From Naegleria gruberi (Eukaryota): a stretch of 64,000 nucleotides of DNA. The stretch lies in the NCBI GenBank assembly GCA_000004985.1, contig GG738920.1; one strand, 5' to 3'. Made by a program: the position numbers and the translations under genes. The notes under the pieces were generated by a model. That model did not search any database. It worked only from the letters and a program-made list of their open reading frames with translations, and had not been told where the DNA came from. Below are positions 1 to 64,000 of the stretch, piece by piece. Positions within the stretch are counted from its first letter, which is position 1, and every line of letters begins with the position of its first letter.

Positions 1-3000
1 AAATTCAGTAGCACTTCTTCCAAATATTTCAGGAGTGTACATTTCTTCTGCCTTCACACCTGGGATAACAAATGAACCGATTGAGGTAGCTCTAGCAATG
101 TAGGTAAATTCGTGAGTGCCTTCCCATAACAATGAGCTAAATGCCTCAACTCTCTCATCTCTAATGTTGTGGTGTTCATACCAAATTGGATTAAACCACC
201 AACACCACCAACCGTTTGATCTACTATTGGTTCCACTTCCACTTACAGTAGCAATATCTGGAGTTCCTTTCAATTCTGGATTGATTGGTTCAAGACCAGC
301 AGGTAAAAAGTCAACTAATGCAACGTGATATCTACGACTGGTATTGGTCATGGTCAACTTGATACGAACCAATTCTCCAGCCTTAAATCTCCAAGTGTTT
401 CTTTCTCTATCAAATGTAACATGAGAAGAATCAGTCACGTGTTCATAAGTTCTTTGAACTTCAAATCCATAATCCAATGCATCAACAAGCAAGTTCTTTG
501 GAGCATATTCCATTCCAATTCTGTAATATAATCTTCCAGGTCCATGCTTGGAAATAGCAAGTGTCTTTTGACCATTCTCTAATAAACTCATTGGAATGCT
601 CAATTGGTTTTCATCCTTGGATCTTCCCTTGAAAACTTGCTCTCCACAATAATCTTCACCTAGCCACATGTTGGCAACAAAATCTGGTGTCACACCTTCG
701 AATACGTTAAAGTATGTATTAAGGGAAAGAAGGATGAAAACATTTTCTTGAGTATTTTCCCATCTACCTTTCTTTCTATGAGCCAGTAAGCCCTTGACAA
801 TCTTTGGAATAATATAATTTTGAGGAGTAATATTAATAAGAGCTTCTAAGCAAATACCATCAGTTCTACGATTGCTGTGCAACATGACATGTTTAGTGGC
901 CATTGCATCACCATAGCTTGTGATAAAGTTTGCTGTTTGAGCAGTTTCATTCACATGCTTATTCAAATGTTCAATGATTTGATTAACAGAAGTAGTGGCT
1001 CTCTTATTATTTGATAAATATATGGCAGTAGCCAACCAAGCTAAATGTTCAAAATTACCTGAAAGTTTGTAAGTTTGATAAAGTTTTTCAGCTAAATTCT
1101 TTGCCTCAGAATCATCTAACAATGCCAAAGCATAGTAGGCATATGCCTTGAGTGATTTGATAGTCTCCTCAGAGTAGTTCTCACAATAACTTTCAATACT
1201 TCTCAATACTGGAACCAATTTTGAGAGAGTGGATTCATTCACTGAATATCCTGCAAGCCTGGCTCTAGCAAGGGAATGACCGACGTGGCATGTAACGTAT
1301 GGACTGATACGATGATCCACTCCATTAAATGACCAGTAGCTGAATCCACCATTTGGATATTGTCTTGTTGATAATTGTCTGAGTCCTTGATTAATATTTT
1401 CATCAAGGTTTTCCTTTGTTGGAAGCTCTTGTAATTTGAAAGCAAGAAGAATATCTTTAAGAGCTAAAATTGATAATAATCTACTAGAAATTTGTTCAGA
1501 GCATGCGAAAGGATAATTGTACAAATAAAGGAAACTGTCAGTGAGTGAAGACAATGCAGTAGAGCTGGTTGAAATCTTGAGACCTCCAAATTGTGTGAAA
1601 ACATCTTGAGGAGCCTTTACAGGTTGGAACACTGAGCTATCACCATCCATTTCACCATAAGTTGCAAATGCTTCAGTTGTGGCTGGAGTAAATACTCTGA
1701 TTTCTTTTTCAACAGCATCAGAGAAGTTTACACCAGAAGTGGCGATAGAGACACCAACTTGGAATCTGGCCACACCCACCCTATCAGTAGTCATGGGGAA
1801 TCTCAATTCAGCCCTTCCTAAAGCTGGTATTCTAATCTTGAGTCCTTTCTTTGAGGTATCCAACAAGTTCAAATTGGTAAAGTTAATAGCAGCATGTACC
1901 TCCAAACTTAATTGGGTTTGATTTTGTAAAACACATGTAAATTCTGCTCTATCGCCAAAGTTCAAGAAACGAGGTAGGGATGGTCTGATTGACAATGGAA
2001 GTTGAGCAATCATAGATGATTCATGAATTCCAAAATTCCAATCTCCCTTAACAGCCACAGCTGTGATTCTGTACTTGGTAAGATTATCAGGAAGTTTAAA
2101 TTTAACAGAGGCCACTCCTTCAGAGTTTGTCTTGTTGGTTGGGCTAAAGATGGCAAGAGGATTGAAATTAGATCTCACTACAATCTTTGGTTGTTTGGAT
2201 AGTTTAGCTCCTCCTCCACCAAATCCACCTACACAACCATCACCACAACATGCACATTGGCAACAAAGGTCGTCACAACAACAGCATTCATTCATACAAT
2301 CTTCAAAACAACAATTAGCGCAAGAACTGCATGCTCTAGCAAAGCGACAACAGTTAGTAGGACTTCGCATTAACGGTAGTTCCTCTTGGAAAACAATACC
2401 ATCATAGCTCTTAACAAAAACATTATTTCTGATGGAATAAGTTTGATAATAGCTGCTGTATTCTCTAACAAATGTATCTAGAGGATTAGCAATGGTGTGG
2501 CCAGTTAATGACAATACAGCTTCATCCACAGCAATGATACAAACTTCACATCCTTCTAAAGGTTTACCAGTTATTGGATCCTTAACAATGACATCAATGC
2601 TAGTTTCGCTTCCAGGTGTCAAATATTCCCTTTCAGGCTTGGATTCAACAGATAAGGTTCTGGAAATCTTTGAAACCTTAATCATACATTCACCACTTGC
2701 AAAAGCAGGTTGTTTTGGTAAATCCTCAAGAACATTACCTATAGCATCAACCCTTGATTCGCAACCAGTAACTTCAGCACTGACGAAAATATTTGGAATA
2801 TGGTCAGAAGTAATGTCAAGTTCAAATTCAATATAGCCAGGCTCACCATCAATTTGAATAGGATGTTGGCTATGTATTCCATGAAGTCTTGTGAATAAAA
2901 CACCTTCACACCTTGTTTCAAAAGGAGATTGAATTAAAATCTTAGCCTTTTCTCCAATTTGATATTCAGTCTTGTCTGGAAGTAGAGTGAGTTGTTTCTT

Positions 3001-5913
3001 TGTAATATTCTTTCCAAGTTTTTGCTCCCTCACAGAAGCACCTGTAATGTACAAGCTTGTTGAAGAGTTATTAGTTTGGCCTGTTTCAGAATCAACAATA
3101 TCAACAGAGAAATAATAGATACCACCATTTCCAAACTTTAAAGGAACGTCAACAGCTTCCTTTCCTGAAGTGAAAACTTCATCAACAATTTCAATAGTTT
3201 CCGAAACAAATTTGTATCCCTTCTTTACCTGTACATTGGTGGTTACTTTCAATTTCATTGGAATACCAGAAACCAATTTTCCATCAATGTCAGAAACAAT
3301 TAGAGAAGCAGTTATTGGAATGTTTGGTTTGGCGAATTGTTTGCTCAACTTGATTCCACAATAATATTTACAAGGGTGAACAAGGAAGGAAGTAGATGAA
3401 GAAATGGTTTGTCTATTGATATCTTGTACAGTTGCCTCCACTGAGATGGTAACTGGTGTCTTTACCAAACGATCACTTTCATCAAAGGCAATAGCAACTT
3501 GATGCTCACCATTAACATCTGTAGTACCTTCAAAGCTTGTAACATCAAGAGCTGATCCACTTGGGAATAAATAATTTGCTACAGAGGAACCTCCAAAATT
3601 GTATGAGGATTGGTTTGGAGGAACATAACTACTACTGGTTTGTTTGATAGAATAAGAGCATTTAGCTCCTGAGATTCCTCCTCCACTATAGTAAGTAGCA
3701 TTAGTGGTACAAAGAGCAGAACCACCAACAATGTAGTTTCCAGCAGGTACTGAAGATTTAGATTTGAACTCTGGTGTTCTAAATTCTTGAACTTGGAATT
3801 GATGGAAGGCAGAGAACCCATCTAATGAGATGGAGTGACTTCCCAAGTTGGCATTATCAGGAACTTTGAATTGAATATCAAAAGTACCATCTTCACTCAG
3901 AGTTACATTACCAGAATGATACTTTTGACCTCTCGCATCCAAGACTGTGAAAGTAGAACTAGTTTTTGGTATTTCAATCTTTTCAACATTGTCAATCAAA
4001 TTGAAGTTTCTTACATAACCCTTGATGGAAACTGTTTCATTAGGCTTGTAAAGTCCTCTATCGTTGAACATGCAAGCAACAGTTTGTGGTTGATATGGAT
4101 TGTAATAGTGATAAATATCTGGAATGAAGCATGTATCTTGACCTTGAGTGGCAATAGCCTTCACATATGCTCCATATTGTTGTTCATGACCAATATTACG
4201 TATACAACCAATACCAGTTGATGAGTTAGGTGTATTTGGGGAATGATTGTTGAATTTGAAGGTTACATTATCCTTAATAATACTTCCATCCAACAATGAG
4301 TTAACCCAATAGTATACACTTGATGAACTTGTGTCAAAAACACAATCAACAGAAATTTTGGTTGCTTGAATCCAAGATGTGAAACCAGGTCTTTGATTCC
4401 ACTCACCCTTCCAGCTACTTTTTTCTGGCTCAACAATAACAAGCAATTGACCAATATTTTCAGATGGATACTGAAGATAGGAATGAAGATTGATTTCAGT
4501 CTCCACTGGTTCGTCAATTTCTCCCTTTGTTGAAATGACACTATCACAAACCAATTTACCAGGATATTGAATAGTTGAATAGGTGTTATGATGAAGAATA
4601 GATGAAGAATACATATTTGGTTGGACTTGATAAACACTCAAATGTACAGAATCCAAATTTACAGTAACAATTGGGTAGGTTGGAGTTGGATTCAAAGTTG
4701 GATCTAAAACAATCACACCAGTCTTGAATGCTTGGAGTGATTGACGTGCACTTTTAACAGTAAATTCTACAGTGGTGTCTGGAAGGATTTGACCCCAAAC
4801 ATCAACCAAATTCTTCAAGAAAACCTTATAAGTAGTTCTTCCTTTGATTTTACCAGAAACACTGATAGTGCATCCGTATGGATTTAATTCCATTCTTTCT
4901 ACTGGTGGTGAAACAGTTACCATACTTTCTGTTAATTTTTCCAAATCAATATTTGTTGTAAAATTCAATCCAAAAGCCTGCATTGGTAGCTCACCACCGT
5001 GTTTTCTTTCAAACTTGAAAGCTGGATAATTCTTGACTTGATTGCTTACATCCTTTTGTGTTGGTAATGGACCTTCTGACCCAGTAACTCCACTCTTGAC
5101 AACTACTTGAGAGGAGAGACCAAGTTTGTGACTAGTGGTAAACCACAAATGTCTTCCATCTGGAGCATGTTTGAGTTTTTGTTCGTAAAACGAATGAATG
5201 CTCCTATCTCTCTTCTCCAATTCATAATCTTTCAAAACTTTAACAATGTGCTCCTCAACGAGAGGATTCGAAGACTTTCCATCATGAATCAAATTGGCAC
5301 TTTGATTATCGATAGTAATAAATTTGATCACTTCACTTGGATTAATTTCTTGATCAAACTCACAATAGTAAATTGGTACTTCGTTGAGAGGATGAGCTTG
5401 TTGGTTTGGGAAAAATTGCTTTACATATAATCTTGGAGTTTCAAAACTAAATGTCAAATCTTCCTTCAAAGTTCCTCCAATTTCTGATTTGGTACCCTTC
5501 TTGACAGTAACTGTATACTTGGTAGACATGTCAAATCTGTAATTAGCTTCATAAATTAAAGTTTTTGTTCCCAACCACTTGAATTTTCCTCCCTTCTTTG
5601 GGAGTGGTGAAATTTCTACTGGAATATTATGACTTTCTACTTCTGCAACACCACTCACAGGAACCATTGGTTGAGAGAAGGTAATAGTCACAGATGGAAC
5701 TGATCTATCCAAAACACCTTCTGGTGAATAACGAAGCACACTCAAATCAGATCCTAACAACTTTGCCTCCTCTTCAATCAATTCCTTTGGTTTTTCCAAA
5801 CTTATTTCAGGTGGAAATGGAACACTATTAATCTCGGCAGTAATTGGTGCCTTCAATGATTTTTCTCTAATGAGAACAATAATTAGATAGAATTTTCCGA
5901 TTATTATTATCAT
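1..5913 (-). CDS. Alpha-2-macroglobulin-family thioester-containing protein. The N-terminal 1971 codons lie in the window and the gene continues past the 5' edge. It has a signal-peptide-like N-terminus (MIIIIGKFYLIIVLI...).
   Basis: Hand translation of the minus strand from the ATG at 5913..5911 is open to position 1. Both ends are in frame (5913 = 3 x 1971). It shows the A2M/bait-region signature (IVVRSNFNPLAIF...LPDNLTKYRITAVAV...PRFLNFGDRAEF). It has a thioester-like motif, PFACSEQ (Cys codon about 1501-1503), and a TED-like helical region. The C-terminus has a receptor-binding-like motif (LVDFLPAGLEPINPEL). The ORF track misses it because it runs off the window edge. Confidence 0.7.
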   Translation of the reverse strand, partial: MIIIIGKFYLIIVLIREKSLKAPITAEINSVPFPPEISLEKPKELIEEEAKLLGSDLSVLRYSPEGVLDRSVPSVTITFSQPMVPVSGVAEVESHNIPVEISPLPKKGGKFKWLGTKTLIYEANYRFDMSTKYTVTVKKGTKSEIGGTLKEDLTFSFETPRLYVKQFFPNQQAHPLNEVPIYYCEFDQEINPSEVIKFITIDNQSANLIHDGKSSNPLVEEHIVKVLKDYELEKRDRSIHSFYEQKLKHAPDGRHLWFTTSHKLGLSSQVVVKSGVTGSEGPLPTQKDVSNQVKNYPAFKFERKHGGELPMQAFGLNFTTNIDLEKLTESMVTVSPPVERMELNPYGCTISVSGKIKGRTTYKVFLKNLVDVWGQILPDTTVEFTVKSARQSLQAFKTGVIVLDPTLNPTPTYPIVTVNLDSVHLSVYQVQPNMYSSSILHHNTYSTIQYPGKLVCDSVISTKGEIDEPVETEINLHSYLQYPSENIGQLLVIVEPEKSSWKGEWNQRPGFTSWIQATKISVDCVFDTSSSSVYYWVNSLLDGSIIKDNVTFKFNNHSPNTPNSSTGIGCIRNIGHEQQYGAYVKAIATQGQDTCFIPDIYHYYNPYQPQTVACMFNDRGLYKPNETVSIKGYVRNFNLIDNVEKIEIPKTSSTFTVLDARGQKYHSGNVTLSEDGTFDIQFKVPDNANLGSHSISLDGFSAFHQFQVQEFRTPEFKSKSSVPAGNYIVGGSALCTTNATYYSGGGISGAKCSYSIKQTSSSYVPPNQSSYNFGGSSVANYLFPSGSALDVTSFEGTTDVNGEHQVAIAFDESDRLVKTPVTISVEATVQDINRQTISSSTSFLVHPCKYYCGIKLSKQFAKPNIPITASLIVSDIDGKLVSGIPMKLKVTTNVQVKKGYKFVSETIEIVDEVFTSGKEAVDVPLKFGNGGIYYFSVDIVDSETGQTNNSSTSLYITGASVREQKLGKNITKKQLTLLPDKTEYQIGEKAKILIQSPFETRCEGVLFTRLHGIHSQHPIQIDGEPGYIEFELDITSDHIPNIFVSAEVTGCESRVDAIGNVLEDLPKQPAFASGECMIKVSKISRTLSVESKPEREYLTPGSETSIDVIVKDPITGKPLEGCEVCIIAVDEAVLSLTGHTIANPLDTFVREYSSYYQTYSIRNNVFVKSYDGIVFQEELPLMRSPTNCCRFARACSSCANCCFEDCMNECCCCDDLCCQCACCGDGCVGGFGGGGAKLSKQPKIVVRSNFNPLAIFSPTNKTNSEGVASVKFKLPDNLTKYRITAVAVKGDWNFGIHESSMIAQLPLSIRPSLPRFLNFGDRAEFTCVLQNQTQLSLEVHAAINFTNLNLLDTSKKGLKIRIPALGRAELRFPMTTDRVGVARFQVGVSIATSGVNFSDAVEKEIRVFTPATTEAFATYGEMDGDSSVFQPVKAPQDVFTQFGGLKISTSSTALSSLTDSFLYLYNYPFACSEQISSRLLSILALKDILLAFKLQELPTKENLDENINQGLRQLSTRQYPNGGFSYWSFNGVDHRISPYVTCHVGHSLARARLAGYSVNESTLSKLVPVLRSIESYCENYSEETIKSLKAYAYYALALLDDSEAKNLAEKLYQTYKLSGNFEHLAWLATAIYLSNNKRATTSVNQIIEHLNKHVNETAQTANFITSYGDAMATKHVMLHSNRRTDGICLEALINITPQNYIIPKIVKGLLAHRKKGRWENTQENVFILLSLNTYFNVFEGVTPDFVANMWLGEDYCGEQVFKGRSKDENQLSIPMSLLENGQKTLAISKHGPGRLYYRIGMEYAPKNLLVDALDYGFEVQRTYEHVTDSSHVTFDRERNTWRFKAGELVRIKLTMTNTSRRYHVALVDFLPAGLEPINPELKGTPDIATVSGSGTNSRSNGWWCWWFNPIWYEHHNIRDERVEAFSSLLWEGTHEFTYIARATSIGSFVIPGVKAEEMYTPEIFGRSATEF

Positions 5914-5924
5914 GATGTTAATCG

Positions 5925-6218
5925 TCACACAAAATTTAAAAACACAAACCTCATGAAGAAATCCTTTTGATCACCACCTTCTGATTTTACATTCGGAAGT
6001 CTACTCAGTAATCTCTGAGTTTCCTCCTCTGACAAACCCTCAATGGTTGCCGATAAATTGCTACTTGATTCATTGCTACAACTCTTTCCTTCCATCATGA
6101 TCAATGATCGGGTTGTATCCTCTGCAGTAGGCTCTCTAACACTCAACTTTAATGCACCACCCAATGATGCACTTTCAAGTTCATTGTCAAGCAATTGCTC
6201 GAGATCATATCTAACCAT
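5925..6218 (-). CDS. Small acidic hypothetical ORF (97 aa) just upstream of the A2M gene. It may be spurious or part of a 5' leader.
   Basis: An ATG-initiated ORF in the track with low-complexity acidic/Ser-rich composition. I see no recognisable motif. Confidence 0.15.
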   Translation of the reverse strand: MVRYDLEQLLDNELESASLGGALKLSVREPTAEDTTRSLIMMEGKSCSNESSSNLSATIEGLSEEETQRLLSRLPNVKSEGGDQKDFFMRFVFLNFV

Positions 6219-6439
6219 TTTTTTCTGATGATTTTTGTTTAAAAAATTAAGCTAGCAGCTTTTTAACAATTTTCTTGCAAGATCTCTGAACTCATTGTTA
6301 CCAGAACTGTTGAGGGGTTCAACGAAAAGGAAGTGACGAAGCGTTGGCCAATATGATTGGATATTCCGATAATTTTGAGAGGTTACCTTTGGATACATGC
6401 TATGGTTGAAGGAAACACTGTTAAAAAAGTATGAATCAT

Positions 6440-7861
6440 CTATTTAATTGAGATATATAGGAGTGTGGTGAATGACAGCAAGATGAAAGCTAATCCAATT
6501 AATTTTCTCAATCCTTTTGTATTATCAAGAGAAGGTGTTGACAACTTGGTATTAGTTTCGGCTAATGGAGTAGTGGATACTTCTTTGATTTCCTTTGGAT
6601 GCTCCTCTTGTTCAATAATATTATTATCCCAAATTAGAAGATCCGTTAATTGTTTCATTTCTTTGATATATTTGGCTCCTTGGTTGCCAATAATATTAAC
6701 ACTAATATCAAGTGCGTTTAATTGTGACATTTCACTTATGTATTTGGCTCCTTTCTCATCAATGTGATTTTCACTTATATCGAGCTCAGTTAATTTCTCG
6801 AGTTTGGATATATATTTGGCTCCCTCTCCCCTAATATTATTTTTCCATAAAGTGAGAATTGTTAATTGTTTCATATTACCAATGTATTTGGCTCCTTCCT
6901 CTCCAATATTATTGTCACTAACATCAAGATTAGTTAATTGTTTCATCTCAGAAATGTATTTTGCTCCATTGTCACCAATATTATTGCTACTGATATCGAT
7001 TTCAGTTAGTTTATCAAGGCCAGTTAAGAATTTGACTCCTTCTGCTGTTAATTCATTCCTCCAAATGTTAATACCAGTCAATTGTTTCATTTTTCCTAAG
7101 AATTTGGCCCCCTCATCTCCTATATTATTGTCATGAATTCGTAGATAGGTTAATTGATTCATACCACTAATATATTTGGTACTATCATCATATAGCATAT
7201 TACTACTGATATTAAGATCAGTCAATTTATCCAGTTTGGAAATGTGTTTGATACCTTCTGAGCTAATACCACAATAAAAGATACAAAGATCTAACAATTG
7301 TGTCATTTCTCCTATGAGTTTGGCTCCCTCATCTCCAATACTATTTTGCCCAATATTAAGATGGGTCAATTGCTTCATTTCAACAATGTACTTTACCCCA
7401 TCCAATCCAATATTATTTTCACTAACATTAAGATGAGTCAATTGTTTCATTCCACTAATATATTTTACTCCTTCATTTCCAATATTATTACCCAACATAT
7501 TGAGAATAGCCAAATACTGCATTTCACTTATGTATTTAGCTCCCTCCTCATCGATATTATTTCCATCAATATCCAATTGAGTTAATTGTTTCAGCAAACC
7601 AAGTTTTTTACAATCAAAAAGAGGATCACTTTGCTCTACTTGTAGAGTTGTAACACGTTCCAATAATTGGCCTTGTATTTTCTGGTAACTTTTAATGGAT
7701 AGTGAAAGTTTTGATCTTTCCGATATGACCTTGAACCACTGTTTCGAAACCAATACACAATTGAGTACTATGGACATGTTTACAAATGTTAAATCTTCGT
7801 GAAGGAAAGAAAATATTTCCTCTAGAATGTCATCAGGAAAGTAGACTTGCAGTTTATTCAT
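6440..7861 (-). CDS. F-box-like protein with ribonuclease-inhibitor-type leucine-rich repeats (about 16 x 24-aa NNIGDEGAKYIxxMKQLT units) and a C-terminal hydrophobic anchor.
   Basis: The ORF at 6440..7954 uses a TTG as 'M'. The first ATG is at 7861 (MNKLQVYFPDDILEEIFSFL, F-box-like). There are regular 72-nt/24-aa LRR units. The C-terminus reads LIGLAFILLSFTTLLYISIK. Confidence 0.6.
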   Translation of the reverse strand: MNKLQVYFPDDILEEIFSFLHEDLTFVNMSIVLNCVLVSKQWFKVISERSKLSLSIKSYQKIQGQLLERVTTLQVEQSDPLFDCKKLGLLKQLTQLDIDGNNIDEEGAKYISEMQYLAILNMLGNNIGNEGVKYISGMKQLTHLNVSENNIGLDGVKYIVEMKQLTHLNIGQNSIGDEGAKLIGEMTQLLDLCIFYCGISSEGIKHISKLDKLTDLNISSNMLYDDSTKYISGMNQLTYLRIHDNNIGDEGAKFLGKMKQLTGINIWRNELTAEGVKFLTGLDKLTEIDISSNNIGDNGAKYISEMKQLTNLDVSDNNIGEEGAKYIGNMKQLTILTLWKNNIRGEGAKYISKLEKLTELDISENHIDEKGAKYISEMSQLNALDISVNIIGNQGAKYIKEMKQLTDLLIWDNNIIEQEEHPKEIKEVSTTPLAETNTKLSTPSLDNTKGLRKLIGLAFILLSFTTLLYISIK

Positions 7862-8000
7862 TTTTTTAATAATAAAATTAATAGTTTCTGTTAAATATAT
7901 AATCAAATTAGAATATGCACCGTTGTAATATATTGTTCTGCCAAATTCCACCAATGTTAAATAATTAATGAGTCAATTTCGATGGAATTGTTCTTAATTA

Positions 8001-8327
8001 CTAATCAAAAACTTGTCTAGAATTATAAAATCCATCTTTTGGATGATTTCTATGCCATTTCTTATGATTCGTATCCGTTGAGTTTCTCTTTCTAATATCC
8101 TTCATTTGATTCTTTAGTAGGGTTTCGTATTTAAGAGCAGAAATTAGCTCCAATCTTTGATATCGATCAGCATTATTGTAATTATCAAATTGTGACACTT
8201 TGGATTGTTCATTGGTGATTAGAAATTTGTGCTTTCCTCCCTTGTATTTGTGTTCAGTGTTGATTTTTTCAACTTTTGGAGTTGTGTGGTATCTGACCTT
8301 TCCTGTTCTAAAGTGTCTTTTTGGCAT
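8001..8327 (-). CDS. Small, highly basic hypothetical protein (108 aa, Lys/Arg/His-rich).
   Basis: An ATG-initiated ORF (ATG at 8327..8325). The basic composition suggests a nucleic-acid-binding or nucleolar protein. I recognise no family. Confidence 0.3.
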   Translation of the reverse strand: MPKRHFRTGKVRYHTTPKVEKINTEHKYKGGKHKFLITNEQSKVSQFDNYNNADRYQRLELISALKYETLLKNQMKDIRKRNSTDTNHKKWHRNHPKDGFYNSRQVFD

Positions 8328-8733
8328 TTTTTGAGTTTTAAAACAACAGTATTCGATAGTTCACTAAAATATTATTATAATAATATTTTAATAATAAGAG
8401 CAAGGAACTTGGAACTAGCTTTAATTTTATCAAAATCTAAATTAATTGTTGTTACTATTATGCTTCCATTTATTATTGTATCAACGTAGTTTTACTGACC
8501 TTTTTTGCAAGTTTCGTCTCACTAGAATCACGAGTAAGGACATTTTTCCATTCCCCAGTGATCATATGAATGGAATGTTATGACCTCTAAACTACCTTTA
8601 CATTATTGTAAAGAATATTAAGGCCATTTGACAAAGCTCCTTTTAGACAAAAGAAACTTCATTTTCCCTCCAAAAGTCTACAAATATTTGGCGCCAAAAT
8701 CAAAAAATTCAATCACAAAAAAATACATGAACT

Positions 8734-11127
8734 ATGAATGAGACACTTGATAGTAGCAGCAACAATCTCCTCTTTAATCGTGAATATACTTCGAGGTCAA
8801 ATGTTGGGAGGCCAACATTTAGTTTAAGGGACTCTATGAATAGGGAATGTCTAGGATCATCCAATGTTGTGCCAACAACTCAAAAACAAACATCTTCTTC
8901 CGAGAGAGTTTATGGAGCAACATTTACTCCCTTCCCAACAAGAGAAAATATTCCTCCACGTTCCGATGATGCTGTCCTTAGAAAGAGTTATACATTTGAT
9001 GACAAGATGAGTGGCTTCCGAGAAAAAATCGACAATAGTCACTATAGCACATCTTTGGGGTGGAAGAGAAGAGCCGAGAAGGATGCAGAATGTTGCAAGA
9101 ACTGTCATTTATGTACTCAAACTCTTACAACAGATAAATGGGCCTTAACCAAACAAGAACGACAACTAAGGCCAGACTCATCAACAAGAGAACCAATGGA
9201 AGGTTATTATCCAAGTAATGATGGAAAGCAATATAGACCATATTCTCCAGACACAAAGTCAATGATGCAGAAATTAGTTGGCTACAAGGAGAATCCACAA
9301 GATCCTTCATTACCAATGTATAAATCAGCTCATTCACATCAAACTCCATCTGTGGATTATTATATGAATCAACCAAAGATTGAAACAAACTCTAGGCAAT
9401 CACAACCTAACACATACCCTAAGAATCCAAGTAAGATGCAGCCTTATAATACAAATACGATCTATCTAAGTAACAACCCCATCTCAGTCAAAAGTGTGAC
9501 ACTAAATACCAGATACGATCCAGCCTCAAGGTATAATCAAAATCCAGATGAGCCAAATAATTTCTTTCAAAGAGTTAGAATGGGTAGAATGTATTCTGAT
9601 TCTACTCCTTGGGAATACTATTTACATTATAATGAAGACGATGATGAAAAGAAGGACATGTATGATATGATTAGACAAAGATGTGCAGAATATGCCAAAA
9701 ATCAAACCAAAAAGGAAGATAGAAAAAGTAGAATATGTATGGAAACTTCAGAATTTAAAAATATTGTGGAAAAGCTCACAAGAAAGGAAACTAGCTCAGT
9801 GGAGACACAGACAGCAATCGATGAAAATAATAAGGAAAATGAAAACGATTATTCTAGAAATGCAATACAATCGAATAATACATCTGATTCTACAAGAACT
9901 AAAAAGTCAGACAAACAATCAGTCAATCAACAATCAAACAATCAATCAAATGGTAATGAAGAAGCAAATATTTATCTTCAAAATTCATCTGAGCAAAAGA
10001 AAACAAAATCTAAGCCAACTAAAAAGAAAGTATCCAATAATTCTACGACTCTCTCAACAACCTCAACAACTTCATCCAAATCCTCTAATAGTAGTGGCAG
10101 TTCAACATCCAATAGAGTACTCTCCATAACAAATGGTCCTCCTAGCACCAACAATAGAGTTATTGACGGTCTACCTGTTAACAGTCCTGCCAAAAAGCAA
10201 GATACACCAAAAGGTGTACCTGGTTTTACGCCACCTAAAAAGTCAGAAGTTTTTAATAAGATTGTCACAAATATGACCTCCAATAATAAGAAAAAGGTGA
10301 ACTCAAAGAAGAAAAAGAAGTCTCTAAATATTGAACCAAGGAAGAGTGTCTCTCAAAATACTACCTCAACTTCATCCTTCATAATATCAGACAAGACCAA
10401 ATCAACAACAACCTCTCCCTCCATAATCAACAAACCTGACAAGAAATTTAAAAAGACAATGAAAAGAATGGAAGATACAAAGAAAAAGGCAGAGTGGCTG
10501 GATAAGTACATTGCCCTGCTTTCTAGTCCAGAAAAATCAAGTGTTAAGAAGCGATTGGAAAGCTCCAGCAGACACACCTCTCCAAAGAAATCTGAAAGCT
10601 CACAAATCACCTTGCAAACCTCTTCTGATTGTGAAGATAATTCTACTCCATACTCCATTGACTTTGATGATGTTTACACTGGGTTGCCATCAACAGTGTC
10701 AACAGCGATAGCAACCTCAAAGTCTGTGCAAAAATGCTTTGATTCTGTTCTGAATTACTTTGAAAAGTCTAAATACAAATCAGACTCGTCCACGGAAGAG
10801 GACAATTTGGATGAAGAATTGGATGATAATGTAAGCCTTTCATCAATGACATCTGAATTGGAAATATCTGTAAAATATAACATTGGCAGCTACTCGAGTG
10901 ATGAAGAGGATGAAGAACAACTTTCAAGTGACGATGAGGAATGTAGTTTATTGAATGAGTTTACTCCAAATACTTCTTACCTTGTTGATAATATGAACGA
11001 AACTTCAGCAAGCATTTCAATGGATACCTCGCTGAACACTGTTTCGATCGGTTCAGAACAAGAGTTTGAGTGTAGCTCTTTGGATGATATTTCACGAGAT
11101 TTTAACATTTCAAATATGTCAATATAA
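8734..11127 (+). CDS. Ser/Thr/Asn/Lys-rich low-complexity protein (797 aa), hypothetical.
   Basis: A long ORF starting at a true ATG at 8734. It has S/T-rich tracts (TTSSKSSNSSGSSTSN), K-rich tracts and an acidic C-terminus. Confidence 0.45.
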   Translation: MNETLDSSSNNLLFNREYTSRSNVGRPTFSLRDSMNRECLGSSNVVPTTQKQTSSSERVYGATFTPFPTRENIPPRSDDAVLRKSYTFDDKMSGFREKIDNSHYSTSLGWKRRAEKDAECCKNCHLCTQTLTTDKWALTKQERQLRPDSSTREPMEGYYPSNDGKQYRPYSPDTKSMMQKLVGYKENPQDPSLPMYKSAHSHQTPSVDYYMNQPKIETNSRQSQPNTYPKNPSKMQPYNTNTIYLSNNPISVKSVTLNTRYDPASRYNQNPDEPNNFFQRVRMGRMYSDSTPWEYYLHYNEDDDEKKDMYDMIRQRCAEYAKNQTKKEDRKSRICMETSEFKNIVEKLTRKETSSVETQTAIDENNKENENDYSRNAIQSNNTSDSTRTKKSDKQSVNQQSNNQSNGNEEANIYLQNSSEQKKTKSKPTKKKVSNNSTTLSTTSTTSSKSSNSSGSSTSNRVLSITNGPPSTNNRVIDGLPVNSPAKKQDTPKGVPGFTPPKKSEVFNKIVTNMTSNNKKKVNSKKKKKSLNIEPRKSVSQNTTSTSSFIISDKTKSTTTSPSIINKPDKKFKKTMKRMEDTKKKAEWLDKYIALLSSPEKSSVKKRLESSSRHTSPKKSESSQITLQTSSDCEDNSTPYSIDFDDVYTGLPSTVSTAIATSKSVQKCFDSVLNYFEKSKYKSDSSTEEDNLDEELDDNVSLSSMTSELEISVKYNIGSYSSDEEDEEQLSSDDEECSLLNEFTPNTSYLVDNMNETSASISMDTSLNTVSIGSEQEFECSSLDDISRDFNISNMSI

Positions 11128-11139
11128 ACATGATTATTT

Positions 11140-13911
11140 TTATTCTAAAATTTCAGAAGGAAGATTGTCTCCAACTCTAATTGAGAAGTTTTCAGAGCCA
11201 TGTTTAACACGATTTTCTTTTGCGCCATAGCTACTATCAGTTGCACTAAAGCTTGATGAAGCTGGTTGTTTGAATTCTACAATGAAATGGAAATCTCTTA
11301 CTTGGATATGGACATACTCAATAACATTTTGGTGAATATATTCTCGCATTGATATCTTAGTTTCATCACTCTTATTATTAATGTAGAGATAAACTTTTGG
11401 TGGAGTTCCTGCACTAAAAGCAAGATAAATGAGTATCTTGGTGAAAATCTTAAAATTGATATCACTAGAAAGTAAAGTACCAAAATCAGGCTTTGACAAC
11501 AGATACTTGAAGGTAGTGAAAATAATAAACTTGTAAAGTTCTTGTGATGACATTTGCTTTCCATGAATATTTTCATTATTATCATAGAATGGTTTCCACA
11601 ATTTTACACTAAATAACTCTTCATATCTGGCCATTTCTGAATCATACCATTCACGTGAGCAGAAAGGCATAGGTGTATGAATTAAAGATGAATCCTTATT
11701 TTCTGGGCTATAGATAGATGATGGGAAGACTGTTGTTTGCTTGAGATCTGTCAACTCACGCTTTGTTATAAGACAGTAATTAAGCACTTTAGGAGCATTA
11801 TGTAACAAGTAGTGGAATGACCTGATTAATTTCACATCATTCAATTCGACCTCCTTCTTTCTGATGACTGTTGCGTAATCACCAAGAATACCAACCTTTT
11901 GGAAATAGCTTTGCATATCCTTCAAACAGAGGTAATGTAATTTGACTTCCAATGATTCATCCTTAACAATGGTATTTGCAACAAGAGAGTTGATAAAGTT
12001 GGTCATTTCGTCATTAGGTGTCAAATTCTTTACAAGCTCAGAGGCAGCATGAGCTCTTCTATGTAATACCTTATCGAGTAATGTTGATTCGTTCTTGTCT
12101 GCAATGACAGTTGACAAATCATTAAAAGCTTGATAAAAATTACCAAGTTTGATTAAACAAAGAGCTCTATTTGATAACACTCTTGAATCATTTGGATAAC
12201 GTTTGGTTGCAGTATTGTAGCATTCGCGAGCTTCCTCGAATTTCTTTTCTCTGAAAAGGTCATTACCAGCTTCTGTGTACATATGGCCATAGTCCAATTC
12301 AACAAATTCATTACCATTAATGAAGAGGGTTACTGGTTTTTGGAGAGTAATTTTTTCAAAGATTGAAAGTTTTGTTGAAAGTGGAATAATTTTTTGTCTT
12401 TCTCCGAGTGTCTTTTTGAAACAGACTGTTGTGATAGGCATGGTGGAATGATCGGAAATTAATTCAATCAATCTCTTGAGGTCATATTTGGCTCCAACCT
12501 TGAATAGGCATTGCTTTGATGGTGGTTCTGTCTTACTTGTGTAGGAACTATTTTCATCGAAAGTCAGTGCTATTTGATAACTAGATACCTCACCAACATT
12601 CTTTGGGTTGATGCAAATCAAGTGTCTAAAGGCAATCTCTTCAGAAAAGAGTCTTGTTGTTTTGGTATTTACATGAGAGGAAGTGTTTTGTTCTGCTACT
12701 GATGCAACAGAATTACCAGTGTTGGTAGGGGAGGTTGGTTCACTAGTTGTTGTTGGTGCAGAATTTACACCTGGAACTTGTTGGAGTCTTTTGGAATTTT
12801 GGGAAGTAAGTGTTGGATGATCGGATGATTCACTTCCTTCAGTTGCACTTTGGATTGGCATTGTGTTCAATAAATTATTTTCTGATGATGTTTTTTGTTG
12901 TACTTGTTGCTGATCAAAAGCAGTAATATTATTATTATTAGATGATTGATCTGATAAATCAACAATGTCTTCTTCTTCGATAGAGATGGATCTCTTTTGT
13001 TTCCTTGAATCGTTAACAATTGGTGTCGAATTGCTTCTATCAAGCCAGTCAGTACTATTCGAGTCGCGACTATTTGTTATATCTTGCTGCTGCTCTGTTA
13101 GTGGTCGTTGTTCTTCTTCTCTACGAGTCTCTTTAGCTGCGTGGAGGTTATTCTTTTTGTTGGAATTATTTTTAAAATTATTTTTCTTCTTCTCATGTTC
13201 TTCATCACCAAAACAACTTGATGAATAATCATTCGAGTTCTTGGTTTCACTTTTGGGATAGAGAAGGGTCGAGTAACCTTCGGGATAGAGTTTGGTCGAT
13301 AAACCAGTTGGATAGTCATCGCGCATGGTGTGGGATGAAGAAGGTGTAATTTGAGAAGCAAGCTGGGCTGAAAATTCTTCCAAAGTGATTGTTGGTTGAT
13401 GAACTTCAGCTTGGAAGGCTCGTGGTACATCAGAGTTTAAATCATAATTTGTGCACATAACACTATCACCATCATTGAGAGAGTTTTGAAGGGCTCTTGC
13501 GTATTGTTCATCGAAATCATCCTGATTATTATATGCAAAAGTATGTTCTACTGAGACGAAAGGAGTATGCCAATCATGATCACGATCTTCTGGGCCAAAT
13601 ATGCTTGGAGAGAGAGGTCGCTTGTAGCGATTATTACCATTAATCCTGTCAGTATTATTGCTTGATGATGTTGATCCGTTATTATTGTGATGTTGATCAT
13701 CATTTGCATTGGTAAACTTTAACATTTCGGATGTGTAATTGATGTTCTGCTGTGATGATTCTGTTGTTGATAACAATTCATTGGATGTTTTAGCCTTTTT
13801 ACTAGCAGTACTATTATCATGATCCTCTTCGCAATCACTAATTCGTTCAGCGAGTTCACCTTCACAATAATCATATTTGCTTATGAAATCATATAGACTT
13901 CTCTTTGACAT
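11140..13911 (-). CDS. TPR-repeat-containing protein (923 aa).
   Basis: A long ORF with an ATG at 13911..13909. TPR-like repeats are present (EAGNDLFREKKFEEARECYNTATKRYPNDSRVLSNRALCLIKLGNFYQAFNDL). It is convergent with the previous gene, with only 12 nt between their stops. Confidence 0.5.
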   Translation of the reverse strand: MSKRSLYDFISKYDYCEGELAERISDCEEDHDNSTASKKAKTSNELLSTTESSQQNINYTSEMLKFTNANDDQHHNNNGSTSSSNNTDRINGNNRYKRPLSPSIFGPEDRDHDWHTPFVSVEHTFAYNNQDDFDEQYARALQNSLNDGDSVMCTNYDLNSDVPRAFQAEVHQPTITLEEFSAQLASQITPSSSHTMRDDYPTGLSTKLYPEGYSTLLYPKSETKNSNDYSSSCFGDEEHEKKKNNFKNNSNKKNNLHAAKETRREEEQRPLTEQQQDITNSRDSNSTDWLDRSNSTPIVNDSRKQKRSISIEEEDIVDLSDQSSNNNNITAFDQQQVQQKTSSENNLLNTMPIQSATEGSESSDHPTLTSQNSKRLQQVPGVNSAPTTTSEPTSPTNTGNSVASVAEQNTSSHVNTKTTRLFSEEIAFRHLICINPKNVGEVSSYQIALTFDENSSYTSKTEPPSKQCLFKVGAKYDLKRLIELISDHSTMPITTVCFKKTLGERQKIIPLSTKLSIFEKITLQKPVTLFINGNEFVELDYGHMYTEAGNDLFREKKFEEARECYNTATKRYPNDSRVLSNRALCLIKLGNFYQAFNDLSTVIADKNESTLLDKVLHRRAHAASELVKNLTPNDEMTNFINSLVANTIVKDESLEVKLHYLCLKDMQSYFQKVGILGDYATVIRKKEVELNDVKLIRSFHYLLHNAPKVLNYCLITKRELTDLKQTTVFPSSIYSPENKDSSLIHTPMPFCSREWYDSEMARYEELFSVKLWKPFYDNNENIHGKQMSSQELYKFIIFTTFKYLLSKPDFGTLLSSDINFKIFTKILIYLAFSAGTPPKVYLYINNKSDETKISMREYIHQNVIEYVHIQVRDFHFIVEFKQPASSSFSATDSSYGAKENRVKHGSENFSIRVGDNLPSEILE

Positions 13912-14155
13912 TGTTCTCGAGATAATACTTGATAATGATGATGTTGATGAGGTTGATCACAAAAGTTGTCTTCTATTTAGCTTGTTACTTCCAAGAGTTG
14001 TAACACATCCAAAGGCTTTGAGAATGGCTTTCTACAAAATCGTTCCGAAATTTAATTTTCTTCTCTGACGTTGTGGTTGGGAAGCAGAGGTGTAGTTAAT
14101 TTTTTTAAGATTGAAAAAGAAGTTTATTTTTACAATTCAAATAATTTACAGAATT

Positions 14156-17028
14156 TTAAAGCTCATTGTTTTCCTGTGGGTTGACTTCGTAAACTTCAGA
14201 TTGATTGGATATATTATTTGGTTGGGAAATAATGGGATATTGTACTGGGTTGTCATTATTTGTTACAGTTGAGGAGAGGGGAGGAAATGATGATTCACTC
14301 TCTGTCATTTCAACTGAAGGAGTAATTGGATCTTGCATATTTGTTGATGAATTATCAGTTCGAGTATTCAAGTAATAGCTTGGTATGGAAAAGTAGTCCT
14401 TTGGACAACGTTGGTTGAATTCTTCCTCAGCAACAATCTTTCTCACATTTTCCTTCAAATCGAATACATCAATCACACCATTCAATTGTTCACAAACTAC
14501 AATTGCTTCCAATCCCCATTTAAGGTATTGTCTAATTCTGTGGATGGTATGGTTTGGAACTTCTGAAAGTCCTAGAACAGATAAATCATCTACAGAAGAA
14601 CCAAATAAAGATTCTTGAGAGCCATACAATCCAAAAACTCCAGTCATTAGGGCAGTTGATTGTAAAGTTTCCAATTCTTCGAGCTGAATTTCTACAGCTT
14701 TAACAATGCACGGAAGGACCACTGGACCACTGAAATAGAAAGCATCATTTCTTGTTGCTTCAATGACAGAATAAGATGCTAATATTGAGGTTGGTGTGTT
14801 AATGTTTGGAAGTGTAGAATAATTTTCACTCGTTTTTGAGGAACACATATCATCTCCAACAATGGATAACTTTGATACAATAATACTGATAGTGTCAGCA
14901 ATCATCTGGGAGGTCAAGAGAGAAATATTAGCAGAGAGTGGAGGGATAAAATTTTTGAGTACTTGATTTCCATAATTGAGGAACTCTTTGGAAAGTTTCA
15001 TTCTTTCTAAACATTCATCGAAGGAGATTCCTTTCTGAGTGTTAGAGCAAGATATACTTGCACTTGGATGGGCACGAACCGATTTGCAAGGTATGGTCAG
15101 GTAGTTCTCAACCCAGAATGAAGTTTCATTTTCAATTTCTCTTATTCTTTGTTCATCTTCTTCATGAATGTGAAGGTAAGAGTATTCATAAAGAAGCTCA
15201 TCTGCTTGTGGGGATGGAGGTAATAATCTCTCGTTATTCTTCTTTTGTTTCAAAGTTTTGATTAAAAATTCGGTAGTTGTTGCCGATTCTTTTAAATTTT
15301 GAAGTTTTGAGAGAGTATTAAATTGAGAAACTATTGTAGATGAGTGTAATTCATTCAAGCAGACGAGAAATTCTTGAACTTGGGATGATGTTAACTTGTT
15401 CTTAATCTTTTTCGAGAAGAGTATAACTTGAACATGAGAGAGTAATAGATGAAGTAAATGATCTTCAATATCCAAGTCTTTGATAGTATTCCTATATTCT
15501 TTCCATCCATGTTGTGAGTGAATACTACTAGTGGTTGTATCATGTTTGGCTACTCTTGATTCCAAATACGATGATACCTTAGTTATGTACTTGGATGCTT
15601 CCTCTGGATGTCTATTAGCAACTAGAAGTGAAATGTAGGAAAAACATATTAATACTCGTATTAACGTTTCGTGATCGTGGGATTTAACATGCTTTTTAGC
15701 TTTTAAATGTAAATAGAAAGGTTCCAGATATGACTTTGCCTTATTGAGGAGAAATTCCGAGACTTGAGGGAGGCCTACTCTATCAAATGCTAAAGACTGG
15801 ATACATAGAAAGAGTGAATAGTCAACATGATCGATATCTGAGAGTTTTTGCTCTTTGGATCTTATGGCAATGTGATGAAAATTTGAAGAGTCGTGTCCTA
15901 TAAGATGAGCAAGTTCTGGGGTTGGAGTTGATAAAGAAAGAGGTGTCAAATCTATAGAGAAATCAAGGGATGATGGCAAATTTGTTGAAATGTGAAGAGA
16001 GCTAGGTTTTTTGTGATGATAGTAATGTTGATCGTGATGATTTTTGTGCTGTTCAGTAATATTATTATGATTAGGTTCATGAGTTTCCTCACAAAGACGG
16101 TACAGAATGGAGATGATGTATGTTTTCAAAATATTTTCACTTGTTGGTTCGTCATCCACTGTTCCTAATTCGTTTGTCATAAAGTGGAAAGATACTAATG
16201 AATCATACAAGCATAAATCTCTAACGAGCTCCAATTTCCGTTTTGCAATTGATGAAGGTTGAATTTGTGGTAGAACTTGCTCCACAAACATACTCAAAAT
16301 ATTCTCATAGGTTTCATATTTTGGATCATCAAATGGTGACTTGTCTATTTGTTGTAATAATTCAATCCTTTTGTGTGCAGGTTGATGTTCATCCCGATGT
16401 GGATGTAAAGTTGGAACACCAGAAACAATCACTGGCTCAGCTCCATCTTCCTCCTCACTTTTAGATATTTCCTCATCATGTACATGTTTTACACCATGTT
16501 TTTCCTTCTTGTTCTCCTTTTTGTGACTTTTTTCAGTTTTTTCCACAATGCTATCTCCTTCGTTTGTTGCAGTTGAAGGAGCGTTAGAGAGTGGCACCAA
16601 AGTCTTGGTTGGTGATTTTGCTTTTCTATTACGTTTAGCCTGTGGATAAACACAAACTTTGTCTTTCCTACGACAATTAGAACAAATTGGCAATGCTTTA
16701 TCACACTAGTAGCAGATGTGGTAAATAAAGAAATTAATCCATCCAATAATTAATTTTACAAAGATGATCAAAAAAACAATGATAAAAAGCATAGTAAACA
16801 AACCTTTCTATGTCCCTTTCTACATTCTCTACAGGCAATTGGAGAATAGGTTTGAAGTACTTCCACAAGAGGTTGATCGGAGGAGGTTGAATTTTGAAGA
16901 TCAACATTGTCTGTTGTTGCCCCATGATCAAATAATTCTTCTTCATCACTTTCATCTTCTAAATCTTCATCACTATTCACAATGACTTTGTTTTTCGTCG
17001 ATGATGATGTATTTCCTGTTGCAAACAT
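14156..17028 (-). CDS. Zn(II)2Cys6 binuclear-cluster transcription factor. Two exons: 17028..16804 and 16705..14156, with a 98-nt GTTTGT...TAG intron.
   Basis: Splicing exon 1 (...SPIACRECRKGHRK) to exon 2 (CDKALPICSNCRRKDKVCVYP...) gives a perfect CxxCx6Cx6CxxCx6C spacing. Both junctions are in phase 0. The long C-terminal region is typical of this family. Confidence 0.6.
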
Positions 17029-17292
17029 TTTTTTTTTGATTTTTAAAATTCCCCAAAAAAGGAACAGAAATTATTTTGAATTAATTGAGACAAGATGCGA
17101 AGAGTCATCTTGAAAAATTGAGATTTAAGCACATGATATTCCAAATATGAAACATGGGTTAGAGTTGATCAAATGGAAGAGCAAAATTTGAGACAGCATA
17201 GTGCACTAAATGAATTCACGTTTTTAGAAAAAAACACAATACCAGAAAGAAAAAAGTAAGCAGATTTGGGGAATTTTTTATGTTGAATGTAA

Positions 17293-17363
17293 TCGGGTGT
17301 GGTATAGTGGTAGCATTCCAGACTGTCACTCTGGCGACCCGGGTTCAATTCCCGGCACTCGAG
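17293..17363 (+). tRNA. tRNA-Asp (anticodon GTC).
   Basis: The sequence is TCGGGTGTGGTATAGTGGTAGCATTCCAGACTGTCACTCTGGCGACCCGGGTTCAATTCCCGGCACTCGAG. It has a 7-bp acceptor stem, anticodon loop CTGTCAC, T-loop GGTTCAATTCC, and a downstream TTTT run (17370-17373) as a Pol III terminator. Confidence 0.85.
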
Positions 17364-17693
17364 ATGAAGTTTTGACTTTATCTGATATGTTTGAGTTTTT
17401 ATTTTTCTATCACATGAGAAATGATATATAACCTACCCAACTTTCAATTTTTAAGGGTTCACCTTAAAACCATTTAGAAAATAATCAAAGATTAAACTAT
17501 TTCATTTTCTTAAAAATATTCCAAGATCGAACTAACTGCCTCTGTTAAACGATATGGTGCACCATATGAAGAAGGTCTGAATTGTCTTAAAAGATCTTTG
17601 ATTCAATGAGAAAAGACTGGTAAGAAATCACCTCTGAATAACATAAGAAAAACGTGAAAGGAAGAAGCAGAAAGATACCACAAGTTTTAATTA

Positions 17694-18437
17694 TTAAATT
17701 TTTGGTGGAATATAACCTGATGATTGATAATATTGAACTGGTTCAGGATCATTTTGGAATGGTTGTCTTGATTGTTCTTGTTGGACAAAGTTTGGATTGT
17801 AAGCAATTCCTGGTTGGTTTACGAATCCTATTTGTGGTTGTTGGTACATATTTGGTTGATAGTATGGTTGAGTTTGTTGAATTGGCACGAATTGATTTTG
17901 ACCTGGTTGTTGTCCGTATTGTGGTGGAACCTGTCCTGGTTGTACCATTGGTTGTTGACCGTAAATGTTTGGTTGAACTGGTTGAGTAAACATATTGGCT
18001 GGCATGTCCAATTGTTGCTCCGTAGTGTTAAAAGTCCTCCTGAAAGCATTAGATCCACTTGAACTGAATCCATAACCACTATTGAGATACATAGTTGGAT
18101 CCGTATTGTTATCAGTTTGCCCATCATTGAATGGCTGATATGACAATTGTTTGATGAATGTATAGTCCTGTGCGTCACATCTCTTATTGAACCAAATTGT
18201 ATAAATCCACCCAACGAAAAACAAGCAAAATGTCAAATACCAAAAAGGTGTGGCAATTCTAGGTGTTCTCAGATTTGGATTACAAGTCAGGTATTGACCT
18301 TGGAAGTTTGGAGTACCCCAATTTTCGAAATAATCCATATGTGTATCACGTCCTCTATTTGCAATATAGATGGCAATTCTCTCCTGATCCAAAATCTTTT
18401 TCGATTCGCCATCATTCACAAACACTTGTTGGGTCAT
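17694..18437 (-). CDS. Single-pass membrane protein with a Gln/Pro/Tyr-rich C-terminal tail (247 aa), hypothetical.
   Basis: ATG at 18437..18435. It has one strong TM segment (ATPFWYLTFCLFFVGWIYTIWF). The C-terminal half consists of QP/QQ/PQY repeats. Confidence 0.4.
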   Translation of the reverse strand: MTQQVFVNDGESKKILDQERIAIYIANRGRDTHMDYFENWGTPNFQGQYLTCNPNLRTPRIATPFWYLTFCLFFVGWIYTIWFNKRCDAQDYTFIKQLSYQPFNDGQTDNNTDPTMYLNSGYGFSSSGSNAFRRTFNTTEQQLDMPANMFTQPVQPNIYGQQPMVQPGQVPPQYGQQPGQNQFVPIQQTQPYYQPNMYQQPQIGFVNQPGIAYNPNFVQQEQSRQPFQNDPEPVQYYQSSGYIPPKI

Positions 18438-18474
18438 GTCTAATTTGATGAAAATCTTGTTGGTATTTTTGAAT

Positions 18475-19047
18475 CTATAGTTCAGTAAAAATTTTTAAAC
18501 TTGATTCAACACTGAAAAGTAAAGAAACATACGAAAATTGAGGTGAAAAATCTCTGTGAAATTCAAAAGGTAAAGTTCTCGATTCAGTGTGAGTCACCAC
18601 TCTCACTGTAGTAGTATGAGTTCTTGTATGTCCGTTGGCATCTCTGGTGGTATGAGTTCTTGTTTCATAGTGAAAACATTCAACAGTAAGCACAATTTCT
18701 GGTTTCTCCTTTTTAGTTTCTTCCACAATTTCCAATACTCTATTATTCATTTGAAAATTAATCAAATAGTGATAAGTAGGAGAAGCATAAATCCCAATAA
18801 TATAGAAAATCAACAAGGTCAACAGGATTGGATAAATAAAAGCTCTTGGAAATATCTTTCCAAACAAATCAGCTCCAGGATAAACAAACAATTCACAAAT
18901 AATTTGAGAGATTACAATGAGCATGCAAATAATACTCAAAATTGCTTGAACAACAATATTTCCAAAGGTTTTTTGAAGTATGAGCCGAGGAGATGACTTT
19001 TTAGTCCCAGAATATCCTTCACCACCACCACTGGATGTTTGTCCCAT
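18475..19047 (-). CDS. Small two-TM membrane protein with an N-myristoylation-type start (MGQTSSGG) and a Thr/His/Arg-rich segment, hypothetical.
   Basis: The ORF's listed start is a TTG. The first ATG is at 19047, giving MGQTSS. There are two hydrophobic helices. The HTRTHTTTVRVVTHTE segment is low complexity. Confidence 0.4.
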   Translation of the reverse strand: MGQTSSGGGEGYSGTKKSSPRLILQKTFGNIVVQAILSIICMLIVISQIICELFVYPGADLFGKIFPRAFIYPILLTLLIFYIIGIYASPTYHYLINFQMNNRVLEIVEETKKEKPEIVLTVECFHYETRTHTTRDANGHTRTHTTTVRVVTHTESRTLPFEFHRDFSPQFSYVSLLFSVESSLKIFTEL

Positions 19048-19451
19048 CAAATTTCTGCTTAACCATCACGTGATGATGATCAACTTTAAATATCAAACAA
19101 AATACTTACGGTGGTCCACCTGCATTATTCCTCAACATATCATACCCATTCACTCTAAAAGTAGGTCCTGTAAAAGCCACCCGAAACATTCTCCAATAAT
19201 AATAAATTTCAAAATTGATGAAGATGATTTTCCCGCGCTTTTCTGAAATCCTGCAATTGAAACAAGCAAATGAATGGTTCACAGAGAATCTGAAAAAATC
19301 AGCGAAGGCTTGTCGCGTTTTTTTTTCGTGTTGCTGGAATTTTTCCATCAATCCTTTGAAGAGATATTGATTGTAAAATATTGTTGAAAAACGCAATGTT
19401 TATCCAATCAAAATTGATTTTTTGGTGGTGGAATGTGTGATCCAAAAGGAT

Positions 19452-21201
19452 TTATCTGAGGGATAATTTCAATTTAAAACCTTCAACTGGAGCAAGGTTT
19501 GGCAAATGTTTGTTGAATTGCATTTCTTGATTTGGATGAGCTAGGTCAATTCTAAACTTTTGGAGAATGGAAATGATGAATGCTTTTTGTTCGAGTTTGG
19601 AAAAGTCGATTCCTGAACAAATTCTTGGTCCATTTCCGAAAGGAACAAAAGAATTTGGAACAATTGACTGCATGAATCTTTCTGGTTTGAATTCTTCTGC
19701 ATCTTGACCCCAGGCATCTCTATTTCTATGAAGTGCATAAATATTGAGAATGAGAAGGAAACCTTTTGGAATCTTGTATCCATCAATGACTTGTGGAGTG
19801 GCCAAACGACGAGGTGGAAGTTGTGGAATTGGTGGATAAATTCTCAAATTTTCCTTAATGACACAATCCAAATATTTCATACTTTGAATCTTTTCATAGT
19901 TTGATAAATCTTCATTACTTCCAAATGTTTCATTAATTTCATTAAGTAATTTTTCTTGAACGTGTGGATGTTTGGCTAGTGAATAAAAGAGGAAAGCTGA
20001 AATAGTTCAATAAGATGATGAACAATAGAAAATTCTATAACAACTTACCTAAAGCCACTGCCGTAGTTTCGTGTCCCGCAAGGAAAAACACAGCGGTGTT
20101 GTTCTTGATATCTTCATTGCTGAGTCCATTCCCTTCTTCATCCACAGAGTCTACCATCATTTTCAAAAGGGTATCTTCCATGGCAGGATCTTTAGATTTT
20201 CTACAATCTTCAATCATTTCACCAATGAACTTGTTAAATTCCTCAATGGACATGTCCATCTTTCTATTTTGTTCTAATGGCAACTTGGTAAAGGCCTTTC
20301 CCAAGAAGAGTCTAGCTGCATTTCCCATATTATTCATCACATAGTGATAGGCTGCAAGGGCTTTCAAATTCTTTTCCGAATCCTTATTTCCACGATTTGG
20401 TATTATTTGATTGAGATAGTCAAAATCAACTCCCAACATGCATAAACCCAAAACATCAAGAGCCATTCTAGTAGTCAAATCAGATGGTGAAATTTCAAAT
20501 TGACTCTTTCCACCAGATAATTCTTTCAATAAATCAACTGCCTTTTGAGAATTTCTCACAAAACAATCAGTAAATCTCTCAATCTTAAAGAAGGCAGGAT
20601 TAATAATTGTTCTATGCTTTCTCCAGACATCTCCATTTGCAAACACAACATTCACACCAAAAAACTTTTGCATATCCTCAGAGAATATCAATGAATCATC
20701 CTTCTCCACATCCTTCCACTTTAAAAAGATTGTTTTTGCAGCAGATGGCGTACTCACCATCATCACTGGAATATTCCCAATAAATCCAAAATGTGGTCTG
20801 AAATTATCAGATCTAATAGCCCTCTCATACGATTGCACCGTTCCATGATTTTGCTTGAACAAATTCACCCACAAACAATAAAAAGTATTAAAATGTTGCA
20901 ATTGATTCACTGGAATTGGCACTGGAGGTTTATAACTCTTCTTTGAATATTGTGGATGCTGTTGATCATGAGGAAGAACATCATCGGAATCATCAGAGGC
21001 TTGTTGCTTGACAATTTTAATCTTTTTCAAGATTGATTTTTCATTGAGGGTGACGAGAAGGTAGGGTATCCCGATTGAAGCTACTGCTATTGAGGAGTAG
21101 ACAGCCCACGGAGGTAAATTTGGTAAATTGTCGAGTTGTAATTGTTCTAACATTTTTTTTTGAATTTTTTTTGCATTTTTAGCTTTTGATGAAATTTTCA
21201 T
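19452..21201 (-). CDS. Cytochrome P450. Two exons: 21201..20049 and 19996..19452, with a 52-nt GTAAGT...CAG intron (20048..19997).
   Basis: The I-helix motif AGHETTA lies at the end of exon 1. After splicing, it has the EXXR/PERF motif (FKPERF) and the heme-binding motif FGNGPRICSG. The splice is in phase 1 and continues AVALAFLFYSLAKHP... Confidence 0.8.
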
Positions 21202-22114
21202 TAAATTGAAATTTTTGATTGGTTAGCGCTCAATTTCCTATTTGGGAAAAAGTGCAATAGCAGTGCTTTCTTTTGATTTAAATCAGCGTATCATCTAATG
21301 GTTCGTTTGTATCTAAGGAAAATGTGCTAAAGATTTTTAAAAATCTGATTGAAAATTTACCATTTTCTCATTGGACCTTTGTATTCTTTAGTAGGAAAAC
21401 AAGAAAAGTTTGTGGTAGGGATCGAATAAGCAACACGATAAAATTTGTAAATTTGCTCCTAGCCAAATTGGATTATCAATGCATTGATAAATATTCTGTG
21501 AAATAATGGGTCTTGACCATTGTTCGAAAGGGAAACATATTATTTCAATATTCTCATTGATTATGTGTTGGCACTTGATAAAGTTGTGTTTGGATTGTTT
21601 TTCAATTAATATTTCTTCTTACAATAACAATTTTCTATTTCGAAAGAAGAAACTTGAGGCCAAATAAGGCATTCAAAAAGGACAACCATCCATGTAATGA
21701 TGTTACTTATTTTAAATATATGTTTATTGATTATCATCATGTTCAAATGACAACAATCATCCAAACTAATATCATTAACATTACATAAATCTATTCTAAA
21801 CTCATTTCTAGCTCGATTAAAGACATTACTTTACCAAATCCCAATCCTATACAACCCAACTTCTTCACATGTATTATCAAAGTACTTTTTAATACCTCAA
21901 TTGTTTATTGTAAAGTTGAACCAAAGAAAGTTTTTAGGCCTAATTTGGAGTTTGCGATCCTAGTAAGGAAAAACATGATTTTCACACCAAGAAAGAAGTT
22001 TGACAGTGGTGCGAGTTGGGATACTTTCAGTGAGAAGGTGATTGTTAATGTTCCTCTTTAAATTGTTACAAAAAATTCTAACTAAAGCTAACGAAACTGA
22101 TCTCAACAGACGAA

Positions 22115-23962
22115 ATGGAGCTAGAGGATGAAGTTGTGTGTTTGGAAGCTAAGAATCCATTATCGGTCGCGTCTACTAACAAAATGTGGTATGATAAACT
22201 ACAACTGTTTACACACTTTACAGCACTTTCGAATGAAGATTCGGATTTATTTCTTCAAGCAAGTGTTGAACAATTAGGAAGAATTTTAAGAAAATACTAT
22301 CGTATAGGAATGGAATCATCAAATTCCTTTCCATCTACACCTTCAAATCCAGTCGATGGTCCATCAATCATCGAGCATGTCGTAAATCATTTACAATTCA
22401 AAAATAATTGCACTCTTGTACATTTGGCAGCTCGATATAACAATGTATTCGTTCTGAATTGGATGTTAACATGTTGCTGTGATGATAACTGTAAGCATGG
22501 AGAACATTCCTTAGAATGTCATGCCAGACAAGAGAAATTATGGTCGGCATGTGACAAGAATTTGTCAACACCCTTATTTTATGCAATTTCTACATCAAAA
22601 ACAAGCTCAGAACAAGCAAATACTGATTCAGATGAAAATTCAACACATCCTTCCCATGAATCAATTGTATTTTTACTAAGTCAACCAAGTGTTAAAACCA
22701 AACAGTTAAATCATCACACAGACACTCATGGAAACCTTCCAATTGTGGTAGCACTTCGAAGAAGAGACTATTCTCTAGCAGATTTACTAATCCTCTTTGG
22801 TGCAAAACTCAATATTACTGTTGGATTGGGACTCGGCACATCAGAGTCCATTCTTCACAGTGCATGCAGAGAACGAGATATGAAATTGCTGAAATTCATT
22901 GGACCTCGTTGTAATAAGGTCCTGTTGAAGAGGAATCAGAGAGATGAGAATTGCCTCTTTTCATGTTTGAAAGATTTCAGGTCGAATCAATTCCAGTCAA
23001 GTGCTAGAGCACATTCGAGCATTTCAATGCATTCGGATTTTTTAAGAGAATTTCTTAATATGGCAAGTTCATTGTTTGGAAGTGATACATTTGAGAAAGC
23101 ATTGATTTTGAAGAATTCATTTGGTAGAAATATTCTGTTGGAATCAGTTGCTTTGAATGATCACGAATCGATGAAAGTCATTTGTCAATTTTTATCAAAT
23201 TATCAGCAGCAACCAGATCGATTGAATGTCAGTGCTAGTAATTTATTATCAAACTCAGAATCAAGCTCGTCAGATTCTGATTTTTCACCTTCTACTTTGA
23301 CTAGTTCATTTTCTTCACCAATTTCTAGATCTAAATCTGCAAAAAGCTCAAATTCTTTATTGGAAACTATTGTATTCGATACTGACAAGCAAGGAAATAG
23401 TATTCTTCATATTATAGCAGGTGCAGTTATCAAGTCAATTGAAAATCTTGAGGATTTCATGTGGTTGTTCGATGGAATGAAATGGCTAATGATATGGATG
23501 GAAAATAATTTTAAACCTAGTTCAGGATTGGATTCTCCTCTTTCTCCTTTGATGCATTCGAATGCGCCAATTCAGTTATCTGTATTTACAAAAGCACACA
23601 AGAATTCTGAAGGATTGACAGTTTCAGATTTGATTTCTAATGCAAGGAGAAGTGACAAGACAGAATGGGCAGTCTCAGTAGTTTCAGAAAAGATGAAAGA
23701 AACCATTCGAAAGTGGAAAAAGCTCGACAATCATGACATTATCGGTGAAGATCACAATGATGATGCAGCAAGCGATTCAAGTTTGGTAATTGGAAGAAAA
23801 TCCAATGCTAGATTTTCCAAGTCTTTTCCAGCTGGTGCCTTAACCATGCTTTCTTCTAATCATACTGTTCAGATAACAATTAACAAGTCAGAAAATCAAC
23901 AACCAACTAGAAACAAACTTGGATTCTTGGCCAAGTTAAAACTTGGAAGAAAAAAGAAATAA
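22115..23962 (+). CDS. Ankyrin-repeat-containing protein (615 aa).
   Basis: Ankyrin-like units are present (CTLVHLAARYNNVFVLNWML; GNLPIVVALRRRDYSLADLLILFGAKLN; ESILHSACRERDMKLLKFI). The C-terminal half is Ser-rich. Confidence 0.55.
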   Translation: MELEDEVVCLEAKNPLSVASTNKMWYDKLQLFTHFTALSNEDSDLFLQASVEQLGRILRKYYRIGMESSNSFPSTPSNPVDGPSIIEHVVNHLQFKNNCTLVHLAARYNNVFVLNWMLTCCCDDNCKHGEHSLECHARQEKLWSACDKNLSTPLFYAISTSKTSSEQANTDSDENSTHPSHESIVFLLSQPSVKTKQLNHHTDTHGNLPIVVALRRRDYSLADLLILFGAKLNITVGLGLGTSESILHSACRERDMKLLKFIGPRCNKVLLKRNQRDENCLFSCLKDFRSNQFQSSARAHSSISMHSDFLREFLNMASSLFGSDTFEKALILKNSFGRNILLESVALNDHESMKVICQFLSNYQQQPDRLNVSASNLLSNSESSSSDSDFSPSTLTSSFSSPISRSKSAKSSNSLLETIVFDTDKQGNSILHIIAGAVIKSIENLEDFMWLFDGMKWLMIWMENNFKPSSGLDSPLSPLMHSNAPIQLSVFTKAHKNSEGLTVSDLISNARRSDKTEWAVSVVSEKMKETIRKWKKLDNHDIIGEDHNDDAASDSSLVIGRKSNARFSKSFPAGALTMLSSNHTVQITINKSENQQPTRNKLGFLAKLKLGRKKK

Positions 23963-23994
23963 AGTATTAGTGAGATACAAATAATATATAGTAT

Positions 23995-25721
23995 TTATTG
24001 GAAGAGAGAAGAGTGGATCTTTTCATTATTGAGATACCAAACTTGATCTGGAATGTTGGAAGCCATTTCTGCCTTCTTGAGTTCCATATATTTTCTTCCT
24101 TGTTCGGTAGATAATAATTCAATCATGCCCTTCATGTATGATAATTCAATTTGAGCATCTGTTGATTTGATATAATTTTGAACTTCAATGTTAGCTTTGG
24201 TTGTTTCATAAGTGACTTGAGAATCAATCTTGGCTTCTTCAACCTTTTCAACTTGCAAGTTTTCATTTTCAATACCGATGAGTTCTTCACGTAATTTTTG
24301 AATTTCAGCTTCTGCCTTAAGTTGTTCCTTTTGAGCTTCTCTGGAGGCTTCAGTTTCCATCTTGTTACAGACAATTCGCATATTAGATTTGATAGATTGG
24401 TTCAAGAGATCATTGATTTGGTTATTAACAGGTGAGATTGATTTAACGTCGATTTCAGAGACTAATAATTTGATTTCATCAAAATAAATACCAAGAACGG
24501 ACTTTTCTTCGTTTCCAACATTGACTTTGGATTCATTGAAAAGGTGCTTTCGAATTAATGATACAGTTCCGCTGTGGAATTCTTCGAATGTGAAAAGAGC
24601 AGCAAGTTCTCTAACTCTTGACATGAGGGTAGCACAAATATATCCAATAAAGTCAAGCATTCTGAACATGACATGTGAATCTGATTCATCAACCAAAAAT
24701 TCCCACTTGTAAGTTAACAAAATGCTGAGTTCAGCATTGTCCTTTGTACTGACACGGAAAGAATCAGAAACGAAATCTGGACCTCTCATAATTTTGGCGG
24801 CCTTAATTTGTTTGATTTGTTTTGGCTTACCAGCAGACAACCAGAGACACTTAACGTGTTCCTCAGGTGAGAGAATGTATGAGGTTGGTCCATTGATAAT
24901 TCTTTCATTTCTTTCAGCATCCAAAACACAAACTACTTGTTTCTTTTCAAGACGAATAACAGTAGCCATATAATCCGAGCTAGTAGGTAATCCAAGAGCA
25001 GTCTTTTCCATATCAGTGTATTGCTTATAGTACAATTCTTCAGTTGCTTTCAAAATATAACATGCAGGTCCCTTAACTAACTTCTTTTCGGAAGTTTCAG
25101 TATCTTGAACATAAATACCTTCATTTTCATTGATCATGATGGCATTAACAGTTTTCATAACTTCAGTATCCTTATCTGGAATAAATCTGGCTGGTCCTTT
25201 AATTTGATAAACATCACCGGCCTAATTTAACAATAAAATAAATTGCTCAAATGATTACTAAGAATACAAACCTTCAAATCAACTTCCTTTCCATCAATTT
25301 CTATCTTCTTATCAACCAAACATCTCAATCTCAAAGCTTGGTTTGGTTTCAAAATATGAACATCAGTAATAGCTTCAATGACTTCATTTCTATGCAATGC
25401 CAAAGCCTTTGGTCCTTCAATAACACGACGTTCACCCATCAAGTTTCTTTCTTCCTCATAATCATATGGATTTTTAATAATAACATATTGTCCTTCCTAT
25501 TATCAGTGTAATTATTTAACAACAGCGATGATAATACAATGATGATGATCAACATGTTGTATTGTTGTGTGGTCACTTACCTTGATGATTGACAAATTTT
25601 GTGTATTAATGATGGCTTCATTGGCTCTCAAAGCAATACGTTTTGGACCAATTTCAATCTTGACAACACCCGAATCATTATCAAGAATGTGTACATAAGT
25701 ATTTGGATTTAGAACGTTCAT
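23995..25721 (-). CDS. MVP: Major vault protein homologue, unusually short at about 530 aa. Three exons: 25721..25581, 25496..25272 and 25221..23995.
   Basis: Exon 1 (MNVLNPNTYVHILDNDSGVVKIEIGPK) matches the MVP N-terminus (YIHVLDQNSNVSRVEVGPK). Exon 2 carries NQALRLR and exon 3 carries ENEGIYVQD. The shoulder motif LSAGKPKQ...RGPDFVSD...LTYKWEF corresponds to LSAGRPKR...GPDFFTD...LAYNWHF. The introns are GTAAGT (84 nt) and GTTTGT (50 nt). All three junctions are in phase 0. Confidence 0.65.
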
Positions 25722-26155
25722 GATGATGATAATAGTACTTTGTTGTATGATACAAATTTAAAAAAGAATATATAACTGTGTTAGTGGCTATTGTCTTCCT
25801 GTTTTTTTCTCTAATGAAAAAACATTAATACTTGCAAGTGGCTTTTGATCAAAAAAAGTTCATAACAAGAAGAGATGTTCCGTGTGTTGGTTGTGTGGCA
25901 CAAATCTTCTTCACAGAGATGAACATATGAAAATATTTTTTTGGTCGGTACCTTTTTAGTACCTTACACAAAGATACAACAATGAACTTGTAAAGTTTTG
26001 CAAAACATGAAAGAGATCAAAATCATTTTGTTTTGGTTGAACAACATAGTAAGGTACCTACCAACACATTGAACTCTGTAAATTGATTGAATAATTGGGT
26101 GAGTATTACAATATGAGTTTACAAAGAGATATTTACTAATAATAACAAAAATAAA

Positions 26156-26968
26156 TTAAAGGGTGTCAAGAGCAACTCGTTCTTGTGTGAAACAGTCAAC
26201 TGGAGTGATAATGATTGGAGGAAGAAGTGATTTGATGGAAGAGTTAGAGCCTGCTTGGAAATCTTGTTGAGCAAGGTCTAATTGTTTGAGTTCTCGAAGA
26301 GAAGAACCTCTAATGAGATAGTCCTCTTTAGTGAGAGGTAGGGAATTTTGTTTTCTATAGTTGATGTAAGAGGTGAGAGCTTCCACTGATTTTACAAGTA
26401 ATTCCCTTCTCGAATCATACAAGACATATTCGTAATAATAACTAATTCCAAGAAGTTTGAGAGTATTTGGATCATTTGGTACATGTTTCAAATACGTTTC
26501 CAAATCCTTAATGCATCTATCGAGTCTCTTCAATTGATAATAGCACAATCCTCTATTGAAATAGCACTCGTAAAAATCTGGATGATTGGCTATTGCTTTA
26601 GAATAATCCTTGATAGCACTTGAATAATTGCTATCAAAGTAAAATAAATTTCCTCTCCTATAGAAAACCTCTGGATGGAATGGATTAATTTCCTTAGCTT
26701 TTTGCAAATCCTGATATGAATTGGTAATCACTCCTCTATAGATGAAGGACCATAGAATTTGCTTATCAATGGTAAATTCCTTGGTTGGTGGTTTTTTAGA
26801 AATTGCAATCACTTCCTTTCCCTTCTCTATAACTTTTGTGAAAAATTCTGTAGCTTCCTTGTACTTTTTCTGGTTGTATCCATCCACAGCAACATGAAAT
26901 ATCTTGGTTGTGTACAAGTGTTGATTGGAAAATACCTTCTCATGAATATCCGATAACAATCCATCCAC
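26156..26968 (-). CDS. TPR-repeat protein. Only the 3' exon is resolved, and the true start lies in unresolved upstream exon(s).
   Basis: TPR motifs are present (AIKDYSKAIANHPDFYECYFNRGLCYYQLKRLDRCIKDLETYLKHVPNDPNT). The listed 'M' is a GTG. The frame stays open upstream to a stop near 27149 with no in-frame ATG. That upstream stretch includes an HHHHHH run, so a spliced 5' exon is required. Confidence 0.4.
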   Translation of the reverse strand: MDGLLSDIHEKVFSNQHLYTTKIFHVAVDGYNQKKYKEATEFFTKVIEKGKEVIAISKKPPTKEFTIDKQILWSFIYRGVITNSYQDLQKAKEINPFHPEVFYRRGNLFYFDSNYSSAIKDYSKAIANHPDFYECYFNRGLCYYQLKRLDRCIKDLETYLKHVPNDPNTLKLLGISYYYEYVLYDSRRELLVKSVEALTSYINYRKQNSLPLTKEDYLIRGSSLRELKQLDLAQQDFQAGSNSSIKSLLPPIIITPVDCFTQERVALDTL

Positions 26969-27868
26969 CTTTTGTCCGTATCTCCGATATTGATTGCTAT
27001 TAATCCAACAATGATTAATAGTATTTACATTACATTTTACACTTTCTAATTGTGATAGACTATTCCGATGTTGTTGAATGGTGGAGTAATGATATGTACA
27101 ATGTAAATGATGATGATGATGAAGATTTTCCTTCAGGTTGTTGTTGTCCTATCAGTGTCCTATTATTATTCTTGTTGATGATAAAAGAACCAATGAAGTC
27201 TTTTATCCGAGGAGTAACAGCCGAAGAACAATGTTTTTGCATTTTTTTTTAATAATATTAAATTTTAGATTGTCATTTACAAACTTGGTCAACTCAACCA
27301 ATTATGATTATGGTCAAGGCTGAAAATTGAAAGTATACTCTGTGTCTATGATCTCCAGTTCGAATCTGTCCTATTAATCCAAAGTAAAAATTGGTATTTT
27401 TGAAGTAATTGAGCTTTTGAGTCAAATTCTGAGAATCAAAAGAAAGAAATTGGTTTCAAGTCAGATATAGAGTTATATATCTGTTTTTCTCAATCTATTT
27501 TGTCTGTTTTAGAATGTTGAAAAGGAATTTCTAACCAATTTTCTTGCACCAATTTTGAATTCTTAATAAAAGCTTCCAAGATGGAACTCATTTGAAGCCA
27601 ACAAATAACAATACATGGAACGTTCATACAGGTCACTATCCAGTATCCAACAACAGGTCCACAAATTAGAAAAACAATTCCACAGCAGCCCCTAAATCTT
27701 TCTTCCACTTTCCTTCCAATTAGAGTTGAAATCGAAGCTCAAACAAAGAAAAATTGTAAAAAAACTCCAAAAAATTTAAAAACAAAAAAAATTACATCGC
27801 GAAAATTCAAAATTTTTCTTCTTTTTTTGCTTCTAGTTGAGAATTGATCGGTCCGAGGCTTTTTTATA

Positions 27869-30800
27869 ATGTCGATGAATTATAATTCCTCCACTCCAAT
27901 GACGATTGGTAATGGTGAAGATCTTCAATTGTATCAATCAACATCGCCTATCGGTGCTGGTACAATGATGGCAAGTAATAGAAATTCCTATGTTGATGAT
28001 ACTTCGAGTCAAATTGCTATCAATGCCAATTTGCAACAAGATGTGCTTGCTGATAGAGTGAAAGTTAATATTCTTGTTAAAAGTAGAGCTATTGTACGTA
28101 TTTCATTACAAAAACCAATATTTACACTATTTAATAATACTATTTTACAATAATCTATTCCATCACAGTTATTGAAAACTCTTGCAGAAGAAAGACAAAG
28201 ATACTGTATTTGGATATTGATCATTGTCATGTCCATATTATTAACATTTGTTCCAAGTATTATTTCATTAATAATTACCTTGGTAACCATGGATCCAGAT
28301 GCAGGTCCAAAACTAATCAGAGTTGGACTTATTAATACTTATTCAAGAGATTCTATGTATGAAACAGCTTATACCAGTTTTTACAGTTCTTTACGTAAAG
28401 ACGGTTGCTGTAATAAGCGTGATGATTGGTCTGGTTATACTATAGAATGTCCAATTGCTGATTTTAATTTTCTATTGAGTTATCAACAGGGTACAAATGA
28501 AAATGTGTTGGGTTATGTTAATTTATATAATGAATCTGCAGGTTTACTTGATAGCGTTTATCATCCTTGTAAGTTTTTTAATTTTGAAAATTATTCAAGT
28601 ATTGATTGATTTACATTTTATTGATTTGATGTGATTAAATAGGTAATAGAGAAACACCTACTAGTTTATGTAAAACATCACCTACATTTATTAAGGATAA
28701 ATCAATTGATCCAAGTGAAATTTTAAAATCTAATTTCAAGTATAATGAAACTATTAAGAAATTTAATTCAATTATTAATGTAAAAAAGAGTGAAAATGTG
28801 AATTCTAATTTACAATTAAATTTAGAAATAACATCCTATTATAAGCAAGTTTATAATCAATTGATTTCATTAATTCTTAAAACAGTTATAGAATCATTGC
28901 CTGATAGTAATATAAATCCCATTACTCATACTACTTTAAGATTTAATAACGATCCTTCAACTAGTTCTCTTATGGCACTTGGTACTACTGACTTTATTCC
29001 ATTAATTACATTAGCCATTATTCCTATTTGCTTATCTTTATTATTCCCTGTTTTTATTGATAGTTTTGCACAGGATAGATCAGGTGGTATGATGGAAATT
29101 ATCGAATTGGTATGTTTACACATTCAAATTGTTATTTAATATTTAATTGTAAATTTAGTATGGTATTACAAGTACTTTACATGCAGTTGTTAAAACATGT
29201 TTCTTTTATGGTATTTATGTAATTTATGTTGTTGCTCAAATTGTAGTTGGTTTGGCATTCCAAAATCCCTTCTTTTTAAAGAATAAGTAAGTTGTTATTT
29301 CAATAATTTAAATTAATTGTTTTAATAATTAAATAGTGCAGGCATTTATATCACCGCATTACTAATTTGGGGTATTACCATCATTTCTATTGCTAATGTA
29401 ATCTCTGTATTTAAGGTTAAATCAGGATATTTTATTGGTTTTTGTTTGTTAATCTTTGGATTTTTAGGATCCATTGTTGCTATATTTGTATTCTCTAATG
29501 GAATAATGCCATATTATTTGTTATTAATTCCAAGTATTGCCTTTTTGAGAATCTTACTCTTGATGATTTTGCCAAGTATGTTAGTTCCTATTGAAGGAAA
29601 TTATGGTGAACAAGTGGTAATTGCCTATGCCTTCTTAATTGGAGTTACATTAATTATTGCATTGGCTGTACCAGTTGCAAATTTAGTAATCTTGTTATTT
29701 AAAAAATTATACAAATTATTGAAAGCTAAAAAATTATCACAAGAAACAATGAAATTGAAGGATAATTTCAATAAGAATTATTCCACAGATGCAGTAGCTA
29801 CACCACACGATGTTGATAAGGTTGCTGATGATACTGTTGAAAGAGAAGTTCAATACGTTTTAAACAATACAAATATGGAAAACAATGTCATTGAAGTTAG
29901 ACAATTGACTAAAAGATATGGATCAAAGGTTGCTGTCAACAATGTTACATTTTGTATCCCTAGAGGTATTTGCTTTGGTTTGTTGGGTAACAATGGTGCT
30001 GGTAAAACTACAACTGTTAATTGTATTCTTGGTTTGGAATTTCCATATGAAGGAATTTGTACTTGTATGTATATTTAATTATTTCCTAATTAATATTTAA
30101 TTTATAATAGTGTCTGGTAAAGATATTAACAGTACAGATAGCAATATTTTAGCTACCAGAATTGGGTGTGTTCATCAATTTGATAGATTTTTCGGTATTA
30201 CAGTTTTAGATCAATTGAAATTCTTTGCTGCTATTAAGGGAATTCCTAGAAAATTAATTGAAAAACATATTGATGAAATTTTGCAAGATGTTGGTTTGAC
30301 AGAAGCTAGAAGAAGAAATTGTAAAGATTTATCAGGTGGTATGCAAAGAAGATTATCTTTAGCTATTGCCATGATTGGTAAACCTGAATTATTAATTTTG
30401 GACGAAGTTACTGGTGGTATGTATTGAATAATATTATTGGAATATTTAACAATTTAAATTTAACTAATATAGGATTGGATCCATTGAGTGCACATGGTAT
30501 TCATATGATTTTAAAGAAATATATGGAAGATAAGAATAGAGCTATTTTGACATTGACTCACTCTATGGAAGAAACTGAAATTTTGTGTGATAAAGTTGGT
30601 ATTCTCGTTAATGGTGAAATGAAAACTATTGGAACACTTCACGAGTTAAAGACCAAGTATGGTAAAGGTTACAAGTTATACGTCCAAACATCAAGTACAG
30701 AATATAATGAAGTTGCTAGAAATTATGTTCAAACCTCATTGGTTGAAAATGGAATTCCACCTAATTTAATTTCACACAATGAAACTTTTGCAAACAGATT

Positions 30801-30987
30801 GGAATTTAGAATTGGTAATCATCAAAACGATAGCAAACAATTATTAGAAACTCTATTCAAAGTAATGACTAGAAAGGAAGCTAAGCATGCATTCATTGTC
30901 GATTGGACTTGTACAATGGCATCATTGGAAGAAGTTTTTATTAGAAAAGTTAAATGGCAATATGAAAATGATACTGTTCAACAATAA
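27869..30987 (+). CDS. ABCA-type ABC half transporter, about 919 aa. Seven exons: 27869..28093, 28169..28568, 28643..29109, 29159..29286, 29337..30064, 30111..30416 and 30473..30987.
   Basis: It has TM1, then a Cys-containing extracellular loop, then a TM bundle ([13 protein letters not shown]). The NBD has Walker [10 protein letters not shown], the signature [10 protein letters not shown] and Walker [11 protein letters not shown]|LDPLS. The introns are GTACGT, GTAAGT or GTATGT ... YAG (46-75 nt). Every splice was checked to restore the frame, for example ...EGICT|LSGKDI and TGG|LDPL. Confidence 0.7.
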
Positions 30988-31042
30988 ATTATTAAAATTA
31001 ATTGAACTCCACAAATCCAATATTATTTCTCAATTCAAAAGA

Positions 31043-31708
31043 TTATTCTGATTTTAATGATACAGTTTCTGGTTTCTTCAATAGTTTAATCAACAAGTAG
31101 ATTAAATAATGCAAAATTGATGCCAAAATGACAGCAAAAACACAGAAAATTCCAAATTCCAAGAATGACCAAGAAGCCATGAATGGATAAGGCCAATATC
31201 CCTTCATGTGTTTTGAAAGTCCAGTAAAACTGAGATAGGCCACTGGAATACACAATACCATATAGAATTTTCTCTTCCAAATTCCATGTAAAACATCACT
31301 TGTTGATCTAACAAGAATCAACTCTATCAACACCAAAATTCCAGGCACAGTATGATGTAAATGATTCAATCCATCAGGATAGTACATTCCCTTCGGAACC
31401 ATATTCTCAGGATCAAGCCAATAAATACTCCAAAACAAGGAAACTGTAGCGAGAGCCATCAATAAAGTCAAATGGAATAAATCATTTAATATACTATTTG
31501 ATGATCGTTGATTTTTTGTATTGCCACCAAACAAGCCTTCCAACAATGATAATCCGAAATAAATAACTTGAACACAACCAGTCCACAAGGTGAACATTTT
31601 CAAAATCATTGATAATGATAAAATTCCAATAAGATGCATCCAATAGAAGGCAGCTAATTGAGAGGAAATAGCCACGAAATGAAAAAGCAGGGTGAGTCCT
31701 TTAGCCAT
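31043..31708 (-). CDS. FAR-17a/AIG1 (androgen-induced gene 1 / ADTRP) family multi-pass membrane protein.
   Basis: Similarity to AIG1 is recalled from memory. FWSIYWLDPENMVPKGMYYPDGLNHLHHTVPGILVLIELILVRS corresponds to [52 protein letters not shown] corresponds to GMWVYPF. It has 5-6 TM helices. Confidence 0.5.
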   Translation of the reverse strand: MAKGLTLLFHFVAISSQLAAFYWMHLIGILSLSMILKMFTLWTGCVQVIYFGLSLLEGLFGGNTKNQRSSNSILNDLFHLTLLMALATVSLFWSIYWLDPENMVPKGMYYPDGLNHLHHTVPGILVLIELILVRSTSDVLHGIWKRKFYMVLCIPVAYLSFTGLSKHMKGYWPYPFMASWSFLEFGIFCVFAVILASILHYLIYLLIKLLKKPETVSLKSE

Positions 31709-31854
31709 TTTTTTATATTTGTTTTTCCGATCTCTTCCGACAAGAATTAGTGCGATTAATGCGATTCAAACTCCTTAATCAATATTCCCTTATTTATTGA
31801 TATGATGGATTAGTAGAGAATGGATGGTTTGCAGTATTTGAGTTATTAGAGGAA

Positions 31855-33536
31855 TTATTCTTCCTTCTTATCAGAAATTTCAGTAATTTCACTTGATGGA
31901 TTTACAGTTGAGTGTGGAAGCCAATCTGGAATTTTAACACCACCTTGTAATTGGATTCCTTCAAGCATTGGAGCAAAGGATTGAACCATCTTGATAATTG
32001 ATTGCATTGAGTCAGAATTCTTATCAGCATCACTTCCAGTATTCCAAATGTTGATTTTTGGATTAAGTCCCTTAACAGCTTCAGCACTTTGCTTGGCCAA
32101 TTCAGGATACAATCCACTATTCAAACCGAGGTAGAATTGAGTGAGAACTGGGTTTCTGCCACATGATTCGTAAATCATCTTGAGACCGTTGGCTTGAGCT
32201 TGCAAAGTGAGTTCAATAGCTTCGGCCTTCTTTCTTTCGGAATAGAAATGAGCATCGGCCATTCTTTCTTGAGCTTCAGCATCAACAATTGCCTTTGATA
32301 AACTTTCACTTCTCATAAATTCAAGTTGTTGTTCCTTCAATTTAGTATTGACAGATCTTTGCAATTCAGCTTGACGTTCCTTGGCAGCCATGTGAGATTC
32401 AATCTTGGCAATTTCTGACTTTCTAAGATTTTCAGCTTTAATAATTTCAAGTTCAGCATTAGAAATGGAGACTGATTTGGCATTTTCGTTTTCTGACAAT
32501 CTAGCCTCTTGTTCCAATTGAGCCATTCTAATTCTGGTATCTCTACGATTCAATTCCATTGTAACATCACCTTCCTTCTTGGCTTCACTGACATCGGCTT
32601 GTGATTGATAGTTGGCCTTTTCAATGGCAATTTGCTTTCTATATTCAAAGTACTTGTTTCTTTCGTCATAGTCAGACATTTCCTTAATGTTGGCATTGAA
32701 AATTGTCAAACCCAACAAGTTCAAATCCTTTTCAATAGAAGCAACAACTTCTTCCTTAAATCTTTCCTTTGAATTGAACATTTCTTCCACAGTTAATTTA
32801 GCAGTCAATCCTCTGGTTTCACCTTCAATAATACCAGCAATCCTATGATGAAAAATTTGATATTTCCAAAATTTAAAATTATTAAAACTTACAATGTTTC
32901 AATTTCCTTTGGAGTTGCTTCAGTAATCTTTTGACAATATTTGATAAATCCTTCCATTCCCTTATCAGTATTTGGATCGATAGGACCAATTGTGAAAGTA
33001 ACTAATTCCCAAAATTAATAATAATTAAAATAAGAGTTCAATGATCGAATCAACTCATTTTCACAATAGTTTAAACTACTTACCTGGCAAGTTGAATTCA
33101 ACCTTTTCCTTACTCATATTGTGCAAATTGAACTATTTCACAAAAAACACAATTTCTAATAAATTTTTCAAATATAATAACTTACAGTATAAGTCTTTGG
33201 ATTCATATTAACATATACATGCTTTTGCAATGGCCAAACAACAGCCTTCTTTGAAACACTCATATTTGTAATACCAATACCTGTTCTAACTAAATATTGA
33301 TTAGGCTGACAAATCTTATATCTAGAAACAGCCAATGCCAAAGCAGCAGCTCCTAACAAGACTGTAGTAATAGTCTTCTTTGGAATTCTACTATCGGATG
33401 ATGATCCATTATTATTACCATCTGATGATGATCCTCTGAAAGAATCATTTGAATTATTTAAAGCAGCATCTTGATTTTCATTATCATGATCGCCATAACT
33501 TGTTGGATCTCTCTGTGCTTTCTTCTTTCCGAACAT
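31855..33536 (-). CDS. Flotillin / SPFH (band-7) family protein. Four exons: 33536..33186, 33132..33084, 33001..32893 and 32842..31855.
   Basis: It has an N-terminal membrane anchor and an SPFH start (YLVRTGIGI). Exon 2 reads LHNMSKEKVEFNLP, matching flotillin LNVKSEKVYTRHGVP. Exon 4 reads LTAKLTVEEMFNSKERFKEEV, matching [20 protein letters not shown]. The E/A/Q-rich coiled-coil flotillin tail is present. The three GTAAGT introns (50-82 nt) connect phases 0, 1 and 2 correctly. Confidence 0.7.
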
Positions 33537-33863
33537 TTTTCAAAAAATTATTATTTTACAGCGAACGATGAAACTCTATTTTTTTTTGATTGGAAATTTG
33601 ATGATGACAATTATTTCAATCAATTTTTATTTGATTTTATTGTTCTGGTGAAGTTCATCTATTACAATTCAATCAAAGTTTAATTAAACTATTTTAATCG
33701 GATCTTGATGGAATCAATCTATTTGATCATGGTGTGTTTCATCATAAAGATCTTGACACTACTGACACAACCCATGTGAGATTACTTCATACTCGGAAGC
33801 AAACATGTCTCAGTCTCATTAGAAGCTTAATAATCTCCTGCTTCTTCTTACTTGCTGTTAATC

Positions 33864-34760
33864 ATGAATTTTGGAAAAAGTCCTTCGAAAATTCCTCCAA
33901 CAAGATTCCAATTCAACTCGAAAAACTCCTTAAAAAAAATGAGCAAACATTCCAACACTGAAAAATATCCGCTTCTCACAACTACTTCACAACATGCCTC
34001 CACACTTCGGAAATCGATTTACTACAAGCCAAGCTCAAAGGAGAGCAAATCTAATCGAAGGTCTTTATCAACAAGAGCAAAAAATTCAACACTGATTAGC
34101 AACACTAATTCATCAGATTTTCAAATTAGAAGAAATTCGAATGAAATGTTTTCTAATGATATTCTATGGGAAATTTTCTCATATCTTTCGATAGAGAGAA
34201 TTGAATTGCTGGATTCTATCGATTCTAAAGTGTTGGTTTCCAACTTGTCAGCTCTTGCCAAGTTGGGCTCTGCATGTCAACAATTCAGAAATGTCATGAA
34301 TGAGAGCAAATGTTGGGATGTGCTGTTCGAGCATTATGTATTTTTCTGCAGTGGAGAATATCATGGTTTGGCAAATCCAATGCTGTATTACAAGGCCCAG
34401 AGAAACAAGTTTGGAGATATGATATTGACATCCTGTCAAAAGAAACATTTCGTCATGTATGGAATTATGTTTGATTATATACGAAAGAGGCAATTATTTT
34501 CATCTCAATTCATGTCTGGATTAGTCAACAAGACCATCCATTCAATAGATTTCAAACACTACCCTCAGAGAAATATCATTCGAGCAACCAAATCAAGTAA
34601 CTCTCATATTGATCCATTATTTGCAAAGAGATGCCTTAGAAATCGAATAGAATCTCCAGAAAATAATAAGCAGAATCATGAAGTTTCACCAATTACTTCC
34701 TTCTCAATGAGGATTTTGTGTGGTTCAATATGTGGTGCGATTTTTTCTCCTTATGCTTAA
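33864..34760 (+). CDS. F-box-like domain protein (about 298 aa), hypothetical.
   Basis: An F-box-like motif is present (NDILWEIFSYLSIERIELLDSIDSKVLVSNLSALAKLGSACQQFRNVMNESKCWDVLF). The ORF's listed start is a TTG. The first ATG is at 33864. Confidence 0.45.
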   Translation: MNFGKSPSKIPPTRFQFNSKNSLKKMSKHSNTEKYPLLTTTSQHASTLRKSIYYKPSSKESKSNRRSLSTRAKNSTLISNTNSSDFQIRRNSNEMFSNDILWEIFSYLSIERIELLDSIDSKVLVSNLSALAKLGSACQQFRNVMNESKCWDVLFEHYVFFCSGEYHGLANPMLYYKAQRNKFGDMILTSCQKKHFVMYGIMFDYIRKRQLFSSQFMSGLVNKTIHSIDFKHYPQRNIIRATKSSNSHIDPLFAKRCLRNRIESPENNKQNHEVSPITSFSMRILCGSICGAIFSPYA

Positions 34761-34821
34761 TTCAAAAATTCCCGCCATTTTCCAAATCAAAACTTGTGCT
34801 TAAATTAATAAATCAAAAAAA

Positions 34822-36993
34822 ATGAAAAGAAACCATTCTGAAAGCATACCAACTGCAAAAAAGCAAAAAACTGGCGAGAATAAATTTATTGAGAATGTGC
34901 ACTTGTCAGTCTCATTGGAACTTATTTCCGAATTTTATAATGTTAGCGAAAAAACATTCAAACCCTCAAAGTCCAAACTCCGAGCCATCCTAAAAAAACA
35001 TCAAGTGGCAAACATTAAGGAAATCGAAAATCTAAAACTTCCAGCCCATTTTACTTTTACAACAAAGAGGATGGAAACTATTTTTAAATATACCTTGCAC
35101 GGATTTGGTATTACACTAAACAATTGCCAAACAAATCCTCTATTCGAAGAAAAGAAGGAAACCATCGAGAATATTCTAAGTTTATTACTCTCCTATCTTC
35201 AGAGCTCTGATATTGTGAGCCTTATTGACAAACTGAAAAAGGAAGGGCTAGTATTGAACAGGAAATATGAAGATTACAAATATAATGTTGAAATGCCTCT
35301 AAATAGTGATACCCTCAGACTAAAAACAATAGATAATTTAATTTTCAGCTCAATTATCCCTCCATTTCGAGATTCTATAGATACTACAAGCGAAATGGAA
35401 CTTTCTAGATTGTATTTCACACCAATGCTTAGCTTTACCTCTATTTTTTCTGATTGCTCTGGTGGATCGTAAGTTTTATATTCTGCATGCTAACAATATC
35501 AATCAGAAATTCCAGTATTAAGGATTTTGTTCATGTGGACAGTTTGGAAGCCAATCTACAGACCAGTATTCCAGATTTTAGACCTGATGATTTTACGCTT
35601 GTTAGTTTTGGAACTAGTTTTAAATGTATTCGAATAATAAGAGAAGATTCACCAGACACTTATGAAAACCATACTAGCCACAAGGACTTTATTGCCCTCG
35701 TATCTCAGATGAAAATGGCACTGTCGCAGGTTATGAGAAAATTGATCAAGAAAGACATTAAAGACTGGCACAAACAAATATTAGTCATGGGTATCACATC
35801 TGATAGTGTTGCTTCAAATTTATACACCTTACATTGTCAACCAAAGATGAGAGATGATGACACCATTCTACTTTCAAATTTTACTCTCTCATTCATTGGA
35901 TCGTATCAGCACAATGTCGTTAGTGATCGCATCCAGCTCATTTCTAGAATTATGACATCTCTTATTTATCCAAAGAATGAGGAAGTAAGGAACTATTTAA
36001 CGACACAGCACAGCCTTGTACAGTCTACAAAAAGGAATTATTTTTCATTTCCTGTATGGGATAGTTATTTCCAAAGAATCGAATATGATAAGGATTTTGA
36101 AATAATCCAAACTCGCTCAACCATCAAAAAAGGGAAAATTAACGGTTTTGAGTATTTCATTAAGTTTAACTCTAAGAATAACATTTATGAAAGTCCTCAT
36201 CATTATTCCTTTTTAACACTATATGCTCCAACACTTCAGACGTCTGAAGGTAACTGTTCACTTACACTTGCTGGAAAAAGCATGGCCAAACTCTTTGAAA
36301 AGATGAACGAGATTAATGTTATGGATTTTTTTATTGATATGCTAGTTCAGCTCTGTTATCTACAGGAAGGAAACTTTGTTCATAATGACATCAAGCCAGA
36401 AAATATTGTTCTCTATGACAATCATTGGTTTTTAATTGATTTTGAAATTGCAAAAAGGTATTCAGACTTTGACATTAACTCTGGAAAATGCCTTGGTAAT
36501 GATGATAAACCTATCACAACACAGAGTTTCTCAGAAGGTACGTTTTTAAATTCATTATATTCTTATCGTTTCAGGCTACAGATCTCCTGAGAGAGTTGAT
36601 TACAATCTAGTTTCCCCAAAGAGTGATATCTATGCGCTAGGTTTAGTAATATTAGAGATTATTCATAAGGAAAGATTAGAATCTTTAGAAGACAGAGAGG
36701 TTGTTTCCCAATATTTGGAAGAAGCTAGAACCAGTGTTTCAGATGAAACCACTAAAGATATTCTGTCAATTCTGAAAAAAAAGATACTCAGATCAGAGAA
36801 AAATAGACTTGATGCAATTAGTTTGTACCATCATCTTTTTGTTTCAACTGAGAAGAATGTTAATCCAAAACTGGGTCATTTCCGTGAACAGTGCAAGAAA
36901 GTGAAATCGTATTTTGGAAATAAGGAGTATTTCTCCTCTCGCACAACCAAAGAAAGAAAGGTTGTCAGGACCCTTAGTTTTTCAGAAATGTGA
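34822..36993 (+). CDS. Divergent protein kinase. Three exons: 34822..35468, 35507..36537 and 36575..36993, about 698 aa.
   Basis: It has a catalytic-loop HNDIKPENIVL, DFE in place of DFG (LIDFEIAK), then, after a 37-nt GTACGT...CAG intron, GYRSPE (APE-like) and SDIYALGLVILEI (subdomain IX). The first intron is GTAAGT...CAG. An alternative acceptor 9 nt downstream is equally in frame. Confidence 0.55.
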
Positions 36994-37025
36994 ATTCAGT
37001 GAGATTTCACTCAATATTTAATTTA

Positions 37026-38174
37026 TTATTTAAATATTTTTTCAAAGTACCTTTTGACAGTCTTATTTTGAAATATTACAACAGACTTGAATGCACTACC
37101 CTGCCTTAATATGTTTGATCTGTAAATCATTTTCTCTGTTTCCTCTGTAATATATTGGGGTAACGTGTGATTACCATTAGGGTCTTTGATTAGCTCAGCA
37201 GCTTTCGTCATAATTATTTCTCTAATTTTGTTGGGTAATAAAGCGATTGTTCGTGTAATTAACTGATCAATAATTGTTTCTAAACAACGAAAGTCCATTC
37301 GCCCACCATTAGATTTGAGACAGTAGCGAGCATAGCCCAAATAGACAGCCTTTGTTCCAGTAATATCTAAAACTCTTGTTATGGTATCATTATTTGTGAG
37401 ATTCAGCTTGTTAAGATACTTTACTCCAAATTCATGCGAGGGTTCTAAAAGTTCTGTTGTCCACAATCTGCCGCCTGCTGTATCTAGACCAGTATAATAA
37501 CCATCAGAAATGACTATTAGCAACCCGACTTGGCGTTCTGTGTTTTCTCTAACCATGTCAATAAATTGTTCAGTTATTTTCCTGTTTCTATTTGCATTAT
37601 CAATGATTAAAATTGGACATTGGCCTTTCTGATTCTGATGAGCCAAGGCAATGAACTGATTAATTGCTAGTTGGATATCTGACCACCTTGCTTCATCATC
37701 AACAACTAAATTCATGAGCTTGGCCAACTCCTTAATTGTTGTTGTTTTGGAGAGACTTACCAACAAGTAAGGAAATGGTTCAAGTAATCTCAAACTCTCC
37801 TTCAGCATTGTTGTTTTTCCAATCCCACTCTCTCCATAAAATCCTCTCATACTCAACTCACAACGTTGCATTGATTTCAATGTGTTGGTGAATAAATCAG
37901 AGAATTCATTTGTAACAATAAAAGGATTGCTTTGGATTTGGGAAGAGTAGAAACTCTGATTCAATCTAGCAACATTATCAACAATCGGACTAACAGTTTC
38001 AACTTTTTTCTCTCTGGAATAAATGTTCGAGTTTAAGCCATTCAGTACTGCAACAATAAGCGATACAACACCCACCACAACAATTCCAACCTCTTTGTAT
38101 TGTTTTATAAATTTCTCTTTTTGCCTTTCCTCTTGCTTGATTACTTGTTGATTATCAGCACGAACGGTGGACAT
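37026..38174 (-). CDS. Membrane-anchored P-loop NTPase (382 aa), hypothetical.
   Basis: It has an N-terminal TM (VGIVVVGVVSLIVAVLNGL), Walker A GESGIGKTT and a Walker-B-like ILIIDNAN. ATG at 38174..38172. It is convergent with the kinase gene, with 32 nt between their stops. Confidence 0.45.
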   Translation of the reverse strand: MSTVRADNQQVIKQEERQKEKFIKQYKEVGIVVVGVVSLIVAVLNGLNSNIYSREKKVETVSPIVDNVARLNQSFYSSQIQSNPFIVTNEFSDLFTNTLKSMQRCELSMRGFYGESGIGKTTMLKESLRLLEPFPYLLVSLSKTTTIKELAKLMNLVVDDEARWSDIQLAINQFIALAHQNQKGQCPILIIDNANRNRKITEQFIDMVRENTERQVGLLIVISDGYYTGLDTAGGRLWTTELLEPSHEFGVKYLNKLNLTNNDTITRVLDITGTKAVYLGYARYCLKSNGGRMDFRCLETIIDQLITRTIALLPNKIREIIMTKAAELIKDPNGNHTLPQYITEETEKMIYRSNILRQGSAFKSVVIFQNKTVKRYFEKIFK

Positions 38175-38372
38175 TAATGTAGTTAATTTTTTTTAAGGTT
38201 TTTCTTTATTATCACCAACATTATTTGTTGCTTATTTAATGCCGTTCATTGGTACTAAGTATATCAATGCTATTTTACTCAAATATAGTCGTTTTATTTT
38301 TAGATTGAGAAAAATCAAAAAAAATGATTCGTTCTGATCTTTATTCATTCTTCTTTCTATTTTTCTATTAAA

Positions 38373-38744
38373 ATGTATTTTCCGAAGGATTTAAAGAGAT
38401 TTCTGATCTATTTTATGCCTCCAATGGTATTACGGATGATCATAATGAAATTAATAAGAGAAGTGGGTATTTTCGTACAGTGGAATATAGTGAAATTTTC
38501 AAAGGGTGATGATAGTGTGGAAGTTGAAAAACAATTTTTAAATTTCACCGAGAAGGAAAAGAATTATAGACTTATCTTGTTTGTGATACATTCAACTTTT
38601 AAGGAAATGAACAACAAGATTGAAAAAACCATTGAAAATGTTATTGAGGAGGCTGGTTATGAGAAGGAGAATACCATGGTGGTTGTTCATTCAGATGAAA
38701 GTAATTTCTATCAGGGTTTGGAGTGGTTGTTCCAGAAGAAATGA
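38373..38744 (+). CDS. Small hypothetical protein (123 aa).
   Basis: An ATG-initiated ORF with no recognisable motif. Confidence 0.25.
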   Translation: MYFPKDLKRFLIYFMPPMVLRMIIMKLIREVGIFVQWNIVKFSKGDDSVEVEKQFLNFTEKEKNYRLILFVIHSTFKEMNNKIEKTIENVIEEAGYEKENTMVVVHSDESNFYQGLEWLFQKK

Positions 38745-38787
38745 ATTTATTTCATATAATCACATTAGATATAAGAGTTACATTATT

Positions 38788-40293
38788 TTAGCACTTTGCT
38801 CCATGGAACATGTATTCCATTCTTGCTTCATATAGGTCGTTTCTATATGTACATGTGTAGCCAGTTAGTTGAGCAACTTTTTTCGCAAATTCCTTATTAT
38901 CCATTTCTGCATTCCTAAGATCTAGCACATTATTGCTACTTATCCTGATTGCTTCCAATACAAAATCTTGAGAAAATCTCAATTCGTTTGTAATATATTT
39001 CAAAATTGGTTCAGTGGTTTCATTGATAATCTCAAACATGAATGGTGCACAACTTTTTAATTCATCAGGAACTCTAGTCAATTGTAATGCTGATTTTTTC
39101 ACAGCCTCTTTTACAACTTGTCTGTTCATCTCATGCTCAACAGGAATCCAATTCCCTCCCCTTATACTAATCAAAGCAAGTTCAACATCATTATTTCGTA
39201 AATCATCAGAAGCATACGAGTAAACAACGCTGTACTTCTCAATTGCTTTTTTCATAAAATCTCGATCACTTCTAATTCTCTCAGAAGCATAAGCAAGAGA
39301 GTGACAATGATTATTCAGTGCGCAAGTAACAATTTCGAAATCATCTCTGTATTCCTCATTGAGAAACTGAAGAGATAAACCATTCATCTTGACCATATGC
39401 ATAGCAATTTCTCTTTCGCTCATATGGTCCATCGAACTATCTTGTGCAATTTTACGAAACATTTTCATTATAAAAGAAGTATCATTCCTCAATCGTTCAG
39501 AAGCAAACATTAGAGCTGCCAAATCTGTTCGTGCAACAAGTTCAAATATATCCTCATCGTCCTGAAATGCATGTTCTAAATTTTCCAATATCCATGCATC
39601 ATTGCGTAATGCTGTGATTACTATCTCTCTATCATTCTGGAAATGATCAGGAGCTGCGAAAATGTCAACAGGACAAATCTCAACAGCTTTCAACACAAAA
39701 CTTCTGTCATTAATCAAAGATTTAGATAATCTACGCAATACTCCACCATCCTTTCCAATAAACTGCATATATTCAATTGCAAGATCCTCTCCAATATTTG
39801 CCAATCCTCCACAATCCTGAACTCTCTTTTTGATATCTTGATATTTTGAATTGGCGTAACTATTGATTGAATTAGTTTCTTTCTGGCAATTCTTAATATG
39901 ACATTGTAATTGTTCTCTAATGCCCAACCTAATCAGATCTGGATGAATTCGTGGTAATAGATATTCCAATGGGCTCACACCTCCAAATGAGCAAGTCGTT
40001 GTAATTAAATAACCATTGTTTACCAGTTTTGAAAACACTTTTTGAATAGTTTCTTCATCATTGGCATATTCAATAGGAAGATAGTACAAATCATGAACAA
40101 TAGTTTCCCTCCGAATCAGCCACTTTAACTTTCCCTCTTGTTGTGATGAGAATTTTTCTCTCAGCTTGTTCGATAGAAATAATAGTCGTACTAATGTTGT
40201 TGTTGTTGTTTTTGTTGTAGTAGATGAATGTTCATCATCATTATCATGAAAAGTAAAATGAACGAGAGATTTATCTGTAATGGTAATCATCAT
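38788..40293 (-). CDS. DUF4116-repeat protein (501 aa).
   Basis: There are five or more tandem DUF4116-like units (DREIVITALRNDAWILENLEHAFQDDEDIFELV, ...ASERLRNDTSFIMKMF..., ...YASERIRSDRDFMKKAIE..., ...YASDDLRNNDVELALISI...). ATG at 40293..40291. Confidence 0.5.
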   Translation of the reverse strand: MMITITDKSLVHFTFHDNDDEHSSTTTKTTTTTLVRLLFLSNKLREKFSSQQEGKLKWLIRRETIVHDLYYLPIEYANDEETIQKVFSKLVNNGYLITTTCSFGGVSPLEYLLPRIHPDLIRLGIREQLQCHIKNCQKETNSINSYANSKYQDIKKRVQDCGGLANIGEDLAIEYMQFIGKDGGVLRRLSKSLINDRSFVLKAVEICPVDIFAAPDHFQNDREIVITALRNDAWILENLEHAFQDDEDIFELVARTDLAALMFASERLRNDTSFIMKMFRKIAQDSSMDHMSEREIAMHMVKMNGLSLQFLNEEYRDDFEIVTCALNNHCHSLAYASERIRSDRDFMKKAIEKYSVVYSYASDDLRNNDVELALISIRGGNWIPVEHEMNRQVVKEAVKKSALQLTRVPDELKSCAPFMFEIINETTEPILKYITNELRFSQDFVLEAIRISSNNVLDLRNAEMDNKEFAKKVAQLTGYTCTYRNDLYEARMEYMFHGAKC

Positions 40294-40500
40294 GCGGTGT
40301 TGTTGAATTGTTTTCTTGTATTTTTGAAAAATGAGTTTTTTGAAAAGAAATATTTCCTACAAGAATTTGTGATTTTCCATCCACAAGATAAATAATCTAT
40401 TTAAGAGTCTACTTTTGAATTTGAAACTAAAGTTTTCTTCCAAAGTCTCAAAGTAAAATTGTTGTTTTAAAAATATACAAAGTGACTCACTTTCATACTT

Positions 40501-41110
40501 CTACTTATTAAGTGATGTCAATTGTTTCATATCACTTATTGATTTGACTCCTTCATCACCAATTTGATTGTAATTAATACTAAGTGATGTTAATTGTTTC
40601 ATTTCACTTATTGATTTGGCTCCTTCTGCACCAATTCGATTGTTTGAAATATTAAGTGATGTCAATTGTTTCAATTCACTTATTGATTTGACTCCTTCAT
40701 CACCAATTCCATTGTTTGAAATATTAAGTGATGTTAATTGTTTCATTTCGCTTATTAATTTGACTCCTTCATCACCAATTCCATTGTTTGAAATATTAAG
40801 TGATGTCAATTGTTTCAATTCACTTATTAATTTGACTCCTTCATCTCCAATTCGATTGTAATTAATATTAAGTGATGTTAATTGTTTCATTTCACTTATT
40901 GATTTGACTCCTTCTGCACCAATATCATTTAAACTTATATCAAGTGATGTCAATTGTTTCAATTCACTTATTAATTTGACTCCTTCGTCACCAATTCGAT
41001 TGTTTGACATATTAAGTGATGTCAATTGTTTCAATTCACTTATTAATTTGACTCCTTCATCACCAATTCCATTGTCAGAAATAATAAGCGATGTTAATTG
41101 TTTCATTTCA
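40501..41110. repeat. Tandem 72-bp repeat array (about 8.5 copies, roughly 90% identity) encoding the LRR units of the F-box/LRR gene.
   Basis: Repeated units ttaagtgatgtYaattgtttcaWttcacttattRatttgactccttcatcaccaattcSattgtttgaaata occur at 40507, 40579, 40651, 40723, 40795, 40867, 40939 and 41011. Confidence 0.8.
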
Positions 41111-41505
41111 CTTATGAATTTCGCTTTTTCTATCGAGCCAAACAACCATGCAGAAAATTTAACATTAACAATACTATTCATAAATTGACTGTTCATGAAT
41201 AATTCAATTCTTTTCTCTGTAAATTTCTTTTTAAATTGAATAACAAGTTTTGAACGTTCCTTGATCACATTAAAGAATTGTTTTGAAATCAAGGAACAAT
41301 TATTCAAAATAAACCACGAATCATCAATCATGGAAATTATTTCAAAACAAACATCATCTGAAAATATTTCCTGTTCGAGTTTCACAACTTTTTTTGCCTT
41401 CTCTTCCAAACTCTTATTATGATTATTAAAATCGATCGTGAGTAGTTGTTCCTCCGAATTAATTAATTGATAATTTTCCAAATCTTGTCTCTTTCGTTTG
41501 CTCAT
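40501..41505 (-). CDS. F-box-like protein with RI-type leucine-rich repeats (about 334 aa), a paralogue of the gene at 6440..7861.
   Basis: The first ATG at 41505 gives MSKRKRQDLENYQ...DDVCFEIISMIDD (F-box-like). The C-terminal region has about 8.5 near-identical 24-aa units (LTSLNISNNGIGDEGVKLISEMKQ). Confidence 0.55.
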   Translation of the reverse strand: MSKRKRQDLENYQLINSEEQLLTIDFNNHNKSLEEKAKKVVKLEQEIFSDDVCFEIISMIDDSWFILNNCSLISKQFFNVIKERSKLVIQFKKKFTEKRIELFMNSQFMNSIVNVKFSAWLFGSIEKAKFISEMKQLTSLIISDNGIGDEGVKLISELKQLTSLNMSNNRIGDEGVKLISELKQLTSLDISLNDIGAEGVKSISEMKQLTSLNINYNRIGDEGVKLISELKQLTSLNISNNGIGDEGVKLISEMKQLTSLNISNNGIGDEGVKSISELKQLTSLNISNNRIGAEGAKSISEMKQLTSLSINYNQIGDEGVKSISDMKQLTSLNK

Positions 41506-41667
41506 TTTTTTGATATCTCCAAAATCAAATATCAAGAAAGCGAGATGATGTTTTAGCTTGTTAATATCATGGAGATTGTTTTTGTTGAATCGGATGATGA
41601 ATTTGCAAATCAAGTTTCCTCTTTGTTTCAATTTACAATGAGCATTCTCTAAACAACTTTAAAAAAA

Positions 41668-43011
41668 ATGCATGAAAATCAACAAGCAACCTCTAATGGC
41701 AACTCAAAAGATGAAGCAACAATAAACAACTCATCGGGTTGTAGTAGTAATAGTAATAGTGGCAGCAACACCATCATCAGTAGGGAAGAAAATTCATCAG
41801 AAGAAACTAGAGAATTATTGCAACAATTTTGTGAGAAATACAACATTCCACTCAGTGAATATTATCCATCATCGGAACAAGACGATTTTATTGAAAAGAA
41901 CGAATCGATACGGTATATTAGATTATCGTCATGTTTAAATGATGAGGGAATTTTAAATTGTTTAAATTCAATTGAAAAACAATGTGGAGTCAAGCCTTTG
42001 AATATTCAAAATATGGAAAAGAATTATTATCAAATTTATACACTCCCAAAGACAATTAATATTTCAAATTTGGAGGAATATAAGAAGGGAAATGTTTTTG
42101 GTGTGGATATTAGTAGTATTTATTGTATCTTGTCGTTGGAGAAGATTTTCATGAATGATGATAACAATCAATCAAATAGTTTGAATATTTTGCCAAATGT
42201 TTTGGATGTTTGTACTGCTCCAGGGACTAAATCATGTCTGATTTATGACCTGTTTAAATGTAAAAATTCTAGAGTTAACACGATTACTGGAATTGATGTT
42301 TCATATCATAGAATAATGACATGCAAGAATATTTTTAAAAAGTATAATATTAATGATATTAGACTGATATATGCTGATGGTACACGTTATTCGAATGTGG
42401 AAAAACCAACAAGAATGAAAAGATTTAAATACATTGAAAAAGTTAAGGAATTACCAGATAATGGTATTTTAATTTATGAAAAATATGGAAATTCAAAGAG
42501 GAAAGATCTTAAGGAAGAGACCAAACAACCACCAAAGAATATTTTTGATACACTAGCTCCAAAGTATGACATTATTGTAGTTGATGCAGAATGTAGCACT
42601 GATGGAAGAGTTGAGCATTACCGCAGAAATTTCAAACAAATTGACTATACGTTGAATAATATGGACAACATTGTGGATTTACAAAAGAAATTACTGGAGA
42701 ATGCCTACATTAATTGTCTAGCTCCATATGATGGAATTTCTAATAAGCATGGAGTTGTTCTGTATTGTACATGCTCCTTCACTAGGGAGCAGAACGAAGA
42801 TGTAGTTCAATACATATTGGACAAGTATAGGGAAGATACCAATCAACAACCAGAACTTATTCATCCATTCATTGATAGTCCAGTTCTCCAACATTTAGAT
42901 ATTCCATATGTGGAATCTCAGGTGTTGCCAAAAACAATAAGAATTATTCCATCTAAATCTCAAAGCAATACTTGTCTTTATATTGCGCTCATTAGGAAAC
43001 ACAAGAGGTAA
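41668..43011 (+). CDS. NOL1/NOP2/Sun (NSUN) family RNA cytosine-C5 methyltransferase (447 aa).
   Basis: It has the SAM-binding motif DVCTAPGTKS (DxCAAPGGKT type), motif IV IIVVDAECSTDG and motif VI VVLYCTCSFTREQNEDVV (TCS catalytic Cys). Confidence 0.55.
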   Translation: MHENQQATSNGNSKDEATINNSSGCSSNSNSGSNTIISREENSSEETRELLQQFCEKYNIPLSEYYPSSEQDDFIEKNESIRYIRLSSCLNDEGILNCLNSIEKQCGVKPLNIQNMEKNYYQIYTLPKTINISNLEEYKKGNVFGVDISSIYCILSLEKIFMNDDNNQSNSLNILPNVLDVCTAPGTKSCLIYDLFKCKNSRVNTITGIDVSYHRIMTCKNIFKKYNINDIRLIYADGTRYSNVEKPTRMKRFKYIEKVKELPDNGILIYEKYGNSKRKDLKEETKQPPKNIFDTLAPKYDIIVVDAECSTDGRVEHYRRNFKQIDYTLNNMDNIVDLQKKLLENAYINCLAPYDGISNKHGVVLYCTCSFTREQNEDVVQYILDKYREDTNQQPELIHPFIDSPVLQHLDIPYVESQVLPKTIRIIPSKSQSNTCLYIALIRKHKR

Positions 43012-43019
43012 TAAAAGTA

Positions 43020-46000
43020 TTATTTCTTTTCAAAAGGTGTACAGAATGCAGTGTTTGTTGCAAAATGATGGAAGACTTCATGATTTTGTTTTTCAACTTG
43101 TGACATGACTCTCTTTCTAATAATCTTATCTTCATTGTGATGAATGAGATAGAGTAAGCAAACTAGCAGTACAAACACCACAATACTAATAATCAAATGT
43201 GGTAAGAATGCGGCTGTTGTATAAACTCTCAAACCAAAGAATACAATCAAAAACCAAGCTGACATGGAAAGTGCAATAATGAATACTTTCACAACGAGGA
43301 TAACTTTCTTCTGAATGGAAATGAAATCAATTCCCTTTGGTTTGTTATCAATTATGTCCAAATTATAACCAGCAGGAGCAGTGTAAATTTCTTGAAGTAA
43401 ATACCTGTCAATCCAATGTTTCATCATCATGTAGAATAATCCACATGGTAAAATAATTGGAATAAAAACTGAATAACACATGCACAAAGTGAAAACAGCC
43501 AAAATCTTTGCATAATTAGTATCAACAGAAAAATAGAATTGATCAGTGGCAGCTCTCAATTTCTCTAGAGGAGATTTTGCCTTTCTGTAAGGAGAAAGCT
43601 TTGTTTTCCAAATATACCAGAAAGCATCTTCAGTTCTAATCAAGTCATCCAAATTACCAATCAATGCATACTGAATAGCAGTCGATACCATCAATGCACC
43701 AGATGCTGGAAGGAAGATATTTGCAAGCATTTCTTGGAAATTCTCTTCAGTCTTGATATAATTGACAATACCATCCATAGAAGACAACCACAAGCTTGGC
43801 ATGACTAAAATGGTAAGAACCATGTAGAAATACTTTCTGAGAAGATAAATTCTCTTGTACTCTTGATTACTATCATATTTACCAAGCATGGTTACCTTAC
43901 TGATAACAAAACCAATTAATCTAGAAATCCAATAGAGGAAGAATGATGGCAAGAATTGGAAGAAAATACTTCCAACAATACCTGTGGCTCTTTGAATTTT
44001 TTGAATATCCATATCTACAACACCAACATTGAAAAGTGATTGAATAGCAGAGAGTATTGATGCAGGACTTGAGGCAACTATGAAGAATAGAACCAAGAAA
44101 AGATGGATCATTATATTGGTTGCAATTCCTTCATATCTTGAGCCTGTCAAACCAGAACTTCTGCAAACTGTGTACCAGTTAATATCAGTTGGTTCTTGAT
44201 CTAATGGGTGGATGGTAATCACATTATTTTGTAATCTAATTTCATTATTCAAATATCTTCCCAAAACATCTTTAACATGAGAGGTATTCTTGAAAATTAA
44301 ATAAGCAACTCCACTGCTGCTAATTCCTTCATTGTTTACGAAAATTGAAGATATTGGATCATTATTATTGGTTTCTTCAGCTTTAGTGTCCTCAATTTGA
44401 ATATCTTCCATAAAACTTGAATCATCAAAGCTGTCAATACTATTAACTTTTGGAATTTCTCTATTTTTGGTATGAAGTAACTGGTTGTATGAGGCATCCC
44501 ATTTACTGACCTCCTTACGGATCAGCCTTTTTCTCGTTTCTAAATGTTGAATAGCTTCCTCAGTATTCAACATGTTAATTTTCTTTCCGTGAGTATGTAC
44601 ACCAAAGCAGTGGGAAAGAACATTTTTGGAATCCACGACACCTTCATCAAAGATGACATGCTCCTTAAGGGAAAGTAATTCTTCTCCTCTTTCCAACTTC
44701 AAATGGATAAAGTGATCCAAATCTTCCTCAATATGTTTTAAAATTGCTGACATGGTTAATCTATTGATAAAGTCATAAATCAAAACTGATCTCAAAATTT
44801 TGCTGTCCTCATGATCTACTTTCAAATTGTCGTTAAAGTAAATCTCAACAAACGATTCAAAATCCTTCAAATTTGTCATTTCCCTTGGCAATCCTTTTAC
44901 AACGACAACATATGGAGAAATAATTTCTTTAGGATCAATAGATTTCTCCTTATTATGAATAGCAATAGAAGTGCTATCTGTTTCTTGGAATATTTCAAAT
45001 AGGCCATCCTTTTGTGATGAAATAATATTACTATCCTCTTGGTGTACTATTTCTTCTCTTGATTGATTCTCTACAACAACCTCATGAAAAACAAAGTGGA
45101 AAAAGAAGAAGAGTCCAACACAAATTGAAATTATACCAACAACTACGTGAGCATACAATGCAACAGGTGAGTCAATAACCATTTCAACAGTCGTTCTCAA
45201 TAATATATTGTCCTCTTGCGTTAAATTCTTGATTGGCTTAATACCTTTTTGCAAAACATCACTATTCGAATATAAAGAGATGTCATCAGAAGAAGGTAAA
45301 TAATTGAAACTACTACTACTATTATTCATAGAATACTCAAATATTGGAGGATTACCCGAAAGATGGATTGGTAACAATACCACACAAGCCAATATACTAC
45401 AAACCAACATGATATAAAGTATAATTTGTTGGAAATACAAGTAAATTACAATGTCCTTTCCATAGAGAGCCATCATTTTCTTTCTCTCCTGTTTTGCCTT
45501 CGAAGGAACAAAGAAGGACACAATTCCCTCCCTAAAGTGAGCAAGCATTGTTGGGAAGAACAAGATGGTAGAATTGAAAGCCTCCAAAATTACAATCTTC
45601 AATCTTCCTAACAAGTGCTTCTTCATCTCTGTTGGTTCGGAAGGAAGTTTTGGAATTTGATTAAAAGGATATTGATTAGAAACTTCTTGATAGGCACTCG
45701 TAATTTGATTAGTAATTGTACTGGCCGATGTATAATATTCATTATTACTATTTTCTACGTGTTGTTGTTGTTGTTGAGAATGATGGGATGAATCCTCTTC
45801 TTCATTAGCTTGCTGATGAGCCTTTTCCTCTTCCAAATCCCTCATGTATTCATCAAATAATTTCTTCTTTTTCCTCGGATTGAACAAAGACAATTGTCTA
45901 CAACATAAAAAGAATAATAACATATACAACAAGGCAATCAGAATATTGGCAACTAGAGTTGTCAACACTCCTCCTGCGCCTGCTATATTAAAATTAACTT

Positions 46001-46073
46001 GAATGGTACTATTGGGTGGTATAATGATAGGATCACCCTCTCCACCAAAGAGTGAAGAAGTGGTTAATGGCAT
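43020..46073 (-). CDS. OSCA/TMEM63/CSC1-like cation channel of the DUF221/RSN1_7TM family (1017 aa). These channels are described as calcium-permeable and gated by stress.
   Basis: It has N-terminal TM helices, a cytosolic RRM-like domain starting PYVVVVKGLPREM and ending GVAYLIFKNTSHVKD...PTDINWYTV (matching the AFVTF...APEPxDIiWeNL pattern), then a 7-TM C-terminal domain. Confidence 0.5.
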   Translation of the reverse strand: MPLTTSSLFGGEGDPIIIPPNSTIQVNFNIAGAGGVLTTLVANILIALLYMLLFFLCCRQLSLFNPRKKKKLFDEYMRDLEEEKAHQQANEEEDSSHHSQQQQQHVENSNNEYYTSASTITNQITSAYQEVSNQYPFNQIPKLPSEPTEMKKHLLGRLKIVILEAFNSTILFFPTMLAHFREGIVSFFVPSKAKQERKKMMALYGKDIVIYLYFQQIILYIMLVCSILACVVLLPIHLSGNPPIFEYSMNNSSSSFNYLPSSDDISLYSNSDVLQKGIKPIKNLTQEDNILLRTTVEMVIDSPVALYAHVVVGIISICVGLFFFFHFVFHEVVVENQSREEIVHQEDSNIISSQKDGLFEIFQETDSTSIAIHNKEKSIDPKEIISPYVVVVKGLPREMTNLKDFESFVEIYFNDNLKVDHEDSKILRSVLIYDFINRLTMSAILKHIEEDLDHFIHLKLERGEELLSLKEHVIFDEGVVDSKNVLSHCFGVHTHGKKINMLNTEEAIQHLETRKRLIRKEVSKWDASYNQLLHTKNREIPKVNSIDSFDDSSFMEDIQIEDTKAEETNNNDPISSIFVNNEGISSSGVAYLIFKNTSHVKDVLGRYLNNEIRLQNNVITIHPLDQEPTDINWYTVCRSSGLTGSRYEGIATNIMIHLFLVLFFIVASSPASILSAIQSLFNVGVVDMDIQKIQRATGIVGSIFFQFLPSFFLYWISRLIGFVISKVTMLGKYDSNQEYKRIYLLRKYFYMVLTILVMPSLWLSSMDGIVNYIKTEENFQEMLANIFLPASGALMVSTAIQYALIGNLDDLIRTEDAFWYIWKTKLSPYRKAKSPLEKLRAATDQFYFSVDTNYAKILAVFTLCMCYSVFIPIILPCGLFYMMMKHWIDRYLLQEIYTAPAGYNLDIIDNKPKGIDFISIQKKVILVVKVFIIALSMSAWFLIVFFGLRVYTTAAFLPHLIISIVVFVLLVCLLYLIHHNEDKIIRKRVMSQVEKQNHEVFHHFATNTAFCTPFEKK

Positions 46074-46361
46074 CTATCTGTTCTGAGTAAATAAATTGAA
46101 AATTTCTCGTGCGAATTGTTTAGGTAATTGTTGTGGCTTTTTTTTTAATTTTAGTTGGAATATTTATTTTTGAACAAGTATCTGATTTGGGATGACCTAG
46201 AAGAAAAGTAGAGCATTGTTAGAAGAATAATAGTAAGTATGATCAAACTTACAACTTCAAAGTTATTCTAAACTATTTAATGAGATGTAAGTTTCTTGGT
46301 TCCTATGCAACATCTAACCAATGATGAGAACGAAATTGTCTAAATCCTTAACAGTGTAATT

Positions 46362-49300
46362 TTATTGAGATTGTGGATTTTTTTGATCTGATCTTTGATA
46401 AACAACAACAATATCTTCAGAGTTTTCGTATGGATTGTAAACTGATGATGTTGGATTCACATGATAATTTCTTGTGTCAGACGAATTATCATAAATCAAA
46501 ATATTACTATGATTTTCCTCATTCGATACTGGAGGTGCGCTTGGTTGTTGATTATTATTGGTTGCTGATGTTGTTGAGTTATTACTGAATTCTGTCATTT
46601 CGACATGAGTAGCTTGATTTGGTTTTGGTGGTGGAAGTTTCACATCTGGTGGAATGTTAATAGTGCTACTGCTGGTGATTGGAGGAACAGGAGGAATTGT
46701 TGAGGATGTGTTGGTTGCGAATAATTGATTTCTGGCCTCTCGTTCTCTTCTTAAGCGTTCCTCTCTGTCTATTCTTTCCATTGCTTCTCTTTCTCTTCTG
46801 AGGTTCTCTTCTTGCATTCTTGAAACAGAATTATCAACTTGAATGGTGTGGTTTCGTCTATTTTCTTCACTATCTGTATCTGAATGAGGTGCAGTAGATG
46901 CGTTGGAATGAGTTGTTATATTATGGTGCTGTCTTGCTGATTTGGTAGCGAAAATGGATTTGAAAATCCACTGATCATTCACTGATTTCTTAATTAAATA
47001 GTCAGCAAGTGCAGTTCCAAGGAAAAGAACTGTCAGGAATAGGAAAATAGTTCCAAGAACTAATCCTGAAATACCCAATGCTTGAATCTGATCAAAGCTG
47101 GTATTCAAGAAGATTATTTCAGAATTTGGGCATCTTAACTTGGCTGTTGCAATGGATCCCATTGTAAAATTGTTCTTTGTGATACTTGGTTGATATAACA
47201 CACCATTAATTGTCATATTAGATGGATAAGTCGAACTGGAAGAGTACTTAATGCATGAAAGGGTTCTATCTTGTGTATCCATTATAGTGGCATAGGTAGT
47301 TATGGAACTAGGTGCTCTATATTTACAGCAGGTATAATAAGTAGCATTTCCCAATTGAGCGCCATTTGGAATAATGTCACTTTCGGTATTTGATAGTGTT
47401 GCTATTCCCACTCCCATAGAAATGAGCAATCCAACATAGAATGCAACACTACAGAATAAACAAACAAATCCAAGAATTAGGTTGGACACTATCGTATGGA
47501 CTTTCTTTTTGGTTAACTTTTCCAATATACTGGAAAGTGCTGGACCAAGCAATAATACTAAATCATAAAATACTGTCATTCCTGATCCTTTCTTGAATGC
47601 ATTCAACGAGGCATCATAATTGGCACTGATAGATGGATCTTTAAGTGCTCCATTATAGATCAAGAATAAACAAAGTACTAAATAAAGAACTGATACAATG
47701 AATAAACCTCCCATTACACCCAAGGTAATCAGAATTGGAAGAGTTTCAGGTTGCACTTGAGCATCCTCTTCCACAAAAACGTAGGCATAATTAGAGGTGT
47801 ATTTAGAATTGGTGGTTGATGGGAAAATCATACTAAAGAATAGGAAAGTCTTACTGTCGACCATCTCTTGTGTAATTTTCATTCTAGCATTCAACTTGGT
47901 GAAGGATTGTTGATACTTGTAATTGTAATAGGTTACATCGTAATAATTGAAGAGGGTCTTGTTCATTGGAATTAGTTCACTAGTAGTCCAATCGACCAAG
48001 AAGACGTTTTCGTCATTTGGGATTGCGTAACTAGTTGTGAATTCTACATTAATATACTTATCAATAGTGGATTGTGAAATGTTCAAACTACTTGCATTCA
48101 GATAGAGATTAGGATATTTCAAGTCAATAGCTGACTCTGAATTATATCTAACAGTGGGAGTATAGCTGTGTTCGAAATAGATGTTTGAACTTAAATAGCA
48201 AGAATATGCATTCGTAACAATAGAGCCAGGAATTTCTCTAAAGAAGAGATAGATTTGCTGTCCTATCATGTCCAATTTCGAAGGTGAAATTAGACGAAAG
48301 TTGGATTCTTGCAATGAAAATGTTCCTGTGTTTGAAAAAGAATACCTCAAAGAATAGACTTTCGAAGAATTTTTAAAGGATAGGTCAGATATTTTCATAT
48401 CATAATCTGTTGTGGTTGGTTTTTGGCCAATTTTAGCATAAACCTCATATGATCTATCAAATATTCCCAACCTACTATCCAAATTAATAGTTAAATCGCT
48501 AGAGATAAGGTAGGTTCTATCAACATTGAGGGTATAATAGAAATCACCAGACAATGTTGATAAGTAATTTTTAGCATTAGTTCCAAATACATTATTGGTA
48601 TAGTTTGCAGCATAATAATAAAATGTAATTTGAGAATATTGGAGAGATGGATCAATAAACAATCCAAATTTCCAAATGTTTCCCTTGATTCCTGTTGTTG
48701 GGGTGAGAAGTGAAATCTGTGCCTCGTACGGAGAAGCAATGTTTGAAGAGTTACAGTTCAAAGTTTGATTGTAAAGTTCGTTAGATTGAATTGTTCTGGT
48801 TGCTCCATTAGAATTCAATGAATTATCAATAAAATCCTGAGTACCAATAAGAGATAGTTTTGAAGGTTGATTATATCTTGGTAAACCTTTAACAGTTGCC
48901 CTAACAAATAACCTTACAGTGTCAGAAGTTACCTTACTAGTGTCAAGGAATAACCAGTGGACTCCATTAGATACAGATGCTTTTGCTTGATTTTGAGACC
49001 CTGCTACTTTTAAAGAAATAGTGGATGGATTTGAAAATAAAGTAGGATAAGAAAGAGTCAAATTAACAGTGCACAATTGACATCTTGTCTCAAAAAAATA
49101 AAGAAAATTCTTGGAAGAAAGTTGAGCATTCGGAAATTGATTCTTTGGGACAGAAGATCCCTTCATTTGACTCATTAACTCAATGCTTGGTGATTTTAAA
49201 GTGTTAAACGCAATAAATTTGTCTGTACTTGAATCATCATTGACAAAGGTCAAATTTGTCAACAATGGAATGGATTCCAATTTGTTAATTGTTGAAATGG

Positions 49301-50786
49301 TCAGTCCAAATGCTTCACCTATTTCATTCTTTTCTGTAAAAATTGAATTGATTGTCAAGCTGTCATCACTCAATGTTGAATAAAACTTTCGTGACAAGTA
49401 CAATCTGAATGTGGCAGAGGTTGCTTCAACTCTCAAATAAATGGCTGTGTTACTCGATCCTGTGCAGTCTAATTGCTCTGATGGAACAACCAAGAATAAT
49501 CGAGACCCAATAAAATCTTTGTCAATGAACGAAATCTTTTTTTGTTCCATTGTCTTGTTGGAGAGAATGAATAAACTTCCAGAAAATGCACTAGATGCAA
49601 TCAAGTTCACTTGAAGCCAACAATTGTTTGAATTGAATGGGCTTTGTGCTTCATGAATGAAATACGACAAATCTGAAACTTGACTCTTCACAACCATGGA
49701 TGGATTTGAGCTTATTTCTGAATTGGTTGAAACTTGCTTGGTTTGGAAAATTGAATATGAAAACGATTTTGAATTATCTGATGAATTCATTTCCTCAACA
49801 AAATCATTCGATGAATCAACTGATATGTCAATGGAAGAGGAAACAGATGTCTCACTTTTCGATCCATTCAATTTGAAATTTACATCAAATGTCAATGTTT
49901 CCAAATATGATAAATTGACATTATAAAGTGTGAATGTCATCTTTGAGGATGATACTGTGCTATTCTCAATTTCAGGATAAATGTCCACTATGTTGGAAGA
50001 AGAAATCTTTCTTATACTCTGCAATGAAACTAGTGATATTGATAATATTGAAGAACTTATGGTAATAGTGATATTGACAGCTGGATCAATGGCCTTATTA
50101 TTGACTACAATTGGAATATTGGCAGAATCTGTCATATTATTTACAAAAAGTCCATTGAATGGTTCAGATTTGACTTGATTATATGAAGAAGGAGTAAGAA
50201 AATTAATTGAACTGCTATTTGATGCTAACACCAAATCAACAATTGTTGTGTCATTTGTAACATAGCAAAAACCCAACTTGACTTGAGTCATAAAGAGTGA
50301 AACTGTTGGATTTGCATTTCGTGTTGTAATTTTGAAAGTATTGATATCACTTAAATTCAAATAAGATGTAATTGCTTGACTATTCAAATCTAAACTAAAG
50401 GTTGATCCGTTACAAAAGGAATAGGTTGGTAATGGAAGATTCATTATGAAAATATCATTGATTAAAACAGATGTTGTGTGTTGATATTGACTATTTGATG
50501 TTGGGGAGAAGACGTACTTGGCTGTTACTGTCAAACCACTTCCAAGAATGATCTTTCCTTTGGTTGTGTATGGAAATGTTGCAACAAGATCCAGTGTATT
50601 TAATACCTTATATGCAGAGGTTGAACATGTAAGATCAGAGGCCATATTTTTGCTATCAAAATACGAATCCATCACTATTGAATCGGTACACATCTTTTTT
50701 GCCATTATAACCGACTGTTGGCAACACAAACAGGTCAACAACAGTAGCGTAAACAGTTGGACGAAACTTGCTGAGTTTCCTTTCAT
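46362..50786 (-). CDS. Large Ser/Thr/Asn-rich secreted or membrane glycoprotein (1474 aa). It has a signal peptide, a long ectodomain, four predicted TM helices and an Arg/Glu- and Pro-rich cytoplasmic tail.
   Basis: The N-terminus is MKGNSASFVQLFTLLLLTCLCCQQSVIMA. It has many N-x-S/T sites. TM helices occur near residues 1010-1200. The tail contains RREREAMERIDREERLRREREARNQ and then PPVPPITSS...PPPKP. Confidence 0.5.
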   Translation of the reverse strand: MKGNSASFVQLFTLLLLTCLCCQQSVIMAKKMCTDSIVMDSYFDSKNMASDLTCSTSAYKVLNTLDLVATFPYTTKGKIILGSGLTVTAKYVFSPTSNSQYQHTTSVLINDIFIMNLPLPTYSFCNGSTFSLDLNSQAITSYLNLSDINTFKITTRNANPTVSLFMTQVKLGFCYVTNDTTIVDLVLASNSSSINFLTPSSYNQVKSEPFNGLFVNNMTDSANIPIVVNNKAIDPAVNITITISSSILSISLVSLQSIRKISSSNIVDIYPEIENSTVSSSKMTFTLYNVNLSYLETLTFDVNFKLNGSKSETSVSSSIDISVDSSNDFVEEMNSSDNSKSFSYSIFQTKQVSTNSEISSNPSMVVKSQVSDLSYFIHEAQSPFNSNNCWLQVNLIASSAFSGSLFILSNKTMEQKKISFIDKDFIGSRLFLVVPSEQLDCTGSSNTAIYLRVEATSATFRLYLSRKFYSTLSDDSLTINSIFTEKNEIGEAFGLTISTINKLESIPLLTNLTFVNDDSSTDKFIAFNTLKSPSIELMSQMKGSSVPKNQFPNAQLSSKNFLYFFETRCQLCTVNLTLSYPTLFSNPSTISLKVAGSQNQAKASVSNGVHWLFLDTSKVTSDTVRLFVRATVKGLPRYNQPSKLSLIGTQDFIDNSLNSNGATRTIQSNELYNQTLNCNSSNIASPYEAQISLLTPTTGIKGNIWKFGLFIDPSLQYSQITFYYYAANYTNNVFGTNAKNYLSTLSGDFYYTLNVDRTYLISSDLTINLDSRLGIFDRSYEVYAKIGQKPTTTDYDMKISDLSFKNSSKVYSLRYSFSNTGTFSLQESNFRLISPSKLDMIGQQIYLFFREIPGSIVTNAYSCYLSSNIYFEHSYTPTVRYNSESAIDLKYPNLYLNASSLNISQSTIDKYINVEFTTSYAIPNDENVFLVDWTTSELIPMNKTLFNYYDVTYYNYKYQQSFTKLNARMKITQEMVDSKTFLFFSMIFPSTTNSKYTSNYAYVFVEEDAQVQPETLPILITLGVMGGLFIVSVLYLVLCLFLIYNGALKDPSISANYDASLNAFKKGSGMTVFYDLVLLLGPALSSILEKLTKKKVHTIVSNLILGFVCLFCSVAFYVGLLISMGVGIATLSNTESDIIPNGAQLGNATYYTCCKYRAPSSITTYATIMDTQDRTLSCIKYSSSSTYPSNMTINGVLYQPSITKNNFTMGSIATAKLRCPNSEIIFLNTSFDQIQALGISGLVLGTIFLFLTVLFLGTALADYLIKKSVNDQWIFKSIFATKSARQHHNITTHSNASTAPHSDTDSEENRRNHTIQVDNSVSRMQEENLRREREAMERIDREERLRREREARNQLFATNTSSTIPPVPPITSSSTINIPPDVKLPPPKPNQATHVEMTEFSNNSTTSATNNNQQPSAPPVSNEENHSNILIYDNSSDTRNYHVNPTSSVYNPYENSEDIVVVYQRSDQKNPQSQ

Positions 50787-51009
50787 TTTTTTTGTTTTGA
50801 TTTCTTTTTAGTTCCCACCTGAACTTGATCGATTTGATATCCATTTGGTCTAGACCCAACCAGGTCACGATCGTACACTTCTATACAAAAACAGAGAGTT
50901 CTATTTTCATCATGTACTTGCAATTACTATTATTTAATAATATTGTAATCGTCTAAAATGTTAATTCACAAACTAATACAATAACAAACGTTTTGATTAA
51001 TTGTGCAAA

Positions 51010-52000
51010 TTATTTCTTGGCTTTGTCTGCTTCCATCTTTTCAGATAACCAAAGACCAAGTTTCGAAAAACATGGAGAATTGAAGAGGCATAGCTGATAA
51101 TCTCCAACTGAAGTGGTGTTAATGGCTTCCTCATTGCTCGTTACATTGTTAGTCTTTTGTAGACAATCTAAAATGTATCTTTTACAGTGTACAGTCATTA
51201 ATTGCATTGCCAAAACATGGAAAGATGGTGGTAATAGAACGATATTATCTCCATATCCAACGACTGTTTTCAGTGTTTTTTGCAGTTTAAGCTTTTCAAC
51301 AATTTCATCCATTTGATTTCTGTCTTTATCGGTAAATTCTATTTCGGTTTGATCTGAAGCATCTTCAAGATGAGCGTTTTGGTCATCCTTTAGAATAGTT
51401 AAGTAATGTTTAAACTTTTGCAATGATTCCTTCTGGTTACATAAATGTCTATAATCTTCAATAGAATTAGCATGATGTTGCAAATTTGGATCTGTAATTC
51501 CATCAAAAGTTGCCTTTCCACATGATCGTAAATCTTCCACTAATTTTCTTCTTTCCATGGCCGAAAATTTCTTTTCCAACAAATCAACTCCACTCCAATC
51601 CTTCATACATTCATAATTTCCACCAAGCATTGCTTGTCCTAAGAATTCCAAATTTTAATGTAAAATTATTTAAATTATGAATAATATTAAATCAAATTCA
51701 TGAATATTGATCGGATCAAAACCTACCCATAGCCACATTATTAAACAAAAATTCTGTGTCTGATAAAGAGTATTCTTCCTTCGGAACCAATTCATCAAAA
51801 TCTCTCAGCTTCAACTCTGTAGCCTTTGTTTGAATTCGTGTATGTGCGAGAGCAAAGAATGAAAAAACTTGTTCATTGTGATCAAGAATAGCATCATCAA
51901 ATTCTGGTTTTACCTTCTCTGGTATGGAAAAGGTATCAAAAGTGGTATCTGTTTTATATTCGTATGGCGGAGGTGGTGCTTGGCTTGCTTGTTGTCCCAT
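51010..52000 (-). CDS. Hypothetical protein with an N-myristoylation-type start (MGQQASQAPPPPYEY). Two exons: 52000..51738 and 51638..51010, with a 99-nt GTAGGT...TAG intron.
   Basis: The two track ORFs (51716..52102 and 51010..51651) join in frame as ...NNVAMG|QAMLGGNYECMKDW. The upstream part of the first ORF starts at a TTG. The first ATG is at 52000. Confidence 0.4.
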
Positions 52001-52113
52001 TTTTTTTGTTTTGTGATTGGTTTTTAATTTTGATTTGTAAAGAATCTTAATATATTGTAAAGATTTTAATGAGATTGATTTGTAAGAGAATGGGAATGGC
52101 AAAGCATATCAAG

Positions 52114-53703
52114 CTACTTTTTCTTTTTGTTAGGATAGGAGGAAGAAAAACTTCCTGATCTCTTTGGTTGGTGTGTAATTAGAGAAGATGAAGCTTGTGT
52201 TGGTTGCTGTTGAATGATGGGAGTGTTTGATAGTAAATTCTCCAAATAATTCAGGGCATCCTTAGTTTTGCTGCACTGTTCGTAAATGTTTAAACGAGGA
52301 TTAGAGATCTTTTGAATAATTACACTTGCAGTCCTCTGGTTCGTCTCGAAAGTAATATAAGAGAACAATCCAGTTACTGAATGTAGATTTGTTTCAATGT
52401 GAGATCGTAATAGTGGCATAGTTCTGTGTAGTTCATATTTCTTTGATGCTGGATTGCTGTTCTGGAGGAAATTATTAATATCTCTGCAATTTGAACAATT
52501 AGTTTCACATACAAAGGTTGGAAGTGACCAGTCCCTTACGTCAGCTTTTTCTTGAATATTGAGAATTGATTTAATAAGCTCAATACTACAGGTGACAAGT
52601 TGAGCAAATGCTTTAACATCAATGAATGCACTCTTACCATACGTAATCTCAATATATTTGATGAGAGGAATAAGTATTTTGGCAACTCCAACAAAATCTT
52701 TAATTTTTGAAGTGATTGCTGACGTAACTTCTGATAATTCATTTGGAAAATTGCAATAGCAGATAGCTGAAATAATGGCCTTGCAATTTTCCACACTAAT
52801 ATCATCCGTTATGAACTGATTAATTATCCTTTCTCTAAGTTTCAATAGCATGACATTGGCAACTTCATGATCACCAAGTCCATTCAAGTGAATGACAAAT
52901 TTAAGGGAAGTATTCAAATCCATTTCTGTTATAATACCTTCCAAAAAGTTTTTAACTTCCTCACAAAAGAAATATTTTAGATAGTAAATAATAACAGTAT
53001 AGTACCTTAAAAATTTTTCCTTATTTCCCAATAATAGATTCAATGCTGAAACCATATATGAATGATAATTCTCCAAGTATTTCAATATTAATGATAGTTC
53101 AGTTTGATCTACGACCATACAACGCTTAATCATATAGACAGAAGTACTCTCCATTAGAGGGACAGCACATAATTGCATGCAATTCAATATTCTTTCTACA
53201 GCATAGGGCGAAAGATATCCTGTGGTTGATAAATATTCAAATACATAGTCACACAGGTCTGATGTAAGAGTTGAGTTTTCCTGTAGTAAAATAGTCTCAA
53301 AAGCAAAATCAAATATCATTTTGCTACTGAGATTAGATGTTATAAATTTGAAGAATGGTTGTTTGAAACTATTCATAAATCCAAAGGTGCTTATTAGGTC
53401 TTGCCATGATTTTAAGCATAAATGTTTGTTTGAAAATTCAGTAGCTATTTCATCATTCTTCAATTTAAGTACAGCATTTAGAAGGGCACTTTCTTGCAAC
53501 CAATTAGTCTTCATCATTTCCAATATTTTATCTACATTCGCCTTGTTTGGATTTTCAAGTTGATCATCTACCAACATGTCAAAATATTTATGCTTGCAAT
53601 TACTGTCCAAAAAACGCAAAGCATTAACATAATTCTTCTTTGGAATAATTGCTAAGCAAGAACGAGAATGATATCTTGAAAGTTTGTTAGAAATTTCAAT
53701 CAT
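52114..53703 (-). CDS. Helical hypothetical protein (529 aa). It is probably the 3' part of the same gene as 53704..55290.
   Basis: The ORF starts at the ATG immediately after the TAG of the upstream ORF, in the same frame. It has a C-terminal KKKK. Confidence 0.4.
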   Translation of the reverse strand: MIEISNKLSRYHSRSCLAIIPKKNYVNALRFLDSNCKHKYFDMLVDDQLENPNKANVDKILEMMKTNWLQESALLNAVLKLKNDEIATEFSNKHLCLKSWQDLISTFGFMNSFKQPFFKFITSNLSSKMIFDFAFETILLQENSTLTSDLCDYVFEYLSTTGYLSPYAVERILNCMQLCAVPLMESTSVYMIKRCMVVDQTELSLILKYLENYHSYMVSALNLLLGNKEKFLRYYTVIIYYLKYFFCEEVKNFLEGIITEMDLNTSLKFVIHLNGLGDHEVANVMLLKLRERIINQFITDDISVENCKAIISAICYCNFPNELSEVTSAITSKIKDFVGVAKILIPLIKYIEITYGKSAFIDVKAFAQLVTCSIELIKSILNIQEKADVRDWSLPTFVCETNCSNCRDINNFLQNSNPASKKYELHRTMPLLRSHIETNLHSVTGLFSYITFETNQRTASVIIQKISNPRLNIYEQCSKTKDALNYLENLLSNTPIIQQQPTQASSSLITHQPKRSGSFSSSYPNKKKK

Positions 53704-55290
53704 CTACACATACCTAAAATTAGCTTTAACCAGGAACCTATCATCATGATAAACATGAAAACCATCATTCTCAAAATCGTTAATACGATCAAACGGAATT
53801 ATTATTGAAATATCTGAAACTTTGATCTCCTTAGAAAATATTTCATTTCCATTCTTCAAATATTCAATGGTATAAGTAGAATACGAGTTTTCCAAATCCT
53901 CACTGTCAACATCGTCGAGATCACTATTTTCATAATTTCTTCCTCCTTCATTTTGAAGACGTTTATGACGTTTCCACTCCTGCACACTCATACTTGTAAC
54001 ATCACCTGATTTAGATTTGTGCATATTACCCAAGCATAGGTAGAAATTATTATGTATAGAGTTGTAATTACGTAACCAGTCATAGATAACAGCATCGTTT
54101 TCTTTCAAATTACTACCATCACTCAATTCATGTCTCGAATATTGTTCATTCAAAATATAAATAATGTAGGGAGTTTCTGATTCCCACTCATTAAGTGTTT
54201 TGCTCAGGTAGTTCAGTGTCATTTCTGCAGCATTGGCAGCTGGCATTAGATAATATGGCCCATTGAAAATAACATTATACACCAAAGCCAATCTTAATCC
54301 ACTTGTCAAAACATTTACCTTAAAATCACTCTCATGATAGAAAGCAACGTAGGATGTGGAATAGTGAGATTTTGATGAGTTTGGATAGAAATTTTCATTT
54401 GATTTGTATTTCACACTCATCTCTCCACCTGTATAGACAGAAGGAAGATAGACAACTAGAGTGGCAAACATCTTGTCCTCCTTTTTGTGATCTGAATGAA
54501 AATCGTATTGTCTTTCTCCTTCGAATAACAATAATTTGCTGAGCTTGACTATTACTTCCTTACCTGCTCCAACTCCTAATCCTTGTTTGATTTCCTTTTG
54601 TAATAAATTATTAATCATATCATTCCAATTAGGATTGGTAATTTCAAATTGATTTAATTCCAATTGCCATGGTTTAGTTTCTTCATTCATTGTGGTGAGT
54701 TGAATAATGTCATTGGCTTGTTCCTTCGAAGCAAATGGAAGTGAAATATTCCTTCTCTCCACCACAACATTCGTGTCATTTGACACTAGTAATTGCAAAC
54801 CAATAGCTGGATAGATGTCAAACTCTCCTCCCACAGAAAAGTTTCCCTCTAAAACATCAGGTACCAGTTCTGACAATATCTTGTCCATTCGTTTTGTGGT
54901 TTTTGATGGATGATAGTCCTCTTCTTCATCAGAGGTGAGGAAATAAATTTCATCATCGGAATCGTCTTCACTATCAGCTTTATCATTGTGCATGATCTCC
55001 TCATCTTCATCCGATGAATTAATTTCCATCACATTTTCAAGATTAGTTACTTCTTGATCATTCTGTGAATCATCATCTTCGGTAATATCGATTACTTCAT
55101 GTCCTTTGATACTCTCTATTACTGATGAGGCAGCAGCTCCAGTAGCAGCATTACTCGAAACCTCTTTTAATTGAATTGTGTTGATGATCATGTCCTCTTG
55201 TTGATCAAAGCAAAAACTTTCAACATCTGAATTTCCTGATGATAAATCTTCATCTAATAGAGGAGAATTTGGTGTGGTTGCTACCAACAT
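53704..55290 (-). CDS. 2OG-Fe(II)-oxygenase-like protein (the N-terminal 528-aa ORF). It is probably the 5' part of a longer gene that continues into 52114..53703.
   Basis: The N-terminus is acidic and Ser-rich. The core is DFHSDHKKEDKMFATLVVYLPSVYTGGEMSV, which is HxD ... GG(E), followed by YHESD and GLRLAL, a P4H-type double-stranded beta-helix pattern. It terminates at a TAG directly abutting the next ATG, in the same frame. Confidence 0.4.
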   Translation of the reverse strand: MLVATTPNSPLLDEDLSSGNSDVESFCFDQQEDMIINTIQLKEVSSNAATGAAASSVIESIKGHEVIDITEDDDSQNDQEVTNLENVMEINSSDEDEEIMHNDKADSEDDSDDEIYFLTSDEEEDYHPSKTTKRMDKILSELVPDVLEGNFSVGGEFDIYPAIGLQLLVSNDTNVVVERRNISLPFASKEQANDIIQLTTMNEETKPWQLELNQFEITNPNWNDMINNLLQKEIKQGLGVGAGKEVIVKLSKLLLFEGERQYDFHSDHKKEDKMFATLVVYLPSVYTGGEMSVKYKSNENFYPNSSKSHYSTSYVAFYHESDFKVNVLTSGLRLALVYNVIFNGPYYLMPAANAAEMTLNYLSKTLNEWESETPYIIYILNEQYSRHELSDGSNLKENDAVIYDWLRNYNSIHNNFYLCLGNMHKSKSGDVTSMSVQEWKRHKRLQNEGGRNYENSDLDDVDSEDLENSYSTYTIEYLKNGNEIFSKEIKVSDISIIIPFDRINDFENDGFHVYHDDRFLVKANFRYV

Positions 55291-55488
55291 TCTCTGATCG
55301 CCAATACTAAACCCAACTTCAGGTGATGATGCAGAAGTTTCCTTGCTGGTTTTCCTTTTGCATTTTTTAAAAAAAGATTAAAAATTAAATTTGTTAAAAT
55401 GTAACGGTTAAATTTTAACAACAACAATTTTAGGTAAATGACATATCTGACTCATTCCAATTTTTAACAATTCTACTGTGAAATTGTT

Positions 55489-58023
55489 TTATTGCTTACA
55501 CCATTGATTAAAAGATTGCTCCTCCCTTCCGAATAATCCATGATCAAATCCATATTTGATAACTCTTTCAATTATTTCGGAAAATGTGCTGTCATCAGAG
55601 TAGTGCTCTAATTCACTCCATAACATTTCAAAGTTGTCCTTTCCAACGATGATTTGTTTCGATACAATGGGTATTAAATCTTTCATTTCGTGTTGGTGAG
55701 CTTTCTTGATGAGTGGAATTTGATGAATTGAGGGAACATAGTTCATGAATCCATAACAATATTGAATGAGATATTTCATCTCTGGACCATATTCTTCCAG
55801 TTCAATGGACCAATTTCCTTCGAATAGAGTTTCAAAGTAGACACTTCTCGAGATGAGAACTGTTTTGTGGCAATGAATTTTCTGATTTCCTACTAGGAAA
55901 CAAATATCACTGGTTGAGTGGTCATTGAATAGGTCCATTAGTGGTGATTTGGAAATATTGTTTGGCTTTTCTTCCCAAGTTACTGGTTTGATAGTTTTTC
56001 TCTTGATGATTAATCTCAAATACTTGTCAACTCTTTCATCAGTTTCAATAAAGAATTCGTATCCAGGTTCTGATGCCTGACTTCCCATGAAATCCAAACA
56101 ATAGTCCTTAATTTTCATCAAAGGAGAAGCTGCTGATGTTGATGAAAAGAATGAAGCATCTCTTGTGAGATAGCTTTCAATAGATTCCAGAATATCCAAA
56201 ACATTATCGAATCCAATTTTTGTAATCACTGATTGAATAATCATTGATTTCATGTAAATTAAATCTCCATGAGCTTGACCAAGTAAAAAGAGAATGCAAA
56301 GACTTTCGTCTGTATCCATATTCGATAATGTGGAATGTTTTTGATAGAGAATTTGATCCAAAATTCTCTGAACTATAGAGCATTCCTTCTCGTTCAAAGA
56401 GCTAATGAAATTATTATTCGAAATAACATTCTTATAGAAATTAGGAGTCATTCGTGCAAGAAGTGGTCTAAAGGCAATCAATCTATCAAATCTATCCATT
56501 TCAAGTTTCCGTACAGAAATATTATCTTCAAAGTGCCAATAATTTACTGCATCCGAAGCAAAATCTCTATTCATATGATCCACCAATGCCTGCTTTCTCA
56601 ATTCCTCCAAATCTATATTCTTCTTTTTGCAAATATTCAATATAATAGAGTCGACAGAAGCTTTGGCATGGAGCAGCAATTTGATAATGTTCCAATGCTC
56701 AAGAGTGCAAGCAATTAAAAGAGGTGTCTGTTATTATTGTGGTTGTTATGGTTGTGGTTGTTTGGAGAAGAGATGCAGTTGATGATGAAGACGGTTAATA
56801 GCGATGTTAAATTGTGTGGCAACTTACTTTCTGTGTTGTAGTGAGCTGTGCGTCAGTGTTGCTGAGATACTTACATACTGTGAAGTTGTGGAAATGTGTA
56901 AAAAGAACCAAATATTACAAATGCACTTACTATCTAAAAAAGTAAAGTCTAGACTGTTGGTGATGCGAAACTTACAAGCTGAAAAATGATAAGAACTTTA
57001 GTTTAGAGATTCCAAAGGAGCAACATACCATATTCATCTAAATTCCCAAAACCTTTTAACCATCAAACTTCATTGCTGGAATACTTACTGTCTGAGGCAA
57101 GTCAGTTAACACACAATATTTCAATATTGGTACTTACTTCCTATGTGTTGTGTAAGAATCTTTAAACTGTATCCAATACTTACATGCTGGCAAGAGTGTG
57201 AATTAATTGTTGCTCCAACCTGAATTACTACTTACCCACTATTAAAATAATGATTGATTATCCATTCGTTCCTAGCTGGTTAAAATAATCTACACTTACA
57301 TCGAACTATTCCATTTAGGATAAACTACATTAGTTATGGTGCCTACTTACAAACTGGAACAATGTGTGAAAATAATGGATTGGAATCTCTCTTAATACTT
57401 ACCCCTTGATTAACGTCTGTGCGATTACAATCTAACAACATTCTAACCAATTCTTCATTTCCTCTTTGACAAGAGACACATAGAGGTGTCTTTTCAAATG
57501 CGTTTGGAAATTTGATATCCAAAGTGTTTACTTACTTCCTATGAACGTGTCAATGAAATTTTAACTTCTGAATCACTTACTTCCTACAAGCACATAAGTG
57601 ACACAAGTGTTTCATCATGATCATCACAATAACTGATTAATAATTATGATTAGAATTAATTCACTTACCATCTAGATGATATTCAAGCTTTTACAACATT
57701 TTCGTTATCTAAATAACTTACAAACTATTTCAGAATGAGTTGACAAAATTCTTCTCAATACTACTTACTCCAATATTTGTATTTAAATGAGGAATCTTGA
57801 GTAAATTATCAACGAGTACTTCCTGTTCCTGTTCACAGGCCCAATATAATAATGTCTTATCCTGTAAATTCTTCAGTGGTTTATTAATCATCCATCTATC
57901 CTCCACAAGAGATGGCGGAAGTTTGCAATTCTCTAAAACCGATTCAATCATCATTAGACTATCTTCCCTCTGTGTCTCAGAAGCAGAAGTTGTGAACGTG
58001 GCCTGTAAAGTGGAGCTGTTCAT
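55489..58023 (-). CDS. Ankyrin-repeat plus BTB/POZ protein with an unusual architecture. Clear exons are 58023..57769 (exon 1), 57489..57403 (an ANK repeat) and 56727..55489 (BTB). Numerous candidate micro-exons lie between them.
   Basis: Exon 1 has the ATG at 58023 and reads ...TLLYWACEQEQEVLVDNLLKIPHLNTNIG. The 87-nt exon reads TPLCVSCQRGNEELVRMLLDCNRTDVNQG. The last exon begins TPLLIACTLEHWNIIKLLLHAKA and ends in a BTB domain (DICFLVGNQKIHCHKTVLISRSVYFETLFEGNW). All three exons are in phase 0. Between them there are 17 GTAAGT/GTATGT donors. Confidence 0.5.
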
Positions 58024-58460
58024 TTTGTTTTTTTGGAGCTTTAACGAGCGAGATGGCCACTTTCACTTTTTGTGGCGCGAGGAAAAAGATGAATTCAATG
58101 CCAACAACAGCAACCTTGAAGATGTGATAAGGGCGCTGTATATTGAGACAATTTCAAGTTGAGGAAATTTCCTTATGAAGAGGTGTGAATAATGGTCTGT
58201 TGGAATGAGGGTATGAACTCTCACAAAGTTTTCCTGACGTGGCAGTAAGCTGTGTGAAAAAAATGGTCTGATTAGAAGCCAGTAAACAGAATTAATTTTG
58301 CATTTTACTGTTTATTTTAGATACTGTTTAACTATTGACCTCTTCAATTAGCAAATGGTGTTGCTCCACTATCCAGAGTCAAAATATATTCTTCAGAATC
58401 AAGATGACTCAGAAATCAACGCACGAAAGTACAATCTCTACAAATATAAGCAAAATTATT

Positions 58461-58531
58461 TGCATTAGCCGGGAGTCGAACCCGGGTCACCAGCTTGGAA
58501 GGCTGGTATGATACCGTTACACTACTAATGC
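58461..58531 (-). tRNA. tRNA-Gly (anticodon TCC).
   Basis: The reverse complement reads GCATTAGTAGTGTAACGGTATCATACCAGCCTTCCAAGCTGGTGACCCGGGTTCGACTCCCGGCTAATGCA. It has a 7-bp acceptor stem, anticodon loop CTTCCAA, T-loop GGTTCGACTCC and a downstream T run. Confidence 0.85.
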
Positions 58532-58599
58532 TCGTTATTAAGCGTATTAAGGAATAATCATCTTTCCTTACACTACAATTAAGATATTATTGTTTTAAT

Positions 58600-61500
58600 T
58601 TATTGATTCAAATGCTTTAGTGCATCAAAGCCTATAACTGCAAGAAAACCAGAACCTACCAATGCTGGAATGACTGTATAAATATACATGTGATAATAGG
58701 CAATCACAAGTGGCCAACCAATCCATATAATAGTAATTGGCATTAGTATTAATTGTCCTAAAATTCCCAAATTTTTACAAAATCTTCCACAAGACTTGAG
58801 TAACCCAACGTAAATATCTGTTAAAATACTCATTCCTACTGAAGCATTGAAATAGGATCTGTATGCATGTATACTTTCCAGTGAAACAAAACCATACCAG
58901 AATACACAGTATCCCCAAGCAATAATAAATAACAAGATATTGATCCAATAGAATATTCCTGACTCTGCTATCAATACAAAAGACAATAACCAAAACACCC
59001 AACCTAACACAAAATCTTGAATGTAGAAGGTATAAACATGTAAAATAAATACATAGTAAAGAATTGGAGAGATGTTGTAAAGGTTACTAACAAGTGATGA
59101 AGACCACCCACCAATACTACCAATGCTCATTACAGTTTTACAAACAAGTACTCTTATATCAAAATAGAAAGGACTGAATGCAACTGAAAATCCATAGAGA
59201 ATTATTCCCACAGAGCTAAGAACAGAAGCAATACCAAGGAATACACTTGTTGCGTACTTCTTTCCATAAAAACTTCTATAGTTCCACAGTTGGAAGTCCC
59301 TATCACCCCACCATCTATACCCTAAGAATGGGAAAACATCCATTAGGTTGAAGAGTTTTTCAGTTAGGGAAACCAACAACATGAATAGGTTGATTGGAAT
59401 TAACAGTACCAAGAACTCAATTCTATCCCATGTCATATCACTTTCTATTCCTTCAACGTGTGAGAAGAGGCTAATGAGATAATAGAACGGATAAAGAACC
59501 AATCCCAAGAGCTTGTATCTAATGAAGAAAAGCTTGTAGATGTGTTCTATGACATGTTGTGTTTCAGCCTTGACAATATGATGGAAACCAGCTTTGTAGT
59601 CATCATTGACAGCATCCTCAAAAGTGTACTGCTTGTATGAGTAACGACTCTTTTTTTCTAGATATCTCTTGATATACTCATTTCTATTCTCAGAATCTGA
59701 AGCAGAGAAGGCCTTCTTGAAAACAGATGTGAAATCTTCATTCTTATATGATCCAATAGCACTGTAGTAAGCTTCATTCAAGTTGATATTATTGTAATAG
59801 TGGTAAGAGTTATAATTATTGGTATTGTTATACTTGGCTTGGAACTTTTTGTCAATCAAATTTGCCTTCTTATCAATATCGAGATACAATTGCCAAAGGA
59901 AGGAATCCTGTCTTGACAATTCGTGCCAATGTTTACAGACACGATCAAAGCTTGCTGCATTTTCTTCAGGGGTGAGGTAAGTCAAAATTTCAAAGAACAT
60001 ATCACTTGGTAATATCTCACCATTATCCTCACTTGTGTTTTTGGTTTTTGATTTGGTGGTTGAGAATGGTTTTGTTTTCATGAACGCCATTAAATGCTTA
60101 ATACATGCAACTGTGAAGAAATACAATCTCTTGACAGTGTAAGGGAATTGATAAACAAATGTAAGATTAATAAATAAAGCTGCAAGGCAAATGATATCCA
60201 AAATAGCACTCTTGAATTCAATCCACAATGTTCTTCTAACACCTTCCTTTAGCATCAAGTATCTGTACACAACGAATGGTATTCTCCAGAACATTACCAA
60301 TAGAGCAATACCAAATACAAGAGTCAGCAAATCAACAAGTGTCTTGGCAATTAAAACTCTAAGTTCTCTTCTTCTTTCTTCATCTCTGTTCTTCCACTGT
60401 TCATAGAGGAAAAGATATTTGAACATAAAGTAAACTCTATATGGAATAACAATACAAGTACATAGAGAAATTATAACAAGTGGAATATCAATGATTAATT
60501 GCAATGCCTGATCTCTAATAAATTCTCTATATCCTCTCTTAGATTTCTTCTTTGAAAGGAAGTGATAAAGCTCAACATTTCTGTAAACAGACAACACAAC
60601 TACCAATGTGAGTAGCATGTATGGTACATCAAGTATAATTTGACTAAGATGGTATCTAATAATTCCTCTTCTTCCCTTAGCTGTTTCTTCGATCCATGCT
60701 GATTTCAGTGCATTTGGAATTCTCCATAAAAGAAGTGGAATAAGAGCTATGTGAATTATGTCGAGAATGAGTTCGTAAAATTCCAAAAGAATGGAATAGT
60801 GAGCTTCTGATAGCTTTCCTGAAACATAAGCAGCAGTAATGATATTTACAACTCGCTTCGATCTCCAGGATACCAATAGCAAGGCTGAACATAAAATGCA
60901 AGGAATATCTAGGACCGTTAGGAAAGCGTTAGTTCCCAATAGGATTAATCGTTTCTTATAGTCTGTTTCGTTTGCTAAGGCTCTTAATATATGTTTGATT
61001 CTCCAAACAGTGAGGGATGAAAGAAGGAATAAAATAATTATAGGAATGTCTTTAACTAGATTCCAAAAAACGAGAGCTATTTGTTTGTGGACTTCCAATG
61101 CTTCTCTGATAGCAAATGTAGATTTGAAAACAGGATGTGTCTTGAGAACAGCAACTAAATCCTTGATTCTATAAACTGTGAGAACAATAATTGCAGAAAA
61201 TACAGTACAAATCAAATCCAAAGGAATTGATAAAGCTTGAGAAACAATTACCTTGGCGGCCAATTTCTTTGGTTCCTTCTGCCCAACAAGAGACTTCATA
61301 GTTGTGACAGTAATTGGAATACGGTAGACTGTGAATGTTACCAAATAAGTGCAGATAATTAATGGGATTTGGAGAGGAAGCAAATAAAGTTGCTTTAACA
61401 CCTTTCCTCTAAAGAAGGTGAATAATTCTCTCTGCTTACCCAACTCTTTTTCTTCCTTCTTTGCCTTTTTGTATTTTCTAAATAAGAGGAAGATAGTAAA

Positions 61501-63401
61501 GATGTGCATGATGGAGAGTATCATTAAAACTAGAGAAATAGTAAATGGGATATCTATCATGGCATCCAAAAATTGTTGAAGAGCTAATTTTCTTCTCTTT
61601 TCTGCAGTTTCATATTCTTCTTTATGGAATACCCAAATCTTGAGAATAATTACTGGTAAACGCCACATTGACAGCAAACCCAACAAAATAAAAGGTAAAT
61701 CTTTCAAGACTGCAAAAGCTTCAGAAATAATAATAAATTGATAGAGAGTGTCTTCTGTTCTTATTCTCTTAATAGTTGTACCTACTCTGTAAAGAGTTGG
61801 AACGACAAGGACTACCATTGCAGTTATTGCTACCACATCAAGAATACTTTGTACAAATTCTTCCATGGCCTTGTTTCTCATACTTCCCGCCTTTTCTTCA
61901 TTGGTAATGATGGTAAGATAGTGTAGAATAATTCTTGGAATTCTCCACAATGACATAATTCCTAAACAAATAAAAGCAATATCAATAATCCAATTTTTGA
62001 AAATATCCCTAATAAGTTCTCTTCTCTGAATAAAAATTTCATTTCCAACAACCTCTACCTTATCAAGTTCATCGCTATCACTATTTGAAAAGAATTTCTC
62101 ATCATAAAAGACATCAATAAATATGGAAGAGTAAAGATGGGAAGCTCTCCAAAAGGTAACAAATATTGGAACACATAAAACTATATGCATAAAATCCAAT
62201 ACCATTTGAGAGAACATGTACAAGCTAGTTGAATGGAAGTATAAGAAATTACCCTTCTCAAAGAGCTTCTTTTGTTCGGATCTAGTAATTTCCCATCTGT
62301 ATCTGGTTACAAATAATGTAATGAATGCCAATAATGAAGGCAAATCAAGGACCAGACAAATAAATTGTTCGAATGTGATTACTCTCATAGATTTAGTTCT
62401 CTTTTCATCTCTATATTGTTGAATTATTGGAATAAATCTATAAATGGTGATTGAAAGACAAAGACCTAGAGCAATAAATGGCATGTCAATAAGTACTTCT
62501 ACACAATGTGAGAAACAGTAAATAGCTCTGTCAAACCCTTCAGCTGGTTGTTCTTTGAATCCTTTGATAAATCCCTTAATTCTATAAAATCCAATAATAT
62601 TAAATAGAATACTCAAAGCATATGCTGGTATTTCCATAAGAATATAGCATCCATTTCTGAAAAATAGTTCGTGTGTCCATTTTTGGCTCCAAACATGAGG
62701 AATTCTCCACATGGTAACTGCAATCAATAACTGATAATTCAAGTTAAAATATTTAAAAGTCAAACAATAATACATACACAAAATGGCAAGCATAAATAAT
62801 CTAACACTGCTTTAACAGTATAATCAGCCATTAAATCAGTAAATGCAGATAATGTTTGAGATTTGTATCCTTGTTTTAAAAAGTATATGAATCTGACAGG
62901 ATTTACCAACATTACAATAGAAAATAAATGTTTAGGCAAACGTATTTGGAATTCACCCCAATCAGAGAAGATATCTACATTACTATTACGATAGCTTCTT
63001 CCAATCTTGTCATCCCACACAATGAAAGCTCTAATTGACATGGCCAACATGGACAAGAAGGTGACTGTCAATGAAATCATCATACTCCAAAAACCTGTAG
63101 AATTTTCCGAAATGTAAAGAGCATAAGTTTCATAGAATGCAAATATTGGATACAAAACAATGGATGGTACTGCAAGTGTAACGATCGGATACATGACTGG
63201 AAACATTAAATAATAGATCAACAATACACCATTATTAAAGTCTGAGTATAAACGCTTTCTACTTCCATAATTATGTGAAATATCCAATGCCAATGTGAGT
63301 AATAATAATGCTGGTGAATAAAAGAGGCATGATACAAAATCAATTACTATTAACCCCAATTTGAGGGCTATTCTCAGTAGAGTTACCACTAACAACTCCA
63401 T
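58600..63401 (-). CDS. Very large polytopic membrane protein (about 1584 aa) with an embedded F-box domain and about 12 internal helix-D[IL]P...[WY]R[IV]P repeats. Two exons: 63401..62778 and 62730..58600, with a 47-nt GTATGT...CAG intron.
   Basis: The two track ORFs are in different frames and join across a 47-nt intron as ...DYLCLPFC|LLIAVTMWRIPHVW. The F-box reads EILPSDMFFEILTYLTPEENAASFDRVCKHWHELSRQDSFLW. There are repeated TM-plus-WRIP motifs (LWRIPRIILHYL, MWRLPVIILKIW, LWRIPNALKSAW, FWRIPFVVYRYL ...). ATG at 63401. Confidence 0.55.
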
Positions 63402-63707
63402 TCCGATATGATGATGATGATGTTGTAAACAGTAATAAAAATAATCAGCTAATGATGGGTGCTGATTTAAAAGATACCAAGCATCTGTCTCTGATAATTT
63501 TTTTAAGTGGAAGAAAAGTTCATTCAGCTGTGGTAACCTTTTGGGAACACCAAAAACTAAAACGAACAGAGAACTAACACGTAAAAGAAGAACATTTAAA
63601 AAATTAAAAGATACAATACTAAGCGAAACTGCATTGAAAACATTGATCTATTTTCTTTCCATACACATGACGTCAATTACAAAGGAGAAAAGGAAGATTA
63701 ATTTACT

Positions 63708-63983
63708 TTACATGAAACTAGTTTCAGAATTATTCATAGCTGCTGATTGTTGTCTTTGTGTTAAAATACGCTTAAATCCTTCTATCAAGTTTGGATGTTC
63801 ACCTTTGAATATTATGTTAACATTATCTAGAGTTTGTTGGGCTGATTGTTGTTGATTGTTAAGCAGTTTGATTTGTTGTAAGAAATCAGCAAATTGTCTA
63901 TTTGTCAAAACTTCTTTAGCTTGCTTAAAGAATTCCTTGCCTTCCAAAGCTTGAGCTTGTTGTGATTGAGTTTGTTGTTGCAT
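63708..63983 (-). CDS. Small Gln-rich hypothetical protein (91 aa).
   Basis: An ATG-initiated ORF with an in-frame stop immediately upstream. It is Q-rich at both ends with no clear motif. Confidence 0.25.
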   Translation of the reverse strand: MQQQTQSQQAQALEGKEFFKQAKEVLTNRQFADFLQQIKLLNNQQQSAQQTLDNVNIIFKGEHPNLIEGFKRILTQRQQSAAMNNSETSFM

Positions 63984-64000
63984 TATTGATTGATTATTGA

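Follow-up and report, generated by a model that had tools for sequence, protein, structure and literature searches.

A predicted poly-cysteine bait loop in a bacterial-type thioester alpha-2-macroglobulin of Naegleria gruberi

NAEGRDRAFT_59800 is a gene locus of Naegleria gruberi and is situated on the minus strand at the beginning of the 64-kb window (the whole stretch of DNA that was analyzed). Its predicted product, about 2050 aa in length, is a bacterial-type thioester alpha-2-macroglobulin (A2M) that carries a block rich in cysteine. All features described below are on the minus strand. An open frame of 1971 codons extends from window position 5913 to 1, and aa positions refer to this frame. 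The start of the frame at 5913 is not the start of the gene. A tblastn search with P0001 and splice reconstruction place exon 1 at positions 5950..6218; it is followed by an 83-nt spliceosomal intron at 5867..5949 (GTTTGT...CATTAG, from the splice reconstruction) and by exon 2 (1..5866), which holds the remainder of the A2M coding sequence and continues for five codons plus a stop past the window edge. The ATG at 6218 is the likely true start (MVRYDLEQ...LKLSVREPT...), and the ‘L.L.VREPT’ motif in the N-terminal part of exon 1 is common to homologues; the database gene model uses the ATG at 6098.

Two features of the original prediction change with this gene structure. The signal peptide it described is an in-frame reading of the intron (5949–5867, translated as MIIIIGKFYLIIVLI), and the real N-terminus is hydrophilic. 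The gene is indeed cut by the window edge, but the C-terminus thought to be unseen consists of five residues only (AEVFE).

Pfam searches of the open frame show a Big_5 bacterial Ig-like domain at 5437..5697 (aa 73–159, E 6e-8), an MG2 macroglobulin domain at 3823..4071 (aa 615–697, E 3e-15), an A2M_BRD domain at 2506..2991 (aa 975–1136, E 5e-18) with the conserved VDEAVLSL at its end, an A2M domain (PF00207) at 1894..2154 (aa 1254–1340, E 2e-15), and the C-terminal MG domain bMG10 at 28..468 (aa 1816–1962, E 2e-32). The MG2, A2M_BRD and A2M matches are in order and each is above the Pfam curated cut-off. No Pfam match to A2M_recep or TED_complement is present in the protein, and a search of the whole protein against NCBIfam gave no match. 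A Foldseek comparison with the PDB yielded ECAM (5a42, E 1e-51) and SaA2M (4u48, E 1.7e-51) as the best hits, followed by A2ML1, CD109, C5 and A2M. The earlier assignment to the A2M family is thus confirmed by both Pfam (MG2, A2M_BRD, A2M and bMG10) and fold.

The thioester site, identified by motif and alignment, is YNYPFACSEQ at positions 1492..1521 (aa 1465–1474, with CSEQ at aa 1471–1474). It aligns with YPYGCLEQ of ECAM, and the Tyr at position −4 matches Y1175 of SaA2M. In an alignment of 52 sequences the thioester C, E and Q are nearly invariant, and two segments in bMG10, IRDERVEAF (window 139–165) and AEEMYTPE (window 28–51), are invariant or at least 90% conserved. In SaA2M and ECAM, the corresponding RD(D/E)R and E-x-M-Y motifs hold the thioester domain at first and the bait once it has been cleaved (PMC4498604). 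The CSEQ noted earlier as thioester-type therefore stands, as a CxEQ with a conserved Tyr at −4 accompanied by C-terminal RDER and EEMY. By its domain order and motifs the NAEGRDRAFT_59800 product appears to be a complete, and apparently functional, bacterial-type thioester A2M. A kinship with metazoan TEPs or CD109 is not borne out. The protein is of the bacterial COG2373-type lineage, and the nearest relatives beyond the eukaryotic clade are bacterial; the eukaryotic family members were gained from bacteria by gene transfer.

The cysteine block, CCRFARACSSCANCCFEDCMNECCCCDDLCCQCACCGDGC, is at positions 2233..2352 (aa 1188–1227, translation of the open frame). It is found between A2M_BRD and A2M within a 77-residue linker (2182..2412, aa 1168–1244), which is predicted to be disordered: in an AlphaFold2 model of aa 773–1971, the linker has pLDDT values of 27–49 and is without secondary structure. 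A segment at positions 2158..2226, GFGGGGAKLSKQPKIVVRSNFNP, aligns with ECAM RFGGDGDELKRGGKPPVN (residues 946–963; HMMER alignment to 5a42/4ziq/4rtd) and represents the conserved C-terminal part of the bait. The ECAM stretch includes R956, G958 and N963, which are contacts of the cleaved bait (PMC4498604). The block stops two residues short of the segment aligned to ECAM 946–965, the C-terminal portion of the ECAM bait, and on this basis sits in the bait, as had been proposed. It is predicted to form the variable central part of the loop that acts as bait and trigger. The flanks of the block, LPLMRSPTN and GGFGGGGAKLSKQPK, are still ordinary bait sequence, and for this reason cleavage of the loop would probably still fire the trap.

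The original prediction placed a 40-residue Cys-rich block at 2225–2355, which is essentially right, but the number of cysteines is 17 and not 18. The remainder of the frame has 23 Cys in 1931 residues (1.2%), and a binomial model gives a probability of about 1e-22 for at least 17 Cys in a given stretch of 40 residues. No other stretch in any long open reading frame of the 64-kb window is strongly Cys-rich. Cysteine accounts for 42% of the block, with seven overlapping CC pairs and CCCC as the longest run; CxC and CxxC motifs as well as Phe are also present. Its Cys codons (13 TGT and 4 TGC) are close in usage to those elsewhere in the gene (15 and 8). A simple-sequence artefact was considered and rejected, as the DNA of the block contains no microsatellite or tandem repeat and codon use is ordinary. 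Cys blocks across the family have 24%–54% Cys, with CC pairs and runs outnumbering CxC and CxxC in most; His is rare and aromatic residues are present. The blocks of P0006 and P0007 in Naegleria are very acidic (12–13 D/E). Searches with three Cys blocks gave no match to Pfam families, metallothionein included, at E-values up to 10, and a PDB sequence search with the Cys block also gave no match.

A hydrophobic N-terminus, scored on gene models with a hydropathy threshold, is present in 326 of 409 bacterial homologues and in none of 32 eukaryotic ones; 90 of the 326 bacterial copies have a lipobox-like motif as well. The export signal is predicted to have been lost in all eukaryotic copies, so that the eukaryotic protein most likely works in the cytosol. 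Loss of export implies a reducing environment, in which free, metal-bound or lipidated thiols are more plausible than disulfides. The 17 thiols of the block would there form a modifiable cluster.

Among approximately 440 family members, all baits with at least 10 Cys are eukaryotic. The bait is free of Cys in 325 of 363 family members, and every bait of 80 further metagenomic loci has zero Cys. Cysteine makes up 0.1% of bacterial baits and 9.6% of eukaryotic baits, the latter being a 7.6-fold enrichment. Baits of bacteria and eukaryotes alike show an enrichment of about 4.4-fold in Met, which in bacterial baits is preferentially preceded by Pro, with APM found in 27% of baits. Outside of the bait there are about 5 Cys in bacterial copies and 20–34 in eukaryotic copies. 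A profile search built on 24 eukaryotic sequences, a search with P0212 and a scan of metagenome loci yielded no new eukaryotic members and almost solely bacterial homologues; the latter, with no Cys in their baits, are added negative controls.

Cys-rich baits are present in all three Naegleria clades (each with 100% bootstrap), and Naegleria fowleri, a human pathogen, has three paralogues, all with Cys-rich baits. P0126, P0143 and P0212 also have Cys-rich baits and do not fall in the clade, supported at 100%, to which Naegleria belongs (support computed as unrooted bipartitions). P0126 is from a Trinity transcriptome and shows the Cys block in two isoforms; its block is thus present in mRNA. 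The P0212 contig is eukaryotic.

Baits in the family range in length from 59 to 194 aa and are widely variable in sequence. No other part of the protein evolves as fast as the bait core (33%–51% identity vs 83%–86%). Between the N. fowleri and N. lovaniensis orthologues, identity is 83% over the whole protein and 33% in the bait core, where eight C–C columns align and the non-Cys positions are 21% identical; N. gruberi and N. fowleri show 68% overall and 36% in the bait core, with ten aligned C–C columns. These C–C counts are somewhat inflated because BLOSUM62 rewards C–C matches in Cys-rich segments. Three independent sources give the same N. fowleri block, and among near-identical metagenomic variants of P0143 the Cys core is constant while the flanks vary. 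Cysteines thus appear to be retained in an otherwise fast-evolving loop. Recent paralogues also swap baits wholesale: P0001 has 17 bait Cys and P0002 has none, with 77% identity elsewhere. A largely-Cys bait apparently evolved more than once and under selection. In agreement with the original prediction, no description of a Cys-cluster bait was found in the searchable literature, and literature searches on Naegleria A2M, Cys-rich baits, cytosolic thioester proteins in amoebae and the locus tags gave nothing relevant.

The reading preferred here is tentative and is held at somewhat less than an even chance: the block would be the bait core of a complete, apparently functional, bacteria-derived thioester trap that is most likely cytosolic. 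It is possible, with a little less assurance, that the adjacent-Cys runs are S-acylated and tether the trap to membranes, by analogy with other proteins. Poly-Cys internal loops of cytosolic proteins are typical S-acylation sites, and the features of such sites that are found in NAEGRDRAFT_59800 are an adjacent-Cys run, a disordered linker and no export signal. In the proposed mechanism, the CC, CCC and CCCC runs, often interleaved with basic or hydrophobic residues, would be S-acylated. This would pin the loop, and hence the trap, onto the cytosolic face of a membrane with the bait still cleavable. The tether would stand in for what the bacterial ancestors had at the N-terminus, a signal or a lipoprotein anchor, and Cys-free paralogues such as P0002 of N. 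gruberi would be soluble versions.

Several observations touch on S-acylation. CC pairs and runs dominate most blocks and the ancestral anchor has been lost, which speak for it. The acidic blocks of P0006 and P0007 are poorly suited to membrane apposition, and a heavily acylated bait might impede access of the protease. The enrichment of Met in the baits of both domains of life suggests that sulfur-rich baits may reflect a soft-metal, oxidant or protease-subsite logic and not lipidation.

The idea put forward in the original prediction, a metal- or redox-gated bait, is considered doubtful. The thiol cluster would bind Zn, Cu or Cd in a metallothionein-like manner, or would form reversible disulfides, and its state would shield or expose the bait, such that the trap would respond to metal load or oxidative stress. 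The composition of the block, 42% Cys with CC, CxC and CxxC, is consistent with this. Metallothionein is labile to proteases as the apo form and withstands them when loaded with metal. Cu(I) ligands are Met in the periplasm and Cys in the cytosol, and the baits parallel this usage, with Met enriched family-wide and Cys only where the export signal was lost. However, the preference for Pro-Met, with APM in over a quarter of bacterial baits, suits protease subsites equally. The failure to match metallothionein or any other Pfam family at E = 10, or any PDB sequence, also speaks against gating, as do the presence of aromatic residues, the rarity of His and the excess of adjacent-Cys runs over the CxC/CxxC spacings typical of most metallothioneins. 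In addition, orthologues differ in where their cysteines lie, which counts against a cluster of fixed geometry.

An integrated decoy is unlikely as an explanation. The bait would mimic a host structure cut by pathogen proteases, such as the lipidated poly-Cys or polybasic tails of small GTPases, and the trap would then covalently capture intracellular effector proteases. Two relatives carry a folded domain that points in this direction. P0012, from a eukaryotic metagenome contig, has a complete ubiquitin with the LRLRGG end between the A2M_BRD and A2M domains, where the Cys block lies in the Naegleria protein. Dictyostelium CPRas2, a COG2373-type A2M homologue for which horizontal gene transfer has been proposed (Elias and Novotny 2008, PMC2430557), has a cpRAS GTPase between two COG2373 homology blocks; the cpRAS domain is at residues 2844–3013 and the second COG2373 block begins 775 residues from the C-terminus (PMC2430557). 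The 775-residue offset fits the bait position, the insertion being placed from published coordinates only. The wholesale bait swap between P0001 and P0002 is also in keeping with a decoy, but no protease class is known to favor Cys-rich sites. In its broad form, which is equally unlikely, amoeboid eukaryotes would have a cytosolic bait-and-trap defense in which a bacterial thioester macroglobulin has had its bait repeatedly rebuilt as an integrated decoy of pathogen-protease targets. The versions would be a poly-Cys cluster resembling a lipidated tail (in Naegleria and no fewer than three other lineages), a whole ubiquitin (P0012, for deubiquitinase-type effectors) and a Ras-like GTPase (Dictyostelium). 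Cutting of the decoy would spring the thioester, and the effector would be covalently captured inside the host cell.

It is similarly improbable that the bait is simply hypervariable, with no special thiol chemistry, and that its Cys richness is a compositional by-product. Following loss of export, a disordered loop evolving rapidly under pressure for protease specificity would be free to accommodate Cys. The rapid evolution of the bait core, the wide variation in bait length and sequence, and the rise of Cys outside of the bait in eukaryotic copies are all compatible with this. Relaxation alone however predicts about 1%–2% Cys, far from the 24%–54% seen. Cys columns are kept while their neighbors turn over, the Cys core is invariant in near-identical environmental variants, and at least four separated lineages have gained or kept Cys-rich baits.

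An artefact (a retained intron, mis-assembly or sequencing error translated as Cys) is very improbable: one intron of this gene was read through earlier and a TACTAAC...AG string at 2332–2358, resembling a branch point and acceptor, overlaps the first seven codons of the block, but the frame has no interruption and its translation agrees fully with the database protein, the upstream residues IVFQEE align to homologues so that no intron fits there (its removal would take out homologue-aligned residues), no tandem repeat is present, and homologous blocks are found in N. fowleri (three sources), in N. lovaniensis and in both isoforms of the transcriptome assembly.

To our knowledge, every A2M, TEP or complement protein characterized so far works outside the cytoplasm and has an ordinary protease-sensitive peptide as its bait. 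The eukaryotic family departs from this in that the thioester-trap architecture is intact and yet the export signal appears to be lost, the bait can be largely Cys, and relatives carry a ubiquitin or Ras domain. If these proteins are active, thioester-based trapping reaches the eukaryotic cytosol and could be coupled to lipidation, to metal or redox state, or to recognition of pathogen effectors. Despite its size the protein is amenable to study, since its bacterial homologues can be assayed with methylamine and by protease-induced shifts, and the idea is thus directly testable.

The closest known systems are the bacterial A2Ms. ECAM/YfhM of E. coli, SaA2M of Salmonella and the COG2373 ‘YfaS-like’ proteins of ~2000 aa are the best matches by sequence (35%–41% identity) and fold; the last come from Acidobacteria, Chloroflexi and Myxococcota. 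They share with the Naegleria protein an Ig-like N-terminus, MG domains, BRD, bait, MG, a CxEQ thioester domain and bMG10, as well as the Tyr at −4, RD(D/E)R, E-x-M-Y and a disordered bait. Bacterial A2Ms are exported (80% have a hydrophobic N-terminus, many with a lipobox) and their baits are almost devoid of Cys. The Naegleria protein, in contrast, has a spliceosomal intron, no export signal, and 23 Cys outside the bait and 17 within.

Metazoan A2M, TEP, CD109 and complement C3–C5 have the superfamily fold and the bait-then-thioester logic in common with the Naegleria protein, but fold alignments with metazoan A2M structures give 10%–14% identity. Metazoan A2M/TEPs are secreted and disulfide-bonded, with GCGEQ and a C-terminal domain of the receptor-binding or C345C type; the Naegleria protein is without these and has bMG10. 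Common to both is also that paralogues within a family differ chiefly in their hypervariable baits.

Metallothioneins resemble the Cys blocks in Cys content (24%–54%), in CC/CxC/CxxC motifs and in being short. They are, however, small stand-alone proteins without aromatic residues, whereas the Naegleria block is a loop in a protein of ~2050 aa and its cysteines vary in position between orthologues. SNAP-25, PI4KIIalpha and cysteine-string protein have S-acylated internal Cys clusters and are without a signal peptide or transmembrane helix. The SNAP-25 linker, the CCPCC loop of PI4KIIalpha and the string of cysteine-string protein have adjacent Cys in a flexible internal segment, as does the Naegleria block, itself part of a protein with neither a signal peptide nor a transmembrane helix. 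It differs from them in having no sequence homology and in lacking the context of a J domain or SNARE; some of the blocks are also strongly acidic. Dictyostelium CPRas2 differs from the Naegleria protein in that its insert is a folded, circularly permuted Ras GTPase and in its unrelated N-terminal extension of 2100 residues; like the Naegleria protein, it is eukaryotic and of the COG2373 type, with a foreign element at the expected bait site.

The minus strand of window positions 1–5913 is a single open frame of 1971 codons, whose translation is 100% identical to N. gruberi NAEGRDRAFT_59800 (XP_002670008.1). Its Pfam domains are in the order Big_5, MG2, A2M_BRD, A2M, bMG10; an NCBIfam search of the protein gave no match. 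The next-best homologue is an N. gruberi paralogue (74% identity), followed in rank order by N. fowleri, N. lovaniensis and Willaertia proteins and then by bacterial COG2373 "YfaS-like" proteins from Acidobacteria, Chloroflexi and Myxococcota (~2000 aa, 35%–41% identity). Relatives with solved structures are E. coli ECAM and Salmonella SaA2M. The adjoining genes are eukaryotic: F-box/LRR, a major-vault-protein fragment (shoulder and repeat domains, 23995–25158, minus strand), a cytochrome P450 fragment (20035–21201, minus) and an RSN1/OSCA-type channel gene (43020–46073, minus). The window also carries tRNA-Asp(GTC) (17293–17363, plus) and tRNA-Gly(TCC) (58461–58531, minus), and several of its large open reading frames (8734–11127, 14156–16693, 46362–50786) have no Pfam match.

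An AlphaFold2 model spanning residues 773–1971 (mean pLDDT 76.7) has ECAM and SaA2M as its first structural matches (E ~1e-51), followed by human A2ML1, CD109, C5 and A2M. The thioester site, YNYPFACSEQ, displays Tyr at −4, and the C-terminal domain bears IRDERVEAF and AEEMYTPE; the equivalent C-terminal motifs of SaA2M/ECAM grip the thioester domain and then the bait once it is cleaved (PMC4498604). The trap machinery of NAEGRDRAFT_59800 looks intact.

A second thioester-like motif, YCGEQ (window 637–651, minus; aa 1755–1759), is found ~285 residues past CSEQ. It is kept in every Naegleria and Willaertia copy, and the consensus of a 52-sequence, mostly bacterial alignment is YAGE. Because the model assigns it to a beta-strand that is not part of the helical thioester domain, the likeness is probably coincidental. 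A second Cys at the thioester site itself (CCEQ) is present in seven eukaryotic members (P0003, P0004, P0005, P0121, P0126, P0143 and P0212), six of which also have Cys-rich baits, and is absent from all bacterial members examined. The co-occurrence may reflect either shared ancestry or functional coupling.

The Cys block, CCRFARACSSCANCCFEDCMNECCCCDDLCCQCACCGDGC, is at residues 1188–1227 of the translated frame (window 2233–2352, minus strand). The original prediction was right as to its presence, and the predicted 18 Cys are 17 per 40 residues on recount. Cys makes up 1.2% of the frame outside the block (binomial tail for such a stretch ~1e-22), and none of the other long open reading frames in the 64-kb window shows a comparable Cys-rich stretch. 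The block Cys codons (TGT 13, TGC 4) resemble the usage in the remainder of the gene, and a search of the block DNA for tandem repeats found none. An artefact origin is excluded in practice.

The predicted location of the block in the bait is borne out by domain position, predicted disorder and alignment with ECAM. The block is between Pfam A2M_BRD (end 1136) and A2M (start 1254). It is enclosed by residues 1168–1244 (77 residues), which have pLDDT 27–49 and are without secondary structure in the AlphaFold2 model. In the HMMER alignment, residues from 1230 on (GFGGGGAKLSKQPKIVV...), a stretch starting 2 residues after the end of the block, align with ECAM RFGGDGDELKRGGKPPVN, which takes in the cleaved-bait residues R956, G958 and N963 (numbering of PMC4498604). 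ECAM R923–L942 is the segment disordered following elastase cleavage (PMC4498604).

The database protein maps in two pieces, residues 1–50 at 6098–5949 and residues 48–2005 at 5874–1, with an 83-nt GT..AG intron between them (5949–5867, minus strand). The start of the open frame, MIIIIGKFYLIIVLI, previously taken for a signal peptide, is this intron translated in frame; the C-terminus, previously described as unseen, lacks AEVFE only. An in-frame ATG at 6218, upstream of the database start (ATG 6098, MMEGKS..., minus strand), extends the protein by 40 residues (MVRYDLEQ...LKLSVREPT). These agree with the N-terminal motif that homologues share, and the database model therefore probably starts 40 residues too late. 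This ATG is only 220 nt from the end of the upstream gene, which leaves scant space for a missed exon. In an identical test, a hydrophobic N-terminal segment was found in 0 of 32 eukaryotic vs 326 of 409 bacterial family members; 90 of these 326 also display a lipobox-like motif. The eukaryotic set comprises sequences that begin with Met and are at least 1850 aa long, and takes in complete transcriptome ORFs of Percolomonas and Sappinia as well as a Dracoamoeba sequence from a transcriptome-derived collection (MMETSP/EukProt). We infer from sequence that the NAEGRDRAFT_59800 protein is cytosolic.

Baits were cut out of each family member by anchors on the flanking conserved blocks. Cys-free baits number 325 of 363, and bait Cys was found in 0 of 80 further metagenome loci. 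Baits with at least 10 Cys are eukaryotic without exception among the family members surveyed: N. gruberi 59800 (17 Cys), N. fowleri FDP41_002492 (12), FDP41_013569 (10) and FDP41_011249 (13), N. lovaniensis C9374_013396 and C9374_003975 (12 each), a EukProt Trinity transcript with two isoforms (P0126; 15), an ENA metagenome cluster (P0143; 18–19), and P0212 (14), whose gene is fragmented by introns and has a zf-MYND neighbour on its 434-kb contig. Bait Cys content is 9.6% in eukaryotes vs 0.1% in bacteria; Met is enriched ~4.4-fold in both alike. In the bacterial baits (~330 homologues, P0013–P0481), Pro before Met is favoured 1.8-fold and A-P-M is found in 27%, together with MxM and MM clusters. 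This pattern resembles Ala-Ala-Pro-Met serine-protease substrates, or a Met-rich metal/oxidant motif.

In a neighbor-joining tree (100 bootstraps, 995 columns, bait left out), the eukaryotic sequences are monophyletic (98%), as is Naegleria (100%), and each of three Naegleria clades (100% each) has a Cys-bait member. P0126, P0143 and P0212 are outside a 100%-supported clade of Naegleria, Willaertia, Percolomonas and others, and the Cys-rich bait is absent in the non-Naegleria members of that clade. This scatter therefore implies either more than one gain or an old trait with frequent loss. Outside the bait, the recent N. gruberi paralogue P0002 (XP_002670374.1) shares 77% identity with NAEGRDRAFT_59800. 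Its own bait, rich in Met/Gln/Ser and with 0 Cys, was exchanged after the duplication. Orthologues of N. fowleri and N. lovaniensis are 33%–51% identical in the bait core vs 83%–86% overall. Clade B shows 8 aligned C-C columns with non-Cys positions 21% identical, in an alignment scored with a matrix that rewards paired Cys. The N. fowleri Cys block is identical across three independent sources, and near-identical P0143 variants have an unchanged Cys core and divergent flanks. Judged from these alignments, the pattern is that of a hypervariable bait with the Cys themselves apparently under constraint.

The protein would still be a cleavage-triggered thioester trap, because the conserved trigger parts are all present and the block is flanked by sequence typical of a bait. 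In this reading, the Cys cluster would be a modifiable module specific to the cytosol. We tentatively favour S-acylation of the cluster, serving as a membrane tether, since adjacent-Cys runs outnumber CxC and CxxC, the Cys are often interspersed with basic and hydrophobic residues, and the ancestral N-terminal anchor has been lost. The main rival, a metal- or redox-gated bait, is somewhat less likely: it would suit the sulfur richness of baits in general, but is weakened by the shifting Cys positions and by the block having no metallothionein match in Pfam or PDB sequence searches. That the bait Cys are a neutral compositional by-product is improbable, as this fits poorly with their constraint in the clade B columns and P0143 variants.

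Neither the family nor its mechanism is new, and a 2008 paper had already proposed transfer into Dictyostelium. In the literature searched, no description was found of Naegleria A2M genes, a Cys-cluster bait, systematic export loss across the eukaryotic clade, or a ubiquitin bait.

The last of these is in P0012 (L001 10001–16096), which has a complete ubiquitin (aa 1234–1305, ending LRLRGG, Pfam E 8e-25) between A2M_BRD and A2M, the site of the Naegleria Cys block. Its contig is from a eukaryotic metagenome, with RdRP, RGS/GPS and Tudor-SN genes as neighbours, and P0012 might serve to trap deubiquitinase-type proteases. Two bacterial members (P0265 and P0266, baits 168–190 aa) show an additional beta-rich bait segment of ~90 residues that resembles a carboxypeptidase-regulatory-like beta-sandwich (GRV.N..TGEPV.GV.V.V...); bacterial baits too seem to tolerate whole-domain insertion. 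Dictyostelium CPRas2 is a COG2373 protein attributed to horizontal transfer (Elias and Novotny 2008), with a cpRAS GTPase at residues 2844–3013 and homology restarting 775 residues from the C-terminus (PMC2430557), consistent with an insert at the bait position. P0002 is annotated as a "ras GTPase domain-containing protein" with A2M-family Pfam domains only on record, a name probably inherited from CPRas2. The ubiquitin, cpRAS and bacterial beta-rich inserts thus mark the bait as an insertion hot spot. Inserts of the signal-less eukaryotic copies are cytosolic signalling modules, which suggests an integrated-decoy logic.

What the first reader, a model, noticed from the sequence alone, without database searches (positions are those of the whole stretch)
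23995..25721. Major vault protein homologue only about 530 aa long, with about four MVP repeat domains instead of nine.
The three-exon minus-strand gene matches MVP at the N-terminus (R1/R2), at NQALRLR, at ENEGIYVQD and through the shoulder domain (LSAGKPKQ...GPDFVSD...LTYKWEF) into a coiled-coil cap helix. There is no room in the contiguous sequence for the missing roughly 300 residues. A natural 'short-barrel' MVP would predict a much squatter vault particle, or a paralogue with a different assembly role. MVP presence is also phylogenetically informative, because it is absent from most fungi and plants.
Basis: partly seen in the sequence, partly recalled or inferred. Interest (0 to 1): 0.6.

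Follow-up and report, generated by a model that had tools for sequence, protein, structure and literature searches.

The report
Naegleria short five-repeat major vault protein
This is a real, complete gene for an unusually short (530 aa) major vault protein in the amoeba Naegleria gruberi, with five barrel repeats instead of nine; the protein was already described in 2013, so the finding is correct but not new.

Summary
A three-exon minus-strand gene (25721..23995, GT-AG introns of 84 and 50 nt) encodes a 530-aa protein. It is identical to Naegleria gruberi XP_002670013.1 / UniProt D2W0Z9 (NAEGRDRAFT_81983). It is a true MVP: Pfam MVP_shoulder E 5e-35, human/rat MVP E about 1e-67, and solved vault structures are the top Foldseek hits (E 5e-38). 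It has five beta repeats, not four. They correspond to R1, R6, R7/R3, R8 and R9, followed by the shoulder, a 104-residue cap helix (155 in rat) and a short tail. Missing are R2-R5, which include the PARP4 docking site, and about a third of the cap helix. The short form is not an assembly artefact. Full-length orthologues of 506-552 aa occur in N. lovaniensis, Acrasis, Pharyngomonas, Stygiella and Andalucia, some taken from transcriptomes. This exact protein was described as a short MVP with fewer repeats by Daly et al. 2013. A 2025 JBC paper states that Heterolobosea and Jakobida encode only short MVPs and lack TEP1. One point appears under-described. The Naegleria protein is collinear with five-repeat MVPs of Asgard and DPANN archaea and has the same cap-helix length (104 vs 105 residues). 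Whether it forms a small vault is untested.

The parts
23995..25721 (-). Whole gene NAEGRDRAFT_81983 (N. gruberi short MVP, D2W0Z9), from start codon to stop codon
   Evidence: Splicing and translation; exact identity to XP_002670013.1
25581..25721 (-). Exon 1 (aa 1-47)
   Evidence: ATG at 25721 and GTAAGT donor at 25580; the N-terminus matches the N. lovaniensis orthologue
25497..25580 (-). Intron 1, 84 nt, GT...AG
25272..25496 (-). Exon 2 (aa 48-122)
25222..25271 (-). Intron 2, 50 nt, GT...AG
23995..25221 (-). Exon 3 (aa 123-530 plus TAA stop at 23995-23997)
25590..25721 (-). Repeat 1 (aa 1-44), equivalent to MVP R1, the waist-forming repeat
   Evidence: AF2 strands 2-42; R1 HMM 37 bits; hhalign S1-R1 score 72, probability 99%
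25359..25589 (-). Repeat 2 (aa 45-93, spans intron 1), equivalent to R6 (R2 is its paralogue in long MVPs)
   Evidence: AF2 strands 44-92; best match is R6 in 19 of 20 short MVPs; hhalign R6 70 vs R2 35
25144..25358 (-). Repeat 3 (aa 94-148, spans intron 2), the R3/R4/R5/R7 repeat type; contains NQALRLR
   Evidence: Pfam Vault PF01505 at aa 94-138, 39 bits; hhalign R7 77, R3 73
24940..25143 (-). Repeat 4 (aa 149-216, with inserted helix 192-198), equivalent to R8; contains ENEGIYVQD
   Evidence: AF2; best match is R8 in 20 of 20 short MVPs; hhalign 108
24784..24939 (-). Repeat 5 (aa 217-268), equivalent to R9; ends in the basic loop G253-K-P-K256
   Evidence: Pfam Vault_3 57 bits; best match is R9 in 20 of 20 short MVPs. 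The loop aligns with the human R504-H509 keyhole loop
24424..24783 (-). Shoulder (SPFH-like) domain, aa 269-388
   Evidence: PF11978 E 4.6e-35, full-length match 1-118/118; Foldseek also hits the SPFH cages HflK/C, prohibitin and flotillin
24112..24423 (-). Cap helix, aa 389-492, a single 104-residue helix
   Evidence: AF2 helix H389-492; aligns to the human cap helix; the Asgard P0162 model has helix H384-488
23998..24111 (-). C-terminal tail, aa 493-530: helix 495-510, then a low-confidence tail with the clade-conserved WY..(D/N)......L motif (possible reduced cap ring)
   Evidence: pLDDT below 50 for 517-530; conservation in alignment A1

Best explanation
The locus is the complete, intact N. 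gruberi gene NAEGRDRAFT_81983 (D2W0Z9). It belongs to a conserved lineage of short major vault proteins found in Heterolobosea and Jakobida.

Shown here: the protein has exactly one copy of each of the five MVP repeat types (R1-like, R6-like, R7-like, R8-like, R9-like). These are followed by a full shoulder (SPFH-like) domain, a 104-residue cap helix and a short tail. Compared with the rat or human protein it lacks R2-R5, about 50 residues of cap helix and part of the cap ring.

Inferred: like other MVPs and SPFH-family cage proteins, it probably self-assembles. Side-by-side packing of the repeat and shoulder domains, together with bundling of the cap helices, would form a cup. The cup would have a wall about four repeats shorter per half than the mammalian one. 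Because the cap helix is a third shorter, the cup is probably also narrower, with fewer than 39 subunits. Whether two cups join through R1 into a closed particle is open.

The protein cannot dock a PARP4-type partner the mammalian way, because the R3-R4 docking surface is absent. By published accounts Naegleria lacks vPARP and TEP1. The basic G-K-P-K loop, which forms part of the adenine-nucleotide pocket in human MVP, is conserved, so phosphate or nucleotide binding at the shoulder may be retained.
For: Gene model and identity.

MVP membership.

Five repeats and their equivalences: the AF2 model (pLDDT 84), per-repeat HMMs and profile-profile scores.

Conservation of the short form: 506-552 aa orthologues at 36-80% identity and 96-100% coverage in N. 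lovaniensis, Acrasis kona, Pharyngomonas kirbyi, Stygiella incarcerata and Andalucia godoyi. The sequence after the shoulder has a median length of 142 aa in the Discoba clade and 219 aa in long MVPs.

No further MVP-like sequence in the window.

Literature: the same protein was modelled as a short MVP (PMC3595041). Only short forms, and no TEP1, are reported in Heterolobosea and Jakobida (PMC12547018). The vPARP clade is limited to animals and Amoebozoa (PMC2964712). The PARP4 MINT domain binds MVP R3-R4, and the NAD+ pocket uses R504/K506/R507/P508/H509 (PMC12280208). These residues align with Ng K254/K256/Q257/I258/K259. G253, K254, P255 and K256 are invariant or nearly so across the short clade.
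Against: No vault-like particle has been reported from Naegleria, and nothing here tests assembly.

Several human waist-contact residues are not conserved (R9 -> V3, D39 -> A33, R42 -> A36; the N-terminal hydrophobic residues are absent). Half-to-half joining therefore cannot be assumed.

Pocket residues K573 and P565 are replaced (A319, L311), so nucleotide binding is uncertain.

The particle-size and subunit-number estimates are geometric inference only.

Expression of this gene in N. gruberi itself was not checked with transcript data. Only orthologues come from transcriptomes.
Confidence: 0.85

Rival explanations
1. Artefact: a mis-assembled or mis-spliced nine-repeat MVP gene whose missing exons lie elsewhere.
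For: None found. The only basis is that canonical MVPs are about 850-900 aa long.
Against: The spliced product equals the RefSeq protein. The N. lovaniensis orthologue is also 530 aa at 80% identity and 100% coverage, from an independent genome. Transcriptome-derived complete ORFs of 527-529 aa exist in Pharyngomonas and Stygiella. No other MVP-like DNA occurs in the 64-kb window. The AF2 model is a continuous, confident chain of domains.
Confidence: 0.02
2. Secondary reduction: the Discoba short MVP descends from a nine-repeat eukaryotic MVP. It lost R2-R5 in one step, for example by unequal recombination between the paralogous repeats R2 and R6, and later trimmed the cap helix. Its likeness to prokaryotic five-repeat MVPs would then be convergent.
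For: R2 and R6 are paralogous (hhalign probability 98%), so an R2/R6 recombination would leave exactly R1-R6-R7-R8-R9. Euglenozoa, the sister group of Heterolobosea, and nearly all other eukaryotes have long MVPs. The sequence margin favouring prokaryotic short forms is small: 34-37% vs 31.5-32.3% identity. The NJ tree is unrooted and the short forms sit on long branches.
Against: It needs two independent length changes (four repeats and about 50 residues of cap helix) that happen to reproduce the archaeal architecture: cap helix 104 vs 105 residues, collinear at 35% identity with 4% gaps. Jakobid and heterolobosean short forms group together. The short form therefore predates the Heterolobosea-Euglenozoa split, and long and short forms must have coexisted. 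All five Discoba repeats score at least as high against prokaryotic short-form repeats as against long-form repeats: 74/103/94/127/88 vs 72/70/77/108/86.
Confidence: 0.3
3. Not a vault shell. The short protein would work as an SPFH-like membrane-associated cup or scaffold, or as a soluble oligomer, rather than as a closed two-half particle.
For: The shoulder plus cap helix resembles the SPFH cages that cap membranes (HflK/C, flotillin, prohibitin, erlin, stomatin; Foldseek probability 1.0). Waist-contact residues are poorly conserved. The published Asgard model is a single closed cup of ten subunits. A 2026 paper is titled 'The vault associates with membranes in situ'; only the title and the start of its abstract were seen.
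Against: No transmembrane or membrane-anchor segment is evident at the N-terminus, which is an ordinary R1 repeat. R1 is retained across the whole short clade, which suggests it has a role at the rim. RosettaDock modelling in PMC3595041 found lateral docking along the whole monomer.
Confidence: 0.25

Closest known systems
Canonical eukaryotic major vault protein (rat/human MVP, 861/893 aa; PDB 4V60, 9BW5)
   Same: Same domain types in the same order: beta repeats, SPFH-like shoulder, long cap helix, C-terminal tail. Hallmark motifs are shared (ENEGIYVQD, SAG[KR]PK, GPDF, Y[KN]W.F). Significance is strong (E about 1e-67 by sequence, 5e-38 by fold).
   Different: Five repeats instead of nine (R2-R5 absent). 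The cap helix is 104 rather than 155 residues. R8, R9 and the cap ring are shorter. Identity is only 27-30%. The PARP4 docking surface on R3-R4 is absent. TEP1 and vPARP are reported absent from the organism.
Short MVPs of Heterolobosea and Jakobida (D2W0Z9 and D2V5B9 in Daly et al. 2013; 'short MVP forms' in PMC12547018)
   Same: This protein is D2W0Z9 itself. The orthologue set recovered here is the same group.
   Different: None in kind.
Five-repeat MVP homologues of Asgard archaea (PMC12962969), and the relatives found here that carry DPANN archaeon, CPR bacterium and Eremiobacterota source names
   Same: Same five repeat types in the same order. Same cap-helix length (104 vs 105 residues). 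Similar tail length (142 vs 151 aa median). Collinear at 35% identity over 503 residues with 4% gaps, E 3e-89.
   Different: Eukaryotic gene with two spliceosomal introns. Many prokaryotic members have a 20-40 aa N-terminal extension and a longer R8-R9 linker. In the two DPANN-type contigs examined (L001, L005) the gene sits just upstream of a nucleosidase-like gene, overlapping it by 14 bases. No such linkage exists in Naegleria.
SPFH-family cages (HflK/C, prohibitin, flotillin, erlin, stomatin)
   Same: SPFH-like domain followed by a long helix that builds a domed oligomer (Foldseek E 1e-8 to 1e-4).
   Different: Those proteins have no beta-repeat skirt and are membrane-anchored. Sequence identity is about 10%.

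Membership tests
Major vault protein family | MVP shoulder domain (Pfam PF11978) | tested here: met
   120.6 bits against a cut-off of 25, E 4.6e-35, full-length match 1-118/118 at aa 269-388
Major vault protein family | Vault beta-repeat domains N-terminal to the shoulder | tested here: met
   PF01505 39.2 bits (cut-off 27) and PF17795 57.3 bits (cut-off 28.8); PF17796 18.8 bits, below its cut-off of 22.9. Five beta modules in the AF2 model.
Major vault protein family | Nine repeats (R1-R9), as in the solved rat and human vaults | tested here: not met
   Five repeats, equivalent to R1, R6, R7/R3, R8 and R9; R2-R5 are absent
Major vault protein family | Long cap helix after the shoulder (155 residues in rat) | tested here: inconclusive
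   A single uninterrupted helix is present but has 104 residues (aa 389-492; pLDDT 64-84 over aa 391-500). The 155-residue figure is from PMC7916137.
Major vault protein family | Cap-ring domain at the C-terminus | tested here: inconclusive
   Only about 38 residues follow the cap helix. There is a clade-conserved WY..(D/N)......L motif that resembles the long-form LITDG..PINLF by eye. The AF2 confidence there is below 50.
Major vault protein family | Self-assembly into a hollow two-half barrel (D39 in mammals) | not testable with these tools
   No multimer prediction or experiment was available. Only earlier RosettaDock modelling exists (PMC3595041).
Major vault protein family | Association with TEP1, vPARP and vault RNA | not tested
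   The genome outside the window was not searchable here. The literature reports TEP1 absent from Heterolobosea and the vPARP clade limited to animals and Amoebozoa. No such genes lie among the window's large ORFs.
Five-repeat (short) MVP class (Discoba, Asgard, DPANN, CPR) | One copy each of repeat types R1, R6, R7, R8 and R9, in that order | tested here: met
   Per-repeat HMM architectures are identical for the Naegleria protein, P0162 (named Promethearchaeota), P0134 (named Woesearchaeota) and P0146 (named Eremiobacterota). Profile-profile scores are 74-127 between the Discoba and prokaryotic repeats at each position.
Five-repeat (short) MVP class (Discoba, Asgard, DPANN, CPR) | Short cap helix (about 105 residues) and about 140-150 residues after the shoulder | tested here: met
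   Ng helix H389-492 vs P0162 helix H384-488. Median length after the shoulder is 142 (Discoba), 151 (prokaryotic short) and 219 (long).
SPFH (Band 7) superfamily | SPFH fold followed by an oligomerising helix | tested here: met
   Foldseek hits to HflK/C, prohibitin, erlin, flotillin and stomatin with probability 1.0 and E 1e-8 to 1e-4

The most novel reading that the evidence does not exclude
The Naegleria short MVP is not a truncated nine-repeat MVP. It is a surviving eukaryotic member of the archaeal-type five-repeat MVP lineage: collinear with an Asgard protein, with the same five non-redundant repeat types and the same 104-105-residue cap helix. On this reading early eukaryotes, at least the Discoba ancestor, carried two MVP lineages. 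The nine-repeat form would have arisen from a five-repeat ancestor by internal duplications: R6-R7 pair -> R2-R3, then R3 -> R4, R5. The seven-repeat myxobacterial proteins would be an intermediate architecture. A Naegleria or jakobid particle would then be the closest living eukaryotic model of the proto-vault.
Probability: 0.35. Interest if true: 0.65.

Novelty: already known. Interest (0 to 1): 0.3.

Why it matters
Vault function is still unresolved, and its shell is used as an engineered nanocontainer. A natural MVP holding only one copy of each repeat type defines the minimal shell-forming unit. It also shows which parts (R2-R5, one third of the cap helix) are dispensable additions linked to PARP4 docking and particle size. 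If the short Discoba form is the archaeal-type ancestor rather than a reduction, it bears on whether the vault came from the Asgard host, and on how a large eukaryotic cage grew by internal repeat duplication. As a scan finding, however, the core claim has been in the literature since 2013.

Tried and rejected
1. I looked for hidden or displaced MVP exons. tblastn of five long or seven-repeat MVPs and two short ones against the whole window found MVP-like sequence only at 23995-25721.

2. I looked for vault partners nearby. Pfam scans of 19 large ORFs in the window gave TPR, ankyrin, P450, LRR, DUF4116, RSN1_7TM, F-box, BTB, kinase and RsmB-type methyltransferase domains. Nothing resembled TEP1 or vPARP.

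3. I tried to name the organism carrying the archaeal homologue P0029 and to map prokaryotic relatives with genome contigs. The archaeal nature of the contig was instead inferred from L13_A_E and uS9_arch matches.

4. I tried to polarise short versus long forms with an NJ tree with bootstraps. Only the monophyly of long plus seven-repeat forms is supported (100/100). That is uninformative about the root.

5. I tried to polarise by asking whether the second repeat is closer to R6 or to R2. Discoba and prokaryotic forms both prefer R6, so R2 is simply the faster-evolving copy and gives no polarity.

6. I checked whether the abutting 528-529 aa ORFs at 52114-55290 are tandem paralogues. They are not.

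7. I ran no further search on retrieving the second N. gruberi paralogue (D2V5B9, 559 aa). Its existence rests on PMC3595041 only.
Full report
**1. What is there**

On the minus strand, an ATG at 25721 opens a 141-nt exon that ends at a GTAAGT donor. An 84-nt intron ends in AG at 25497. A 225-nt exon follows, then a 50-nt GT...AG intron, then a 1227-nt exon that ends with TAA at 23997-23995. The 1593-nt CDS encodes 530 residues. An exact-sequence look-up shows the product is identical to Naegleria gruberi XP_002670013.1 / EFC37269.1 / UniProt D2W0Z9, locus NAEGRDRAFT_81983. The window (33.6% G+C, short introns) is therefore N. gruberi nuclear DNA. The neighbours are an ankyrin-repeat ORF that converges on the 3' end (ending at 23962) and a TPR ORF 435 bp upstream.

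**2. Is it an MVP?**

Yes.
- Pfam gives MVP_shoulder at aa 269-388 (120.6 bits, E 4.6e-35, full-length match), Vault_3 at 217-263 (57 bits) and Vault at 94-138 (39 bits). Vault_4 at 149-190 falls below its threshold.
- phmmer against PDB sequences gives human, rat and rabbit MVP at E about 2e-67.
- An AlphaFold2 model built on a 20-sequence alignment has mean pLDDT 84. Its best Foldseek matches in the PDB are vault structures (9r86, 9bw6, 4v60 and others; E 5e-38 to 1e-32). SPFH-family cages follow (HflK/C, prohibitin, erlin, flotillin, stomatin; E 1e-8 to 1e-4).

**3. Anatomy**

The model shows five consecutive beta modules:
- aa 1-44
- aa 45-93
- aa 94-148
- aa 149-216, with a short helix at 192-198
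- aa 217-268

Then come the alpha/beta shoulder (269-388), one uninterrupted helix (389-492, 104 residues), a short helix (495-510) and a low-confidence tail.

To find out which of the nine canonical repeats these are, I aligned 86 full-length MVPs and cut the alignment at the rat domain boundaries. Those boundaries are recalled from Tanaka et al. 2009. They agree with the PARP4-interaction (INT) domain binding site at residues 113-221 (about R3-R4) and with the 155-residue cap helix quoted in PMC7916137. I then built one HMM per domain. Results:
- In the Naegleria protein and 19 other short MVPs, module 1 best matches R1 (16/20), module 2 R6 (19/20), module 3 R3 or R7 (9/11), module 4 R8 (20/20) and module 5 R9 (20/20).
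- Profile-profile comparison agrees: R1 72, R6 70 (R2 35), R7 77 / R3 73, R8 108, R9 86.

So the count is five, not about four. The missing barrel segment corresponds to R2-R5, about 216 residues. The rest of the roughly 331-residue deficit comes from a cap helix about 50 residues shorter, a reduced cap ring, and somewhat shorter R8 and R9. The sequence after the shoulder has a median of 142 residues in this clade and 219 in long MVPs.

**4. Not an artefact**

- The closest relatives are all short and cover the whole protein: N. lovaniensis 530 aa (80% identity, 100% coverage), Acrasis kona 521 aa, Pharyngomonas kirbyi 529 aa, Stygiella incarcerata 527 aa (the last two from transcriptome assemblies flagged as complete ORFs) and Andalucia godoyi 552 aa. 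About 20 environmental sequences of 506-540 aa join them.
- Long MVPs (800-900 aa) are only 27-32% identical.
- tblastn of long MVPs against the whole 64-kb window finds nothing outside this gene.
- No vault-partner genes are among the window's large ORFs.

**5. Already known**

- Daly, Sutherland-Smith and Penny (Genome Biol Evol 2013; PMC3595041) named D2W0Z9 (530 residues) and a second N. gruberi protein, D2V5B9 (559 residues). [quoted passage not shown] They modelled them with I-TASSER and docked them with RosettaDock. They also raised both options, gain of repeats elsewhere or loss in Naegleria. Their follow-up paper repeats that the sequences 'do appear to be complete'.
[quoted passage not shown] It also states that TEP1 appears absent there.
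- The PARP family survey (PMC2964712) finds the vPARP clade only in animals and Amoebozoa.

**6. How it most likely works**

Shown: every domain type needed for an MVP shell is present once.

Inferred from the solved vaults and SPFH cages:
- Monomers would pack side by side through the repeats and shoulder, and their cap helices would bundle to close a dome.
- With four fewer repeats per chain, the wall of each half would be shorter by roughly 4 x 2-2.5 nm. This is my estimate from a barrel about 40 nm long built by 18 repeats.
- The cap helix spans the distance from shoulder to pole. A helix one third shorter therefore implies a smaller shoulder radius and probably fewer than 39 subunits. Both numbers are inference only.

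The PARP4 MINT domain docks on an acidic stretch of R3-R4 (Q164, R169, Q172, D214; PMC12280208). That surface does not exist here, which is consistent with the reported absence of vPARP.

The adenine-nucleotide pocket of human MVP uses the 'keyhole' loop R504-P505-K506-R507-P508-H509 plus P565 and K573.
- In Naegleria the loop reads K254-P255-K256-Q257-I258-K259.
- G253, K254, P255 and K256 are invariant or nearly invariant across the short clade.
- P565 and K573 are replaced by L311 and A319.
- Phosphate or nucleotide binding is therefore plausible but unproven.

Human waist-contact residues (R9, D39, R42, N-terminal hydrophobics) are mostly not conserved (V3, A33, A36). Whether two cups join is open.

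**7. Wider comparison and the residual novel angle**

One hit of similar rank to the long MVPs, P0029 (574 aa), lies on a gene-dense contig with archaeal-type L13 and S9 genes. A search with P0029 recovered about 50 proteins of 479-650 aa. Source names among them include Nanoarchaeota, Woesearchaeota, Candidatus Uhrbacteria, Eremiobacterota, Promethearchaeota (Asgard) and Odinarchaeota. It also recovered about 755-aa myxobacterial proteins.

Per-repeat HMMs give these architectures:
- Most prokaryotic short forms have the same R1-R6-R7-R8-R9 order as Naegleria.
- The protein named Odinarchaeota has four repeats (R1-R6-R8-R9).
- The myxobacterial forms have seven (R1-R2-R7-R6-R7-R8-R9).

Within nine-repeat MVPs, R2 is a paralogue of R6 (hhalign 98%). 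R3, R4, R5 and R7 are paralogues of each other (98-100%). R1, R8 and R9 are unique. The architectures therefore form a nested series:
- five repeats: A-B-C-D-E
- seven repeats: A-B-C-B-C-D-E
- nine repeats: A-B-C-C-C-B-C-D-E

An AF2 model of the Asgard protein P0162 (pLDDT 82) has the same order of elements as the Naegleria model and a cap helix of 105 residues against 104. BLASTP aligns the two proteins end to end: 35% identity over 503 residues, 4% gaps, E 3e-89.

[quoted passage not shown] Its main text does not mention Naegleria, Discoba or Heterolobosea. I did not see the link to the Discoba short forms stated explicitly in the papers read.

The link is suggestive, not proven:
- Over 299 shared columns, the Naegleria protein is 34-37% identical to prokaryotic short forms and 31.5-32.3% identical to long forms.
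- Discoba repeats score a little higher against prokaryotic short-form repeats than against long-form repeats.
- The NJ tree cannot be rooted.
- An R2/R6 unequal recombination could produce the same repeat set by deletion.
- Jakobid and heterolobosean short forms group together while Euglenozoa have long forms. Either both lineages coexisted in the Discoba ancestor, or transfer or repeated loss occurred.

**8. Verdict**

The gene is real, complete and correctly located. It is a true MVP homologue with five repeats and a shortened cap helix. It belongs to a conserved short-MVP lineage. It is not an artefact. The claim is already in the literature, so novelty is 'already known' and interest is modest. 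The most novel reading still allowed is that this is a eukaryotic survivor of the archaeal-type five-repeat MVP and that the nine-repeat vault shell is a later expansion. I give that about 0.35.

Noticed in passing
L001 10001-12404; L005 3811-6166; L006 149-817 and 5001-6665: In two DPANN-type archaeal contigs the five-repeat MVP gene overlaps by 14 bases a downstream PNP_UDP_1 gene. The L001 copy matches the MTA/SAH nucleosidase model NF004079 at E 4e-33, below that model's cut-off. A third contig (L006, organism not determined) has a PNP_UDP_1 gene 4 kb upstream of its MVP gene. This suggests an operon linking prokaryotic MVPs to nucleoside metabolism. It may be relevant to the NAD+/ADP-ribose pocket recently found in the human vault shoulder.
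   Followed up: partly
L003 7746-11650 (Logan SRR15116022, 58% G+C): Two short MVP paralogues lie head to head (36% and 31% identical to the Naegleria protein). One was called as two genes. A gene with a 13,701-residue product lies next to them. The organism is unknown.
   Followed up: partly
Proteins P0176-P0186 (Corallococcus, Vitiosangium; about 755 aa): Myxobacterial MVP homologues have seven repeats in the order R1-R2-R7-R6-R7-R8-R9 and a long-type C-terminus (221 aa after the shoulder). This architecture is intermediate between the five- and nine-repeat forms.
   Followed up: partly
Proteins P0170, P0172 (479 aa; P0170 named Odinarchaeota by its source): These are even shorter MVP homologues with four repeats (R1-R6-R8-R9). 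They lack the R7-type repeat.
   Followed up: no
Long MVP alignment (86 sequences): In nine-repeat MVPs R2 is a paralogue of R6, and R3, R4, R5 and R7 are mutual paralogues. R1, R8 and R9 are unique. The nine repeats therefore reduce to five types.
   Followed up: yes
window 52114-53703 and 53704-55290 (minus strand): Two ORFs of 529 and 528 aa abut without a gap. Neither has a Pfam match and they are not similar to each other (BLASTP E 8.3). They may be one gene interrupted by a stop codon or an unrecognised intron.
   Followed up: partly
window 8734-11127 (+), 14156-16693 (-), 46362-50786 (-): Three large ORFs (797, 845 and 1474 aa) have no Pfam family at E <= 0.001.
   Followed up: no
window 38788-40293 (-): A 501-aa ORF has five DUF4116 repeats (E 8e-52). 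It is flanked by LRR, AAA and RsmB-type methyltransferase ORFs.
   Followed up: no

What the first reader, a model, noticed from the sequence alone, without database searches (positions are those of the whole stretch)
53660..53730. Two long ORFs (2OG-oxygenase-like 528 aa plus 529 aa) are separated by a single in-frame TAG followed directly by ATG. A 39-nt GTATGT...CAAG intron would fuse them.
On the minus strand the sequence reads ...AAT TTT AGG TAT GTG TAG ATG ATT GAA.... The upstream ORF's TAG and the downstream ORF's ATG are adjacent codons in one frame. A candidate intron, GTATGTGTAGATGATTGAAATTTCTAACAAACTTTCAAG (53713..53675), removes the TAG and keeps the frame (...VKANFR|YHSRSCLAIIPKK...). 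That gives one protein of about 1044 aa. Introns of 37-50 nt occur elsewhere in this window. The alternatives are stop-codon readthrough, a recent nonsense mutation (a pseudogene), or two genes with zero spacing, which is implausible for a eukaryotic promoter.
Basis: seen in the sequence. Interest (0 to 1): 0.5.

Follow-up and report, generated by a model that had tools for sequence, protein, structure and literature searches.

The report
Short intron splits one oxygenase gene
The two back-to-back reading frames are almost certainly the two exons of one roughly 1045-residue oxygenase-family gene of a Naegleria-like amoeba, interrupted by an ordinary 39-base intron that happens to contain TAG followed by ATG.

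Summary
On the minus strand, a 528-aa ORF (55290..53704) ends in TAG, and a 529-aa ORF (53703..52114) begins at the next codon in the same frame.

The bases 53713..53675 form a 39-nt spliceosomal intron: AG|GTATGT, then CTAAC 12 nt from the 3' end, then AAG. Removing it gives one 1045-aa protein.

Main evidence:
- The closest annotated homologue, Naegleria gruberi XP_002677391.1 (1108 aa), covers both halves in one alignment. Exon 1 ends at its residue 560 and exon 2 starts at residue 562.
- In a 37-protein alignment (bacteria, fungi, Naegleria), the spliced junction falls without any gap inside the conserved block TGN.G.....WY.R.AL..WP.
- AlphaFold2 places the junction inside a single beta-strand.
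- A 98%-identical strain reads TAG ATT GTT instead of TAG ATG ATT, so the supposed start codon is not conserved. All splice signals are conserved.
- Chance predicts such a signal set bracketing a given stop in frame at about 3e-5.

The weak points are the AAG acceptor, which is atypical here, and the absence of RNA data. The feature is ordinary and of low interest.

An unrelated cluster of 13 AG-NNN-GTAAGT motifs at 56.8-57.7 kb deserves its own look.

The parts
53714..55290 (-). Exon 1, from the first in-frame ATG to the donor. It encodes residues 1-525 plus two bases of codon 526. It comprises a disordered acidic N-terminus (about 1-117), a P4H/PHD-like 2OG-Fe(II) oxygenase double-stranded beta-helix (about 150-345), and most of a middle alpha/beta domain.
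   Evidence: ORF. Homology to 2OG oxygenases. Fold.
53675..53713 (-). Inferred 39-nt spliceosomal intron, phase 2: GTATGTGTAGATGATTGAAATTTCTAACAAACTTTCAAG.
   Evidence: Splicing is inferred, not observed.
53708..53713 (-). 5' splice site GTATGT, preceded by exon bases AG.
   Evidence: It is the same hexamer as the homology-verified introns 30065..30110 and 30417..30472. It is identical in the sister strain.
53704..53706 (-). In-frame TAG inside the intron, the apparent stop of the upstream ORF.
   Evidence: It is present in both strains.
53701..53703 (-). ATG inside the intron, the apparent start of the downstream ORF. It is not conserved.
   Evidence: The sister strain L001 reads ATT GTT where the window reads ATG ATT.
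53686..53690 (-). Branch-point-like CTAAC. The branch A at 53687 lies 12 nt from the 3' end of the intron.
   Evidence: Other local introns have YTAAY 9-13 nt from the 3' end. It is conserved in the sister strain.
53675..53677 (-). 3' splice site AAG, the first AG after the branch point. This is atypical, because 13 other candidate introns in the window end in CAG or TAG.
52114..53674 (-). Exon 2. It encodes the last base of codon 526 and residues 527-1045, then the terminal TAG at 52116..52114. It comprises the last beta-strand of the middle domain (YHSRSCLAIIPKK), a helical-repeat solenoid (about 538-901), and a C-terminal alpha/beta module carrying the DW...C.C..C...FL motif.
   Evidence: The C-terminus ...NKKKK* is homologous to N. 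gruberi ...SKKKK*.

Best explanation
This is one protein-coding gene of a heterolobosean amoeba (Naegleria/Willaertia group) with two exons and a 39-nt U2-type spliceosomal intron at 53713..53675 on the minus strand. The spliceosome pairs with AG|GTATGT, uses the A of CTAAC as branch point, and joins at the first downstream AG (AAG, 12 nt later). This removes the in-frame TAG and the adjacent ATG, both of which are simply intron sequence. The mRNA then encodes a 1045-aa protein. Its parts are an acidic disordered N-terminus, a prolyl-hydroxylase-like 2OG-Fe(II) oxygenase domain, a middle alpha/beta domain whose last strand is encoded by exon 2, a helical-repeat region, and a Cys-motif C-terminal module. 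The sequence anatomy, the homology, the architecture and the strain comparison are shown here. The splicing event itself and any enzymatic activity are inferred.
For: (1) Splice signals match the local pattern. Two introns verified by conserved-motif continuity in an ABC-transporter gene (30065..30110 of 46 nt, and 30417..30472 of 56 nt, which restores the Walker B motif [12 protein letters not shown]) also start with GTATGT and carry YTAAY 9-10 nt from the 3' end. Frame-restoring candidates as short as 37-38 nt exist at 36538..36574 and 35469..35506. The candidate's GC is 0.28, against 0.11-0.31 for local introns and 0.34 for the window.

(2) Chance is negligible. The strict signal set (GTA[AT]GT, CTAAC 8-16 nt before the first following AG, 35-60 nt overall) is expected 0.3 times per 128 kb. 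That gives about 3e-5 for one such set to bracket a given stop and keep the frame.

(3) The architecture is shared. The closest annotated homologue, N. gruberi XP_002677391.1 (P0154, 1108 aa), aligns to the fused protein in one local alignment, fused 8-1041 against P0154 47-1080, with 435/999 identical. Exon 1 alone ends at P0154 residue 560 and exon 2 alone begins at residue 562. Exon 2 alone hits P0154 at E 2e-103. A profile seeded on exon 2 alone finds 86 of 155 retrieved homologues, and 83 of them have the exon-1-like 2OG region N-terminal in the same chain. P0006 (1332 aa), called as one uninterrupted ORF on a metagenome contig, matches query residues 89-1045 in one stretch.

(4) The junction fits. 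In a 37-sequence alignment, the spliced product aligns without any gap to the conserved block E..TGN.G.....WY.R.AL..WP, with F525|R526-Y527 matching (K/R)-W-Y. The 39-nt model scores best against the N. gruberi homologue (304, against 278 for read-through and 267 for an alternative in-frame 111-nt intron) and in 6 of 7 comparisons.

(5) Structure agrees. AlphaFold2 (mean pLDDT 79) puts the junction inside one beta-strand, 519-537, following exon-1-encoded strands. The exon-2 residues 531-540 have pLDDT of about 95.

(6) The strain comparison agrees. Over 290 aligned nt, a 98%-identical metagenome contig differs at only two adjacent bases, both inside the intron, and these destroy the ATG. GTATGT, CTAAC, AAG and both exon flanks are identical.

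(7) The N. gruberi-like locus also has a short intron in this region, 44 nt at L002 2473..2516, and a prokaryote-style gene caller split that gene in just the same way.

(8) The literature places short introns within the norm for the genus: Naegleria has 1.7-2 exons per gene, and a 30-bp minimum intron length was used for mapping (PMC8296547).
Against: There is no transcript evidence. An exact search for the spliced junction in metagenome contigs found nothing.

The acceptor is AAG, whereas all 13 other candidate introns in the window end in CAG or TAG. Only two of those 13 are independently verified.

The intron position is not shared with the N. gruberi-like homologue, whose intron lies 11 codons upstream and is in phase 0. 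Positional conservation therefore cannot be used as support.

The window protein has lost the family's TGN.G residues just upstream of the junction and the distal iron-binding His (F323). This is compatible with relaxed constraint. dN/dS between the two strains (0.73, from 12 substitutions) is uninformative.
Confidence: 0.9

Rival explanations
1. The gene is a recent pseudogene or carries a nonsense allele. The TAG arose by point mutation in a once-continuous ORF, and translation now stops after 528 aa.
For: The window protein shows signs of relaxed constraint: the distal His of the triad is replaced by Phe, and the TGN.G motif is lost. dN/dS between strains is not clearly below 1. At only about 0.8% strain divergence, an untranslated exon 2 would not yet have acquired further stops.
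Against: This model needs a perfect GTATGT, a CTAAC at the correct distance, an AG, and a length divisible by 3 to surround the mutation by chance, at about 3e-5. An ancestral continuous ORF would carry 13 extra residues inside a block where none of the other 36 aligned family members has an insertion. The TAG is shared by both strains. Both 525- and 519-codon frames are otherwise intact.
Confidence: 0.04
2. Programmed stop-codon read-through of the TAG yields a 1058-aa protein containing the 13 residues encoded by the 39 nt.
For: The 39 nt are in frame and contain only one stop.
Against: TAG is the gene's own genuine terminator, at a C-terminus homologous to the N. gruberi protein. The read-through product inserts 13 residues into a conserved ungapped block and aligns worse to the N. 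gruberi homologue. The only two strain differences fall in this stretch and would both be amino-acid changes. This model does not explain the canonical splice signals.
Confidence: 0.03
3. These are two independent genes, or a bicistronic stop-start (termination-reinitiation) pair. In this model a 528-aa 2OG oxygenase and a 529-aa helical protein are made separately.
For: TAG and ATG are adjacent. Metagenome gene callers list the upstream half as a separate protein, P0004.
Against: The ATG is absent in the sister strain. The next in-frame ATG there lies 42 codons further on, beyond the conserved CLAIIPKK strand. Other intergenic gaps around this locus are about 110-200 nt, so none is zero. In 83 of 86 homologues both parts lie in one chain. 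A beta-strand and a conserved block straddle the boundary. P0004 comes from a prokaryote-style caller, which also split the N. gruberi-like gene that NCBI annotates as one protein.
Confidence: 0.02

Closest known systems
Naegleria gruberi predicted protein XP_002677391.1 / NAEGRDRAFT_67363 (UniRef D2VER2), 1108 aa
   Same: It is the closest annotated homologue, 44% identical over 999 aligned positions, with the same domain order from the acidic N-terminus to the ...KKKK C-terminus. It is one polypeptide covering both window ORFs. Its gene also has a short intron (44 nt) in the same linker region.
   Different: Its intron lies 11 codons upstream and is phase 0 rather than phase 2, starts with GTAAGT and ends in TAG. 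It retains the distal His and the TGN.G motif that the window protein has lost. Orthology as opposed to paralogy was not established.
Short U2-type spliceosomal introns of Naegleria and other intron-definition protists
   Same: It has GT...AG boundaries, a GTATGT/GTAAGT donor, a YTAAY branch motif about 10-13 nt from the 3' end, low GC, and a length of 37-90 nt, like the other introns in this window. A 30-bp minimum intron length was used for N. fowleri (PMC8296547).
   Different: It has an AAG acceptor rather than a YAG acceptor. Its length is divisible by 3 with a single in-frame stop, so retention would truncate the protein rather than shift the frame.
Bacterial and fungal long '2OG-Fe(II) oxygenase' proteins of 730-1100 aa with N-terminal PF13640 (e.g. 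Nonomuraea sp. P0003; IMG 'YbiX-like' P0010 and P0018; Pleurotus KAJ8496430.1)
   Same: They are colinear with the window protein: the 2OG domain, then the TGN.G.....WY..A..WP block, then a helical region, then the DW...C.C..C...FL...R.H motif.
   Different: They share only 17-25% identity with it. They lack the acidic N-terminal extension and have shorter helical regions. Their function is uncharacterised, and Pfam annotates nothing in the C-terminal half.
Prolyl-4-hydroxylase / PHD2 / PiuC-type 2OG oxygenases (PDB 4j25, 6n1f, 5l9b, 9qn4)
   Same: The predicted fold of residues about 150-345 matches these structures (Foldseek probability 1.00). The HxD motif and the 2OG-binding Arg are present.
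   Different: The distal His is replaced by Phe. The protein is five times longer and has extra domains. Sequence identity is 10-16%.

Membership tests
U2-type (GT-AG) spliceosomal intron | GT at the 5' end and AG at the 3' end | tested here: met
   GTATGT...AAG at 53713..53675.
U2-type (GT-AG) spliceosomal intron | The extended 5' splice site matches that of verified introns in the same genome | tested here: met
   GTATGT is identical to the donors of introns 30065..30110 and 30417..30472, which are verified by ABC-transporter motif continuity.
U2-type (GT-AG) spliceosomal intron | A branch-point motif lies at a suitable distance upstream of the acceptor, and the first AG after it is used | tested here: met
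   CTAAC has its branch A 12 nt from the 3' end, against 9-13 nt in local introns. AAG is the first AG after it.
U2-type (GT-AG) spliceosomal intron | A pyrimidine precedes the AG (YAG), as is typical of introns in this window | tested here: not met
   The acceptor is AAG, while 13 of 13 other candidate introns end in CAG or TAG. YAG is a preference rather than a defining requirement. A second possible AAG acceptor at 57490 is unverified.
U2-type (GT-AG) spliceosomal intron | The length lies within the range the organism splices | tested here: met
   The intron is 39 nt. Local frame-restoring candidates are 37 and 38 nt, and verified ones are 46 and 56 nt. A 30-bp minimum was used for N. fowleri.
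U2-type (GT-AG) spliceosomal intron | The intron is actually removed from the mRNA | not testable with these tools
   No transcript data are available. The exact spliced-junction search of metagenome contigs returned 0 matches.
PF13640 / P4H-like 2OG-Fe(II) oxygenase | The Pfam gathering threshold is reached | tested here: not met
   The score is 17.9 bits against a cut-off of 27, with E 0.006. However, 31 of 37 aligned homologues do match PF13640.
PF13640 / P4H-like 2OG-Fe(II) oxygenase | Double-stranded beta-helix fold | tested here: met
   Foldseek hits to 4j25, 6n1f, PHD2 and PiuC have probability 1.00, on a model with pLDDT mostly above 85 in this region.
PF13640 / P4H-like 2OG-Fe(II) oxygenase | A complete HxD...H iron-binding triad plus a 2OG-binding Arg/Lys | tested here: not met
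   H265, D267 and R333 are present. The distal His, which is His in 33 of 37 members, is F323 here. Catalytic competence is therefore doubtful.
Long 2OG-oxygenase / helical C-terminal architecture (unnamed family, represented by N. gruberi D2VER2) | The 2OG domain, the TGN.G..WY..WP block and the C-terminal DW..C.C..C motif lie colinear in one chain | tested here: met
   The TGN.G residues themselves are degenerate in the window protein (DDRFL).
Programmed stop-codon read-through | The stop is decoded as sense, and the read-through extension is conserved as protein | tested here: not met
   The extension has no counterpart in the other 36 aligned homologues. The only two strain differences lie in it. 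TAG also terminates the gene at a conserved C-terminus. Decoding itself is not testable here.

The most novel reading that the evidence does not exclude
The intron may be retained in a regulated fashion. It has a suboptimal AAG acceptor, a length divisible by 3 and a single in-frame TAG. A fraction of transcripts might therefore keep it and produce a 528-aa protein ending just before the last strand of the middle domain. This would be a 2OG-domain-only isoform alongside the full-length 1045-aa protein. A related reading is that introns at non-homologous positions 11 codons apart in the two Naegleria-like homologues record a recent intron gain or loss in this linker.
Probability: 0.1. Interest if true: 0.3.

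Novelty: new member of a known kind. Interest (0 to 1): 0.1.

Why it matters
It matters mainly for annotation. The locus should be modelled as one two-exon gene of 1045 codons, not as two genes, a pseudogene or a read-through case.

It also illustrates a database artefact. Prokaryote-style gene calling on metagenome contigs has deposited truncated halves of such protist genes (P0004, P0005). One of these halves is the cluster representative and hides the full-length N. gruberi protein from word-index searches.

The biology itself, a short GT-AG intron, is routine for heteroloboseans.

Tried and rejected
1. Exact look-ups of the two ORFs and of a neighbouring ORF in the gene-position index found nothing. 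P0154 is also not indexed. The source assembly could therefore not be identified.

2. A word-index homology search with exon 2 alone returned nothing. The likely reason is that the N. gruberi cluster is represented by the truncated 571-aa call. The question was resolved with local phmmer and jackhmmer runs.

3. An exact search for the spliced junction, and a protein-seeded locus search, in metagenome contigs both returned nothing.

4. dN/dS between the strains rests on only 3 synonymous and 9 non-synonymous changes, so it was discarded as uninformative.

5. An alternative in-frame 111-nt intron (53713..53603, ending CAG) was considered because it has a YAG acceptor. It was rejected because it would delete the conserved YHSRSCLAIIPKK strand and scores worse against homologues.

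6. A 62-nt intron ending at the next TAG (GCTTAG) shifts the frame into an early stop. This follows from direct reading of the sequence.

7. An in-exon intron-like motif at 52512..52462 (51 nt, in frame) was rejected because it overlies the family's conserved C..C..C motif.

8. Rfam found only two tRNAs in the window.

9. The species could not be assigned. The best named hit for a neighbouring RsmB/F-like gene is Willaertia magna at 42%, and no paper mentions project PRJEB11402.
Full report
**Observation**

The minus strand at 53730..53660 reads ...AAT TTT AGG TAT GTG TAG ATG ATT GAA.... The mechanical ORF list gives 53704..55290(-) at 528 aa and 52114..53703(-) at 529 aa. The TAG of the first and the ATG of the second are adjacent codons in one frame. 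The proposed intron, 53713..53675, is 39 nt. Removing it joins AG|A into an Arg codon and yields one open frame of 1045 aa. The stop-trinucleotide frequency in this 33.6% GC window is about 0.06. A 519-codon open frame directly after a stop therefore has a chance probability of about 5e-15. The two ORFs belong together in some way.

**Organism and genomic setting**

The window is gene-dense. It encodes DUF4116, LRR, F-box, ankyrin, BTB and P450 proteins, among others, and two tRNAs. The closest relatives of the protein studied here are Naegleria gruberi proteins. A neighbouring RsmB/F-like gene is closest to Willaertia magna, at 42%. The window therefore comes from a heterolobosean amoeba whose own annotation is not in the searched collections. 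I do not name a species. Published Naegleria genomes are 33-37% GC with 1.7-2 exons per gene, and a 30-bp minimum intron length was used for N. fowleri read mapping (PMC8296547; PMC9928731).

**Local splice signals**

An ABC-transporter gene on the plus strand supplies two introns verified by conserved-motif continuity. They are 30065..30110 (46 nt) and 30417..30472 (56 nt), the second of which restores the Walker B motif [12 protein letters not shown]. Both start with GTATGT, carry YTAAY 9-10 nt from the 3' end, and end in TAG.

A survey for frame-restoring GT..AG segments gives 11 further plausible introns of 37-88 nt. The candidate has an AG|GTATGT donor, a perfect CTAAC with its branch A 12 nt from the 3' end, and a GC content of 0.28. 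It uses the first AG after the branch motif.

Its one atypical feature is the acceptor. It ends in AAG, whereas the other 13 end in CAG (6) or TAG (7).

The strict signal set is expected 0.3 times per 128 kb under a second-order Markov model. The chance that one such set brackets a given stop and keeps the frame is about 3e-5, or about 3e-4 with a relaxed branch motif.

**Homologues carry both halves in one chain**

The first search with the fused protein found three 741-830-aa bacterial-type 2OG oxygenases. One of them, P0001, aligns colinearly to both the 2OG region (fused 208-386) and a C-terminal motif in the downstream ORF (fused 854-952).

The exhaustive HMMER search returned 2957 hits. 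P0006 (1332 aa), called as one uninterrupted ORF on a metagenome contig, matches query residues 89-1045 in a single stretch. P0005 (571 aa, 51% identical) clusters with P0154, which is N. gruberi XP_002677391.1 at 1108 aa.

The fused protein aligns to P0154 in one local alignment, 8-1041 against 47-1080, with 435/999 identical. Aligned separately, exon 1 ends at P0154 residue 560 and exon 2 starts at residue 562. Exon 2 alone hits P0154 at E 2e-103.

A jackhmmer profile seeded on exon 2 alone recovers 86 of the 155 retrieved proteins. In 83 of them the exon-1-like region lies N-terminal in the same chain. These proteins had been retrieved with the fused query, so that sample is not fully independent. 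Their best-scoring stretches were nearly all in the 2OG region, however.

**The junction itself**

In a 37-sequence alignment (A3), the spliced product fits the conserved block E..TGN.G.....WY.R.AL..WP with no gap. F525|R526-Y527 lies opposite (K/R)-W-Y, and R530, L533 and P537 lie opposite conserved residues.

Read-through would insert 13 residues in a block where no family member has an insertion. An alternative in-frame 111-nt intron with a CAG acceptor would delete the conserved strand. Local alignment scores against the N. gruberi homologue are 304 (39-nt splice), 278 (read-through) and 267 (111-nt splice). The 39-nt model scores best in 6 of 7 comparisons.

AlphaFold2 on A3 gives a mean pLDDT of 79, with most blocks between residues 120 and 1010 above 85. 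It places the junction inside a single beta-strand, 519-537, that follows the exon-1 strands 469-480, 483-491 and 507-516. The exon-2 residues 531-540 have pLDDT of about 95. I could not extract inter-residue contacts, so the claim that the two exons form one domain rests on the secondary-structure string and the confidence values.

**Strain comparison**

The metagenome contig L001 (ERZ929261) encodes P0004, which is 98% identical to the upstream ORF. Over 290 aligned bases spanning the junction, it differs from the window at only two adjacent positions. Both lie inside the intron and change TAG ATG ATT to TAG ATT GTT.

The putative start codon of the downstream ORF is thus not conserved. The next in-frame ATG lies 42 codons downstream, beyond the conserved CLAIIPKK strand. 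GTATGT, CTAAC, AAG and both exon flanks are unchanged.

The same assembly contains the N. gruberi-like locus L002. That contig has an opposite-strand neighbour gene and still carries the intron that NCBI's N. gruberi model removes. These contigs are therefore genomic DNA, and their unspliced state says nothing against splicing.

**The N. gruberi-like locus**

L002 carries ACT|GTAAGT...CTCTAG|GTT, a 44-nt phase-0 intron at 2473..2516 that joins ...HQRSTV|EHTGNAG.... It lies 11 codons upstream of the window's junction in the alignment. Both homologues thus have a short intron in this linker, but not at the same site. This is consistent with intron turnover, and it cannot be used as positional support.

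**Rival explanations**

- A nonsense mutation would require the complete splice-signal set and a length divisible by 3 to arise around it by chance. It would also imply an ancestral 13-residue insertion that no relative has.
- Read-through is disfavoured by the same alignment. In addition, TAG terminates this very gene at a C-terminus (...NKKKK) homologous to the N. gruberi protein's (...SKKKK).
- Two abutting genes, or termination-reinitiation, are disfavoured by the non-conserved ATG, by local intergenic gaps of about 110-200 nt, and by the shared architecture.
- None of these rivals is formally excluded without RNA or protein data. Together I give them about 0.1.

**What the protein is**

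- The N-terminal 117 residues are acidic and predicted to be disordered.
- Residues about 150-345 form a prolyl-4-hydroxylase/PHD2/PiuC-like double-stranded beta-helix.
- H265, D267 and R333 are retained. The distal His, which is His in 33 of 37 members, is Phe323 here. Catalytic competence is therefore doubtful.
- Three other homologues, P0006, P0008 (N. gruberi) and P0011, have lost the whole triad.
- The C-terminal half is helical-repeat-like. It ends in a small alpha/beta module carrying DW...C.C..C...FL...R.H.
- Pfam annotates nothing in the C-terminal half, and the family's function is unknown.

**Verdict**

This is an ordinary short spliceosomal intron in a two-exon gene. The TAG-ATG adjacency is a coincidence of intron sequence. 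Interest is low.

**Side observation**

The minus strand at 56827..57768 holds 16 GTAAGT motifs, and 13 of them are in the arrangement AG-NNN-GTAAGT. That composite motif occurs only once elsewhere on either strand of the window. No tandem repeat is detected there, and the unit interiors are no more alike than shuffled controls.

If every unit is spliced, the pieces between them are 3, 6 or 9 nt. They link ankyrin-like exons to the BTB exon. A model with fewer and longer introns also keeps the frame open, so the micro-exon reading is unproven. No literature on such an array in Naegleria was found. This deserves separate evaluation with RNA-seq.

Noticed in passing
window 56827..57768, minus strand: There are 16 GTAAGT motifs in about 940 nt, spaced mostly 45-56 nt apart. 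Thirteen are in the exact arrangement AG-NNN-GTAAGT, a composite motif found only once elsewhere on either strand of the window. There is no tandem DNA repeat, and the unit interiors are no more alike than shuffled controls. It looks like a run of about 45-55-nt introns separated by 3-nt (also 6- and 9-nt) micro-exons, or recursive splice sites, inside an ankyrin-BTB gene (exons 58023..57769 and 57489..57403, then the BTB exon ending at 55489). A model with fewer and longer introns also keeps the frame open, so this is unproven. It is potentially far more interesting than the assigned finding.
   Followed up: partly
window 54322..54324 (codon F323 of the fused protein), minus strand: The distal His of the 2OG-oxygenase HxD...H iron triad, which is His in 33 of 37 aligned family members, is Phe here, and also in the 98%-identical strain. 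HxD and the 2OG-binding Arg are kept. The homologues P0006, P0008 (N. gruberi) and P0011 have lost the whole triad, so part of this family may consist of pseudo-enzymes.
   Followed up: partly
L002 2473..2516: The N. gruberi-like homologue has a 44-nt phase-0 intron (GTAAGT...CTCTAG). It lies 11 codons upstream of the window's phase-2 intron, so the two homologues carry non-homologous short introns 33 nt apart. This suggests intron gain, loss or turnover in this linker.
   Followed up: partly
P0004 / P0005 (loci L001, L002, L003): Prokaryote-style gene calls on metagenome contigs have deposited truncated halves of these protist genes. The 571-aa fragment P0005 is the cluster representative that hides the full-length 1108-aa N. 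gruberi protein, and this made a word-index search with exon 2 return nothing.
   Followed up: yes
window 52462..52512, minus strand: An in-frame 51-nt intron-like motif (GTATGT...TTAAT...CCAG) lies inside exon 2. It overlies the family-conserved C..C..C motif (FVCETNCSNCRDINNFLQ), so it is a decoy rather than an intron. It shows that signal-only intron calling gives false positives in this genome.
   Followed up: yes
window 46197..46328, both strands: Overlapping intron-like motifs lie on opposite strands, in the 288-nt gap between the 1474-aa ORF (46362..50786) and the RSN1_7TM-domain ORF (43020..46073). The plus strand has 46233..46291 and 46287..46328 (strict GTAAGT...CTAAC...AG). The minus strand has 46252..46197 (GTAAGT...CTAAC...CTAG). 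One of them may be a 5'-UTR intron.
   Followed up: no
P0009 (N. gruberi XP_002675419.1, 1251 aa): A protein annotated as type IIB DNA topoisomerase carries a homologous 2OG-oxygenase region at residues 455-684, 38% identical to the query over residues 204-429. This is an unexpected domain combination, or a merged gene model.
   Followed up: no
window 17293..17363 (+) and 58461..58531 (-): tRNA-Asp(GTC) and tRNA-Gly(TCC) genes. They are the only Rfam gathering-threshold matches in the window.
   Followed up: no

What the first reader, a model, noticed from the sequence alone, without database searches (positions are those of the whole stretch)
56728..57768. About 1 kb with 17 GTAAGT donors at roughly 50-nt spacing, each preceded by 'YAG + 3, 6 or 9 nt'. 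This is either a chain of micro-exons or nested/recursive splice sites inside an ankyrin-BTB gene.
On the minus strand, between exon 1 of the ANK-BTB gene and its BTB exon, the sequence reads YAG|NNN|GTAAGT again and again. The junctions are aaatag TTT GTAAGT, tctag ATG GTAAGT, tgtag GAA GTAAGT, catag GAA GTAAGT, [87-nt ANK exon], tccag TTT GTAAGT, gaatag TTCGAT GTAAGT, aatag TGG GTAAGT, gccag CAT GTAAGT, catag GAA GTAAGT, ctcag ACA GTAAGT, tttag ATGAATATG GTATGT, ttcag CTT GTAAGT, tttag ATA GTAAGT, cacag TAT GTAAGT and acacag AAA GTAAGT. Every spacer is a multiple of 3 nt and none is a stop codon. The intervening sequences (42-100 nt) are unrelated to each other, so this is not a tandem repeat or an 'introner' family. 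If every unit is spliced, the gene contains about 15 consecutive one-to-three-codon micro-exons, which would restore canonical ANK-hairpin spacing (LNTNIG-F-M-E-E-TPL...). Alternatively, two long introns (about 280 and 672 nt) are removed stepwise through internal ratchet-like sites. Frame is preserved either way. I do not know of a described gene with such a run of 3-nt exons.
Basis: partly seen in the sequence, partly recalled or inferred. Interest (0 to 1): 0.85.

Follow-up and report, generated by a model that had tools for sequence, protein, structure and literature searches.

The report
Chain of one-codon exons in Naegleria
An ankyrin-BTB gene of the amoeba Naegleria has two protein loops encoded one codon at a time, by 15 exons of 3-9 bases separated by ~45-nt introns. 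Relatives in other Naegleria species share this layout, which appears to grow by duplicating "intron plus codon" units, and current gene annotations miss it.

Summary
On the minus strand, 57768-56728 holds 17 GTA[A/T]GT donors. Fifteen follow an AG by exactly 3, 6 or 9 nt. GTAAGT is not enriched elsewhere in the window.

The window is a compact, intron-poor Naegleria genome. The gene encodes three ankyrin (ANK) repeats plus a BTB domain. Both chains sit in ANK hairpin loops, just before a TPL motif.

The main evidence is comparative. Six homologous loci (N. lovaniensis x2, N. fowleri, three metagenome contigs) carry the same kind of chain at the same loop.
- The syntenic N. fowleri and N. lovaniensis orthologues both keep 7 introns and 6 one-codon exons, encoding D-E-G-L-I-S and D-D-G-L-I-V. 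Leu is TTG in one and CTT in the other.
- Their intron interiors are no more alike than shuffled sequence.
- In the seven fully read loops, all 41 spacers are multiples of 3 and all 50 introns are GTAnGT...AG.

Two metagenome family members have near-identical adjacent introns (Y-Y-Y-Y-Q). This points to tandem duplication of [intron + codon]. The window's array is an old, fully diverged one.

With AG and GT only 3 nt apart, stepwise removal and micro-exon inclusion give the same mRNA.

No transcript evidence could be reached. GenBank models skip, read through or mis-splice these regions. I found no description of such a run.

The parts
57769..58023 (-). Exon 1 (ATG at 58023; 85 codons). It ends ...KTLLYWACEQEQEVLVDNLLKIPHLNTNIG, which is the first ANK repeat without its hairpin tip.
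   Evidence: Pfam Ank_2 on the spliced N-terminus
57490..57768 (-). Loop-1 chain. Five phase-0 introns: 57725-57768 (44 nt), 57672-57721 (50), 57584-57668 (85), 57539-57580 (42), 57490-57535 (46). They are separated by four 3-nt exons.
   Evidence: all five start GTAAGT; four end TAG and one AAG
57722..57724 (-). micro-exon TTT (F)
57669..57671 (-). micro-exon ATG (M)
57581..57583 (-). micro-exon GAA (E)
57536..57538 (-). micro-exon GAA (E)
57403..57489 (-). 87-nt exon encoding TPLCVSCQRGNEELVRMLLDCNRTDVNQG, one ANK repeat minus its hairpin tip. It aligns with the first ANK repeat of the homologues.
56728..57402 (-). Loop-2 chain. Twelve phase-0 introns: 57354-57402 (49 nt), 57306-57350 (45), 57239-57299 (61), 57187-57235 (49), 57141-57183 (43), 57092-57137 (46), 57038-57088 (51), 56979-57028 (50, GTATGT donor), 56934-56975 (42), 56878-56930 (53), 56831-56874 (44), 56728-56827 (100). 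They are separated by eleven exons of 3-9 nt. This chain is at the same position as the chains in all homologues.
57351..57353 (-). micro-exon TTT (F)
57300..57305 (-). micro-exon TTCGAT (FD). It may be two fused one-codon exons.
   Evidence: the fusion is an inference
57236..57238 (-). micro-exon TGG (W)
57184..57186 (-). micro-exon CAT (H)
57138..57140 (-). micro-exon GAA (E)
57089..57091 (-). micro-exon ACA (T)
57029..57037 (-). micro-exon ATGAATATG (MNM). It may be three fused one-codon exons.
   Evidence: the fusion is an inference
56976..56978 (-). micro-exon CTT (L)
56931..56933 (-). micro-exon ATA (I)
56875..56877 (-). micro-exon TAT (Y)
56828..56830 (-). micro-exon AAA (K)
55489..56727 (-). 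Last exon: TPLLIACTLEHWNIIKLLL... (third ANK repeat), a helical middle region and a BTB domain. Stop codon at 55489-55491.
   Evidence: Pfam BTB E = 2e-11; homologues in N. lovaniensis, N. fowleri and N. gruberi

Best explanation
The region is a real part of a protein-coding gene for a protein with three ANK repeats and a BTB domain, a likely Cullin-3 substrate adaptor. The tips of two ANK beta-hairpin loops are encoded by 4 and 11 consecutive exons of 3-9 nt. All 17 introns are phase 0, and 15 of them are 42-61 nt, the normal small size for this organism (the other two are 85 and 100 nt).

Each intron carries its own strong GTAAGT donor and YAG/AAG acceptor and is removed by the ordinary spliceosome through intron definition. 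A 3-nt exon is too short to hold 3'-splice-site factors and U1 snRNP at once. The introns are therefore most likely removed one after another. Each step leaves one codon on the growing exon and places it directly against the next GTAAGT. This is a ratchet that adds a codon per step.

The predicted product has loops NIG-FMEE-TPL and NQG-FFDWHETMNMLIYK-TPL.

The chain arose at an ancestral phase-0 intron in front of the TPL/SPL motif, by repeated tandem duplication (and occasional loss) of a unit made of one short intron plus one adjacent codon. The loop tolerated the added residues. In this window the array is old: intron interiors have drifted to random, while selection has kept every splice signal, the 3n spacing and the codons.

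Shown: the sequence pattern, its conservation across species, and the young tandem arrays in relatives. Inferred: that the sites are spliced in vivo, the order of splicing, and the Cul3-adaptor role.
For: (1) The pattern and its enrichment are confirmed.

(2) The organism is a Naegleria. The major vault protein (MVP) ORF is 80% identical to the N. lovaniensis protein. Verified ordinary introns in the MVP gene are 88 and 52 nt with GTAAGT or GTTTGT donors. Other candidate introns are 46-74 nt. The chain units are therefore normal-sized introns.

(3) Retaining any of the 17 introns breaks the frame or adds a stop codon.

(4) Homologues were found by an exhaustive phmmer search and their genomic loci read.
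- N. lovaniensis C9374_008811: DVNKSTT|R|AK|SPLQIAC.
- N. lovaniensis C9374_005517: DVNKGS|D|D|G|L|I|V|YSPLYIAC.
- N. fowleri FDP41_012859: DVNKGL|D|E|G|L|I|S|NSPLYIAC.
- Metagenome L129: DLNKG|F|E|Y|K|Y|C|N|F|K|VSPL.
- Metagenome L132: DVNKSG|Y|Y|Y|Y|Q|TPLYIAC.
- Metagenome L131: the contig begins inside a chain.
. All chains align to the same hairpin as the window's loop 2.

(5) L127 and L128 are syntenic orthologues with the same DCP2, SCI1 and mTOR neighbours.
- All 7 donors, all 7 acceptors and all six 3-nt spacings are kept.
- Four of six residues are identical and one more is D/E. Leu is TTG in one and CTT in the other.
- Intron interiors score like shuffled sequence (z from -1.5 to +1.0) and their lengths differ (68 vs 166 nt, 93 vs 64 nt).
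- Flanking exons are about 80% identical at the DNA level.

(6) In the six loops analysed by script, 44 of 44 introns are GTAnGT...AG. The six introns of L132 are the same. All 41 spacers in these seven loops are multiples of 3.

(7) Young arrays: the six L132 introns are 64-95% identical to each other, and the L131 copies about 80-90%. This shows the duplication unit directly.

(8) Without the micro-exons, every repeat in the family would be 29-31 residues. With them, repeats are 33-43 residues, against a canonical 33. For the window, the Ank_2 profile scores 64.7 bits with the micro-exons and 48.3 bits without.

(9) No ORF of 62 aa or more and no Rfam family offers another reading of the interval.
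Against: No transcript, EST or protein record shows the spliced form.
- Exact look-ups of the spliced and the skipped proteins were all negative.
- The one Logan contig examined is genomic.

Pfam ANK profiles slightly prefer the skipped form in the four other genes tested, by 2-5 bits.

No branch-point motif is enriched over shuffled sequence, although no Naegleria branch consensus is available for comparison.

Loop 2 with all 14 residues is much longer than a canonical hairpin.

Only one orthologous pair was available for the conservation test.

The window's own array shows no trace of duplication, so its origin is inferred from relatives.
Confidence: 0.75

Rival explanations
1. The internal sites are not used. 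Each interval (279 nt and 675 nt) is removed as one ordinary long intron, as in the GenBank model of the N. fowleri homologue. The GTAAGT/YAG pairs would be inert relics of an old intronic minisatellite.
For: The GenBank model XP_044565784.1 joins DVNKGL directly to NSPLYIAC. Skipping keeps the frame. ANK profiles tolerate the shorter loops and slightly prefer them in 4 of 5 genes. There is no RNA evidence either way.
Against: Relics would decay. Between N. fowleri and N. lovaniensis the intron interiors are randomised and change length, yet all 14 internal splice sites and all six 3-nt spacings persist, and the encoded residues are conserved, including a synonymous TTG/CTT Leu.

All spacers in seven loops are multiples of 3. 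Introns of 279-675 nt are well above the 46-88 nt seen for ordinary introns in this window.

The three GenBank models treat the region in three incompatible ways: skipped, read through and mosaic. They are therefore predictions, not evidence.
Confidence: 0.08
2. The micro-exons are cassette exons used in varying subsets. All are phase 0 and 3n, so any combination is in frame. The gene would then produce a family of proteins with different hairpin loops at the usual ANK binding surface. This would be a diversity generator like the schistosome micro-exon genes.
For: Every subset is frame-preserving. Loop 2 with all 14 residues is far longer than canonical, and about 5 of the 14 would give the canonical length. 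Copy number varies widely between paralogues: 2, 5, 6, 9 and 4+11. The micro-exon residues are rich in aromatic and hydrophobic side chains, typical of binding hot-spots. Schistosome MEGs set a precedent (PMC10526429).
Against: No isoform data exist. Conservation of each residue in order between N. fowleri and N. lovaniensis is equally well explained by constitutive inclusion. With short introns and intron definition, exon skipping is generally rare. Near-uniform strong GTAAGT donors argue for efficient, not regulated, use.
Confidence: 0.2
3. The introns arrived by repeated independent insertion of mobile intron elements (introner-like), or by reverse splicing next to an existing intron. They did not arise by tandem duplication of intron + codon.
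For: The window's 17 introns share no similarity, so duplication is not visible here. The micro-exon residues read like an ordinary complex peptide rather than a repeated codon.
Against: In L132 and L131 the neighbouring introns are 64-95% identical and their codons are repeated (TAT x4). This is what tandem duplication predicts.

No similar element occurs elsewhere in about 100 kb of Naegleria sequence examined. There is only marginal excess similarity across loci (z = 2.4 for all introns pooled). Insertion would not explain the exact one-codon spacing.
Confidence: 0.07
4. The locus is a decaying pseudogene or is untranscribed, and the pattern has no present function.
For: No transcript evidence. 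No close orthologue of this particular gene in the protein collection.
Against: All three large exons are open. The BTB and ANK domains score well. The family is conserved across at least three Naegleria species. All 34 splice signals are intact, and there is no stop codon in the 18 micro-exon codons.
Confidence: 0.03

Closest known systems
Micro-exon genes (MEGs) of Schistosoma and other flatworms
   Same: Runs of consecutive, symmetric (3n, same-phase) micro-exons. Any subset keeps the reading frame. Standard annotation handles them poorly (PMC10526429: exons of 3-81 bp).
   Different: In MEGs most of the coding sequence is micro-exons, introns are long (up to 5 kb), and the products are small secreted proteins of parasites. 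Here only 54 of 1632 coding nt are micro-exonic, almost all micro-exons are a single codon, and 15 of 17 introns are of minimal size (42-61 nt). The product is an intracellular-type ANK-BTB protein of a free-living amoeba. There is no evidence of alternative use.
Recursive (ratchet-point) splicing in Drosophila and vertebrate long introns
   Same: Stepwise removal of a long interval. After each step a 5' splice site lies directly at the new exon end. GTAAGT follows a YAG (review PMC5126111).
   Different: Classical ratchet points have AG|GT abutting (a zero-length exon) and leave nothing in the mRNA. They lie in introns of tens of kb. Here 3-9 nt separate AG and GT, so each step adds a codon, and the whole interval is under 0.7 kb.
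Single 3-nt exons (for example Drosophila homothorax, human RPS24 and MAP4K5)
   Same: They prove that spliceosomes can include a 3-nt exon (PMC7392893, PMC12686416, PMC8632122).
   Different: Those are isolated exons, often alternative, flanked by long introns and dependent on specific enhancers. None is part of a run of 4-11 such exons.
Intron gain by tandem genomic duplication (AGGT model; Hellsten et al. 2011; potato RdRp; Drosophila cases)
   Same: New introns are created by local tandem duplication instead of insertion of foreign DNA (PMC3265369, PMC4974935, PMC2891723).
   Different: In the known model an exonic segment containing AGGT is duplicated and one copy becomes an intron, so the mRNA is unchanged. 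Here an existing intron is duplicated together with one neighbouring codon. Each event adds an intron, a one-codon exon and one residue, and it can repeat like a minisatellite.
Introners / introner-like elements (Micromonas, fungi, dinoflagellates)
   Same: Bursts of many new short introns.
   Different: Introners are dispersed, mutually similar, transposon-like copies across many genes. The Naegleria introns are local to one loop of one gene family, and in the window they are mutually unrelated.
Stwintrons (spliceosomal twin introns of fungi)
   Same: Consecutive splicing reactions are needed to clear one intervening region.
   Different: In a stwintron an inner intron interrupts a splice signal of the outer one, and nothing is left between them. 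Here each intron has complete signals of its own, and coding triplets lie between them.

Membership tests
U2-type GT-AG spliceosomal introns | GT at the 5' end and AG at the 3' end, with the species' 5' splice-site consensus | tested here: met
   17/17 in the window (16 GTAAGT, 1 GTATGT). 44/44 GTAnGT...AG across the six loops analysed by script. The verified MVP introns have GTAAGT and GTTTGT donors; other candidate introns in the window also show GTATGT.
U2-type GT-AG spliceosomal introns | Length within the organism's normal intron range | tested here: met
   Chain introns are 42-100 nt (median 49). The MVP introns are 52 and 88 nt. Other candidate introns joining long ORFs are 46-74 nt.
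U2-type GT-AG spliceosomal introns | Branch-point motif upstream of the 3' splice site | tested here: inconclusive
   YTRAY/YTNAY are not enriched over shuffled interiors. No Naegleria branch consensus was available. There is a mild pyrimidine excess in the last 15 nt (0.55 vs 0.47).
U2-type GT-AG spliceosomal introns | Absent from the mature mRNA | not testable with these tools
   No RNA data. Exact look-ups of spliced and skipped products were negative.
Micro-exon genes (Schistosoma type) | Consecutive symmetric micro-exons, multiples of 3 | tested here: met
   15/15 in the window and 41/41 in the seven family loops read in full
Micro-exon genes (Schistosoma type) | Most of the coding sequence is made of micro-exons separated by long introns; small secreted product | tested here: not met
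   54 of 1632 coding nt are micro-exonic. Introns are 42-100 nt. The product is a 544-aa ANK-BTB protein.
Recursive splicing ratchet points | AG and GT directly juxtaposed (zero-length exon) inside a very long intron | tested here: not met
   The spacer is always 3, 6 or 9 nt. The intervals are 279 and 675 nt.
Tandem repeat / minisatellite | Units recognisably similar to each other | tested here: not met
   Window: z = 0.05 vs shuffles and no TRF array. The feature is met in relatives L132 (64-95% identity) and L131.
Introner-like mobile introns | Many similar copies dispersed in other genes | tested here: not met
   There is no other cluster of 3 or more sites in the window or in L001, L002, L004 or L126-L129; only chance two-site pairs occur outside the family genes. 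Similarity among the 37 chain introns pooled across loci is only marginally above shuffles (z = 2.4). Only about 100 kb of Naegleria DNA was available.
Ankyrin-repeat / BTB proteins | Significant matches to the ANK and BTB profiles | tested here: met
   Ank_2 64.7 bits (cut-off 27.3) on the spliced N-terminus. BTB PF00651 44.5 bits, E = 2e-11.
snoRNA host gene with tandem introns | Each intron encodes a snoRNA | tested here: not met
   No Rfam match in 55300-58400 apart from a chance sRNA hit at E = 0.31. Introns of 42-61 nt are too short for a snoRNA (general knowledge).

The most novel reading that the evidence does not exclude
Tandem duplication of 'one short intron plus one codon' is a previously undescribed, recurrent way of gaining introns and lengthening protein loops. 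It behaves like a coding minisatellite and is active in several eukaryotic lineages: the Naegleria ANK-BTB family, plus unidentified soil and rhizosphere eukaryotes with 20-28-unit arrays (L007, L101, L092). In Naegleria the resulting chains of one-codon exons may be spliced in varying subsets, diversifying the substrate-binding hairpin of Cullin-3 adaptors.
Probability: 0.3. Interest if true: 0.9.

Novelty: new variant of a known kind. Interest (0 to 1): 0.8.

Why it matters
Naegleria genes average about two exons (PMC8296547). A gene with 18 exons, 15 of them 3-9 nt long, is therefore an extreme outlier, and it would be among the longest known runs of one-codon exons anywhere.

If cDNA confirms it, four things follow.
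- It gives a natural system for asking how a spliceosome handles exons too short to be bound on both sides at once, including order of removal, re-splicing and splice-site strength.
- It documents a route of intron gain, duplication of an existing intron with a codon, with young, intermediate and old stages all visible within one gene family.
- It shows that current GenBank models for this family in N. fowleri (a human pathogen) and N. lovaniensis are wrong in three different ways. Gene finders cannot see such structures.
- It raises the testable possibility of loop diversification in ubiquitin-ligase adaptors.

Tried and rejected
- Word-indexed protein search with the last exon found nothing. 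The exhaustive phmmer search was needed to find the family.
- The neighbouring 528-aa gene gave only contigs from one metagenome (ERR1078381) and no useful flank.
- The metagenome pattern scan was dominated by artefacts. These were CRISPR arrays whose repeat contains TAGGGAGTAAGT (L012 was read; the ~70-nt-period loci L015, L075, L076 and L111 look the same) and (AAGT)n microsatellites in termite-gut contigs. Only L007, L092, L101 and L115 looked like real eukaryotic chains.
- A spliced protein could not be submitted to the representative search. The structure tool carries the same restriction, so I did not attempt a fold comparison of the full and skipped isoforms.
- Exact look-ups of spliced and skipped proteins for the window gene, N. 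fowleri and N. lovaniensis were all absent.
- The Logan contig L130 carrying the N. fowleri gene is genomic, not cDNA.
- The N. gruberi homologue's locus was not on record.
- The Pfam ANK comparison of full and skipped forms was inconclusive.
- The branch-point enrichment test was negative or inconclusive.
- TRF and an all-against-all intron comparison found no repeat in the window's array.
- Rfam and ORF scans of both strands found nothing else in the interval.
- I first suspected a giant virus because of the dense long ORFs and the ANK/BTB content. I rejected this after finding the eukaryotic genes (major vault protein, P450, OSCA-like channel) and the Naegleria matches.
- Literature searches for runs of one-codon exons found none, in Naegleria or elsewhere.
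Full report
**1. Observation**

I read the minus strand of 55300-58300 and listed every GTA[A/T]GT between 57800 and 56700. There are 17 usable donors, 16 GTAAGT and one GTATGT. Fifteen of them lie exactly 3 nt (13 cases), 6 nt (1) or 9 nt (1) downstream of an AG.

The enrichment is far beyond chance.
- The window has 26 minus-strand GTAAGT, and 16 lie in this 1 kb. About 0.34 per kb is expected, and the rest of the window is at or below that.
- AGNNNGTAAGT occurs 14 times in the window and 13 of these are here. Shuffles give 1.45 +/- 1.16, and none of 100 reached 14.

Parsing the interval as exons and introns gives:
- exon 1, 58023-57769, 85 codons;
- four 3-nt exons (F, M, E, E);
- an 87-nt exon, TPLCVSCQRGNEELVRMLLDCNRTDVNQG;
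- eleven exons of 3-9 nt (F, FD, W, H, E, T, MNM, L, I, Y, K);
- a 1236-nt last exon beginning TPLLIAC.

The 17 introns are 42-100 nt and all are phase 0. Their interiors are no more alike than shuffled sequence (z = 0.05), and TRF finds no array. Retaining any one intron would shift the frame or introduce a stop.

**2. Context**

The window is gene-dense with long ORFs and few introns. It encodes typical eukaryotic proteins: major vault protein, P450, an OSCA/RSN1 channel, F-box, LRR and DUF4116 proteins.
- The vault-protein ORF is 80% identical to N. lovaniensis C9374_007799 and 100% identical to contigs from metagenome run ERR1078381.
- The source is therefore a Naegleria species that matches none of the named genomes in the protein collection.
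- That vault-protein gene supplies two verified ordinary introns, 88 nt (GTAAGT...TAG) and 52 nt (GTTTGT...TAG). Other candidate introns joining long ORFs are 46-74 nt.
- The chain units are thus ordinary Naegleria introns in size and signals.
- Published Naegleria genomes average 1.7-2 exons per gene, with mean exons of about 800-900 bp (PMC8296547). This gene's 18 exons are highly atypical.

The last exon has a BTB domain (E = 2e-11). The spliced N-terminus is a three-repeat ANK domain (Ank_2, 64.7 bits).

**3. Relatives: the decisive evidence**

A word-indexed search with the last exon found nothing. An exhaustive phmmer search found 108 homologues. The best are N. lovaniensis C9374_008811 and C9374_005517, followed by a cluster that includes N. 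fowleri FDP41_012859. A more distant hit is N. gruberi NAEGRDRAFT_65352.

I read the genomic loci. Between the '...(I/V)D(V/L)NK..' end of one ANK repeat and the 'SPL/TPL' start of the next, each locus has a chain of short GTAnGT...AG introns separated by 3-6-nt exons:
- L126 (N. lovaniensis 008811): DVNKSTT|R|AK|SPLQIAC.
- L127 (N. lovaniensis 005517): DVNKGS|D|D|G|L|I|V|YSPLYIAC.
- L128 (N. fowleri): DVNKGL|D|E|G|L|I|S|NSPLYIAC.
- L129 (metagenome): DLNKG|F|E|Y|K|Y|C|N|F|K|VSPLKIA, with ten introns of 34-44 nt.
- L132 (metagenome): DVNKSG|Y|Y|Y|Y|Q|TPLYIAC.
- L131 (metagenome): the contig begins inside such a chain.

An alignment of the spliced N-termini places all these chains at the position of the window's loop 2. 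Across the six loops analysed by script, 44 of 44 introns are GTAnGT...AG. The six introns of L132 are the same. All 41 spacers in the seven loops are multiples of 3. No comparable cluster occurs anywhere else in the roughly 100 kb of Naegleria DNA I held.

**4. Selection**

L127 and L128 are syntenic orthologues with the same DCP2, SCI1 and mTOR neighbours.
- Their flanking exons are about 80% identical at the DNA level.
- Their seven intron interiors align no better than shuffled sequence (z from -1.5 to +1.0) and differ in length, for example 68 vs 166 nt and 93 vs 64 nt.
- Yet both species keep seven donors, seven acceptors and six spacers of exactly 3 nt. The encoded residues are D, D/E, G, L, I and V/S, and Leu is TTG in one and CTT in the other.

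Unused relics would not survive this much divergence. A constraint acting only on splice-site strength would not preserve an amino acid through a two-base change. This is the main reason I conclude that the internal sites are used and the triplets are translated.

**5.

If an upstream donor is joined to an internal AG, the following triplet becomes the end of the 5' exon, directly in front of the next GTAAGT. If a downstream intron goes first, the triplet becomes the start of the 3' exon. Either way, any use of an internal site leaves its triplet in the mRNA. Only direct joining of the outer exons would omit the triplets.

The likely mechanism is therefore ordinary intron-definition splicing of minimal introns. 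It probably proceeds sequentially, because U1 snRNP pairs with positions -3 to +6 of a donor (established knowledge) and so overlaps the neighbouring 3' splice site across a 3-nt exon. The order of removal is inferred, not shown.

The near-uniform GTAAGT donors in the window chain (16 of 17) contrast with the mix of GTAAGT, GTATGT and GTTTGT in ordinary introns. This may compensate for the missing exonic context, but the N. lovaniensis chain is less uniform, so I give it little weight.

**6. Origin**

In L132 the six introns are 64-95% identical to one another and four successive exons are the same codon, TAT. In L131 neighbouring introns are about 80-90% identical. These are young arrays, and they show the duplication unit directly: one short intron plus one codon.
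- L129 keeps only faint traces, with one pair sharing 15 of 17 nt.
- The N. fowleri/N. lovaniensis array and the window's arrays keep none.
- Copy number differs widely among paralogues: 2, 5, 6, 9 and 4+11.

I infer that an ancestral phase-0 intron in front of TPL/SPL has expanded and contracted like a minisatellite in different lineages. The 6-nt and 9-nt exons of the window may be fused neighbours left after precise intron loss. The 85-nt and 100-nt introns may be fused neighbours left after loss of a micro-exon. The window's extra chain (loop 1) goes with an extra ANK exon, suggesting that a block of chain plus ANK exon was itself duplicated. These last three points are inference only.

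**7. What remains weak**

There is no RNA evidence.
- Exact look-ups of the spliced and skipped products of the window gene, N. fowleri and N. lovaniensis were all negative.
- The Logan contig carrying the N. fowleri gene is genomic.

ANK profile scores favour inclusion strongly for the window (64.7 vs 48.3 bits) but slightly favour skipping in the other four genes. Measured from one TPL/SPL (or TLL) motif to the next, repeats are 29-31 residues without the micro-exons and 33-43 with them, against a canonical 33. Loop 1 becomes exactly 33, while loop 2 is 10 residues too long. I found no enriched branch-point motif. Subset (alternative) use cannot be excluded.

**8. Comparison with what is known**

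- Single 3-nt exons are known (PMC7392893, PMC12686416, PMC8632122).
- Schistosome micro-exon genes have runs of symmetric micro-exons, but with long introns, mostly larger exons and secreted products (PMC10526429).
- Recursive splicing uses abutting AG|GT in very long introns and leaves nothing behind (PMC5126111).
- Intron gain by tandem duplication is documented, but as duplication of an AGGT-containing exon segment that leaves the mRNA unchanged (PMC3265369, PMC4974935, PMC2891723).

Six full-text searches found no report of a run of one-codon exons or of intron-plus-codon arrays, in Naegleria or elsewhere. This library does not cover subscription journals. I therefore class the finding as a new variant of known kinds (micro-exons; intron gain by tandem duplication), not as a new category.

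**9. Annotation consequence**

The three GenBank models treat the same structure in three incompatible ways.
- N. fowleri XP_044565784.1 removes the whole 527 nt as one intron.
- N. lovaniensis XP_044544988.1 reads through two introns, producing a 39-residue insert in the loop.
- N. lovaniensis XP_044547994.1 is a mosaic of intron fragments.

**10. Beyond Naegleria**

A pattern scan of metagenome contigs was dominated by CRISPR arrays and microsatellites. It also returned eukaryotic contigs with similar chains.
- L007 has at least 20 consecutive 3-nt spacers between diverged ~60-nt intron copies, downstream of a GTPase-like gene.
- L101 has about 28 units of ~53 nt, followed by unique units.
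- L092 has spacers AAT x3, GAT x3 and CTT x3.
- L115 has four units with unrelated interiors.

Their organisms are unknown and I did not test whether the arrays are coding. They suggest the phenomenon is wider than one amoeba.

**Verdict**

Origin by duplication of intron plus codon is supported by the young arrays. Actual splicing is still to be shown.

Noticed in passing
L007 (Ga0307507_10005984), minus strand about 5900-4560: An unidentified eukaryote (GC 45%). Downstream of ordinary exons of a GTPase-like gene lies a chain of at least 20 consecutive 3-nt spacers (19 of 20 end in T). Each sits between ...ACAG and GTAAGT. The units are ~60-68 nt and are diverged copies of one another, with a CTGAC/CTAAC branch-like motif.
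   Followed up: partly
L101 (Ga0193742_1019491), minus strand about 3200-1400; L092 (WNEZ01390701.1); L115 (Ga0137359_10011542), positions 6319-6570 of the reverse complement: Further metagenome contigs with chains of YAG-NNN-GTAAGT. L101 has about 28 tandem ~53-nt intron-like units with variable triplets, followed by four unique units. L092 has spacers AAT x3, GAT x3 and CTT x3. L115 has four units with unrelated interiors. Organisms unknown.
   Followed up: partly
L126 3001-4658, L127 3001-5066, L128 3001-5159: The GenBank models XP_044544988.1 and XP_044547994.1 (N. lovaniensis) and XP_044565784.1 (N. fowleri) treat the micro-exon region in three incompatible ways: read through, mosaic and skipped. 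They are probably all wrong in the ANK loop.
   Followed up: yes
L012 (Ga0209668_10004689) 1-3200, and the ~70-nt-period loci L015, L075, L076 and L111: L012 is a CRISPR array whose 37-nt repeat (GTTTCAATCCCTAATAGGGAGTAAGTGAAATTGCAAT) happens to contain TAG-GGA-GTAAGT, so it mimics the searched pattern. The other loci have the same regular ~70-nt period and look the same but were not read. This is a caution for any genome-wide scan with this motif.
   Followed up: yes
window 58600-62793 (-): The upstream neighbour is a 1397-aa protein with an F-box (E = 4e-7). It has many transmembrane-like segments that repeat a 'WRIP / YRIP' motif (MWRIPHVW, LWRIPRII, MWRLPVII, VYRIPITV, LLWRIPNAL, MFWRIPFVV ...). 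This is an unusual repeat architecture and I did not examine it further.
   Followed up: no
window 23998-25721 (-): Major vault protein gene with two ordinary introns (88 nt GTAAGT...TAG at about 25492-25579; 52 nt GTTTGT...TAG at about 25220-25271). I used it as the reference for normal Naegleria introns. 80% identical to the N. lovaniensis protein.
   Followed up: yes
whole window; L001-L005: The source organism matches no named Naegleria genome in the protein collection. N. lovaniensis is 80% identical in the vault protein, and N. gruberi is not among the close hits. Contigs 97-100% identical occur in metagenome run ERR1078381 (PRJEB11402).
   Followed up: partly
window 56729-56762: The 100-nt last intron of the chain ends in a small 15-nt tandem repeat (2.3 copies, ...aaccacaaccataacaaccacaataataacag). 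It is about twice the usual unit length, so it may be two fused units.
   Followed up: no
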